A stretch of DNA of 45,848 nucleotides from an uncultured Legionellaceae bacterium (GCA_964525945.1 CAZGKX010000015.1:1-45848); one strand, 5' to 3'; positions 1 through 45,848 are shown, counted from the stretch's first letter. The notes: generated from the sequence alone by a model not told the origin. Numbers and translations: made by a program.

Positions 1-2
1 AT

Positions 3-3000
3 TGTGACTTCACAGCGCAAATCCAAACCGGCGAAGGTAAATCGCTCACAGCCGCATTGGCTGCCGCCATGCTCTCACTCGAGGGAAAAACCGTTGATGT
101 TGGCACCAGTAACTTATTTTTAGCCCAAGAGGGACTGACCGAAAATAAATCATTTTTTGATTATTTAGGTATTCCCACTTCGTTGATCACATCCGATAGT
201 CACCCCGACGATTACAAAACCGGCGGAATTCATTACTCCAGCATCTCCGAATTGGCTTTAGCACGTTCAAAAATGATGTTGATGGGCAAAAAATTTCCTA
301 AAAATTCAGCCCTCGTTGCCGATGAAATTGATTTTTCCACGTTGGATGACAACACCCGTTATCGTTTTGCAAAAATCATAGATCCCGTAACCAACCCTTA
401 TGAAAGTCCTTATCTCTGGATTTATGAAGCATTGATTAACTACGTTGATGCCCAAGACACGCCTAAAAATGACGCTACGTTTCTTAAAGAAGCTCAGCGT
501 TGGTTAAAAAACAGCGCGCAGGAAAAGGAACAACGTGACCAACTGAAGATGCTGGAAGCCAACCCAGAGCTTTATAAACAACGTCTGGAAACATGGCTGA
601 TTGCCGCCGGAAAAACCGCACAGTTATTGGCAGAAGAAGAAACCAACGAAAAGAAATTCAGAGTCCTCACTCTCACCCATAAAAAATACGGTTTTGTTTC
701 CAAAGCATGCATTTTAGCCAATGGCCGTCCTAATATTCCAGCTGAATTCAGTGACACCATTCAACAATTTTTACACACCCGTTTGCGTGCGAAATACCGC
801 AACCAAATCAGCAATGGCAGTATGCCTAATTTTTTGGTTGAGCCGGAGAAAACCTACATCACCTCCCTCAACAGCAAATTGCTATTGAATCAATACCAAC
901 GTCGTCTGGGAATGAGTGGCACGGTGGGATCCCGGAAAGAAATCCAGGAACAACAGACAAAATATGGTTTTCGTTTTATCGATATCCCACCGTTTGCACC
1001 TTTAAATCGCAACGAATTGCCCCCCCTATTAACCAACCCTAATTTTATTGGCGATCCTGAACGAGAAGATGCCGATCATTTGCATAAAATTGTTAAAGAC
1101 GTGCTGCGGATGTTAGAGTTGAAAGCCAAGGGTATCCCCTGTGATCCGGTGTTGATCATTTGTGAAAACAAAACCAAAGGCGAACAAATTGATGCAGCCC
1201 TTCGCGCGGCGATCAATGCCAATTTGCAAAAATATGGCAACCAATACACCGCCATTCAAAGCTATTTTAGCAGTGAGAAATCAACCCCTGAAGAACGAAA
1301 CGATGAAGAGCGTGCATACAAAGAAAAAGCAGGGAACGCAGGTGTCATTACCATTTCAAGCGTGTTTGATCGCGGCACTGACATTAAAGTGGATGAAAAA
1401 AGCTATCTCTCCGTTATACAAACCTATGTGGATACCGACCCGTACTCCAATGAAGATCTCGAACGTGCAAAACGTCAAAAAATCGGCCGAGCTGCTCGGC
1501 AAGGGCAGTATGGCGAAGCGCGACTTATTGTGAAACGCAGTGAATTCGCCGATGTTTATACCACCAAACAAATGCGACAAATTCCCTCCACCGTAGCAGG
1601 TCTTGATAAAGCGATCCGTGATTTAAATAATTTTCGAAATCAAAAACGTGAGATTGACCGCGAGCGCCGTGAAGCATTTGATGATATAAAAAATGTGCTG
1701 TATCAGCAATTTTTGACCTACATAGACGTTATCAATGCCAGTGATGCCCCCAAAGAAATGGCGCGCAATCTGTTGTTAAAAGAGTGGGAATTATTGCTGC
1801 GGCGCATCGATAATCAATGGAGCAGGTTGCACGATCTGCCAGAAGCAGCGGATGATTTTGAAAGTTTACTGGCGAGCATTACCGAATTTTCCTGCACGGA
1901 ATGGAATAAATTAACACCAACGGATGGTCCATTGGATACGGTCCTTCAAAAATGGTTGGACAGATACACCGTTGAAGTCGAATTACCCGAAGCTCTGGAC
2001 CTGGAACCAGAAGAGATTTTGGTACAAATTAAAACAAGACATCCGTTATTAACCAGTCATTACACCAAGGAAAGCCAAGGTTTTCATCTTGACCCAACCT
2101 TATCAGCGGATCAGGTCTATTGTGATTTTGCGGCGCTGGAGAACGATGCGACAAGGGAAGAGGAACTGCAAGAGCTCAAACAAAACACCACCCTTGCTCA
2201 ATTTATGGAAATGGCAGAAAAATTATCATCCCCAGCTTATTCACATTTATTACGTGATCACTACGATCTCAGTGGTTATAAACATAAAACACCGAATGAA
2301 TTGGTGGAAGAAGTCATTGGCGCTTTGTTATTTTTACGTTATAAGTCCTATCGAAGCGGCAATCCCTTAGCCCATTCAGAGCTAAAAAAACATTATCAAA
2401 AACTGATGAATGCGACCTTATGGAGTCAAGATGGCGAGCTAGAAAAAGCCATGATGACGGCTCAGCAAGACCATATGCTTGCTTTAAATGAGCATCGTGG
2501 TGCTTACGAGGAAAAGAAAAGCAATTATTTGCAATTGATGATGGGGGAATTAAACGATCGCATGCCGACCCAGACCAACACATGGAAAACATCAAAGTTT
2601 AGCCAATGGTGGGCATTCCCCGGCTTTGCAAAACGCAGTTTAAATTTGTTATCCGCTTACAGAAATAGATGGTGGACCCGCAGTTATGTCAGCAACGACC
2701 GAATTAAAACCGTTGACACTTTGATGAAATCGCTCAAGCAAGCAAATTCCCCAGAAACGATCCTGCAAAGCTTGAATCAAGCACGCCAAACTTTATTGGA
2801 TGAAGATTTCAATCACCATCGTCTGCTCAGTGCTGGTTTAAAGGGACGCCTAAACCTTTACCTTGATGAAATACGTGTCCATGTGATTGCAGCCACAGGC
2901 TCGAGCACCTTGGATACCTTGATTCAATATGAATTGGAAGATATTAAAAACGTGTTGGATGCCTTTGCCAATCGACTTCCTGGGCGAACCCATCTGGATG

Positions 3001-3947
3001 CTATTCGCAAAATATTAAAAGACAATGCAACACAAAAACCAAGTGTGGAGCAGGTTTATCAACAATACCAAGCTTTGTTGCAATTTTTTGCGCAAGCAGA
3101 AACATTCGCTCCTCTGGCCAAAAAATTAAAAAATAAAAATGAACAAGCCCTTTGTGACTATTGCCGCAAGAAAAACAACGAACTGACTCATTATTTTGGG
3201 CAAACAGACGGATTACGCAACATCATTCATCAAGATCCTGTTGCTGTATTTCGCGCCGCCAGCATTGCGGCAACCACCGTCGTGCAACAACAATATCCGG
3301 TGGTGTACAAAAAAGATTTAATAGCAAACATTGAGTTTAATGAAAAATTAATACCGATTGACAATACCTTGCCGCAAGGCAAACTCAATACCCTGCATCC
3401 ATTTTACTTAAAAATAAACCAAGAAACAGTTTACAAAGCGCTGTTGAAAGAAGTGGAAAAAAACATTGTCGAACAACGGTCTGGCGATACGTTGGTCAGC
3501 TTTAATGCTTTATTTATAGAGCAAAGTGACCACTATGGCTTTAACGGATTTAAAATTAAAATTGAATTGAATATTGATGGGTTAGACACAAACATCGATT
3601 ACCACTTTAACAATGAGAGTGAAACGGTATTTTGTGACAATGAATCGATGCCAACACTCGATGCCTTAGAACCAGCATTACCCCCTCTGCCCGATTCGAG
3701 AACCGATGAATTTGGTCAAAAATTAAGTGGGATTTATCGTCAAAATGCACGCATTTTTGCGCAGATTCCGCCAGAATCCAATAAATTTAAAGCATTGCAA
3801 TCGTTGCAGGAGCAAATTGAACAGGATTATTTAACCTATCAATCCCAACAAAGCAATTTAGGACAAACGGCTTGTTCTTACCAAGAGTTTATAGAAAATT
3901 ACAGCGAATTAAAGCCACGCGCGACGAACAAAGGATTGCAGTCATGA
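3..3947 (+). CDS. Large SecA-like (SF2/DEAD-motor) ATPase-domain protein with a roughly 800-aa uncharacterised C-terminal extension; 5' end cut by the window edge
   Basis: The frame is open from nt 3, with no stop before the track's first M at 57. The N-terminal half aligns by eye to SecA motor motifs: QTGEGKSLTAA (cf. SecA TGEGKTLTA), LVADEIDFSTLDD (cf. LVDEVDSILIDE), GMSGTVGS (cf. GMTGTA), FDRGTDIK (cf. AGRGTDI), IGRAARQGQYGE (cf. RGRSGRQGDPG). The remainder has no domain I recognise. Confidence 0.8.
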   Translation, partial: CDFTAQIQTGEGKSLTAALAAAMLSLEGKTVDVGTSNLFLAQEGLTENKSFFDYLGIPTSLITSDSHPDDYKTGGIHYSSISELALARSKMMLMGKKFPKNSALVADEIDFSTLDDNTRYRFAKIIDPVTNPYESPYLWIYEALINYVDAQDTPKNDATFLKEAQRWLKNSAQEKEQRDQLKMLEANPELYKQRLETWLIAAGKTAQLLAEEETNEKKFRVLTLTHKKYGFVSKACILANGRPNIPAEFSDTIQQFLHTRLRAKYRNQISNGSMPNFLVEPEKTYITSLNSKLLLNQYQRRLGMSGTVGSRKEIQEQQTKYGFRFIDIPPFAPLNRNELPPLLTNPNFIGDPEREDADHLHKIVKDVLRMLELKAKGIPCDPVLIICENKTKGEQIDAALRAAINANLQKYGNQYTAIQSYFSSEKSTPEERNDEERAYKEKAGNAGVITISSVFDRGTDIKVDEKSYLSVIQTYVDTDPYSNEDLERAKRQKIGRAARQGQYGEARLIVKRSEFADVYTTKQMRQIPSTVAGLDKAIRDLNNFRNQKREIDRERREAFDDIKNVLYQQFLTYIDVINASDAPKEMARNLLLKEWELLLRRIDNQWSRLHDLPEAADDFESLLASITEFSCTEWNKLTPTDGPLDTVLQKWLDRYTVEVELPEALDLEPEEILVQIKTRHPLLTSHYTKESQGFHLDPTLSADQVYCDFAALENDATREEELQELKQNTTLAQFMEMAEKLSSPAYSHLLRDHYDLSGYKHKTPNELVEEVIGALLFLRYKSYRSGNPLAHSELKKHYQKLMNATLWSQDGELEKAMMTAQQDHMLALNEHRGAYEEKKSNYLQLMMGELNDRMPTQTNTWKTSKFSQWWAFPGFAKRSLNLLSAYRNRWWTRSYVSNDRIKTVDTLMKSLKQANSPETILQSLNQARQTLLDEDFNHHRLLSAGLKGRLNLYLDEIRVHVIAATGSSTLDTLIQYELEDIKNVLDAFANRLPGRTHLDAIRKILKDNATQKPSVEQVYQQYQALLQFFAQAETFAPLAKKLKNKNEQALCDYCRKKNNELTHYFGQTDGLRNIIHQDPVAVFRAASIAATTVVQQQYPVVYKKDLIANIEFNEKLIPIDNTLPQGKLNTLHPFYLKINQETVYKALLKEVEKNIVEQRSGDTLVSFNALFIEQSDHYGFNGFKIKIELNIDGLDTNIDYHFNNESETVFCDNESMPTLDALEPALPPLPDSRTDEFGQKLSGIYRQNARIFAQIPPESNKFKALQSLQEQIEQDYLTYQSQQSNLGQTACSYQEFIENYSELKPRATNKGLQS

Positions 3948-4327
3948 GAGCATTTTTTACCAACACCGTGAATGCTTTTTTTCGAACGCCGATAGCCGTA
4001 GATCCATTGACCGGTCTAAGGGATAGCGTGGAAAAATTGACCGAGACCCAAGGCGCGTTAAAGGCGCAACAAAAAAGACTGCTGCAGTTGCAAAGAGAGC
4101 TTGCCGATTATTGCGCACAAACGCAACAAAACATTGACGCATTGCAATTAAAAAAAACAGCGTATCCAGGCAGCGTTAAAATTCAACAACATTTGGAGTT
4201 CTATTTGGCAGAGCGAAATGCTTCGGAACAAAGATTATTGGAAATCAACCAAGAATTGCAACGCATCGAGCAAAAAACGCAAGCCTTAAAAGAAGAATTT
4301 CCAGTGCTTTTTACCCATAAAGCATAA
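3944..4327 (+). CDS. Small (127 aa) coiled-coil protein, translationally coupled to the SecA-like gene
   Basis: The ATG at 3944 overlaps the upstream TGA (ATGA, 3944-3947) and is in frame with track ORF 3872-4327. The sequence is heptad-like and rich in Q/L/E (LKAQQKRLLQLQRELADY, LLEINQELQRIEQKTQALKEE). The track start at 3872 lies inside the upstream gene and is less likely. Confidence 0.55.
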   Translation: MRAFFTNTVNAFFRTPIAVDPLTGLRDSVEKLTETQGALKAQQKRLLQLQRELADYCAQTQQNIDALQLKKTAYPGSVKIQQHLEFYLAERNASEQRLLEINQELQRIEQKTQALKEEFPVLFTHKA

Positions 4328-4351
4328 ACCTCTCTTACGATCACAATTCAG

Positions 4352-5362
4352 TTACAACGGGCTTGAACCTAGAGTTGTATTTAATTCATTCAAACACAAG
4401 TTCAACCGTGCAAAAAAATACATGATATTAAAAAAACCTAGGGCCTCACTTTCCAGTGATGCAAAACGGGCCGCATCGTCCTCAATCGCTTTGGTGACCA
4501 ATTCTGTGACGCGCGTCACAGGCAGCATTTCAACCGGTTCCTCTTGCTGAAAACGTTCGATCAAACGCTGAATATTGTGACGTGTCGTTTGCATGGCTAT
4601 CAATATATGAGCACTGTCTTCTTTTTTTAAATAGGGAACCAACCAAACATAAGCGTCAATTAAATTAATCACATATTGCGTGCATAACGTGGTTTGGTTC
4701 AGCAATAAAGCAAAATCCCGGTGCGACAAACGGTGAAATAAAAGCTCATAACGAATGGCCAACGCTTTACGGCGAATGGCTTGGCATTCCATGGCCAAAT
4801 ATTGGCCTGACATTGCGCTTTTTACCTGCTGTTTACCATCAAAAGCAATCACCAGCGAAGCATTGATTTTACTCCACAATCCTGTGAATAAATTTGAAAT
4901 ATCTGTTTTTGTCGAAAAAAAACCCGCGCTCACCATCAAGGCAATCAAGGCGCCAATCGTGGTTTCTAAAATACGATCAAACAAAATGGCAACCGTCCAA
5001 TCCCCCATCAAAGCAAATAAAAACACCACAAAGCACGTCAAACAAAAAATAGATATCAAATAAACAATTTGCAACAGGTAGACGGTAAAAAAGACAAAAA
5101 ACAACAATAAACCGAGGATCAACTCATGATTATTCGGCACTGTAAAATACAATACCGTGCCAACGATTCCCCCAAAAATAGTCATAGTCACCCGTTCAAC
5201 AGAACGTTTAACGCTTTCTCCCCATGTTTGCATGGTTAATGCCATCGCAGTGAGAGTGACCCAATACCCGCGTTCCAATTGAAAATACCAACCAATGCAT
5301 TCAGCGATGCAAATGGCCAACGCGGCTTGGCAAGCCATTTTCGTCGTTCGTCTAAGTTTCAT
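4352..5362 (-). CDS. FUSC/ArAE-family (YccS/AaeB-like) integral membrane protein, 'second half' type
   Basis: Carries a FUSC-like signature (RGYWVTLTAMALTMQTWGESVKRSVERVTMTIFGGIVGTVLY), followed by several TM helices and a soluble helical tail. The ATG at 5362 is preceded by GAGGA with 6-nt spacing. The track start at 5368 is a TTG. Confidence 0.6.
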   Translation of the reverse strand: MKLRRTTKMACQAALAICIAECIGWYFQLERGYWVTLTAMALTMQTWGESVKRSVERVTMTIFGGIVGTVLYFTVPNNHELILGLLLFFVFFTVYLLQIVYLISIFCLTCFVVFLFALMGDWTVAILFDRILETTIGALIALMVSAGFFSTKTDISNLFTGLWSKINASLVIAFDGKQQVKSAMSGQYLAMECQAIRRKALAIRYELLFHRLSHRDFALLLNQTTLCTQYVINLIDAYVWLVPYLKKEDSAHILIAMQTTRHNIQRLIERFQQEEPVEMLPVTRVTELVTKAIEDDAARFASLESEALGFFNIMYFFARLNLCLNELNTTLGSSPL

Positions 5363-6398
5363 CTGCAATCCTCAATAATTTTTTCGCATGACGATTCAAG
5401 AGATTGAAACTAAGTTTTAAATTCAATAAAGAAATAATGATAGCCGGTTCAGCAGTTGGACTGCGGCCCAATGATTTCACCAACGGCGGTAAAAACACGA
5501 TCGATGCGCTGGACACCACCGCGTATTTTTGATCCATGATCATCGAGGCAAATAACATTTCAAATTGTTGGTGAATAAGAACTAACTCATCTTGAGCAGG
5601 CTGCAGCAATTGTTGATTGTGACGGCATAACAAGTGGTAAGCATCGACCATCATCGCATAAGAATGCACCAACGCGTATTGTTCAAGTAAAAGATCGCTA
5701 ATTTGATTGCTTTGCTGACTGAATTCATCGCTTTGCTCTATAGCTTGATTGCTTTCCAACAAATACGTTAAAGTGTTTTTTATGCGTACAAACCCATATT
5801 TTTCAAACGCTTGTTCTTTCGACTGACCCGTTACGTATTGACGAAGCTCATGCATGCCTTGCGCCAAAGAACGAAAAATACGATTGGAATTCCACACAAA
5901 CAAACGGGGATAATTTTCGGGCAAAACGAAAATATTCACCATAGCCGATATGAATAAGGCTAAAATCAAGGCATAAATGTGCATCCAAATTTCTGCCGTG
6001 CTGTTGAAAGGCAGGATGGTTGCAAAAAAACAAAGGGTCCAAGCCATCATCGGCGCTACACTGGTTTGTAAACCAAAACGGCGGACATAATTTGCAACAA
6101 ACCCCATCATCACCAAAACAAGGCTGGTTCCTATTGCTGAATCACGCACCAACAAACCGAGTATAAACACTATAAAATAAGTCAAATCAAAGAGAACGAT
6201 TTGCTTGAGACGCGATGTAGAGGACTTCGCCACCACGCCCTGCATTGAAAAACCACATGCTAAACCCACCATGCCTTTTACAAAAATAGACTCTCCACGC
6301 ATTAACCACAATGCAATTAAAATTGCCAATATAGTTTTAAACGCGTGCTTTAATCGGAAATAACCGGGATCGATATCCCACAATTTATGCATGTTCAT
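5352..6398 (-). CDS. FUSC/ArAE-family (YccS-like) integral membrane protein, 'first half' type
   Basis: Has an N-terminal multi-TM region (LKHAFKTILAILIALWLM...) followed by a soluble helical domain. This matches the TM-plus-cytoplasmic-domain layout of one half of YccS/AaeB-type proteins. It overlaps the downstream gene by 11 nt. Confidence 0.55.
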   Translation of the reverse strand: MNMHKLWDIDPGYFRLKHAFKTILAILIALWLMRGESIFVKGMVGLACGFSMQGVVAKSSTSRLKQIVLFDLTYFIVFILGLLVRDSAIGTSLVLVMMGFVANYVRRFGLQTSVAPMMAWTLCFFATILPFNSTAEIWMHIYALILALFISAMVNIFVLPENYPRLFVWNSNRIFRSLAQGMHELRQYVTGQSKEQAFEKYGFVRIKNTLTYLLESNQAIEQSDEFSQQSNQISDLLLEQYALVHSYAMMVDAYHLLCRHNQQLLQPAQDELVLIHQQFEMLFASMIMDQKYAVVSSASIVFLPPLVKSLGRSPTAEPAIIISLLNLKLSFNLLNRHAKKLLRIADET

Positions 6399-6505
6399 GA
6401 CTGATTACCATGGCAAGCAGCGTCATTTCGTATTATCCTTAGGGGTTATAAATGGCACTCAAGCCCTAAATCATTATCCTATGTTTTATAAGATGATAGC
6501 AAATC

Positions 6506-7621
6506 ATGACTACAGCTGAATTCGTTCTTGATAAAAACAACCATTACTTGTGCAAAGGCAGCTGGTCTATTTTAAATTTAGGTGAATTATTTCAGCATTT
6601 TACAAACAGCCCTATGCCTTCCGCGCAAAAATTAATTATTGACGGTTCGCAGATAAAATTGTTTGACAGTGCTGGCGCCCTCACGTTGACGCAATGCTTG
6701 CACACGTTAAAAAAATACAACAACAACATTGAGTTAACGGGTTTCAATGAGCAACATCAAACGCTGCTCACATTAATTGATGAAAAACATGCTAATTTGG
6801 AGTACAAACCTCCTGCAACCACATCGCATGGTCCGCTGCATTTTTTAGGCAAAGAAACCGTACATAAACTCCATCAAATCGATGGATTGATTGTTTTAGT
6901 CGGCGACTTAACCGATAAATTGTTTGCTGCCATGGGGCAATGGCGTCGCTTCCAATTTCCAAGTATTGTTTCAAACATTGCCAGCACAGGACTCAAAGCA
7001 TTGCCTATCGTCGCCTTACTCTCTTTTCTTATCGGCGTCGTATTGGCTTATCAAATGGGATTGCAACTGGAAACGTATGGCGCCAGTATTTTTATTGCTT
7101 ATTTATCAGGCATGGCCATTTTTCGAGAATTTGCCCCGTTGATCACCGCAATCATTGTGGCAGGACGCACCAGCTCTGCATTTACAGCTCAAATCGGCAG
7201 CATGAAAATTAACGAAGAAATTGACGCGCTGTACACCATGGGGCTTTCTCCAACAGAATTGCTCGTGATTCCAAAAGTATTGGCGTTGCTGTTTATTTTT
7301 CCTTTGCTTATTTTTTGGTCGGATTTTTTCAGTATCTTAGGTGCGATGATCATGTCTAAAGCGATGCTCAATGTCGGTTATTATGATTTCTTGACGCGCT
7401 TACAAGATAGCGTGGGCCTAAAACAAATGATGTTGGGTTTGTACAAAGCACCAGCCTTCGCTTTGTTGATCGCATTGGTGGGTTGTTTTCAAGGGTTTCG
7501 TGTAGAAGCTAACGCGGATAGCGTGGGCAGTCAAACAACCCGAAGTGTTGTGCAAGCCTTATTCTTAATCATTGTGACGGATGCGACGTATTCCATCATT
7601 TACAGTTGGTTGGATCTTTAA
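6506..7621 (+). CDS. MlaE/YrbE-family ABC permease with a fused N-terminal STAS-like domain
   Basis: The C-terminal ~260 aa are a multi-TM permease with the MlaE-type EIDALYTMGLSP motif. The N-terminal ~100 aa are soluble and look like a STAS / anti-sigma-antagonist domain. It is the first gene of a four-gene operon. Confidence 0.85.
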   Translation: MTTAEFVLDKNNHYLCKGSWSILNLGELFQHFTNSPMPSAQKLIIDGSQIKLFDSAGALTLTQCLHTLKKYNNNIELTGFNEQHQTLLTLIDEKHANLEYKPPATTSHGPLHFLGKETVHKLHQIDGLIVLVGDLTDKLFAAMGQWRRFQFPSIVSNIASTGLKALPIVALLSFLIGVVLAYQMGLQLETYGASIFIAYLSGMAIFREFAPLITAIIVAGRTSSAFTAQIGSMKINEEIDALYTMGLSPTELLVIPKVLALLFIFPLLIFWSDFFSILGAMIMSKAMLNVGYYDFLTRLQDSVGLKQMMLGLYKAPAFALLIALVGCFQGFRVEANADSVGSQTTRSVVQALFLIIVTDATYSIIYSWLDL

Positions 7622-7623
7622 TC

Positions 7624-8361
7624 ATGAGCACCCCCATTATAGAGGTGGAAGGGTTAAAAAATTACTTGGGAAGCCAATGGGTCCATTCTGATGTAAATTT
7701 CTCAGTAAACAAAGGTGAGATTTTTGCCATTATCGGCGGTAGTGGTAGTGGTAAAACAACCGTGTTGCGCAGTTTGTTGATGCTACTCAAACCAACAGCG
7801 GGCACCATCCGCATATTTGGCCAAGACATTGCCTCTCTTGATGAGGCCGGTGCAAATGCGCTGCGCAGGCGTTGGGGGATGCTGTTTCAACACAGCGCGC
7901 TTTTTTCAGCAATGACGGTGTTGGAAAATATTATGTTTCCTATGCATGAATTGACCCTGCTTGATCAAAGTTTTATGCAAAAATTGGCGTTGTTGAAATT
8001 AGCATTGGTGGGTCTCCCCAACGAAGCAGGGAATAAATTTCCCTCAGAATTAAGTGGCGGAATGCAACGCCGTGCTGCCGCGGCACGAGCAATAGCCATG
8101 GATCCAGAACTGCTTTTTCTGGATGAGCCAACATCAGGGCTGGATCCATTGAGTGCAAAACAATTTGATCATTTAATTGTTTTTTTACGCGATACGCTAA
8201 ACTTGACCATTGTTATTGTCAGCCATGATATTGAGTCACTGAAACGCACCACAGACAGGGTGGCTTTTTTGGGCGAAGGTAAAGTATTAAGCGTGCAGCC
8301 AATCAACGAATTAATGAAAAATAAACACCCATTAATTGCTGATTATTTTAGCAAAATTTAA
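7624..8361 (+). CDS. ABC transporter ATP-binding protein (MlaF-like)
   Basis: Walker A GGSGSGKTT, ABC signature LSGGMQRR and Walker B LLFLDEPTSGLD are all present. The ATG at 7624 lies immediately after the permease stop. The track start at 7606 overlaps the permease. Confidence 0.9.
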   Translation: MSTPIIEVEGLKNYLGSQWVHSDVNFSVNKGEIFAIIGGSGSGKTTVLRSLLMLLKPTAGTIRIFGQDIASLDEAGANALRRRWGMLFQHSALFSAMTVLENIMFPMHELTLLDQSFMQKLALLKLALVGLPNEAGNKFPSELSGGMQRRAAAARAIAMDPELLFLDEPTSGLDPLSAKQFDHLIVFLRDTLNLTIVIVSHDIESLKRTTDRVAFLGEGKVLSVQPINELMKNKHPLIADYFSKI

Positions 8362-8378
8362 AACAGGGAGCACACAAT

Positions 8379-9245
8379 TTGGAATCAAAAACCAATTATA
8401 CGATTGTAGGCTTGATCGTATTACTTCTTGCCGCTGGATTATTAAGCGCTGGACTTTGGTTATCCATCGGATTTGACCAAAAAAAATACAACAGTTACAC
8501 CATTTACATGAGTGAAGCTGTATCAGGTTTAAATGAAGACTCCTTGGTCAAATACAACGGGGTAAAAGTCGGTTATATCAGCAAAATTACATTGAGCCAA
8601 TTTGATCCGCAACAAGTCAAAATTCAAGTGGAAATTGTGGAGGGCACTCCCATCACCACCAGCACGCATGCCACCCTCATCAATCAAGGCATTACAGGCA
8701 CGACCTACTTGGGATTATCCGCAACATCCTCAACGCTGACTCCGTTGCAACGGGTGGCTGGAGAACCGTACCCCATCATTCCTTATGAGCCCTCTTTTTT
8801 AAATCAATTGGAACAAAATGTGAATGATGTCAGTGTGGGCATAAAACGTGTGCTGAACGAAAAAAATGCGGCATATTTAAGCAGCTCCTTAGCGAATATG
8901 GAAAAAATCACTGAAATCATTGCCATTAACAATGCGAGCTTAGAAAAAAGTTTACGCGATCTGCCGTTGCTTATTAACGAACTTAAACACAGCGCCGTGC
9001 AATTTAGTAGCATGGCCGGAGAACTGTCTGCGGCGGGAACCCAAGTCATAACCACCATGAAAGCAGGCCGCAGCAGCATTGATAAACTATCCCAACAAGC
9101 TATCCCGCCGGCAGTCACGTTGTTACGCCGCTTAAATTTGATTGCTGCAAATCTTGAAAAAACCAGCGCACAATTGCGCCAAAATCCCGCCGTGCTCCTT
9201 CGAGGTTCGGCACCACCCAAACCGGGTCCCGGAGAAAAAAAATGA
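8379..9245 (+). CDS. MCE/MlaD-family substrate-binding protein (single N-terminal TM anchor)
   Basis: TTG start at 8379, about 8 nt downstream of AGGGAG. An N-terminal TM helix (IVGLIVLLLAAGLLSAGLWL) is followed by an MCE-domain-like region (VSGLNEDSLVKYNGVKVGYISKITL) and a helical C-terminus. Confidence 0.85.
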   Translation: MESKTNYTIVGLIVLLLAAGLLSAGLWLSIGFDQKKYNSYTIYMSEAVSGLNEDSLVKYNGVKVGYISKITLSQFDPQQVKIQVEIVEGTPITTSTHATLINQGITGTTYLGLSATSSTLTPLQRVAGEPYPIIPYEPSFLNQLEQNVNDVSVGIKRVLNEKNAAYLSSSLANMEKITEIIAINNASLEKSLRDLPLLINELKHSAVQFSSMAGELSAAGTQVITTMKAGRSSIDKLSQQAIPPAVTLLRRLNLIAANLEKTSAQLRQNPAVLLRGSAPPKPGPGEKK

Positions 9246-9856
9246 AGAACCTAAATTCGAAACGATGGCTACCTTTATGCGGCGCGCTTTTGATAGCCTG
9301 CTCACCCATTAAAACGCCGGTCAGTGATCAATACAAATTGGAATCATTTAGCACTAAAAAAATTGCTTTACAAAAGACCAAACAATCTTTATTGATATCG
9401 CAACCGGATGCCATGCCAGGTTATCAAACCGAACAAATGTTATACACTGATAAGCCTTACGAATTAAGCGTGTTTGCGCATAATGCGTGGATAAGTGCCC
9501 CGGCGAATATGCTATACCCCCTGATCATCCAGAGTTTGCAGTTAAATGATTATTTTTTTGCGGTTGCCAGTGGCCCTGATGCCGATACAACCGATTACCG
9601 GTTAGATACCCAGGTGATTGCTTTCCAGCAAAATTTTCTGACCAAACCAAGCACGTTGGAACTAACGGTGCAAGCCGTGTTAAATCATGTGAGCGACGGC
9701 CGAGTGGTTGCGTCCAAAATGTTTAAAGAACGGGTGCCTTGCCCTCAAGACACCCCCTACGGTGGGGTCATCGCTGCAAACCAGGCCGTGTATGCCTTTA
9801 CCGCTAAGCTAAACAGTTTTGTGATAAAGCACGTGCAACACGATACAGGCGCGTAA
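9242..9856 (+). CDS. ABC-type transport auxiliary lipoprotein (PqiC/YmbA, DUF330-like)
   Basis: ATGA overlap with the MCE gene. Lipoprotein signal with lipobox LLIAC. Size and position, as the last gene of an Mce-type operon, fit the PqiC-like family. Confidence 0.65.
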   Translation: MKNLNSKRWLPLCGALLIACSPIKTPVSDQYKLESFSTKKIALQKTKQSLLISQPDAMPGYQTEQMLYTDKPYELSVFAHNAWISAPANMLYPLIIQSLQLNDYFFAVASGPDADTTDYRLDTQVIAFQQNFLTKPSTLELTVQAVLNHVSDGRVVASKMFKERVPCPQDTPYGGVIAANQAVYAFTAKLNSFVIKHVQHDTGA

Positions 9857-9879
9857 CACCACAGCAACACGGCGCCAAT

Positions 9880-9908
9880 TTGATCAAAAAAACAAAAAAG
9901 TGTACAAT
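9880..9908 (+). promoter_or_regulatory. Candidate sigma70 promoter for paralog A
   Basis: TTGATC (9880-9885), a 17-nt spacer, then TACAAT (9903-9908), about 30 nt upstream of the TTG start at 9938. Confidence 0.4.
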
Positions 9909-9937
9909 ATCAGGAACATTTTACCTTAGGAACCATT

Positions 9938-11221
9938 TTGACGATCGTGTACACCGCAGGTTCACTGAGCTTAGAAAAAATGGACGACCTATGTTCTGAG
10001 CAAGGTTTAGATCCTAGCAAAGCTATTTTTTTATTCCCTGGTAACAATACCCATCACGATCCAGCCACAACATTGTTCTCCATCAAAGATGGCTCAGGTC
10101 TTGCCCGCTTGGCAACAAAAATCGGCAAAAATGGCGGCGCAGCACTGAGCATGCCCACCACCAACGTGTGGTTCGGCCTCCCTCTGCAGTTGGATTGGCC
10201 TGGCAATGCCAAAACAGCCACAATGGTTCAAGCCGCCATTGCCGATCTTTATCGAGCGTTGGGTGCAGGCTATTTTTTTATCTTGCCGGTGCGACCCCAT
10301 CAAGATCAAACATTTTTTAGCCACGGCTTGGCCATTACCAACGAAAAACAAGAGCCCAGTTTTTGGGGAGGGGCACAGCGAACGCCCAACAAAGCCTTGG
10401 CCGACCATTATATTGAAGCATTGGATAATTTTCAGGAATTTGCAGCTCTGCCATGGGCAGAACGACAAAAACGGGCCCATAACAATGCCTTTGATCATAA
10501 CTATGCAGCCTACCTGCAAGGTGCCCGCATGGATCACAACGATCCTTGGTTGCAACCGTCTCTACAAAGCCTATTTAAACAATTGGACACAAGCTTACAC
10601 AACCATCAAAAATTATGGGATCCGGCCTTGAACAAGGATCAAGAGGACATCCCCAGCGATAGCATGTCTGTAGACATGGACTATGATCAACAACTCAATC
10701 AGTTCATAGCCCATGTTCGCCACAATGCGTACCTCTTAGCACAGCCCATCCTCATTAAAACCTATTTTTGGCAAGAATTAACGGAAGAAGACGCCCAACG
10801 CCTGCAAACCATAAAATCCGTGCTTATCCATTGCAATACATTACTTGTGGTTGGCGCACTGCCGTTATGTGCCGTTGAATTGGCAAATTTGGCCGTTTTA
10901 ATTTCCAATGATGCATCCCCAGATTGGCAACACTTCGGGAAATTGTTAGGTGGTTTAGCGATAATAGCAGCCTTGGGCCTACTGGCCATCACTCCCTTTG
11001 GTGGCCCGAGCTTGGCCGTGCTTTGGGGAGCTGTCGTGTTTGAAAAAATTGCTGTGTTGGCGACCAGCGCATCCCTCATGGGCATCACAGCAGTTGCTGC
11101 TGGCCTGCTCGGCTTTTTTGCGCATCGGCACGGCACACAACCAACGATTTTGGCAAATTCGATAATGGATGTAACAGACCATTATGAAAACAATCCCAGT
11201 AACTTTTCAATTGAAATCTAA
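9938..11221 (+). CDS. Orphan protein, paralog A: conserved polar-motif N-terminal domain plus C-terminal hydrophobic hairpin (effector-like)
   Basis: TTG start preceded by AGGAA. It shares long identical blocks with the next gene: FLFPGNNTHH, LS(M/L)PTTN, AIAD(L/I)YRAxGAG, FILPVRPH, EPSFW, LADHY, NDPWL, CNTLL, LAITPxGGxSxAVxxGAVVFEK. Confidence 0.7.
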   Translation: MTIVYTAGSLSLEKMDDLCSEQGLDPSKAIFLFPGNNTHHDPATTLFSIKDGSGLARLATKIGKNGGAALSMPTTNVWFGLPLQLDWPGNAKTATMVQAAIADLYRALGAGYFFILPVRPHQDQTFFSHGLAITNEKQEPSFWGGAQRTPNKALADHYIEALDNFQEFAALPWAERQKRAHNNAFDHNYAAYLQGARMDHNDPWLQPSLQSLFKQLDTSLHNHQKLWDPALNKDQEDIPSDSMSVDMDYDQQLNQFIAHVRHNAYLLAQPILIKTYFWQELTEEDAQRLQTIKSVLIHCNTLLVVGALPLCAVELANLAVLISNDASPDWQHFGKLLGGLAIIAALGLLAITPFGGPSLAVLWGAVVFEKIAVLATSASLMGITAVAAGLLGFFAHRHGTQPTILANSIMDVTDHYENNPSNFSIEI

Positions 11222-11362
11222 GAGCAACGCTAATTTTAAAGTGCTATGGATTTATAATCTGAATCAAACACATTTTGGTCGTTTTTATTTCTGCTAAACA
11301 GAGAAAATATTGTCTATATAGACTATTATTTAGTCATAACATTGAAAAAAGCAGGAAATCTC

Positions 11363-12712
11363 ATGCCAATCATTTATGTTGAAGGGGCTTTGAGTGCAAA
11401 GCGAATTAAAGCCGTTTGTGACCAACATGGGCTTTCCCCCAAAAAAACAGTTTTTTTATTCCCCGGCAACAACACCCATCACCAAGAGAGCACGTTGTTT
11501 TCTTTAAAAACAGGTGGTGGTCTCGCCAATACAGCCGCTGAACATGGCACACTTGGCGGACCGACTCTTAGCTTACCCACCACCAATTTTAGCGTTTACG
11601 ATGGCGTCTTGGATTTTGAAGATGTGGACACTAAAGCCCTGGTGGAAAACGCCATTGCAGATATTTACCGTGCACATGGGGCTGGTTTTGATTTTATTCT
11701 GCCAGTACGTCCTCATGAATCCAGCGAGTATTTTACGAAAGGTTTCGATAACAACCCCAGCCTAGAACCTAGTTTTTGGAAAGGAATACAACGCACGTCC
11801 AATCTCTTGTTAGCCGATCACTACATGGCAGCCTTGGACCAATTCAACGCATTCACGGCCTTATCTCCCGCGGATCAATTGCAATTGGCCCAAAGCGACC
11901 CAGGCAATCCCTATTACCAAGCTTATTTGAAAGGGTTGAACCACGGCAATGATGACCCATGGCTAAGTTCCAATGACATGGCATTGTTTCAACGATTCCA
12001 AAAGACCATAGATGACAACCAATCCTTGTTGTTTGCTATCAAAACAGCAGGCCCCCAAAATAACGAGGATGTAACGGTATTTAACGACCGGTTACAATAT
12101 TTTCAACAACTCCTCAATTTTTCTCAAGAAATCTACAACGACGCATTGCTATGTATCGAGCCCATTTCACAAAAAATGGCAACGAACCAAAAATTAACGG
12201 CAGAAGAACACCAAAAACAGAAATTCTTACTGGAAATAATTTTTTCTTGCAATACCTTGTTGCAAAACCCCTCATTGCAGAATGCCCGTAACTTGGAAAT
12301 ATGGGGTGAAAAGCTTGCCATGTCTGAATCGGAAAATTGGGAGAAATTGAGTCAGTCATTGATAGGATTAGCGGTTGTAGCCACCGTTGGCATCCTTGCC
12401 ATTACCCCTATTGGCGGGACAAGCGTAGCCGTTTTTTTAGGCGCGGTGGTGTTTGAAAAGGCAGCGATCGTCACGGCCAGTTTTGCCATCTTAGCTGCAG
12501 CAGCATTCATTTCAAGCATTGGCAGTTGTTTTGCGTATTACCATGCCCTACAGCCTATGGATGGCGTGGCAAAATCCGCGATGGATGCGGCTCAACATTA
12601 TGATGGACCATCAAGTCGATTTTTTACTGCGGCAAGGCAATTGGCTCAGCCTGTTGCGATAAATCAATCCAAAATGGAACCGAAGACGTCGTTTGATCCA
12701 AAACCATCGTAA
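11363..12712 (+). CDS. Orphan protein, paralog B of 9938-11221
   Basis: The ATG at 11363 (MPIIYVEG, aligning with MTIVYTAG of paralog A) is preceded by GCAGGAA. The track start at 11342 is a TTG seven codons upstream. It has the same motif set and the same C-terminal two-helix hydrophobic region as paralog A. Confidence 0.7.
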   Translation: MPIIYVEGALSAKRIKAVCDQHGLSPKKTVFLFPGNNTHHQESTLFSLKTGGGLANTAAEHGTLGGPTLSLPTTNFSVYDGVLDFEDVDTKALVENAIADIYRAHGAGFDFILPVRPHESSEYFTKGFDNNPSLEPSFWKGIQRTSNLLLADHYMAALDQFNAFTALSPADQLQLAQSDPGNPYYQAYLKGLNHGNDDPWLSSNDMALFQRFQKTIDDNQSLLFAIKTAGPQNNEDVTVFNDRLQYFQQLLNFSQEIYNDALLCIEPISQKMATNQKLTAEEHQKQKFLLEIIFSCNTLLQNPSLQNARNLEIWGEKLAMSESENWEKLSQSLIGLAVVATVGILAITPIGGTSVAVFLGAVVFEKAAIVTASFAILAAAAFISSIGSCFAYYHALQPMDGVAKSAMDAAQHYDGPSSRFFTAARQLAQPVAINQSKMEPKTSFDPKPS

Positions 12713-12860
12713 GGAGCCCTCCTTGTTTCCTCATAATGGATGTTACCGAGCAGAAACGTTATTAACAAAATATCGGGTTAAATTACAGAAACGGGGCACG
12801 TGCGAATGAGGCCATTGATTTAACTTAAGAAGACCATCCATTTGATGGCTGATGACCTTT

Positions 12861-13319
12861 TCAATAAATAATTTTATTCGAATAATTTGCAATTGGGTGA
12901 TGTGTTTTAAACGCATGCCCACCCGATATAGCCACCGCTCCTGCAGTCACCCAAGCATGTACCGCACGTTCTTCATTGTGTGACTTATTTTTATCGACAC
13001 CAATGAAAAAGAAATAAGGAATCCCGTAATGATTGCACCAAAACTTGGCAACCAAAGCTTGGGTTAAACAACTGGAATTCCAAGGTGTGCTGCGAGACGC
13101 TAAACCAATGGTTTGTTGTAAGAAAAGCGCTTGTTGGTGTTGTTGAGAAGAAATCACCGTAGAAGCAATAAGCATACCGCAGGAACGCCCAAAAGACCTG
13201 GCAAGGCAAGAGTAGGGTAAAATCTGAATGAGTGCTTTAAAAAAGCCGCACAAAAGAACGTTAATTGCAAATAAAGATTTTTTTTTGGTCCTCATGCGCC
13301 AAACAGTGAGCCGTTTCAT
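12861..13319 (-). CDS. Lasso-peptide 'B2'-type transglutaminase-like cysteine protease homolog
   Basis: The C-terminal region SSCLTQALVAKFWCNHYGIPYFFFIGVD...ERAVHAWVTAG matches the McjB C-terminal / B2 pattern: a catalytic Cys, then xGV, then a His in HAWV. Its ATG overlaps the PqqD stop (ATGA). Confidence 0.7.
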   Translation of the reverse strand: MKRLTVWRMRTKKKSLFAINVLLCGFFKALIQILPYSCLARSFGRSCGMLIASTVISSQQHQQALFLQQTIGLASRSTPWNSSCLTQALVAKFWCNHYGIPYFFFIGVDKNKSHNEERAVHAWVTAGAVAISGGHAFKTHHPIANYSNKIIY

Positions 13320-13594
13320 TTAAGCACCAACAACCCTTTTTTAACAGCATCTTGCACCCATTCCCAAATGTCATGTTGGTACACAGGCGGGGGTTCAAGG
13401 TATTTTTGTGCGAAAATTTGGCTGAGTTCTTCCAAAGTTTTAGCCGTTTCTAAGGCGAGCCATAACTCCACCGCAGATTCATTAAGGTGGTAAAAATTTT
13501 CATTGACGGAACTTAAAAGGATCACTTCGTCAAGGTCAATTTGCGTAAAACACACATGGGGATGTCGTTCAATCAATACGCACATGTTGCTCAT
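13316..13594 (-). CDS. PqqD-family peptide-binding protein (RRE / lasso 'B1'-like)
   Basis: DLDEVILLSSVNENFYHLNESAVELWLAL...TLEELSQIFAQKY......IWEWVQDAVKKGLL is the typical PqqD-family pattern. The ATG at 13594 lies 1 nt after the kinase stop (13596-13598). The track start at 13645 lies inside the kinase gene. Confidence 0.7.
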   Translation of the reverse strand: MSNMCVLIERHPHVCFTQIDLDEVILLSSVNENFYHLNESAVELWLALETAKTLEELSQIFAQKYLEPPPVYQHDIWEWVQDAVKKGLLVLK

Positions 13595-13595
13595 A

Positions 13596-14444
13596 CTAAA
13601 ACTCCAGATTTGATTCAATGCATTGCACAAGTTTGGACAAATCATGAAAATAATTGTTTCTTGTCAGTTTATAAACGTTTATTTGTTGGGACAATGCCGT
13701 GCAATGGTGCAAAAAAAATGGCAGTTTTCCGAGCGGCTTTAACATAAAATACCGATACACATTTTGCATCACCGTTTTTAAAGCAGATGCTCCATTCAAT
13801 CCCTCGCAATGAGCGGTGGACACATGTTCATCAATGTTTATCTCATAAAAGGCGTGTACAGGTACATCTGTGAATGGACAATGCGTGTCAACAGGGAGGA
13901 CGTGCTTGTTGGTTTTAAATGCAATTTTTTCCATTTTTTTCATGTCATGTTGAAAAAAACACAAAGAGTCTTTCCACAATTTTAATTGAGGTGGGCCGGG
14001 CACAATACAATATTGCCCTTGATCATTGTAACGAATAACCACGAGATCATCGGTGATCAAAGGGTAGCCTTTTTGAACAAAAGCGTCTGCCAAGGTGGAT
14101 TTTCCTGCACCTGAGCGCCCGCTAAAAACGATAGCGGTATTGTTTATGAGCACCGCGGAGCCATGTAGAACCAAATATCCCTGGCATTGTAAAAGATAAG
14201 CCAATACCGCGCCTGGCATCCAAAACCTTAAGCTGTTGGTTTGCAACAGAGAGAGATTGGCTTCAATCGTCACCTGATTTTTAGTGGGTAGAGCAAGAAA
14301 ACAACCAAAGTCAGGAATGCTTAAATAGAAATACTTCGGTGTCACTTTGCACCGAAAAGCAGGCTTTAAGCCTCGCTGATGCAGCGTAGCAGGACGCCAC
14401 ACCGCTTGTATTTTTAGGCCAAAACACTCCAACAATGGATTCAT
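13596..14444 (-). CDS. HPr-kinase-C-terminal-like P-loop protein (putative peptide/protein Ser kinase)
   Basis: LHGSAVLINNTAIVFSGRSGAGKSTLADAFVQKGYPLITDDLVVI parallels HprK (HGVLV..GVGVLITGESGIGKSE.ALELI.RGH.LVADD). The ATG at 14444 lies 2 nt after the propeller stop (14447-14449). Confidence 0.7.
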   Translation of the reverse strand: MNPLLECFGLKIQAVWRPATLHQRGLKPAFRCKVTPKYFYLSIPDFGCFLALPTKNQVTIEANLSLLQTNSLRFWMPGAVLAYLLQCQGYLVLHGSAVLINNTAIVFSGRSGAGKSTLADAFVQKGYPLITDDLVVIRYNDQGQYCIVPGPPQLKLWKDSLCFFQHDMKKMEKIAFKTNKHVLPVDTHCPFTDVPVHAFYEINIDEHVSTAHCEGLNGASALKTVMQNVYRYFMLKPLGKLPFFLHHCTALSQQINVYKLTRNNYFHDLSKLVQCIESNLEF

Positions 14445-14446
14445 CT

Positions 14447-15706
14447 CTAAAAAGCATACATATAAAAAGGACCGCTGAAATCCGTACCCGTGGAGGCACA
14501 ATTTGAAAGTGCACCATTCACCATACTCACTGTGCATTTGGTGATCGTGCTGTCCCCGAGGTTGGTAACGTACGCATACCCTCTGTTGATCATAATCCCC
14601 CGCACACCATTGAAACCTTCACCAGTCAGAACACAATCCGATAAAGCACCGCTCACATTGTCAATGGCACATTTGGAAACGGAATGTTCACCGGCATTGG
14701 TAATGTATGCATAACCATCGCTTATCGCGATACTTCTAGGAAAAGAAAAACCACTTCCCGTCAGGCTACAACTGGTCAATGAACCATCCGTTGGATCCAC
14801 TGCACATTGAGTGACCGTGCTGTCATTGTTGACTACATACGCATAATTTTTATTAAACGCAACCGCGTAAGGATCATAAAATAACTCGCCTGTAGGTGTA
14901 CATTCTAAAAAATCACCGGTGGCGGCACTTACTGTGCATTTGTCAATGGTTGTATCATTGGCATTGACAACATACGCATAACGACCATTCAGCATCATTC
15001 CTCGAGGAAAATCAAACCCACTGCTGATGGTCGTACAACTTGAAAAAGAACCATCCAAGGCACTGACCAAACACCGAGACACAGAGCCTAATGTAATGCT
15101 TACTGCGTACGCGTAATAATTATTTAAAGCAATACCTCGAAGACTGGTAAGCCCTGTCGCGGTATAAACACAAGCCGATAATGTGCCATTAGAAGGCTCA
15201 ATGACACATTGAGAAATATTACCGTTTGTGCTGTTGGTGATGTATGCAAATTGAGGAGAGCAAGGCTCTGGGTTTGCAATCCAATCCACCGATTTCGATT
15301 GATTTGATGTGCACTGCGTGCCCGTGCAGGTAATGTCTGTAAAGCTTTGGCATGACACACCTTTTGAGGAAGGGTTTCCTCCATTCACATACAGTTTCAT
15401 GCAGGCAATGTTTGTTGTTGTTATGCCTTGATTGTTTGCTAATTGATACAGGGAGCTTGCGTTGATTCGCACGGATTGTCCACTGGTAAAAGACATTCCT
15501 GATACATTGTCTAATGCGGAAGCTGCGCCTAAAAGCGCGGTGCAATCGGAATCACTGTAAAAAAACGCTTGTAAAAAATGAATACTCCCTTCACCGGTAA
15601 TGATCAATTGTCCACCATTGTTTGAAAGCGCATTTTGAGTGGTTGAGCCAGACATTAAAAGATTGTAAAGCGCTATCGGGTGTGCTTGGAGAAATGTGGC
15701 ATGCAT
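14447..15706 (-). CDS. Six-repeat YVTN-type beta-propeller protein with a conserved Cys pair per blade and a ~150-aa Cys-rich N-terminal region
   Basis: Six units of about 45 aa: (F/Y)AY(I/V)(T/V)N..(5-6)..(I/V)(S/T)xCx(I/V)......G.(L/F)..C...G.GF..PRG(I/M). A terminal FYMYAF strand could close the ring. No convincing signal peptide follows the ATG at 15706. Confidence 0.75.
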   Translation of the reverse strand: MHATFLQAHPIALYNLLMSGSTTQNALSNNGGQLIITGEGSIHFLQAFFYSDSDCTALLGAASALDNVSGMSFTSGQSVRINASSLYQLANNQGITTTNIACMKLYVNGGNPSSKGVSCQSFTDITCTGTQCTSNQSKSVDWIANPEPCSPQFAYITNSTNGNISQCVIEPSNGTLSACVYTATGLTSLRGIALNNYYAYAVSITLGSVSRCLVSALDGSFSSCTTISSGFDFPRGMMLNGRYAYVVNANDTTIDKCTVSAATGDFLECTPTGELFYDPYAVAFNKNYAYVVNNDSTVTQCAVDPTDGSLTSCSLTGSGFSFPRSIAISDGYAYITNAGEHSVSKCAIDNVSGALSDCVLTGEGFNGVRGIMINRGYAYVTNLGDSTITKCTVSMVNGALSNCASTGTDFSGPFYMYAF

Positions 15707-15783
15707 TGCACATCCGACAAAGCAACATTTCCTAAGAATTTTTTGAAAAAAATAGATTTGCGTTTGTGCATCTTGTTTCGTCC

Positions 15784-15936
15784 TTTAACTCAAAACGCCA
15801 CTATTGCTTTCTGGCATCGATTGAGTGCCGCCTTCAATTTTTTTAGGGTCGAGAAATAACGAGGTTTGAGGTTTTTGGTAGGTCGGCTTTGATTCTGGCG
15901 TTGCATCGTTGATTGGTTTTTGAGGGACATCCATCA
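15784..15936 (-). CDS. Unannotated 50-aa ORF (below the track cutoff); speculative precursor-peptide candidate
   Basis: Hand translation: MMDVPQKPINDATPESKPTYQKPQTSLFLDPKKIEGGTQSMPESNSGVLS, then TAA. AGGA lies 3-6 nt before the tandem ATGs. The ORF sits 77 nt upstream of, and co-oriented with, the propeller/kinase/PqqD/B2 genes. There is no homology evidence. Confidence 0.25.
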
Positions 15937-16108
15937 TGCATCCTAAATTTTTTTATTGAAAATAAACCATAAAATGATAAATAAAACAAGTGGATATGCC
16001 TCGGAAACTTCAATAGAGCCCCTAATTCATATTGGACATCGAAAAAATGTTTATAAATAACAATTGCATATCACGACAAAGTCCGACTGCCATATCCGGC
16101 AATATTAA

Positions 16109-16137
16109 TTGCATAACTAAAACCCTTGCTGTATAAT
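16109..16137 (+). promoter_or_regulatory. Near-consensus sigma70 promoter for the 1336-aa gene
   Basis: TTGCAT (16109-16114), an exactly 17-nt spacer, then TATAAT (16132-16137), 33 nt upstream of the ATG at 16170. Confidence 0.5.
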
Positions 16138-16169
16138 AATAATCCAAACTTACTAAACAAGTAACGCGT

Positions 16170-19100
16170 ATGACGGCTGGATATACGAAAGAAAAAAATA
16201 TCAAGGGGATTCGCGTACGAGTAACCTATCAAGGCTGTGATTTTGTTTGTCGCTCCAAACCTCCAAAAGCAGGGCAACTTCATACCATTCTTACTGTGTC
16301 CAATGCCGCTTATGTTCGGTGTGGAACACAACTTTTTTATATCAACAAAGCCAAAAATATTTTGGTGGAATTACCGCTTCATCAGGAGTTTGATAACGTT
16401 ATCCACCCAGAAGGACGTTACCATGAAAAAAACAACCCTCAAGGTTTGTCGATCAATGAGCCAAAAGCATTAACAGCCGCACAAATTCAATGGATACAAA
16501 ACAATGTCCCACACAGCTCTCCTGGCAGCGACGATATCCGCAACATAGAACTGGCTCTTACCCGCAAACAACGGCAAAAGCTTTTGAGAAAACTTCCCAA
16601 TCGCAATGTTGATTCAAAAAATGCTGCTTATACGTATATTTTTCAAACCACCGTGGCGAAGTACCACGCGGATGTCAGCCAAGAAAAATTAAAGCACCAA
16701 ACGGCTATTCGCAAATTAAAACAAGAATTAAAACGGCTAGAATCACTAGGTGATAACAGCGAACAACAACAAAAATTAGACGATGAAATACAGTTGATTC
16801 GACATAAGGCTAAAACCTTAAAACCCATGCAGTCTTGGATGACCCGCGTGCATCGCTTATCCACCCATTTTGCTCGATTCGAGCGCTTTATTAACAACCC
16901 TCCTGATGCCAATCCAACGGAAAGTCTTAACAACCTTTTAGACGCCGTTGAACACTATAAAACAAACATTTTAACGACCGTAAAAAAACTGCAAGAGCAC
17001 TACCAACACCACGCAGAAATATTAGAGCATCTTGAACAACTGCATAATCAGTTGGAAAACGATGCCGACGCATTTAAAAACGAGATTAAAACAGTGCTTC
17101 AAAAGGGGGTGACCTCCTTTCAAGCGAAACGATTGATGTGCATACAAGATTTAGGCGATGTTCATCAATCATTGGGTGCATTTATGGCCGAACAGATGAG
17201 CACTGTTCTAGACACCAGCATAAAAATTGCGTATGAAATCAATGATGATCGCCTGGGGGATTTGGTTCACTTGTCTCCAGCCATTGCAGCACTGTCTGAT
17301 GCTAAAAAAACCATTGAAATAAAGGCCTTTACGTTAGACGGCGCGGAATACAACAACACGTACAACGCCATCCCAGAGTCCATGCTAGATGTGATTGAAG
17401 GCGATGAAGAAATCCCCAAAAGCTCCAAAAAATGGTTTTCCATGAAGCCATACCTGCACGACTGGAACCCTCTGGAGCTGGACAAGGTACTCTGTTTGGC
17501 GACCAATCAACCCCTTTCTCAACGAGAAACGCCCAGTTTTATAATAGGACTGGTAAAAGTTATCGCCAGTTTCGTGGAAGCAGGCCTTGTTTTAACCATT
17601 CGCTTGCCCATCACGATTATTTTGTCGATTGTGGCGTTATTAGGGGCTGCTAATTGGGCCAGTCAAATCGATCTTTGGATTGCGCGTTGGCATAACAGTT
17701 TATCGCCTGTTAAAGCTGCAAAGCGGTGGTGGAATCACAATTATCGTAGGCTTGATCAAGAAGGGGAACTTGTCGATGATGAGGAGCCACATCAGGCTCT
17801 ACTCAACGCCGGCATGAAAACGTCCAGTTTCTTTCATCAGGTGTTTGTCTATGTTTCTCCGCAACGCATTGCCGATTCAATCAAATCATTTGCATCAACG
17901 TTCATAGCAAACATCATTAAAATTCCCCAAGATTTCTCCTATTTGGTTTCAGGTTTTTATTACACAGACAAGCCCGAGGAAGTTTACGAAAAAACAAAGT
18001 GGATTTATCAACTCACCAAATTGTATCGAAAACAACTCGAAGACGCCCATCACAAAAAATACCAGGCGCTCAAAGCCAAGCATGCCCGTCAACCTTTAGA
18101 ATTAGAAGAATACGAGGCACTTCGTTATTGTGATATCAATGAAATAGCCTCCCCCCTCGAAGTGTTCCGTGAAGTCATGGTCACCCTCTCAGATGTGGTC
18201 ATTGATCCAATGTTTCGAAAATCACCCGGGGCCGCCACCTTCTTTTTTATGCTTTCAATGGCCACGTTCGGAACTTATTTGGCCCCAGCTGCCGCACTTG
18301 CTTGGATGAAATCAGTCCCTGCTTGGTTACAAATCCCCACCAATATCTTAAGTCTGCATTTCACGGGCAAAGCAACCTCGTTGGGGGTGCAGGAACAAAT
18401 GATTGCGTGCTTTTTAGAATGGAAATTGGGGTTTTTCACGAGCGAATTATTGATTGAAATCCACCATGAAAATTACGAAATTTTTAACGATCTCTTTCAA
18501 GAACCCGAAAAATTAACGTTGGGCTTGGTGGGATTGATTGCCATGGGAGCCTCCATCCAATATTTACCCCTGCTGCCAACGACAATTATTATCCCAGGCC
18601 TACCCCCCGTTTATAATTATTATGCAGAAGTTTTAAACGTTTTTATTGATGAAGCCAAAGGCTGCGCTGAAGGCACCATTCCATTTACTGGGGTTGAATA
18701 CGGCTTTTTAGGGTTGAAATTTGCCATGTTGATGCACTCCATGCACGCGGGGTGGCATGAAGAAGAAGAAAAAACCACGACCCAACAATTGGCTCAAATC
18801 TGCAGCGAAACGACATTTTTAGCACGATTGCTCAAATCGTGTGTCGCAAGCAAGCTGCTTAAAGAAACCAATGAAGCCAAACGTAATGAACGTTTTCAAC
18901 GCTTGCTCAATGTTATTTTACAAGAAACGCTGCGTTCTAAAAAATTGGAAAGCAATTTTACCGATGCAGAATTGACGGCATTTCGCCTGGCCTTAACCGA
19001 GCAAATATCCCCTGCACTCGAACAATTTTTAGCCAATAAAACACAAGAAGATATCGCAGAAGCGCAAAATAAGTTACTGGACAGCGAACATCCCGAAGAA

Positions 19101-20180
19101 AAAATGCGCAAATTGTTGGTTGCTCATGATCCACAACACGCATCTAAGACCCAATCCAACCGTTATCCTTTGGAAAAGGCCCATCGTGAATTGACTGAGG
19201 CCATCGAAATGGCGAGCGATGAAAAAACACCTTTGGTCTTTGCATCAGATCGCTTAAAAGAAGCCAATAAATTCTATGACCATTTGGATCATTTATTTAA
19301 TCAATACAACCACGAATTACAAAAAAGGGGTCGGGCCGATCTATGCGTTGATAAACGGGATTTTATGGCGCAATTTTACAATAAATATTGTTACCAAGGC
19401 AGTAACAATTTGTTGCGTTCGCTGATTTTCTTTCCCATTCCGTTGCCTGTGCCACCTTATGTGGTACCACTTTATGCCATCATCGTCCTTTTTCGGGAAA
19501 TCAAACGGTTATTTGCACAATTGTTCCATAAACCTTCCATTGAACATCAAGTTGAGAAAAGTTACAGCAAGGATCTGGTCTTGCTGTACCAATTTGCTGC
19601 CATTATTGCCAGAACATTGTATGCGTTTAACCGAGCCATTAGTTATTCTTTACGAGCCATTACGGGAATCACCTTATTCGCAGTAGCGGTTGTGCCTTTC
19701 AGTTTCTACAAAGGCATTGCAGCGTTGGCACAGATGCGTCAAGATGTTTCTTGGTCTACTTTTTTTAAAACCATTGATAAGCTAGTGTCTTCGATCTCTT
19801 TGCACCGCGCCTTTTCCATCCGTTTTGCTCGCCCACTTTACGCGCGCGCAGCTCGTGACGCGGGTACCATTGCCAACGTCGGGGATGAAGGTGAGCGCCT
19901 GCTGCGGCAATTAACCGCAGCCGAACCGATATTACACGCCCAGGTGCACAGCAAACGCTACCAACGTCCTTACATAGACTCCCATACGCTTGTCGGACAG
20001 CGCATGGAATTGGCTGATCGAAAACGGGCTCAAAAACCAGCTTTAATTTTGGCAACCCCTAACAACGTGAAAACAGAAACTATGCCAATAGCACCAAGAG
20101 GAACTGGACCCATGTTTAAAACGGTGAAAGAAATTCCATCAACAGCAAGCAGCTTTCAACCCATATCGGTGACGCAATAA
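16170..20180 (+). CDS. 1336-aa orphan protein: N-terminal coiled-coil region, then multiple hydrophobic/TM segments (effector-like or envelope protein)
   Basis: A long uninterrupted ORF with coiled-coil stretches (KLKHQTAIRKLKQELKRLESL, LQEHYQHHAEILEHLEQLHNQLEND) and several TM-like runs (IIGLVKVIASFVEAGLVLTIRLPITIILSIVALLGAA; FFFMLSMATFGTYLAPAAALAW; LGLVGLIAMGASIQYLPLL; VPLYAIIVLF; ITGITLFAVAVVPFSF). I recognise no enzymatic motif. Confidence 0.8.
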   Translation: MTAGYTKEKNIKGIRVRVTYQGCDFVCRSKPPKAGQLHTILTVSNAAYVRCGTQLFYINKAKNILVELPLHQEFDNVIHPEGRYHEKNNPQGLSINEPKALTAAQIQWIQNNVPHSSPGSDDIRNIELALTRKQRQKLLRKLPNRNVDSKNAAYTYIFQTTVAKYHADVSQEKLKHQTAIRKLKQELKRLESLGDNSEQQQKLDDEIQLIRHKAKTLKPMQSWMTRVHRLSTHFARFERFINNPPDANPTESLNNLLDAVEHYKTNILTTVKKLQEHYQHHAEILEHLEQLHNQLENDADAFKNEIKTVLQKGVTSFQAKRLMCIQDLGDVHQSLGAFMAEQMSTVLDTSIKIAYEINDDRLGDLVHLSPAIAALSDAKKTIEIKAFTLDGAEYNNTYNAIPESMLDVIEGDEEIPKSSKKWFSMKPYLHDWNPLELDKVLCLATNQPLSQRETPSFIIGLVKVIASFVEAGLVLTIRLPITIILSIVALLGAANWASQIDLWIARWHNSLSPVKAAKRWWNHNYRRLDQEGELVDDEEPHQALLNAGMKTSSFFHQVFVYVSPQRIADSIKSFASTFIANIIKIPQDFSYLVSGFYYTDKPEEVYEKTKWIYQLTKLYRKQLEDAHHKKYQALKAKHARQPLELEEYEALRYCDINEIASPLEVFREVMVTLSDVVIDPMFRKSPGAATFFFMLSMATFGTYLAPAAALAWMKSVPAWLQIPTNILSLHFTGKATSLGVQEQMIACFLEWKLGFFTSELLIEIHHENYEIFNDLFQEPEKLTLGLVGLIAMGASIQYLPLLPTTIIIPGLPPVYNYYAEVLNVFIDEAKGCAEGTIPFTGVEYGFLGLKFAMLMHSMHAGWHEEEEKTTTQQLAQICSETTFLARLLKSCVASKLLKETNEAKRNERFQRLLNVILQETLRSKKLESNFTDAELTAFRLALTEQISPALEQFLANKTQEDIAEAQNKLLDSEHPEEKMRKLLVAHDPQHASKTQSNRYPLEKAHRELTEAIEMASDEKTPLVFASDRLKEANKFYDHLDHLFNQYNHELQKRGRADLCVDKRDFMAQFYNKYCYQGSNNLLRSLIFFPIPLPVPPYVVPLYAIIVLFREIKRLFAQLFHKPSIEHQVEKSYSKDLVLLYQFAAIIARTLYAFNRAISYSLRAITGITLFAVAVVPFSFYKGIAALAQMRQDVSWSTFFKTIDKLVSSISLHRAFSIRFARPLYARAARDAGTIANVGDEGERLLRQLTAAEPILHAQVHSKRYQRPYIDSHTLVGQRMELADRKRAQKPALILATPNNVKTETMPIAPRGTGPMFKTVKEIPSTASSFQPISVTQ

Positions 20181-20288
20181 ATTAAGGGCGTACATATAGC
20201 GAAAAATTGAAAACAATTGTACAATGAGCCGCCATCAGCACGGGCTGATTACTCGCTGCTTTTAAAAATAATAATTAAGGATTAAAGC

Positions 20289-20819
20289 ATGAAAATTAGA
20301 TCATTTATTAAAACATTAGGTGTGGCCAGTGCGTGCGTCGTATTGCTTGCTGCTTGCTCAAAAACTCCTGGCAGTGCTGACGGCATGGGAGGCGAGGAAG
20401 GTGGTTTAGCTGCAAATGGTTTAGGCGAATCAGGCGGCTTTGCGGGTCAAGAAGCGGGTGAAATGTACACCAACCAAGCGCCGCATAACCAAATTTATTT
20501 ATTCAGTTATGATGATAGTGTTTTGGCGCCTAAATACGTACCATCCGTCAATGCACAAGCTGAATATTTAAAATCACACCCTGGCGCTCGCGTGCTGATT
20601 GCAGGTAATACCGATGAACGCGGCAGCCGTGAATACAACGTGGCATTGGGTGAACACCGCGCCAATACCGTGGCGGATATTATGCGCATGGCAGGTGTTG
20701 ATAGACAACAAATGCGCGTGGTTAGCTATGGCAAAGAACGTCCGGCTAATTTAGGTCATGATGAAGCATCCCATGCCCAAAATCGCCGTGTAGAATTAAC
20801 TTATGAGGCAACCAGATGA
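20289..20819 (+). CDS. pal: Peptidoglycan-associated lipoprotein Pal (OmpA-family)
   Basis: Lipobox LLAACS. OmpA-like C-terminal domain with NTDERGSREYNVALGEHRA and the tail HAQNRRVELTYE. From memory, it closely resembles the Legionella 19-kDa PAL. Confidence 0.95.
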   Translation: MKIRSFIKTLGVASACVVLLAACSKTPGSADGMGGEEGGLAANGLGESGGFAGQEAGEMYTNQAPHNQIYLFSYDDSVLAPKYVPSVNAQAEYLKSHPGARVLIAGNTDERGSREYNVALGEHRANTVADIMRMAGVDRQQMRVVSYGKERPANLGHDEASHAQNRRVELTYEATR

Positions 20820-21667
20820 TCCATCGACTTATTCTTGCAATAAGTTTAGCTTGTCTACTCCCCACAGGTGCGTTTGCAGAAGCACCTGTGGTGGATGATA
20901 GCGAAAACTTTGCGCTTCTTGATGAACAACAAGCAACCAATGAGCCGGCCCTTGCTCAAGAAAATTATGACGATAACGAAACGGCACTGGCGAAAGACAA
21001 TGTTGATTCGAATGTGCGCAGCAATGCTGGATTGCTTGATAAATTACAAGGATTGCAGCAAGAAATTCAAGAGTTACGTGGACAGTTGGAAGTGCAAGCA
21101 CGCGACATTAAATTGATGCAAGAACAACAATTATCGTTTTATAAAGATTTAGATAGCCGTATCAGTCAGGCACCAACACCAATGGCAAAACAACAACAAG
21201 CACCTGCGGCATTGACCATTGACAACAACAAAACATCGCCGACTCCGCCACCGATGCCATCGGCAATGAATGCAACTCACGCGAATCCTGCCGACGAGCA
21301 AATTAGTTATTTGGCCGCCTATGAATTAATTAAAAACAAGCAATTTGATCAAGCATTAGCAGCCATGCAAAAATTTGTGGCAAAATATCCACAAGGAGGG
21401 TACACCGCCAATGCTGAATATTGGTTGGGTGAGCTTTATATGGTAAAGAAAAATTACCCAGAAGCCACAACACACTTTGAAAAAGTCACCACCTTATTTC
21501 CTTCGTCCAGCAAATGTTCCGCCAGCCTATTAAAAATTGGCTATGCCATGGCGGCGGAGGGCCGAACGCAAGAAGCAAAAGAACGTTTACGTGATGTGGT
21601 AAAAAAATACCCCGATACCAATACTGCACAATTAGCCGCTGCCAAATTAGAGGCACTGGGTGGGTAA
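20816..21667 (+). CDS. ybgF: Tol-Pal system protein YbgF/CpoB
   Basis: ATGA overlap with pal. Signal peptide, a coiled-coil (LQGLQQEIQELRGQLEVQARDIKLMQEQQ), and C-terminal TPR-like repeats (AEYWLGELYMVKKNYPEA...). Confidence 0.9.
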   Translation: MIHRLILAISLACLLPTGAFAEAPVVDDSENFALLDEQQATNEPALAQENYDDNETALAKDNVDSNVRSNAGLLDKLQGLQQEIQELRGQLEVQARDIKLMQEQQLSFYKDLDSRISQAPTPMAKQQQAPAALTIDNNKTSPTPPPMPSAMNATHANPADEQISYLAAYELIKNKQFDQALAAMQKFVAKYPQGGYTANAEYWLGELYMVKKNYPEATTHFEKVTTLFPSSSKCSASLLKIGYAMAAEGRTQEAKERLRDVVKKYPDTNTAQLAAAKLEALGG

Positions 21668-22308
21668 TGAACTCTTTACGCATTACGGAAATTTTTCATT
21701 CCTTGCAAGGTGAATCGGTCACTGTCGGTTTGCCAACCGTATTCGTTCGCTTGACAGGCTGTCCGTTGCGTTGTCAATATTGTGACACAGCTTATGCATT
21801 TAGCGGGGGCCATGTAACGCCGATCACGGCTGTTTTATCGCAGGTAAAATCATTCCAATGCCAACAGGTTTGTGTCACAGGAGGCGAGCCATTGGCACAA
21901 CCAGGTTGTGTGGATTTACTCACTCATTTGTGCGATGAAGGCTACCACGTTTCGATTGAAACAAGTGGGGCTCGCAGCATAGCCGCGGTTGATAAACGTG
22001 TGATGGTAGTGATGGATCTTAAAACACCCGATTCAGGGGAAGTTGAACGCAATATGCTCAGCAATATCCCGCACCTTAAACCCAGCGATCAAATTAAATT
22101 TGTGTTGTGTAGCCGAGAGGATTACCAATGGGCTTGCAGCATGATCACTGAACATGATTTAACAGCGCATGCCCAAATTCTTTTTTCACCCAGCTGGGGG
22201 CAGTTAAATCCTACGGTTCTTGCCGATTGGATTGTTCAGGATAGACTTCCGGTGCGCTTTCAATTGCAACTCCATAAAATATTATGGAATGATGCACCGG
22301 GACATTAA
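21667..22308 (+). CDS. queE: 7-carboxy-7-deazaguanine synthase QueE (radical SAM)
   Basis: EIFHSLQGES...VFVRLTGCPLRCQYCDT is the typical QueE N-terminus with the CxxxCxxC cluster. The start overlaps the ybgF stop by 1 nt (TAATG). Confidence 0.9.
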   Translation: MNSLRITEIFHSLQGESVTVGLPTVFVRLTGCPLRCQYCDTAYAFSGGHVTPITAVLSQVKSFQCQQVCVTGGEPLAQPGCVDLLTHLCDEGYHVSIETSGARSIAAVDKRVMVVMDLKTPDSGEVERNMLSNIPHLKPSDQIKFVLCSREDYQWACSMITEHDLTAHAQILFSPSWGQLNPTVLADWIVQDRLPVRFQLQLHKILWNDAPGH

Positions 22309-22320
22309 AAGGAGAAACAC

Positions 22321-23268
22321 ATGCAATGGTTCGCCCAAGCACCGGCTAATATCGCTTTAATTAAATACATGGGCAAGAAAGATAATGATAAAAATCTTCC
22401 AGACAATGCCTCTCTATCGTACACCCTGAATCATTTGCTCAGCAATGTCATGCTGGAAGTGCACCCAGGTAAACAAGATTTTTGGGAACCATTGGCCATT
22501 CCAGGGGCATTACCGTTCAACCTGTCAGCGCCCGCACAACAACGCTTTTTAAACCATTTAAACCGTTTGAAGGCCCATTTTAATTACACCGGCGGTTTTA
22601 TTGTTCGTTCCAGCAATAACTTCCCCCACAGCAGCGGCTTGGCCAGTTCCGCATCCAGTTTTGCCGCACTCACCAAATGTGCAGCCTTGGCAATGAGCGA
22701 ATTGACGCAAACGCCATTACCGGCAATTGATGTGCAAGCAGAGCTTAGCCGCCAAGGTTCTGGCTCATCCTGCCGTTCTTTTTTCTCTCCTTGGGCCATA
22801 TGGGATGAGCACCATGTCGGAGAAATAACGTTACCTTATAAAGAACTGTTGCATCAGGTGATTGTTATTAGCCACGCTGAGAAAGAGGTCCCTTCCAGCG
22901 AAGCCCATCAACGTATTCGTAGTAGCCCCCATTATGCCAGTCGGGCTGATCGTGCCAATTTAAATCTCCGAGAGCTCTTAATGGCTATGGAAAAAAATGA
23001 CTGGGCAGCAGCTTACCAAATTTGTTGGCGCGAGTTTCAAGACATGCACCATTTGTTTACCTCGTGCAACCAGTCCTTTACTTACATGTCTCCTGAAACC
23101 AACGAAGTCTTGCAAAACCTGCAAGATTTATGGCAACGTGAAGGCGACGGTCCGTTGATCACTATGGATGCAGGCCCCAACATTCACGTGCTTTACCGAC
23201 TCGATCAAACCGATATGGCGCGGCAATTTAAACAAGATTACCTCATAGGCAATCACGATGTTTTGTGA
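22321..23268 (+). CDS. mvaD: Diphosphomevalonate decarboxylase
   Basis: N-terminal APANIALIKYMGKKD (cf. APxNIAxIKYWGKRD). GHMP motif SSGLASSASSFAAL. RBS GGAGAA lies upstream. Confidence 0.88.
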   Translation: MQWFAQAPANIALIKYMGKKDNDKNLPDNASLSYTLNHLLSNVMLEVHPGKQDFWEPLAIPGALPFNLSAPAQQRFLNHLNRLKAHFNYTGGFIVRSSNNFPHSSGLASSASSFAALTKCAALAMSELTQTPLPAIDVQAELSRQGSGSSCRSFFSPWAIWDEHHVGEITLPYKELLHQVIVISHAEKEVPSSEAHQRIRSSPHYASRADRANLNLRELLMAMEKNDWAAAYQICWREFQDMHHLFTSCNQSFTYMSPETNEVLQNLQDLWQREGDGPLITMDAGPNIHVLYRLDQTDMARQFKQDYLIGNHDVL

Positions 23269-24136
23269 TTTCCAAGCAGCCACCTATGGGAAATGGATTT
23301 TAGCAGGCGAGCATGCCGTCGTCCGCGGTCATGGTGCCTTGGTTTTTCCCATAAAAAGCATGCAGCTGTCTATAAAGTACGATGCAACCGGGTCTGATTT
23401 ACGAATTGAATGCGAGGGTGATCACGACGAAATGAATGCGGTGTTTGAACAAGTGCTGCTGCAAGGTTTGCAATTGCTCAACCAATCTCATCAGCGTTTG
23501 CGGGGTAAATTTCATCTGCAAAGCAGTGTTCCTCTTGGTGTAGGCGTGGGGGCTTCTGCAGCATTATGCGTGGCGGCTGCGCGCTGGTTCGTGGCACAAA
23601 AAATGCTCAATGAACAGGACGTGCAATCATTTGCCACGCAATTGGAACATTTATTTCATGGTAAAAGCAGTGGTCTTGATATTGCCGGAGTGGCCGCGTC
23701 ATCAGGCATTTATTTTAAACAAGGTGTGGTCGAACCCATACACCTGGCGTGGCAACCGTTGTGGTATCTATCATCTTGCCAACAAATTGGCCACACTTCG
23801 CAGTGCATTCAAGCCGTGCAATCCCTCTGGGAAACCAACGCTGCAGCTGCACGGCAAATCGACATGGATATGCAAGCCAGTGTATTGCAAGCCCGTACAG
23901 CTTTAGCAGATCCGTCGCCAAACGCACCCGCTCATCTCGCCCAAGCCATCCAGCAAGCGGCAGGTTGCTTTCAACAATGGGGGTTGATCAGTGAACACCT
24001 GCGGGGCCATATCGAACATTTACGCGAAGCAGGTGCTACAGCCATAAAACCCACGGGTTCAGGCGGTGGTGGCTATGTGTTAAGCCTCTGGAACAAACCA
24101 CCTCCACCGATGGCAATAGAGATGATTGCGGTATAG
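23258..24136 (+). CDS. mvk: GHMP-family kinase, most likely mevalonate kinase
   Basis: GKWILAGEHAVVRG (cf. GK.IL.GEHAVV.G), PLGVGVGASAALCVAAA and KPTGSGGGGY. It overlaps mvaD by 11 nt. By eye I cannot fully exclude phosphomevalonate kinase. Confidence 0.7.
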   Translation: MFCDFQAATYGKWILAGEHAVVRGHGALVFPIKSMQLSIKYDATGSDLRIECEGDHDEMNAVFEQVLLQGLQLLNQSHQRLRGKFHLQSSVPLGVGVGASAALCVAAARWFVAQKMLNEQDVQSFATQLEHLFHGKSSGLDIAGVAASSGIYFKQGVVEPIHLAWQPLWYLSSCQQIGHTSQCIQAVQSLWETNAAAARQIDMDMQASVLQARTALADPSPNAPAHLAQAIQQAAGCFQQWGLISEHLRGHIEHLREAGATAIKPTGSGGGGYVLSLWNKPPPPMAIEMIAV

Positions 24137-24139
24137 CGT

Positions 24140-24409
24140 TTATTCGACAAATTGATAAAACGTTTCGCCATTTTTAACCATTCCTAATTCAAAACGTGCT
24201 TGTTCTTCCAAGGCTTGGTCGCCTGATTTTAATTCGGCAATGTCTGCTTCCAGCGCATGGTTTCGGGCGATCAACTGTTTGTTATTATCGTCTTGCGTTT
24301 CCAGCTTTTTTTCAAGACGCATCCATTGCGCAATGCTCCCCTCTCCCACCCATAATTTATATTGCAGGGCAAGCAACGCGAGCAGTAAAAAAATAACGAT
24401 GGTTTTCAT
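24140..24409 (-). CDS. ftsB: Cell division protein FtsB
   Basis: N-terminal TM helix LLLALLALQYKLW, a leucine-zipper region, and a conserved tail ALEEQARFELGMVKNGETFYQFV (cf. E. coli [23 protein letters not shown]). It lies downstream of eno, as in many gammaproteobacteria. Confidence 0.88.
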   Translation of the reverse strand: MKTIVIFLLLALLALQYKLWVGEGSIAQWMRLEKKLETQDDNNKQLIARNHALEADIAELKSGDQALEEQARFELGMVKNGETFYQFVE

Positions 24410-24460
24410 AGGAATGGACCCTGATCACTTTCATGTATTTATTGTATAACAATCTTCACT

Positions 24461-24486
24461 GAGCCGCGACCGTAAGGACGCGGCTC
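24461..24486 (-). other. GC-rich hairpin in the eno-ftsB intergenic region (possible attenuator or processing site)
   Basis: GAGCCGCG pairs with CGCGGCTC (8 bp) around a 10-nt loop that can form two more C-G pairs. No U-tract follows on the transcribed (minus) strand, so it is not a classical intrinsic terminator. Confidence 0.35.
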
Positions 24487-24504
24487 GGTAAAATCAGGTG
24501 TTTT

Positions 24505-25812
<1,308 letters not shown>

Positions 25813-25891
25813 TTAGAAGATTGTTGCATGCAACTGGCTAATCTTAAATAAAACCAGTATATTATTTCCATTTAATCATCGAGAGATCTGT

Positions 25892-26377
25892 ATGCCTTCT
25901 TTTGACATTGTTTCTGAAATCAATGAAGTGGACTTGCGCCACGCGGTGGAAAATTCTGTGCGTGAAATAGCGACCCGTTTTGATTTTCGTAACGTGGAAG
26001 CAAGTATTGAATTAAGCGAGTTGACCGTTACTTTAAAATCAGAATCTGATTTCCAAGTGAGGCAATTGGAAGATTTATTTCGTAACCATTGCACCAAACG
26101 CAGCGTGGATGCATCAGGGGTGGACATGGAAGATAAACCTGTTCACTGCGGTAAAACATTTTCATTAACAATGGCGTTTAAACAAGGTATCGATCAACCC
26201 ACCGCTAAAATTATTGTCAAAAAATTAAAAGACAGCAAAATCAAAGTTCAAGCATCCATTCAAGGCGATAAAGTCCGCGTTTCAGGTAAAAATCGTGATG
26301 ACTTGCAAGAAAGCATGGCTTTTTTAAAGAAAGCTGACATTGAATTGCCTTTGCAATTTAATAATTTCCGAGATTAA
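25892..26377 (+). CDS. yajQ: YajQ-family nucleotide-binding protein (UPF0234)
   Basis: [11 protein letters not shown]...[13 protein letters not shown]...SESDFQV.QL is nearly colinear with E. coli YajQ. Confidence 0.9.
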
Positions 26378-26395
26378 GGCGAAGAGCCCAGAACG

Positions 26396-27223
26396 TTATT
26401 TCATGTTTTCACTAAAATATTTTGAATACAGTTGTAAATAACTGTCATCCCCTTCCATCGACAGCAATGCTTGGTTAATTTTTTCAAGCAGTGCTTCTTG
26501 CCCTTGTTTTCCCATAATGCCATACCCATTGCCCACAGGTAAAATGGGGCCTACTAATTTATAGTTGGCGTCGTTCGCCAGCCAATACCGGACCGCGGCT
26601 TGATTGGTGAATAGAATATCTACTTTATGATTTTGTAGAGCGATCAACATTTCATCCATGGTTGGGTACTCCAGTATTTTCACTTGGTTTGCATAAATAT
26701 TTCGCACCAAAGATCCCAACATAGAGCCGCCATACAGCGTGCCCTTTCGCACACCAACCGTTTTATTTTTAATATCTGCCGGTGTAGAAATAGGTGAATT
26801 CTTTTCTGCCATAAATTGCGCGCTGCTTTCCAAATAAGGCAAACTGAAAAGATAATAAGGCAGCGGTTTGGACGGTATGATGATCGTACCTATGGCCAAA
26901 TCAATGTTTCCGGCCGATAATTGCGTTGTAAATTCGCTGACAATATACGGTCGGTATTCACAATGCACATGAATTCGTTGGCAAATACCTTCCATCAGCT
27001 CAATTTCAAAGCCAACAAAATTACCCTTACTCACCATATAAGCAAATGGCGGATAATGTTGCGTTGTACCAATAATGAGCGTTGGCATTGTTAATGGGGT
27101 CGTTTCAGCATGGCCACACCAAGTCGTCACCCATAGGGTAATCCCTACGAACACGCCCATCCATGGGCTTTTTTTAGCGCTTATTGCAAGCAGCAAGCGC
27201 TTGTGCATAATCCTTGTATACAT
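26396..27223 (-). CDS. Periplasmic substrate-binding protein (SBP family 3, amino-acid-binding type)
   Basis: A signal-like N-terminus precedes an SBP_bac_3-like pattern (YPPFAY...GFEIELMEGICQRI; VGVRKGT). The start is uncertain. The ATGs at 27223 and 27208 overlap the SulP gene end, and the ATG at 27160 gives a cleaner signal peptide (MGVFVGITLWVTTWCGHA). Confidence 0.75.
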   Translation of the reverse strand: MYTRIMHKRLLLAISAKKSPWMGVFVGITLWVTTWCGHAETTPLTMPTLIIGTTQHYPPFAYMVSKGNFVGFEIELMEGICQRIHVHCEYRPYIVSEFTTQLSAGNIDLAIGTIIIPSKPLPYYLFSLPYLESSAQFMAEKNSPISTPADIKNKTVGVRKGTLYGGSMLGSLVRNIYANQVKILEYPTMDEMLIALQNHKVDILFTNQAAVRYWLANDANYKLVGPILPVGNGYGIMGKQGQEALLEKINQALLSMEGDDSYLQLYSKYFSENMK

Positions 27224-28814
27224 TGTCTGGGCCTAATAGTTTAATGATACCGGCTTTACGTAATTTGGAGTCCACCCGCGGCCGAGCACCGCATAAAATC
27301 ACCCGCACCCCCCGTTTTTGCAGATCCATAATCGCATCCTCGAGTGCTTGTAACCCGGTGATATCAATCAAAGGCACCCATCGCAAACGAATGATCAAAA
27401 TTTTAGGGTCAGTGTGCGTATTTTCTAAAGCACTCTCAAAATTATCGACAGCTCCGAAGAAAAATGGACCATCCACTGCATACACCAACACATCCGCAGG
27501 AACAGAGGGTAAGTTGAGTGCCGCATGCTCTTGGATTAAATGCTCGTCCGTTAACTGTTGCACTTCAACGCTGGCTGCCATTCTTAATAAAAAATGCAAG
27601 ACCGCTAAAATAACCCCAATGTTGACCGCGACGATTAAATCAACAAAAACCGTTAGAAAAAAGGTCACCAATAAAATGACAATATCCGCTCGCGGAGCAC
27701 GGCGAATCAACTTGATGCAATGCTTCACCTCACTCATGTTCCAAGCCACCACAAAAAGAATAGCAGCAAGTGCGGCTAAAGGCACGTGAACGGCCAAAGG
27801 GGCTAAAAATAAAAGAACCAGCACCAGCGTTAAGGCATGGACGATTCCCGCCAAAGGACTGCTGCCACCATTGCGAATATTGGTTGCTGTGCGTGCAATT
27901 GCGCCTGTCGCCGCAAAACCCCCAAATAGGGGAGCCACGATATTTGCTAGGCCTTGCCCCATCAGTTCCCGATTGGAATCATGGCGTGTACCCGCCATGC
28001 CATCCGCAACGACAGCCGACAACAAGGATTCGATGGCGCCAAGCATTGCGATCGTAAATGCCGGTCCAATTAACTCAAGCACGCGAGCAAAGGTGACCGC
28101 GGGAATTTGAAAAGCGGGAAGCCCCCGCGGGATTCCACCAAACGCACTGCCAATGGTTTTAACGTCGGCGAAATTAAACATAGCTTGAACAGCAGTCGCG
28201 ATCACCAATGCAATTAAAGGACCGGGGACGCGTTTTAGACATGAAATTTTATTGGAAAAAATCACGACACACAGTGAGCCAAGAGCCAACAACGTGGTGG
28301 TGAAGTTAAATTGTGGAAAAGTTTGCAATAAATGCCAAAATTTTTCATGAAAATGAGTTCCTGTGGGGGCTGGCAAGCCAAAAAAATATTGCCATTGCCC
28401 CACCCAAATCACAACCGCAATACCCGCGGTAAAACCAATGATGACGGGATAAGGAATAAATTTAATGACCGCGCCTAATCGAGCCAACCCCATTAAAAAT
28501 AACATAATACCGGCTAACACGGTTGCAATTTGCAAACCGTCAATGCCATATTGAGCGGTAATACCGACCAATACCACGATAAAAGCACCTGTCGGTCCAG
28601 CAATTTGCAAGCGACTGCCGCCAAAAATAGACACGATCAAACCGGCAACAATGGCGGTGTAAATGCCTTGCTCAGGTTTTGCTCCAGAAGCAATGGCAAA
28701 AGCCATTGCTAACGGCAAGGCCACCACACCCACAATGACCCCCGAAATAATATTGGGTAACCAAAATTTACGATGGAATAAACCGGCTTGATAAGATTCA
28801 ATGATGGTTTTCAT
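27174..28814 (-). CDS. SulP-family anion transporter with C-terminal STAS domain
   Basis: A multi-TM SulP core (GIYTAIVAGLIVSIFGGSRLQIAGPTGAFIVV; ELMGQGLANIVAPLFGGFAATGAIARTATN) is followed by a STAS-like tail (ILIIRLRWVPLIDITGLQALEDAI). Confidence 0.9.
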   Translation of the reverse strand: MKTIIESYQAGLFHRKFWLPNIISGVIVGVVALPLAMAFAIASGAKPEQGIYTAIVAGLIVSIFGGSRLQIAGPTGAFIVVLVGITAQYGIDGLQIATVLAGIMLFLMGLARLGAVIKFIPYPVIIGFTAGIAVVIWVGQWQYFFGLPAPTGTHFHEKFWHLLQTFPQFNFTTTLLALGSLCVVIFSNKISCLKRVPGPLIALVIATAVQAMFNFADVKTIGSAFGGIPRGLPAFQIPAVTFARVLELIGPAFTIAMLGAIESLLSAVVADGMAGTRHDSNRELMGQGLANIVAPLFGGFAATGAIARTATNIRNGGSSPLAGIVHALTLVLVLLFLAPLAVHVPLAALAAILFVVAWNMSEVKHCIKLIRRAPRADIVILLVTFFLTVFVDLIVAVNIGVILAVLHFLLRMAASVEVQQLTDEHLIQEHAALNLPSVPADVLVYAVDGPFFFGAVDNFESALENTHTDPKILIIRLRWVPLIDITGLQALEDAIMDLQKRGVRVILCGARPRVDSKLRKAGIIKLLGPDNVYKDYAQALAACNKR

Positions 28815-28847
28815 ACGTCAAGTTCTCCACATAACAATTAAATTTTA

Positions 28848-28867
28848 AACCCCATTGCAATTGGGTT
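28848..28867. promoter_or_regulatory. 20-bp near-perfect palindrome upstream of the SulP gene (candidate operator)
   Basis: AACCCCATTGCAATTGGGTT has 9 of 10 complementary half-site positions. It lies 34 nt upstream of the SulP start codon, in the divergent intergenic region shared with the ferritin-like gene. Confidence 0.3.
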
Positions 28868-29039
28868 GTTACGTACCCCCTCAAGCATGACTGTATATTC
28901 TACCCGAAGAACTTGGTGTTTAACCATTGCCAATGAAAAGTATTTGGAGCTACTACTTTTTTTACCAATCTCCGGAACAATAAAAGCAGACTATACTATA
29001 GAGAAATAAAGGAAACTCATTCGTAAAGGAGAACATCAC

Positions 29040-29570
29040 ATGAACAAACCCACAACAGCAGTATTCGATCTTGAAGCAATTAAAAATATGGCCAAGCAAT
29101 CCCTTGATGAGGGCGCAGTCACCCAAGATTATTCGCTTGATATTCAAGAAGCCTGCCAATTATTAAATTCTGCATTGGCCACCGAAATCATGTGCGTGCT
29201 CCGTTATCGCCATCACCAAATCATTGCCAAAGGCATTGATAAACCCCAAGTCGCCGCAGAATTTGCCGAACACGCTATGGATGAAGAGCGGCATATGATG
29301 ATGTTGGCGGAACGCATTAGTCAACTGGGTGGCGATCCAGATTTTAACCCAGCGACCGTCACAGCAAGAACCGCAACAGATTATGGCTCGAACACTGATT
29401 TGTTAAAATTAATCGAAGAAAATTTAATCGCTGAACGCATTGCCATCATGGTTTATCGTAAAATGATTGACTGGTTCGGCACAAAAGATCCCACCACTCG
29501 TCGCATGTTGGAAGAAATTTTACAAGATGAGGAAGAGCATGCAGAAGATTTGTCGGATTTGTGCCATTAA
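29040..29570 (+). CDS. Ferritin-like / bacterioferritin-family protein
   Basis: Strong RBS (AAGGAG, 8 nt). The four-helix di-iron ligand pattern is present: LATEIMCVLRY, EFAEHAMDEERHMMML, NLIAERIAI, ILQDEEEHAEDL (E, ExxH, E, ExxH). Confidence 0.75.
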   Translation: MNKPTTAVFDLEAIKNMAKQSLDEGAVTQDYSLDIQEACQLLNSALATEIMCVLRYRHHQIIAKGIDKPQVAAEFAEHAMDEERHMMMLAERISQLGGDPDFNPATVTARTATDYGSNTDLLKLIEENLIAERIAIMVYRKMIDWFGTKDPTTRRMLEEILQDEEEHAEDLSDLCH

Positions 29571-29598
29571 TAGAGTAGTGTTGCTCGATGCCAAAGAT

Positions 29599-29618
29599 GG
29601 ATCACCCGTTGGTGATCC
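29599..29618. terminator. Hairpin between convergent genes (weak bidirectional terminator candidate)
   Basis: GGATCACC-CGTT-GGTGATCC forms an 8-bp perfect stem with a 4-nt loop. It sits between the ferritin-like stop (29570) and the stop of the minus-strand gene (29631). No clear T-tract is present on either side. Confidence 0.35.
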
Positions 29619-29630
29619 AGAACACCATCG

Positions 29631-30722
29631 TTAAAATGTCATTTTAGAGTTCGGACTTAATTTGTGATTGGTGTACTCCAATACATCATGCACTAACGCA
29701 TCCATAGCTTCTTTATGCTCGCCGGTAAAACGCTCCATTTTCTTCAACAGTAGGCTTTGAGCACCGGCAGCGCTTAACTTTGTCCCTCCACGCAATTGAC
29801 TGGACAAAGCTTCTAAGACTGTTGACATTTTATTGGCATTTAGACCTGAAGCTGTTGGAATATATGATTTTAATTGATTGATTTTATTAAAAAATCCCAA
29901 CTCTGTGTGCGCATCAATATCGTCATGCTCAATGGCTTCGACCAATTTTTTCAAAGAGACTGAGCTGAGCAAGTATTTTAATTCTGGAACATTCCAATCA
30001 AGATGGGCTGCCTTCATTTCACAAACTAAAAACCAAGTGCCCGCTCCCTCATAAAAAGAATGGATGCTCAGAGCCACTTCGCGGCGTTGTTGATCGGTTG
30101 GGTCCTTGGCTGTAGCAGGATAGCGCGCCAGAATAGCATCAAGTTGAGGCTTGAACACACTTCGACCCGTCGTGTTACTTAATGGTTCATGGGGTGCCTT
30201 GCTAGTGACTGCGTTGGCTAGTAAGGGCGTTTCATTGGCTTTTTTACCCATGAGCCCAAATCGACTTAATCCTGATGTGATGCTATTCAAACCCGTTTTA
30301 ACATCGCGCGGCAACATTGCTTTTGCACCAGAATCCATTTTACCGCTGTCACTGAGCTTGGCAATTTGAGCATCCCTGGCAATTTGCTCAAAATAAGCTT
30401 TACAGTTTCTGTAAAGCACTTTGTTGTCTAAGTCATAGCGTTGTCCCAATTTAGAAACCCAATCACCCATGTTATCAATGGTGTCACGGATACTGATGAT
30501 GCTATTCCAATCTTGTTTAGGCATAAAATAGTCATTCACATAATCTTGGCATTCGGGGTAGGCGGCAGCTAATTTAAAAGATTTTTCTGCCATTTCGTAA
30601 ACTGATTTTATGGATTTTCTGAGACCAGGCGTTTGGATAATTATTTTATCTGGAACAGAAGACGGTATAATAAGGCCCACTGATTTAGCAGAAATAACCG
30701 CATCTTGTAGAACATGCGGCAT
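29631..30722 (-). CDS. Orphan 363-aa protein (effector-like); in frame with the upstream ORF across a single TGA
   Basis: An uninterrupted ORF with no recognisable motifs. The 23 codons upstream of its ATG are sense codons running up to the TGA that ends ORF 30792-31232, in the same frame. Confidence 0.55.
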   Translation of the reverse strand: MPHVLQDAVISAKSVGLIIPSSVPDKIIIQTPGLRKSIKSVYEMAEKSFKLAAAYPECQDYVNDYFMPKQDWNSIISIRDTIDNMGDWVSKLGQRYDLDNKVLYRNCKAYFEQIARDAQIAKLSDSGKMDSGAKAMLPRDVKTGLNSITSGLSRFGLMGKKANETPLLANAVTSKAPHEPLSNTTGRSVFKPQLDAILARYPATAKDPTDQQRREVALSIHSFYEGAGTWFLVCEMKAAHLDWNVPELKYLLSSVSLKKLVEAIEHDDIDAHTELGFFNKINQLKSYIPTASGLNANKMSTVLEALSSQLRGGTKLSAAGAQSLLLKKMERFTGEHKEAMDALVHDVLEYTNHKLSPNSKMTF

Positions 30723-30791
30723 TGCACCCGCTTGGAAAGCTTCCGCAGTTTGCCGATAGGGGCGCGCTTTTTGATGGGGGTTGACGACGGT

Positions 30792-31232
30792 TCAGATGGG
30801 CATCAAACTTTTCAACACCACCCATAACGGTGAATGATCCTTACTGGCCAATTCATCCAAAGCGTTCAAGTCAAAAAATTTGCGGTTGATTGGAAATTTA
30901 TTTCTATCCATTTCTAGAACACCAAAAGCTCGATAAGCCAGATCAGCATCAAGCAAATCCACTCCGGCAGGCAAACGAGCTGGATCTTGATTTATTTTAA
31001 AAGATCCACCTTCTTCGATAAAATATTCAGGAAAACATTCCAACAATATTGTTTTAACCGTTACCTCAAAAAGAAAATTGGCATCCCGCTCTTCGCTATT
31101 AGCCTGTTTCACATCGTCATCAAAATTGAGAAGCCGCCTTAGTATGAAATCCTTTTTGTCTCCCCGACCTTGGGCTTCTCTGTCCCTCGCTTCAGACAAT
31201 ACTGTTTGAATGATTTCTGCTTCGCTTCGCAT
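30792..31232 (-). CDS. Orphan 146-aa protein; possibly the N-terminal part of a 533-codon gene interrupted by TGA
   Basis: An ORF with no recognisable motifs. 31232 minus 30722 is 510, which is 170 x 3, so it shares a frame with the downstream ORF. Confidence 0.5.
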   Translation of the reverse strand: MRSEAEIIQTVLSEARDREAQGRGDKKDFILRRLLNFDDDVKQANSEERDANFLFEVTVKTILLECFPEYFIEEGGSFKINQDPARLPAGVDLLDADLAYRAFGVLEMDRNKFPINRKFFDLNALDELASKDHSPLWVVLKSLMPI

Positions 31233-31416
31233 AAAAATACCCTCTAAATACTCAATTTGATCCGTATACGAACAATTATAGATGGTTATTTAAAAACTTG
31301 CTTTCGATCACATGTGACCCCATGAAAGAGGCCTTGTTTAGAACAGCTCTTTTGAACACGGAGCAGAAATTCCAGCAAGGATTTACACAGCATTGAAAAA
31401 TTGCCATCATTGCTTG

Positions 31417-32763
31417 ATGAAAAAAAATACCTCCTACATCATTATTTTGTTCCTCTTGGGACTGCTTGGCTTTGCAAGTCAATATTTACTTAATATTTAT
31501 TTAGCACACCGTTTAAGCCTTGAAATATTCGGGGAATATAGTCTGGCCATGAAAACCATGGAATTGATTGTTTGTCTGACTCTATTTGGAACCGATGTAG
31601 GATCCGTGTGCTATTTGTCAAAGTACCTGTTAGCAAACAATGAGGCCACCATTCAAGACTACATCGCTTGGAATATAAAACTGGTTGGCTTAAATGTGTT
31701 GATTCTAAGGATTTTGGTTTGGATTTTATTTCTAGGAATGTTAGGTTTGCAACTCTCTGGGCACAATACGATGAAAGATTACCCACTTATTGTCTTTGTG
31801 TTGTGGGTCACCCCATTTGCCGTATCGTGTAAATTATTGAACAGTTTTTTATTAAGTTACAACATTGTTTTTAGCGCGCTTTTTCTTAACAATGTGCTTA
31901 TTTACTTGATTGAATTTTTGTTTTTTATAGGTATATTTGAACTTCTTCACCACCACCCTGCCTTTGTGCTGTTAGCGATTATTTTAGCTGGAGCGTATTC
32001 CATTGTTTCTATTATCAGCTCCGCCAAATTAACAAAGGAAGCCCGTCATTTTATTTATATGGGTTTTAAGCAACTTCGTACCACCTCGCTGCGTTCTCAC
32101 GATTGGTTTCCTAAATCGGGAAAAATCATTCTAAACAGCATCATTTTTTTGTTCATTTGCTCGTTGGATTTGTTTATCATTCGATTTTTTTCGCCGAATT
32201 ATCATGATGTCAGCTATTATGCTGCAGTATTAAGCATTACCTCTATTTTGGGTTTGGTGCCCAAAAATCTTTATCAAAAGATAAAACCAACCATGGCGTT
32301 TGAATTAACAACGCCGTCAGGGCGAATGGAATTACAAAAAAAACTCAATGATACCAATAAAATTGTCTTCATCATCATGACCTTGCTCGCCGCAGGAATC
32401 ATTGTTTTTTCAATACCCCTTTTGATGCTTTTTGGCGCTCATTATACACACGCCCACACCGCTCTCATTATCTTGACGATCGGCACATGGTATACAGGCC
32501 TGAATCAAATTTCGGGTGTCATATTGCTGTATGCGGATTTTGAGGAATTGGCATTAAATTTGGCATTGTTTGAATTGTTTTTAATTTTTCTTTTCACCGT
32601 ACCTGCAACGTATTTTTATGGCATAAATGGCACCGCCACAGCTACGGCACTGGTGTATATGATCAATGGCGTCATATGCAGTATAACAGTCAAAAGAAAG
32701 CTGGGCATTCAAAATATGATCATTCCAGGCTACATCAAAACAACCGTTCCCCCCCTTCAATAA
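31417..32763 (+). CDS. Polytopic membrane protein, oligosaccharide/polysaccharide flippase-like (MOP/Wzx superfamily)
   Basis: It is about 450 aa and almost entirely TM helices (12 or more), with short basic loops. The N-terminal pattern (LNIYLAHRLSLEIFGEYSLAMK) resembles the Wzx / polysaccharide-biosynthesis family. The ATG at 31417 is preferred over the TTG at 31393. Confidence 0.55.
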   Translation: MKKNTSYIIILFLLGLLGFASQYLLNIYLAHRLSLEIFGEYSLAMKTMELIVCLTLFGTDVGSVCYLSKYLLANNEATIQDYIAWNIKLVGLNVLILRILVWILFLGMLGLQLSGHNTMKDYPLIVFVLWVTPFAVSCKLLNSFLLSYNIVFSALFLNNVLIYLIEFLFFIGIFELLHHHPAFVLLAIILAGAYSIVSIISSAKLTKEARHFIYMGFKQLRTTSLRSHDWFPKSGKIILNSIIFLFICSLDLFIIRFFSPNYHDVSYYAAVLSITSILGLVPKNLYQKIKPTMAFELTTPSGRMELQKKLNDTNKIVFIIMTLLAAGIIVFSIPLLMLFGAHYTHAHTALIILTIGTWYTGLNQISGVILLYADFEELALNLALFELFLIFLFTVPATYFYGINGTATATALVYMINGVICSITVKRKLGIQNMIIPGYIKTTVPPLQ

Positions 32764-32795
32764 CCGTGTTAAGAAGTGGGAGGAGTAGTTATGCC

Positions 32796-34106
32796 TTACT
32801 GATGCGTGGTGCTGCTTTGATGGGCAGCACGCAGAGGGGCTGCCACAGATAAACGTGCAGCAATTTGAGCGTGCACACCCACCCCAACACAATGGCTTGC
32901 TGTGTCATCACAAAATACATCACTGAATAAAGACGCGCTGGGAAAAGAATCCGACGACAATTTCTCCCACGACGCGGCTCCATTGATTGTGGTAAAAACG
33001 ACCGCCTTAAGAATAGGGATGGTTTTTACTTTTTTGTAATCCCAGCCCACCGCATGGCAAAATTGGCCCATCTCATCGCAATCCAAAGCATTTAAATATA
33101 GATCCAGACCGTCAGAGGGAATATGGGTTTGTTTACCCCACGCTTTGCCACCATTTTTAGTGGTGAACGAAAATGATTTTTTTTGATAGGTGTCCACATT
33201 CACCGTATACCCAATCACTGTGCACAATTTCCCTGAAGCATCACAAGCCGCGGCAGTCACTGTACTGGCATTGTTATCGTTCACGGGAGTAGGCAGTATA
33301 ACTGGTGCACTCCAGGTCACCCCAGCATCTTTGGTTGAATAAACAATGGGCTTATCAGAATACCTTAAGGACAACCATGAGTTGGCCGTCATGACAGAAC
33401 CTACCGCAATACAATTTCGCCCTGATTGACCACAAGCGATGCTATTTAATGCTGTGCCAGTGTAATCCAAAGAGCTGGGGGCCGTCCAATAGGGCTGCTG
33501 CAGCTGGTCAAATCGAGACCAATTTTGGCCGGCGTTTTTTGAGAGATACAACAAAGGAACAGCGCCTTTCCTGCTGATGAAAGTACCTGCAATTTTGCAA
33601 TTCAAGCCCGTTTGATCGCAAGTCACTTTGACCGAAACGGTATCATTCGAATGCGGGATTTTTTTGTTAATTATTTTTGGCAATCCGAGAACTTGCGGTT
33701 TGCTCCAAGTGAATCCTCGATCCTGGGTGGTATAAACAACCGGAACAGGCACATTCTGAACAAAAGCAGAGCTCACCACCACACAAGACATGCCGGAATC
33801 ATTGCAACTCAAAGATTGCACCAAACTTGAATCATTCGGCGTTGACTCCTTTTCAACGGAGGGCAAATCCATGGCATCACTCCAGGTATTGCCACCATCT
33901 TGAGACATATAGACAAGACGAGGATTACTATTCAGCTCGGTTTTGCCACCGATGGCCATGCACAATGTAGCGGATTTATCACAAGAAACCGCTGCAAAAT
34001 TGTCGAAAGAAGAGGTGAATTGCAACGAATTAGGATCTGCCGCTGTATCGGCCAGGCAAGGTGAAAGAAACACGCTAAATAAACATATACTGAAAATTTT
34101 ATTCAT
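32796..34106 (-). CDS. Secreted BNR/Asp-box repeat beta-propeller (sialidase-fold / Ycf48-like) protein
   Basis: Signal peptide MNKIFSICLFSVFLSPCLA. Six Asp-box-like motifs: SQDGGNTWS, TQDRGFTWS, SKNAGQNWS, STKDAGVTWS, TTKNGGKAWG, TTINGAASWE. Each blade also carries a CxxxGxxC motif. Confidence 0.75.
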   Translation of the reverse strand: MNKIFSICLFSVFLSPCLADTAADPNSLQFTSSFDNFAAVSCDKSATLCMAIGGKTELNSNPRLVYMSQDGGNTWSDAMDLPSVEKESTPNDSSLVQSLSCNDSGMSCVVVSSAFVQNVPVPVVYTTQDRGFTWSKPQVLGLPKIINKKIPHSNDTVSVKVTCDQTGLNCKIAGTFISRKGAVPLLYLSKNAGQNWSRFDQLQQPYWTAPSSLDYTGTALNSIACGQSGRNCIAVGSVMTANSWLSLRYSDKPIVYSTKDAGVTWSAPVILPTPVNDNNASTVTAAACDASGKLCTVIGYTVNVDTYQKKSFSFTTKNGGKAWGKQTHIPSDGLDLYLNALDCDEMGQFCHAVGWDYKKVKTIPILKAVVFTTINGAASWEKLSSDSFPSASLFSDVFCDDTASHCVGVGVHAQIAARLSVAAPLRAAHQSSTTHQ

Positions 34107-34241
34107 AAAATACCTTCAATGCCAGCAAATATACCGATGGCTCTTATCCAAAATGACAAGCGCCAATTGTACATTTATTTGCAAGATGAATCAATTGAAA
34201 AGCAATGGACCCATCATGAGGCAAACTTCAAGAGACAAACC

Positions 34242-35066
34242 CTAGCATATGACGCATTGTTGTTTCTCGTCTTCTTGTTGAGAATCAACATTCATGATCC
34301 GCCCCTTTGCTACAGCTCGGGAAGGTGAGCCAGGGGAAGACGCCGCTTTGGAAAAGACGGTGTGTTGTAGCAATCCATCAATATTAATTTTTACATAATC
34401 CCCATCATTTCCATCCAATTCTTCTTTTTCTATTGCTTGGTGCGATTGTTGACCCAGAGCTTCGTCTTCCAAATTTTGGCTGGATGATTCCATGGATGGT
34501 AACAATATGTTGGACGAATCGCTCGGTTCAACCACTGCATTTAATTTTACCTGTGACTCTGCATCGGGATTTAATGAAAGGATTGCTTGGTTCATCTCAT
34601 GAAGGATGGCCTTTAACTGAATTTTATCAATTTGAGGAAAGGCTGTGACAAGCAACGTTTCTATCGTTGCCAATTCATTGATTGGCGGGTGCTTTTTCAA
34701 GTTTTCAAGGATTCTTTTATTTCTTTCACCGAGAAAATCTTTTATTTTGTCGCTGACATCATGATCATTTTTGAAAGAAGACAAAATGCTTCGGGCCGAT
34801 TCCATGGCCTGTTTTTTTATCGCTGATTTGGAAGGTTGTTTCTTTAACGTGGATTCGTAAGCATTGGCTATTAGCCTTGATAAACGCCCAACAGCGCCCA
34901 AAACCGTGCGCTGAACAGGCGTTAAATCTGTAGCATAAGGAGGCTCATAAGCAAGACCAAGTGCGGTGGCTGCCTCCGTTATCGATAAGCGCTTGAGCAC
35001 AACAAACGCAAATTTATCTGTTGTCGATAATGAAGGATGGGATGCTAATAATCGGTGTAAAATCAT
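34242..35066 (-). CDS. Orphan 274-aa protein ending in the CaaX box CVIC (candidate host-prenylated effector)
   Basis: The C-terminus is ...DSQQEDEKQQCVIC followed by the stop. The tail is acidic and Glu-rich just before the motif. No other domain is recognised. Confidence 0.6.
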   Translation of the reverse strand: MILHRLLASHPSLSTTDKFAFVVLKRLSITEAATALGLAYEPPYATDLTPVQRTVLGAVGRLSRLIANAYESTLKKQPSKSAIKKQAMESARSILSSFKNDHDVSDKIKDFLGERNKRILENLKKHPPINELATIETLLVTAFPQIDKIQLKAILHEMNQAILSLNPDAESQVKLNAVVEPSDSSNILLPSMESSSQNLEDEALGQQSHQAIEKEELDGNDGDYVKINIDGLLQHTVFSKAASSPGSPSRAVAKGRIMNVDSQQEDEKQQCVIC

Positions 35067-35210
35067 GGTAGGAAGCTCCTTAGATCAATGTCCAGATAAG
35101 TTAACGCTAACCCATCTTATCGTCAATTTTATTTTGGTTAAAAAAATGAGACGGCTTGATGAAGAATTCGACAAATAAGGGGGCCATATTTTAAATAACA
35201 GGTGATCAAG

Positions 35211-36257
35211 TTACGTGTGTTGCAAAGAACTCATATCAACCACAAAACGGTATTTCACATCACTGTTAAGCATGCGTTCATACGCTTCGTTAAGATATTG
35301 AATAGGGATTAATTCAATGTCACACGTGATGTGATGTTTCCCGCAATAATCCAACATCTCTTGCGTTTCAGCAATGCCACCGATTAAAGACCCAGAGAGT
35401 TTTTTGCGCCCTTTGATCAGACTAAACGTCCCTATTTGCAAAGGTTCTGGCGCAATCCCCAGCATGCACAATGTTTTTTCGGGTTTTAACAACGCCATGT
35501 ACGCTTCCAGATGATGCCGCGCAGAAGTCGTATCGAGAATGAAATCAAAACGATTGCTGTGCTTTGCCATTTCATCAACATCGGTGGATAAAACCACCTC
35601 ATCGGCCCCCATGCGCAACGCATCAGCTCTTTTTTGCGGTGATGCAGTAAACACAACCACATGTGCACCAAACGCACGTGCAAATTTTACAGCCATGTGC
35701 CCCAACCCACCCAAACCCACCACACCGATCGTATCATTTTCACCAATCTGCCAATGTTTAAGGGGCGAATACGTGGTGATGCCAGCACATAACAACGGGG
35801 CCGCAGCGGCTAAATTTAGATGTTTAGGCATGTTCAGAACAAATTTTTCATGCACCACAATGTTGTCGGAATAACCACCCTTGGTGACCGTGCCGTCGGC
35901 GTCCATGCTGTTGTAAGTAAAAACCGTTGCCGGGCAATATTGTTCAAGATCATCGCTGCAAGCATCGCAATGCCCACAAGAGCCAACCATACAGCCGACG
36001 CCCACCACTTCACCTTCTTGAAAGCGAATCACTTTGGCGCCAACTTTTGCCACCACCCCCACGATCTCATGCCCAGGCACCAAAGGATAAATCGCGCCGC
36101 CCCATTCATTGCGGACCGTATGAATATCGGAATGACAAACACCGCAATAGTGAATTTTAATATGAACATCAAATTCACCGAGTGCCCTTCGCTCAAATTC
36201 ATAATATTTTAATGGTGTATTGGCATCCCAACCGGCATAACCTTTTGACTTGATCAT
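35211..36257 (-). CDS. Zn-dependent NAD(P) alcohol dehydrogenase (YahK / cinnamyl-alcohol-dehydrogenase-like)
   Basis: YCGVCHSDIH, GHEIVGVV, the GSCGHCDACSDDLEQYC structural-Zn loop, and GVVGLGGLGHMAVKFA. The ATG at 36257 (MIKSKGY) has AGGA 8 nt upstream. The track start at 36296 adds 13 residues. Confidence 0.9.
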   Translation of the reverse strand: MIKSKGYAGWDANTPLKYYEFERRALGEFDVHIKIHYCGVCHSDIHTVRNEWGGAIYPLVPGHEIVGVVAKVGAKVIRFQEGEVVGVGCMVGSCGHCDACSDDLEQYCPATVFTYNSMDADGTVTKGGYSDNIVVHEKFVLNMPKHLNLAAAAPLLCAGITTYSPLKHWQIGENDTIGVVGLGGLGHMAVKFARAFGAHVVVFTASPQKRADALRMGADEVVLSTDVDEMAKHSNRFDFILDTTSARHHLEAYMALLKPEKTLCMLGIAPEPLQIGTFSLIKGRKKLSGSLIGGIAETQEMLDYCGKHHITCDIELIPIQYLNEAYERMLNSDVKYRFVVDMSSLQHT

Positions 36258-36379
36258 GAGCATTGTCCTTACAACTTGTGGTTGATTGCTCATCATCAGA
36301 TGAACGGTTCAAAACTTCAAGCATTATACATAGGACTGAGCTTATTTTTTTACTTCGAAGTACTTTAGGCTTTGCATAC

Positions 36380-37216
36380 TTAAATATAATTTTTTTTGTC
36401 GCGTAATGCCTGTCCAATGCTTTGCGCTGTTATAAATGATGTATATGTTTTTGCATTGAGCCGGACAATCGGTTGCACCCCCATCAAAGCATTGGTGATA
36501 AACACCTCATCGGCATCCAAAAGAGCCGGCATGGAAATGGATTGTTCTATTATCTTAAATTCCGGTCGCAATTCATTCAGCAACATGGCTCTGACAACAC
36601 CAGGCAAAGCACCGTCGACAACTCGTGGGGTAATAATTTGTTCATTTTTCACGATAAAAACGTTGGACACTGCCCCGTCCGCCACATTGGAGGCCGTGTT
36701 CAATAAAATTGCTTCATGGTAATTTTGATCAAACGCTTGTCTTTTTGCAAGAATTTGCTCAAGGTAGCTGGTGGATTTAATTCTGCTTGTCAAAGCATGT
36801 TCATTTTTTACAACATCAACCACCAAAGCAGAGTAATCATCAATCACCTGTTGTGAATGAACATACGTTGTGATTAAAAAATTAGGCCGCGGCTTTGAAG
36901 AGGGAAAAATACCTCGCTCGCTGTTGCCATGCGTCACGGTAACGCGCGCGGCCACGATTTCGTTTTGAAGATGATTTTCTTTGAGCAAAGACTGCACCAT
37001 GGATTCCAACCGATGGCATGAAAAAGGCAACACAATATCAAGCCATGGTGCACTGATAACCAGCCGTTGCCAATGGTAATCCAATGCGGGTAAATGGCCA
37101 TTTTTCACCAGCATGGTTTCAAATAAACCATGCCCCAACAAAAACCCACGATCATTGTGCATGATGGACGGTTTGCTGTCCGAACATAGATGACCATTCA
37201 CAATGATTGAGGGCAT
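36380..37216 (-). CDS. pabC: Class IV aminotransferase-fold protein, probably aminodeoxychorismate lyase
   Basis: 278 aa. DRGFLLGHGLFET near the N-terminus, IKSTSYLEQILAKRQA (cf. PabC IKHLNRLEQVLIR) and EVFITNALMGVQPI near the C-terminus. Confidence 0.7.
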   Translation of the reverse strand: MPSIIVNGHLCSDSKPSIMHNDRGFLLGHGLFETMLVKNGHLPALDYHWQRLVISAPWLDIVLPFSCHRLESMVQSLLKENHLQNEIVAARVTVTHGNSERGIFPSSKPRPNFLITTYVHSQQVIDDYSALVVDVVKNEHALTSRIKSTSYLEQILAKRQAFDQNYHEAILLNTASNVADGAVSNVFIVKNEQIITPRVVDGALPGVVRAMLLNELRPEFKIIEQSISMPALLDADEVFITNALMGVQPIVRLNAKTYTSFITAQSIGQALRDKKNYI

Positions 37217-37256
37217 TTTTGTTCCTCGACGCCAAACGTCTTTGCAGGGTGGATAT

Positions 37257-38495
37257 TCATTGAAGAATCATATTGTGGGGGAATTTAAACGTTGGCGGAA
37301 ACTGAGGATTGCCGGCCCCCAAGTATTTTTTCATTTTTTCAAAAGTGACATTTTTTCCACATTGCAGCAAAGAGTCATCGGTATTTTTACAATAATATTC
37401 ACGAAAACTGTACAGTTTTTTTAGGGTTATCTCACCTGCATTTTTTTCGAAATAATAGGTGTGGTAATCGGTTAATTGCCATCTGTTGCCAGCGTCAGAA
37501 TAATCATAGATGCGAATGGCTGGAGCGTTGCCATGAAACGTTGAAAGCGCAGGCGATATATAAGCATTCACCTGATTTTGTCCCGCCTTATTTTGAATGA
37601 TGTGCATCTCATCATAATGGGTATGCGCCGCTAGAATACCGATAATTGTGGATTGATAATCATTGACCAATTTTAAAAAGCGAGGCTGTTCATCAGGCGA
37701 CCAAAAAGATGAATTATCCAACATATTTCGTCCCGGCAATACATGCATTGCCAATAAAACAGAATCGCCATGCCTTTGCGCGTCGTTTAATTGGGCGGCG
37801 AGCCAATCCATTTGCAACTGGCCTTCTCGCCGACTCGTGCCCACCTGCCGTGGGGTGTACATGACCGTGTTTAAGGTGATTAATCTAAATTTGGGTTGTA
37901 AATAAACAGAATAATAACCATCCTGTGTGTTTTCGTTTAAAAGACAAGGGTATATTTTATTGTTCCGTGCACATTTTTGGCCCGTTGATAAAAAATAATT
38001 TTTCCAGCCACTCGCTAACGCAATCTCACCCGGGCTTTGGGAACCGTGAACACCATTGGTGCGGTAAGGTCCATAATTATCCAAAAAAGAATCATTGTTA
38101 CCAAAAACAAAGAGCAGCGGTGTCTGAGGAAAATATTGATTGAACAACCGAAAAAAAGCCGTCTCATCGGTACGTACAGAATTTGGGTAACGGTTATGCC
38201 CCACCGAATCACCCAAAAAAAGAACAAACTTAGGGCGAGCCAACTTACCTTCACGCATATTATGACGGATAGTGGTCAATAATTTCTTAAATGTGGGCTC
38301 ATCCAAATCATCGTCTTTGGAAACAAAATTGGGGTTAAACACCATGCGGTGCTTTGATAAAGCGTTCAAATGCACATCGTTGATGACTAAAAATGACGAA
38401 GGCGACAGCGGAGAACAATAAGCATCAAAGGCCACGCCGATAAAAAAAAAGAGCCTTGCTGTAAAAAAAATGACATTGCGGACGCGACAGAGCAT
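37257..38495 (-). CDS. Secreted calcineurin-like metallophosphoesterase, acid-sphingomyelinase-like
   Basis: A signal-like N-terminus. Motif series INDVHLN, FLGDSVGHN, FGNNDSF, LAMHVLPG, LAAHTHYDEM (cf. ASM/SMPDL3 TDLHxD, GDxxxH, GNHE, GHxPP, GHTHxDEF). Confidence 0.75.
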   Translation of the reverse strand: MLCRVRNVIFFTARLFFFIGVAFDAYCSPLSPSSFLVINDVHLNALSKHRMVFNPNFVSKDDDLDEPTFKKLLTTIRHNMREGKLARPKFVLFLGDSVGHNRYPNSVRTDETAFFRLFNQYFPQTPLLFVFGNNDSFLDNYGPYRTNGVHGSQSPGEIALASGWKNYFLSTGQKCARNNKIYPCLLNENTQDGYYSVYLQPKFRLITLNTVMYTPRQVGTSRREGQLQMDWLAAQLNDAQRHGDSVLLAMHVLPGRNMLDNSSFWSPDEQPRFLKLVNDYQSTIIGILAAHTHYDEMHIIQNKAGQNQVNAYISPALSTFHGNAPAIRIYDYSDAGNRWQLTDYHTYYFEKNAGEITLKKLYSFREYYCKNTDDSLLQCGKNVTFEKMKKYLGAGNPQFPPTFKFPHNMILQ

Positions 38496-38606
38496 TGAAT
38501 ACCCATGAACGAGGAATATTTACCCATTCAATCGTAATTTGAGCCAGAGTGCAAGCGTCCATCAAACCAAGGTAAACGCATCTAAATAAACATTATACTC
38601 TCACTA

Positions 38607-38697
38607 TACCTACGCTCCGCGCTTTATGCGTGGAATCTAGTTTCAATCTTGAATGACGATCGTATGGATACCGTGCATAAAGCACGGTACGTAGGTA
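38607..38697. repeat. 91-bp element: two 27-nt inverted arms, each itself a hairpin, around a 37-nt spacer
   Basis: Left arm: TACCTACGCTCCGCGCTTTATGCGTGG (38607-38633). Reverse complement of the right arm (38671-38697): TACCTACGTACCGTGCTTTATGCACGG. 22 of 27 positions are identical. The differences within the internal stems keep pairing intact (CCGCGC/GCGTGG versus CCGTGC/GCACGG). Confidence 0.5.
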
Positions 38698-38734
38698 AAA
38701 GGATCCTTTTAATGCGCAAATTGAGATGATTTTA

Positions 38735-39832
38735 TTAAAACGAACGAGGAGCGTTTTCATTCGCCTGAGGCTCTTCTTGCTGCGTCGCCATAGCTGGCTC
38801 AGAGGCAGAAGGTGACAGTTTTTTGCCCACATTGGCGCTTGTTTTTAAAGCTTGGGTATTGTCGCTGGTCACCATGCCAGCAGCCTGAGTCGGAGTCTGC
38901 CCACAAGCCGCATTCGCTTTGGCAATTAAATCTTGATGGGATTTTATAGTTGATTGTGTTTCATCCAGTCGAACTTGGTAGGCTCTATTTTCTGAACTTC
39001 GCTCTCCTATCTTCTCTTCATTGTCATTATATTGAGCGATTAATTCGTCAATTTCCTTCATTTCTGCCCGGATACTGCTTTCTCGAAAAGAGCCTTGCCA
39101 GGAGATTAAGCGCCCACCTAATTTTTCATGCCTCGCTGATAATTCGGTTATATTTTTACCGTGTTTATTTGGAAATAACCGTTGATTTTTTTTCTCTAGC
39201 ATCGAAATTATTTTATTATTTTCAGCAATTTTATGTTCATAGCTATTGCATCGTTGATTGAGTCCTTCCACCTTTTGAGCAAGCCGCTGAGCTTCCGCGT
39301 TGATTTTAGGCAAACTGGTTTTCACAGTTGCAATATCTGCATTCACTTCTTTTAATATGTTTTCTGCATGATCCAATTCATATTTTCTCTCCTTTACCGA
39401 CTCGTACGATTTCTCAGCAGCCCTGTATTCAGGCATTAATTGGCTCCGTTGTTTTTGTTTTTCGGCAATGTAACCATCCCATTTGTAATTCGAATAACCA
39501 TGGTGTTTTCGGTATATTTCATTTTGCCTTTTAGCATAAGCTATCTTTTCTTCTAAAGATTGGATAGATCCAGCCACATCTTGATATCTACTCCGACGGC
39601 TATCATACGATGGGTTTAATCCATAAAAATTAGATTTTGCTCTGTTAAAGTTAGCTTCTGCATCTTTATGTTGCTGGGCAGGATTTGAGGATAATCTCCC
39701 TTGACTGGCGTTGTATGAGTCTAACAACCCCTTTAAATTTTTTTCATCGGGGCTGAGTTTATCCACCATGTCAATTGCTCTTAATGGGTATAATATACTG
39801 TCAATATAGGTTAAATATGGAACAATTTCCAA
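38735..39832 (-). CDS. Orphan 365-aa coiled-coil protein with a Glu-rich C-terminal tail (effector-like)
   Basis: A long ORF dominated by heptad-like charged sequence (EKIAYAKRQNEIYRKH, TVKTSLPKINAEAQRLAQKVEGLNQR, EMKEIDELIAQYNDNEEKIGE). The tail is ...ATQQEEPQANENAPRSF. The start is uncertain: TTG at 39832 or ATG at 39769. Confidence 0.55.
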   Translation of the reverse strand: MEIVPYLTYIDSILYPLRAIDMVDKLSPDEKNLKGLLDSYNASQGRLSSNPAQQHKDAEANFNRAKSNFYGLNPSYDSRRSRYQDVAGSIQSLEEKIAYAKRQNEIYRKHHGYSNYKWDGYIAEKQKQRSQLMPEYRAAEKSYESVKERKYELDHAENILKEVNADIATVKTSLPKINAEAQRLAQKVEGLNQRCNSYEHKIAENNKIISMLEKKNQRLFPNKHGKNITELSARHEKLGGRLISWQGSFRESSIRAEMKEIDELIAQYNDNEEKIGERSSENRAYQVRLDETQSTIKSHQDLIAKANAACGQTPTQAAGMVTSDNTQALKTSANVGKKLSPSASEPAMATQQEEPQANENAPRSF

Positions 39833-39872
39833 TGACTGTCGACTATTTCATTGCTCTATCAGCATAGAGCTC

Positions 39873-40682
39873 CTAGTTAGCTGCTGCCTTGGGAAGCTTC
39901 TTTGGCCAAAGCGCGATGAGCAACTTGAGTTCTTCGTCGGCAATCAACTTAACCGCATTGTAATTGGGATGGCCATCCTTGAACCAGTCGGGTGTTTTGG
40001 CCATTTCTTTATCCACAATATCATCCACGATCCGCCGGCCAAATTTTTCGAGGCTGAGCGACTGGTTGCGAATGCACAAATCTTTTTTGCCAACTCCTGC
40101 TTCGCGTTTCAGCCTTTTAAATACTTCAACAAAAGGATAATCCCGAGTCTTCGCAACTTGCCGGGCCACCTCCCACACATCGTTTAACTCGTTGTTGAAT
40201 GAATCAGGATACCAGGGCTCATACATGTTGCTCTCAAGAATAATTTTGACACCCGGGAAGTCGGTTGCAATCCGATCGCAAAGTTCTTCGAGATCCTTTT
40301 GATAGTCTGACAGAGTGCGGTGGTTCATATCGTTACTGCCGTAACGGATGAAAGCGATATCGATGCCGGTTAAAGCGCCGGTTAAAGCATTTTTCCAATG
40401 CTCGTAACGCCCAGTGTCAAGAAACACACGGATAGAATCACCGCTCAAACCAAGATTGTAGTTGGTGATCTTCGAGGTCTTGTAGGCCGCTTTGAGGCGA
40501 ACATTGAGGATTGCATCAACCATCTGCTCGGGCGGCAGGTAATCTGTCATGCATGTGCTGTCACCAAAATGAGCAATGATCACATGGTCGTGATTCACTG
40601 TTCCAGTGCGATTTCCCGCGGCGTAATTGCAAGATAGGAAAAGCAAGCAAAATAGAATTATAAATTTTCTCATAAGATTCAT
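39873..40682 (-). CDS. SGNH/GDSL-family hydrolase with signal peptide
   Basis: Signal peptide (MRKFIILFCLLFLSC). Block I IIAHFGDSTC, block II-like GLSGDS, block III YGSNDM, and a late DGHPN (the DxxH equivalent). Confidence 0.8.
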   Translation of the reverse strand: MNLMRKFIILFCLLFLSCNYAAGNRTGTVNHDHVIIAHFGDSTCMTDYLPPEQMVDAILNVRLKAAYKTSKITNYNLGLSGDSIRVFLDTGRYEHWKNALTGALTGIDIAFIRYGSNDMNHRTLSDYQKDLEELCDRIATDFPGVKIILESNMYEPWYPDSFNNELNDVWEVARQVAKTRDYPFVEVFKRLKREAGVGKKDLCIRNQSLSLEKFGRRIVDDIVDKEMAKTPDWFKDGHPNYNAVKLIADEELKLLIALWPKKLPKAAAN

Positions 40683-40792
40683 CCCTTAAAATTAAATCCT
40701 GGAGGCTACTAGGCAAAGAATGCAGCCAATGAAAATTACAGCACTGGCTGCAAAAAACGCAACAATAAAATAACTTTATCGGGTACTGATTC

Positions 40793-42574
40793 ATGGTAGC
40801 ATGTGTGATATTTTCAGACTATGTTAAACTCATGCAACGTCAACTTGTTTTGCTTGCAATATTAAAGCAACTTTTATTGTCATTGTTTAATTTCAATGGC
40901 ATTTTGACGCTATGCTCATTTACGCTCATCACATTAAAAAGCCTGAGTGCAGGGCTGACTTTTTTAATGATTATTCCATTGCTGGAGCTTGTTGGGCTAT
41001 CTGTTCTAGGCAATCATCCATCCACGCATGCACGGTTTCATGATTTGTTTAATTTCTTTCACATTCCTGAAACCTTGGTTGGCGTGTTGAGTCTTTTTAC
41101 GATCATGTTGTGCAGCTCAGCAGGCATTGCTTACCTTGAGCAGCATGCCAGCACCCGCCTTCAACAACGCTACAATCAATTTTTGCGCACCCATCTTCAG
41201 CGTTCACTGCTATGTTCCAGTTGGTCATTTTTACGTTCGCAAAAAAAATCGGATTTGGTGCATTTGGTGATCACTGAAACGCACCAACTTGCCCTATGCA
41301 ATCATCAACTGCTGATCCTCATCAACCAACTGTTTTTAATCGGCGTAAACACCACCATTGCATTTTTCTTGTCATGGTCAATGACGCTGTTTGCGGTAGG
41401 TTCAGCAACTTTTTTATTTGCATTGATGTTTCCCCTGCATCGCAATACAGTCAATGCGGGTGAAAAACACCTCCAGATCAATCAAGAATTGCATCAGGTC
41501 ATTAGCCAACAACTTTATGGTATCAAATCCATTAAAGGCTCGGGATTTGAGCCACTGTCCGTTGCGGCATTTGAAAAAACTGGACAAACACTTGAAAAAC
41601 TAAGCACCCAATTGCACATGGGCGTTGCCCGTAATCGTTTGTTCAATACCACAGGTTCCGCCATCGCTTTTAGTTTATTGTTGTATGTGGCGCTTGAAAT
41701 ATTCGGCATACCCATTCAACAACTGACGCTACTGTTGATTATTTATGCGCGCATATTGCCACTGGTTTCCAATGCTCAACAAATATACCAGCGGGTTTTG
41801 CACCAAGTACCAGCGTATCAACACATTACCGAATTACTGAAAAAAACGGCTCAGCACCAAGAATCAATTGACACGTCGATAAGGATTCCTTTTGAGCAGG
41901 AAATCAGAGGGCACAAAGTTTCCTTCAATTATCCTCATTCCAACAAAAAAATTATTCAGGGTATGAATTTTCAATTGAAAAAGAACACCTCAACATTGGT
42001 GTTAGGACCATCAGGGGTCGGCAAAACAACATTGGTCGATTTAATTTGCGGTTTAGCAGAGCCCACAGCAGGTGAGATCTATATTGACAAGCAGTTGCTT
42101 ACACCAACAAACGCGCATGCCTGGCGTAAACAAATCGCCTATATTACCCAAGATATCTTTTTGTTTAACGCGACAATTCGAGAAAATCTACTTTGGTTTA
42201 GCACGGAAACTGCAGAGGCAGAGCTTTATTACGCCCTGGAATTGGCTTCAGCAGACTTTGTTTATCACCTTCCTGCCGGATTGGACACACAACTTGGCGA
42301 TAACGGTGTTACATTATCCGGAGGAGAACGTCAACGCTTAGCGCTTGCCAGAGCCATTTTGCAGAAACCCCAGTTGTTAATTCTTGATGAAAGCACCAAT
42401 TCACTGGATGGTGAGCGCGCACAGCATATTCAACATACTCTTGCCCTCTTGAAAGGAATGATGACCATCGTGATGATTTCTCACCAACCTGTAAATATGG
42501 CCATGATCGATCAAGTGATACGATTAGAAAGTGAGCCAGTGCTTGAACCACGTGATTTATTTACAGTGCATTAA
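40793..42574 (+). CDS. ABC exporter, fused TMD-NBD half transporter (MsbA/type-I exporter-like)
   Basis: A six-TM N-terminal domain, then Walker A GPSGVGKTT, signature LSGGERQR, Walker B LLILDEST and an H-loop (ISHQ). The alternative start MQRQL lies at 40832. Confidence 0.88.
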   Translation: MVACVIFSDYVKLMQRQLVLLAILKQLLLSLFNFNGILTLCSFTLITLKSLSAGLTFLMIIPLLELVGLSVLGNHPSTHARFHDLFNFFHIPETLVGVLSLFTIMLCSSAGIAYLEQHASTRLQQRYNQFLRTHLQRSLLCSSWSFLRSQKKSDLVHLVITETHQLALCNHQLLILINQLFLIGVNTTIAFFLSWSMTLFAVGSATFLFALMFPLHRNTVNAGEKHLQINQELHQVISQQLYGIKSIKGSGFEPLSVAAFEKTGQTLEKLSTQLHMGVARNRLFNTTGSAIAFSLLLYVALEIFGIPIQQLTLLLIIYARILPLVSNAQQIYQRVLHQVPAYQHITELLKKTAQHQESIDTSIRIPFEQEIRGHKVSFNYPHSNKKIIQGMNFQLKKNTSTLVLGPSGVGKTTLVDLICGLAEPTAGEIYIDKQLLTPTNAHAWRKQIAYITQDIFLFNATIRENLLWFSTETAEAELYYALELASADFVYHLPAGLDTQLGDNGVTLSGGERQRLALARAILQKPQLLILDESTNSLDGERAQHIQHTLALLKGMMTIVMISHQPVNMAMIDQVIRLESEPVLEPRDLFTVH

Positions 42575-42722
42575 TGCTAATAGCGCGTTTTTTTGAGGTG
42601 TAACGCCGTAATTTTTACTGATAAAGCGTCCAAAACATGATTATCCCAATTTGTCTTTGTTTGTTTGGTTGAATTTGATACATTTATCGTTCGTGAGGTG
42701 GTAAATAAGGGATAAAAAATCA

Positions 42723-43589
42723 ATGCTTATTATATTCGGAGGCTTGCCGGGTGTCGGCAAAACAACCGTAGCAAAAGCCCTAGCCAAAGACTTGAAAGCT
42801 TTGTATTTGCGCATTGATACGGTGGAACAAGTATTAAAGAGAGAGGCGCAACTAGAAGGTCCTGAAGGATATATGGTTTGTTGGGCACAAGCCTTGGAAA
42901 ATTTAAAACTGGGTATGACGGTCGTTGCGGATTCGGTGAACGCAATACAAATCACGCGAGAAGCATGGCGGAATGTAGCTAAAGAGGCTGACGTGGCTTT
43001 CCTTGAAGTTGAATTGATCTGCTCAGATTTGAGAGAACATCAACGAAGAGTTGAAACCAGAAACCCTGATATTATTGGACATCAATTACCTAAATGGCAA
43101 GATGTCAAAGCGCGAGATTATGAACCCTGGTCTCCACATTTAGTCGTTGATACCGCCAAACAATCTGTTGATGTTATTGTTGAAGACCTACTTAAGCACC
43201 TTAAACCTGATACATTATCAAAAGCCAGCAAGGAACATATTATTGCCCAGGAAAAACGCTTGCTTGATCGAAAAGAACCTGGACCCACCTTAAGCATGCT
43301 TATTGACGAAGAATTTATTGAAATTGTTAACAGCACGACTCATTGCTACAAAGCTGATGCAGTGCAATGGCTTATGATGGAAGATCCATCCATATATTCT
43401 GGCACAGATTTTTTAACAAAAGTACTTGCAAATCATCTGGTGCTACTCACCTACACAAGCCACAAAAAAAACGCTCCTGGTGCGCCTGTAAAAAAAGCGT
43501 TACGCAGTTCCCTATGGCGCAAGCGAAACAATAGGTGGCAGATGGTTTTTCATCAAAGTACCCCGATGAGTAAATCAAACGAGGATTAA
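42723..43589 (+). CDS. P-loop kinase-like (AAA_33-type) domain fused to a DUF4440/SnoaL-like domain
   Basis: N-terminus MLIIFGGLPGVGKTTVAKALA (Walker A) with a downstream VVADSVN. The C-terminal ~120 aa end in SSLWRKRNNRWQMVFHQSTP, the typical terminal strand pattern of DUF4440/NTF2-like domains. Confidence 0.7.
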   Translation: MLIIFGGLPGVGKTTVAKALAKDLKALYLRIDTVEQVLKREAQLEGPEGYMVCWAQALENLKLGMTVVADSVNAIQITREAWRNVAKEADVAFLEVELICSDLREHQRRVETRNPDIIGHQLPKWQDVKARDYEPWSPHLVVDTAKQSVDVIVEDLLKHLKPDTLSKASKEHIIAQEKRLLDRKEPGPTLSMLIDEEFIEIVNSTTHCYKADAVQWLMMEDPSIYSGTDFLTKVLANHLVLLTYTSHKKNAPGAPVKKALRSSLWRKRNNRWQMVFHQSTPMSKSNED

Positions 43590-43982
43590 ACATGTTACCG
43601 AAAATGTTTCTTTCGTCATGTAGCTCTAGCCGTCCATAAAATGGATGAGTGCGAGGACACAATACCTAAAATTTCATTTGTTAAGCAACGCTCAGACAAA
43701 ACCTTGAAAAAAATGGCAGCTGGCTTGAAAGAGCATGAACTCAGTGAAAGCATTCACGTTGATTTTGAGCTTTATAACGAACAAGAGCCTCCGAAGAAGT
43801 TTTGCGTCCTCGGGTAAGTGGTACTGTAATTTATCCAATTGTCTTTATTTTTACATTTCTGTTTTCAAGACCTATACTTTTGCTAAAGAGTTTACGTTAA
43901 TGCTCACTGCAAAGACCAACTAATATAATAGATGGACCTGACCTCGACAACTCTTCTTTAAAGGGCCCAAGTAAGGATACGC

Positions 43983-45848: not shown

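Follow-up and report, generated by a model that had tools for sequence, protein, structure and literature searches.

A probable partial phosphorylated lasso peptide cluster beside a beta-propeller gene in an uncultured Legionellaceae bacterium

The closest described systems to the locus analysed here are lasso peptide clusters that include a kinase. Clusters of the paeninodin type, found in Paenibacillus dendritiformis (padeK/A/C/B1/B2/D) and in proteobacteria such as Sphingobium yanoikuyae, encode a cyclase (C) and an ABC exporter (D) together with an HPr-kinase-like protein (K), a split B1/B2 pair and a precursor (A) ending in Ser. In these systems, HPr-kinase homologues act on the linear precursor and add the phosphate to its C-terminal Ser before the peptide folds (PMC8498205). 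In the bsf cluster of Bradymonas sediminis (Duan et al. 2023, PMC10368454), B1 works with two enzymes, speeding up the kinase and aiding B2. In phosphorylated lasso precursors, YxxPxL and Ile(-2) serve in recognition, and the bsf kinase, BsfK, shares less than 21% identity with other lasso kinases (PMC10368454). The literature we searched contains no description of lasso clusters of Legionellales and only remarks on those of other amoeba symbionts (PMC8831229); a paper on RiPP mining in Bacteroidales has nothing on kinase or lasso variants.

Here, we analysed a 45.8-kb stretch of DNA (the window) from an uncultured Legionellaceae bacterium, which is one whole contig of an incomplete metagenome-assembled genome (MAG). 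Five tightly packed genes on its minus strand (12861-15937), operon-like and in the order A-X-K-B1-B2 (Table 1), probably represent a partial member of the paeninodin/Bsf-type phosphorylated lasso family in Legionellales, either decaying or dependent on functions supplied in trans.

Gene content of the cassette

An initial annotation had described four minus-strand genes here, and both the junctions and the protein families it gave were borne out by ORF reading and profile searches. The propeller stop (TAG, 14449-14447) and the kinase ATG (14444) are 2 nt apart, the kinase stop (13598-13596) and the PqqD ATG (13594) are 1 nt apart, and the B2 ATG (13319) overlaps the PqqD stop as ATGA, with B2 ending at 12861. 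However, the count is five rather than four. Positions 15707-15936 had been taken as propeller coding sequence, but a stop occurs at 15787-15785 and the readable propeller ORF starts only at the ATG at 15706; the 50-aa precursor ORF at 15785-15937 had been overlooked. This fifth gene changes how the cassette is to be interpreted. A promoter and terminator scan gave nothing useful on the operon boundaries of the cassette.

Table 1. Features of the cassette, with positions counted from the first letter of the window.
Feature	Position	Strand	Remarks
Precursor gene A	15785..15937	-	50 aa; AGGA 3 nt upstream of ATG; gene call in public collections
Leader, 35 aa	15833..15937	-	YQKP = Tyr(-16)-x-x-Pro(-13), plus Ile(-2)
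Predicted core GGTQSMPESNSGVLS	15788..15832	-	Putative Gly1-Glu8 ring acceptor pair, 7-residue tail, C-terminal Ser15
Degenerate propeller 5' end	15707..15771	-	Holds T7/A6 run
Partner protein X, 419 aa as readable	14447..15706	-	N-terminal beta-sandwich + six-bladed YVTN/YWTD-like beta-propeller
HPr-kinase-like peptide kinase K, 282 aa	13596..14444	-	Hpr_kinase_C, HprK_rel_A matches
PqqD-type RRE B1, 92 aa	13316..13594	-	PF05402
Lasso leader peptidase B2, 152 aa	12861..13319	-	Transglutaminase-like Cys protease

The three proposed protein families (PqqD, Transglut_core3/lasso-B2 and Hpr_kinase_C) all scored above their cut-offs in profile searches, and the kinase, B1 and B2 together are indeed the accessory set of paeninodin-type lasso clusters. 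The kinase matches Hpr_kinase_C just above the cut-off (2e-8; 34.4 bits vs 33.3), has HprK_rel_A as its best NCBIfam match (3.3e-10) and carries the precomputed label ScmC + Hpr_kinase_C. Its residues H94-G109-G112-G114-K115-S116-D132-D133 are invariant across 36 homologues. They form the H...G..G.GKS...DD motif of phosphorylated-lasso kinases, with the same spacing as the catalytic H148-G163-G166-G168-K169-S170-D186-D187 of BsfK (PMC10368454). When genome contigs were scanned with the kinase alignment, P-loop matches were dominant, and three close relatives were found. B1 covers all 67 positions of the PF05402 profile (2.7e-11; 44 bits vs a cut-off of 23.4) and is 48-53% identical to the PqqD genes downstream of the kinase in four loci from relatives (L001, L003, L006 and L068). 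B2 matches Transglut_core3 (9.3e-17) and the NF033537 lasso_biosyn_B2 model (4.4e-15; 56 bits vs a cut-off of 33). Its Cys/His motifs are intact, as the initial annotation had noted, and both Cys84 (TPWxxxCL) and His121 (HAW) are invariant when 9 sequences of the family are aligned.

The precursor (49 aa if the second ATG, at 15934, is taken as the start) consists of the leader MMDVPQKPINDATPESKPTYQKPQTSLFLDPKKIE followed by the core GGTQSMPESNSGVLS, and has the Y(-16), P(-13), I(-2), G1 and E8 of a lasso precursor. Its homologues are small ORFs adjoining the kinase or the cyclase in L001, L003, L006, L068 and L078. This family comprises 44 peptides, and all but one (43/44) have the C-terminal Ser that acts as hydroxyl acceptor in the paeninodin type. 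The alignment of these 44 peptides has invariant columns for Y, P, T, L and G, and conservation reaches at least 90% for K, L, F, I(-2), E8, S9 and another G. All of the members that were parsed (39/39) have the Tyr of YxxP at -17 or -16, and the core pattern [G/S]-x6-E followed by a tail of 7-12 residues occurs in 39/44. A ring between Gly1 and Glu8 would fit this pattern. By analogy with paeninodin, phosphorylation would most likely be on the C-terminal Ser15, although Ser9, with a conservation of at least 90%, is a further candidate. A metagenome scan that used the peptide alignment retrieved three loci, of which one was a duplicate.

X has a Pfam match to the 7-bladed lactonase propeller (2.4e-7). 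Its AlphaFold model (pLDDT 92.4, pTM 0.91) predicts an N-terminal beta-sandwich and a propeller of six four-stranded blades, with six repeat units of about 43 residues within residues 153-418. There are 18 cysteines; six are in the N-domain (about residues 30-145), and each blade has a pair. The top Foldseek matches are the YWTD propellers of LRP6/LRP4 and the archaeal YVTN propeller 1l0q (probability 1.00 for both), as well as 6-phosphogluconolactonases. The N-domain, modelled alone and searched against the PDB, had no significant match (best E 8.7e-3, TM about 0.25).

We found 74 homologues of X, most of them from Legionellales/Coxiellaceae MAGs. Of 26 homologues, 23 have a hydrophobic segment at the N-terminus (10-residue mean KD of 2.0 or higher) and are predicted to be exported proteins with signal peptides; the window X reaches a mean KD of only 1.36 as called and 1.64 with a 1-nt correction, suggesting that its signal peptide has been lost. 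The degenerate 5' end of the gene starts with an ATG at 15771, 13 nt past the precursor stop, which is out of frame and 65 nt before the ATG at 15706. Its counterpart in L006 is the propeller start, 10 nt past the precursor stop. The apparent frameshift falls within the T7/A6 run and may be an artefact of the assembly.

In relatives, the partner protein is instead a small secreted protein or an RCC1 lipoprotein where the propeller is lacking, and an exported partner gene adjoins the precursor in nearly every complete locus. Within a six-sequence database, the N-domain of X showed weak homology to the 177-189 aa secreted proteins of propeller-less clusters (E about 1e-4 to that of L077), and no match to the secreted-protein family of L001/L068/L074. 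This exported partner protein encoded beside the precursor is the new element of the Legionellales family, and a notable unexplained feature; no comparable lasso accessory gene is described in the literature searched.

The missing cyclase and the loci of relatives

The initial annotation was correct that the window holds no lasso cyclase: tBLASTn with a relative's cyclase gave no match, and an HMM of six cyclases gave a best E of 0.67 against all six-frame segments. The Asn-synthetase-like macrolactam cyclase of a lasso cluster is thus absent from the 45.8-kb window. A remnant of the cyclase 3' end was looked for in the 460 nt upstream of the precursor, but protein and DNA alignments against L006, L001, L066 and L068 gave only noise. 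Likewise, neither an S8 protease nor a remnant of one was found in the window. There is also no ABC exporter beside the cassette, as had been stated; the nearest is 25 kb away (40793-42574). This exporter is 40% identical to the cluster-linked exporter of L001 and was considered as a relocated D gene, but was rejected since it lies among unrelated genes and is matched by generic exporter models only. The cyclase may be encoded elsewhere in the genome, outside this contig of an incomplete MAG.

The order propeller-kinase-PqqD-B2 is kept in L006 and L066/67, and partly in L078. L006, from another Legionellaceae MAG, reads C-A-propeller-K-B1-B2-S8, the same gene order as in the window cassette, and its genes are 47-59% identical to those of the window. 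A cyclase is also found beside the kinase cassette in L001, L068, L073, L075 and L077. The best match of these cyclases is the NF033535 lasso cyclase model (1e-40 to 1e-73, under its strict cut-off). In gene content, conserved residues and synteny with these cyclase-bearing loci, the window cassette belongs to the same family. The initial annotation had not recognised the cyclase-less architecture as a described one, but in the orthologous loci the cyclase directly adjoins a canonical precursor and the same genes, and hence the window holds a trimmed version of a known pathway rather than a new one.

Other relatives are also reduced. In L066/67, the cyclase is cut down to its final 54 codons, which adjoin an IS element, and a 7-nt repeat puts the precursor ATG out of frame. 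An S8 protease gene follows B2 or B1 in L001, L006, L066, L074 and L076, while shorter versions consist of A-K-B1 (L003), K-B1-S8 (L076), B2...K (L007) or K alone (L069, L008). The NXI01 MAG (GCA_024742995.1) has two complete clusters (L001 and L077) as well as a cyclase-less A-propeller-K-B1 cassette (L078). The leaders of the L078 precursors resemble that of L001, and L078 also has a minus-strand precursor-X pair with no maturation enzyme alongside.

Decay, a distant cyclase or a linear product

On balance, we favour the explanation that A-X-K-B1-B2 is a partial copy of the Legionellales phosphorylated lasso cluster family, most likely caught in decay. By analogy with the characterised systems, B1 would bind the YQKP-containing leader and hand the precursor to the kinase, which would phosphorylate a Ser (Ser15 being the likeliest), and to B2, which would cut after Ile(-2)-Glu(-1). 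The product of the genes present would then be GGTQSMPESNSGVLS. In relatives, the next step would be closure of the Gly1-Glu8 macrolactam by the Asn-synthetase-like cyclase encoded immediately upstream of the precursor, a gene that the window contig does not have. We infer decay because the cyclase and the S8 protease are absent and X, for all its 18 cysteines, lacks a signal peptide; such a copy would yield at most a linear phosphopeptide. L066/67 directly shows the loss of a cyclase at an IS element, which supports this reading. On the other hand, the genes for A, K, B1 and B2 are intact, as is X in its mature part, every invariant or nearly invariant family residue and the tight junctions are kept, and in the NXI01 MAG a cyclase-less cassette exists alongside two complete clusters. 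As these genes are unlike long-standing pseudogenes, decay would have to be recent, or the cassette is still used.

Rather less probable, though still the strongest alternative, is a split cluster, in which the cassette is functional and its precursor is cyclised by a cyclase encoded elsewhere, such as in an additional, complete cluster of this family, giving an ordinary phosphorylated lasso peptide. The window is just one contig of the MAG, its enzyme genes are all intact with their conserved residues, and GCA_024742995.1 offers a precedent, with complete clusters alongside L078 and its L001-like leaders. However, the cyclase adjoins the cassette in every complete locus seen, and the lost signal peptide of X and the missing S8 protease also speak against this reading.

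It is also conceivable, but in our view unlikely, that the precursor and the exported partner are a functional pair that is kept with or without a cyclase. The partner could then work in the periplasm or outside the cell as a binder, receptor or immunity protein for the phosphopeptide, and cyclase-less cassettes would make a linear phosphopeptide with its own role in amoeba-associated bacteria.

Similarly unlikely is an evolved cyclase-independent pathway, whose functional product would be the leader-cleaved, C-terminally phosphorylated linear 15-mer, possibly acting with X. Such kinases do act on linear precursors (PMC8498205), cyclase-less cassettes with intact A, K and B1 occur in separate lineages (the window, L078 and L003), and the minus-strand pair of L078 shows precursor and X without an adjacent maturation enzyme. 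But Gly1, Glu8 and Ile(-2) are kept as in cyclase-linked relatives and have no obvious role in a linear peptide, and the L066 cyclase was lost through an IS insertion. Furthermore, the remaining genes differ among the cyclase-less loci, a pattern more readily explained by random loss than by a distinct new arrangement. The linear Ser-phosphopeptide suggested by the initial annotation is therefore a possible output of the genes present when no cyclase acts in trans, but nothing marks it as an evolved product.

Finally, the suggestion that the enzymes modify the co-translated propeller protein is close to refuted, and chemical replacement of the cyclase by the propeller or the kinase is highly improbable: both have only the tight gene packing in their favour, whereas a dedicated YxxP precursor with an RRE-recognition motif and a C-terminal Ser lies immediately upstream and makes a propeller substrate unnecessary, the propeller homologues appear exported and disulfide-rich and lack both a C-terminal Ser and a YxxP leader, the model of X has no nucleotide-binding or ATP-grasp-like domain, and L006 has both propeller and cyclase, which shows that the one is no replacement for the other.

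Returning to the partial, probably decaying cluster, the locus places an uncharacterised kinase-containing lasso peptide family in Legionellales. The lasso clusters of this order are mobile and are eroding piecemeal, and hence comparative evidence is needed before a cassette without a cyclase is taken for a new pathway. If the pairing of a linear phosphopeptide with a partner protein were true, lasso-type RiPPs would gain a new class of accessory, and lasso machinery would have a natural output that is not a lasso.

Comparison with known systems

With paeninodin-type clusters, the window shares the HPr-kinase-like K, the split B1/B2 and a precursor ending in Ser. It differs in having neither C nor D, in the residue at -2 (Ile rather than the Thr of paeninodin-type precursors) and in encoding X, whereas those clusters have no exported partner protein. 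The bsf cluster is likewise a proteobacterial kinase-containing lasso cluster, and has in common with the window Ile(-2), YxxP and an 8-residue ring from Gly1 (predicted for the window peptide). However, BsfA has Asp at its C-terminal end, is phosphorylated at Ser3 and uses Asp8 as ring acceptor, while the window precursor has a terminal Ser and Glu8; unlike the window, the bsf cluster also has C, N and D genes (PMC10368454).

Two other systems show partial resemblance. Pairs of an HprK-related kinase and a PqqD protein are known from HprK_rel_A (TIGR04352) and SynChlorMet ScmC/ScmD; HprK_rel_A and HprK_rel_B are the best NCBIfam matches of the window kinase, and ScmD is among the PqqD matches. 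Yet the window scores far under the cut-offs of these families (39.5 vs 200 bits), has no radical-SAM/SPASM maturase and has lasso genes as neighbours. The lasso isopeptidases (AtxE2 and the sphingopyxin isopeptidase) are also beta-propeller proteins within a lasso cluster, but they are of the prolyl-oligopeptidase type, with the propeller fused to a serine-hydrolase domain. X has no such S9-type hydrolase domain in either the Pfam search or the model, and isopeptidases are absent from its top 50 structural matches.

The nearest likeness is with the Legionellales loci L006, L001, L068, L075 and L077, which share the precursor family and have a K-B1-B2 block at 41-56% identity; in L006 and L066, the propeller gene is in the same position as in the window. 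These loci differ in having the cyclase beside the precursor and partner proteins with signal peptides, and they often add an S8 protease, an ABC exporter or an NTP_transf_5 nucleotidyltransferase.

Gene cassette and precursor peptide

The initial annotation had described four packed minus-strand genes, and this arrangement stands: the propeller and kinase genes are 2 nt apart, the kinase and PqqD genes 1 nt apart, and the PqqD and protease genes overlap at ATGA. Its family assignments were backed by profile searches. The protease (B2) exceeded the cut-offs of both Transglut_core3 (9.3e-17) and NCBIfam lasso_biosyn_B2 (4.4e-15), B1 matched PqqD (2.7e-11), the propeller protein (X) matched the 7-bladed lactonase propeller family (2.4e-7), and the kinase was barely over the cut-off of Hpr_kinase_C (2e-8; top NCBIfam model HprK_rel_A). 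Judging by their conserved residues, the kinase and B2 look active. The kinase keeps H94, G109, G112, G114, K115, S116, D132 and D133, invariant across 36 homologues, with exactly the H...G..G.GKS...DD spacing of BsfK from the phosphorylated lasso system of Bradymonas sediminis, whose catalytic motif is mutationally validated (PMC10368454). In B2, Cys84 and His121 are kept, both in invariant alignment columns.

The four-gene description overlooked a fifth gene and misplaced the propeller boundary. The interval up to 15936 had been read as propeller, but there is a stop codon at 15787-15785 with a separate ORF upstream of it, already annotated as a gene by public gene callers. On sequence grounds, this ORF and its family have the anatomy of a lasso precursor. 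Homologous small ORFs adjoin the kinase or cyclase in every well-preserved related locus, and a profile search gathered 44 such peptides. Tyr, Pro, Thr, Leu and one Gly are invariant among them, and the penultimate leader Ile, core Glu8 and the Ser directly after it are at least 90% conserved. Leader Tyr sits at -17 or -16, the C-terminal residue is Ser in 43/44, and 39/44 match Y-x-x-P-x-T-x-x-F-L ... [I/V]-x, followed by the core [G/S]-x6-E and a tail of 7-12 residues. In published systems, a YxxP(xL) leader motif is recognised by B1, an Ile(-2) variant is specific to phosphorylated lasso peptides, and an 8-residue ring starts from Gly1 (PMC10368454); in paeninodin-type clusters, HPr-kinase homologues modify a C-terminal Ser (PMC8498205).

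In homologous systems, B1 stimulates the kinase, and B1 and B2 take off the leader (PMC10368454, PMC8498205). By analogy, B1 would bind the precursor leader, the kinase, stimulated by B1, would phosphorylate the linear precursor, and B1 and B2 would remove the leader; ring closure would need a cyclase, which is absent from the window.

Features of the window and gene content of related loci (A, precursor; K, kinase; C, lasso cyclase; S8, S8 protease gene; ABC, ABC exporter)
Locus	Feature or gene order	Positions	Strand	Remarks
Window	A	15785-15937	minus	50 aa; AGGA 3 nt before ATG; MMDVPQKPINDATPESKPTYQKPQTSLFLDPKKIEGGTQSMPESNSGVLS
Window	X, beta-propeller protein	14447-15706	minus	419 aa
Window	K	13596-14444	minus	282 aa
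Window	B1, PqqD RRE	13316-13594	minus	92 aa
Window	B2, protease	12861-13319	minus	152 aa
Window	Tandem paralogues	9938-11221, 11342-12712		427 and 456 aa; similar N-termini, hydrophobic C-terminal stretches
Window	Gene on other flank of cassette	16170-20180		1336 aa
Window	ABC	40793-42574		Neighbours: GDSL lipase, P-loop kinase with DUF4440
Window	Last 2.2 kb	43600-45848		Very few ORFs of at least 70 aa
L006, Legionellaceae MAG	Recombinase, C, A, propeller, K, B1, B2, S8
L001, MAG GCA_024742995.1	ABC, C, secreted protein, A, K, B1, B2, S8	8983-9516 (secreted protein)		177 aa
L068, GCA_027326085.1	C, A, secreted protein, K, B1, B2	9453-10013 (secreted protein)		186 aa
L072/L073, JGI metagenome contigs	C, A, secreted protein, K
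L074	Secreted protein	302-862
L075, GCA_013572825.1	A, RCC1-repeat lipoprotein, C, K, B1, B2, ABC	4638-7998 (A, lipoprotein)
L077, GCA_024742995.1	PqqD with precursor-like tail, secreted protein, C, K, B2	7394-7831 (PqqD protein)		Secreted protein 189 aa
L066/67, closest kinase relative	A, propeller, K, B1, B2, S8	L066:8160-8640 = L067:4230-4710 (cyclase remnant region)
L078, third locus of GCA_024742995.1	Two divergent precursor-propeller pairs, one then a divergent K and B1	1342-5773		53 + 458 aa, 61 + 451 aa; no B2, no C; truncated ABC membrane-domain gene close by
L003	A, K, B1 only
L076	K, B1, S8
L007	B2 and K, unrelated genes between
L069, L008	K alone

No cyclase in the window; cyclases of related loci

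The earlier observation that the window holds no cyclase was borne out. Neither a relative's cyclase nor its S8 protease gave a tblastn match in the 45.8-kb window (one entire 45,848-bp MAG contig), unfiltered HMMs of six cyclases and four S8 proteases returned only noise from all its six-frame segments (best E 0.67 and 0.46), and no cyclase 3'-end remnant was found in the 460 nt upstream of the precursor. Likewise, no ABC exporter lies near the cassette, the sole one of the window being 25 kb off among unrelated genes; it shares 40% identity over 557 residues with the L001 lasso-cluster exporter. The cassette is flanked by Mla transporter genes, pal, cpoB, housekeeping genes, two paralogous orphan genes and a 1336-aa orphan. 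These three orphan products had no Pfam match; they might be effectors or secreted proteins particular to the lineage. The last 2.2 kb are either a gene running off the contig end or non-coding, and the whole window yielded neither a tRNA nor an Rfam family.

For the kinase there are 472 homologues; those nearest to it share about 50% identity and derive almost exclusively from MAGs of Legionellales, Coxiellaceae or unclassified Gammaproteobacteria. We compared 14 distinct related loci. An adjacent lasso-type cyclase is present in L006, L001, L068, L072/L073, L075 and L077, and no usable one in L066/67, L078, L003, L076, L007, L069 and L008. L006 has the same gene order as the window (47-59% identity) but with a cyclase adjacent. 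For all the adjacent cyclases, the top NCBIfam model was the lasso isopeptide-bond cyclase (1e-40 to 1e-73, under the strict cut-off). In L066/67, the cyclase is reduced to its last 54 codons (72% identity to the L001 cyclase) upstream of the precursor, abutting an IS element, and 1.5 kb beyond there is another, different gene resembling a lasso cyclase. In L066, additional copies of the 7-nt repeat CAGCAAC put the precursor ATG (8435) in a different frame from the remainder of its ORF (8443-8634), which could be decay or phase variation. Identical lengths of the longest contigs hint at four further cases in which a kinase gene may adjoin a propeller gene; two of these would lie on contigs as short as 2.1-2.5 kb.

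In L077, beside the cyclase, kinase and B2, there is a PqqD-domain protein of 145 aa whose C-terminus (…AYQAPTLENFTVLDNVADGDGNINESLSGDGLLMS, then stop) resembles a lasso leader and core, having YxxPxL and Ser as its last residue; the protein looks like a fusion of B1 and precursor.

The partner protein

X was modelled by AlphaFold with 27 homologues and high confidence (pLDDT 92.4, pTM 0.91): a beta-sandwich at the N-terminus, spanning roughly residues 30-145, precedes a propeller of six blades. Among known structures, the model comes closest to the YWTD propellers of LRP6/LRP4, to an archaeal YVTN propeller and to 6-phosphogluconolactonases. The propeller had been called Cys-paired, correctly, since each blade has one Cys pair 12 residues apart; the N-domain holds six of the 18 Cys. 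No structural relative of this domain was found in the PDB, and it resembles the small secreted proteins of related loci only marginally.

A hydrophobic N-terminal segment (mean KD at least 2.0) is present in 23/26 X homologues, against 1.36 in the window. An ATG at 15771, positioned like the L006 propeller start, misses the propeller frame by one base, with a T7/A6 run in between, and the frame-corrected reading from it reaches a mean KD of only 1.64. X has lost the signal peptide of its homologues, and an 18-Cys protein without an export signal is unlikely to fold.

An exported-protein gene flanks the precursor in almost every complete locus, in three forms: the beta-sandwich and propeller protein (window, L006, L066 and, twice, L078), a secreted Cys-containing protein of 177-189 aa (L001, L068, L072-74, L077), and the RCC1-propeller lipoprotein (L075). 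The secreted proteins of 177-186 aa (L001, L068, L074), encoded beside the precursor in clusters without the propeller, form a family with about 40% mutual identity and a C-terminal CGW…TWTP. In L075, the gene after a 54-aa precursor-like ORF (YQVPRL…SGDTQQILESQGGIYDS) encodes a lipoprotein of 1068 aa that has an LAGC lipobox and RCC1 propeller repeats, so that a different propeller family takes the precursor-adjacent position. Our guess is that X binds the mature peptide as an immunity protein, carrier or receptor.

Origin of the cassette and its setting

The initial annotation proposed a separate architecture, to be given up if orthologous loci had a lasso cyclase and a canonical precursor next to them, and they do. 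The cassette is an incomplete version of clusters from a lasso family: locally cyclase-less, as described, but a trimmed member of that family rather than a pathway of its own. We favour recent decay, which seems somewhat probable. Cyclase loss is visible in L066, the family contains many fragments, its clusters sit amid recombinases, IS elements and toxin-antitoxin genes, and the window also lacks the S8 gene and the signal peptide of X; against this, none of A, K, B1, B2 and mature X is disrupted, and every conserved residue is present. That the cluster is split and a cyclase acts in trans is plausible because one MAG (GCA_024742995.1) has two complete clusters and a cyclase-less cassette, although we consider it rather unlikely here. 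An evolved linear phosphopeptide pathway is improbable, given that the precursor retains Gly1, Glu8 and Ile(-2) and that gene loss is irregular among relatives. Modification of the propeller itself, as once suggested, or a propeller in place of the cyclase is close to excluded, as L006 carries both and X homologues are exported.

We found no description of lasso clusters in Legionellales in the literature. The interest of the locus rests on this lineage and on the partner protein, not on the absence of a cyclase. For other amoeba symbionts, a possible link of lasso clusters to the host has been remarked on (PMC8831229); new here is the regular pairing of precursor and exported-protein genes.
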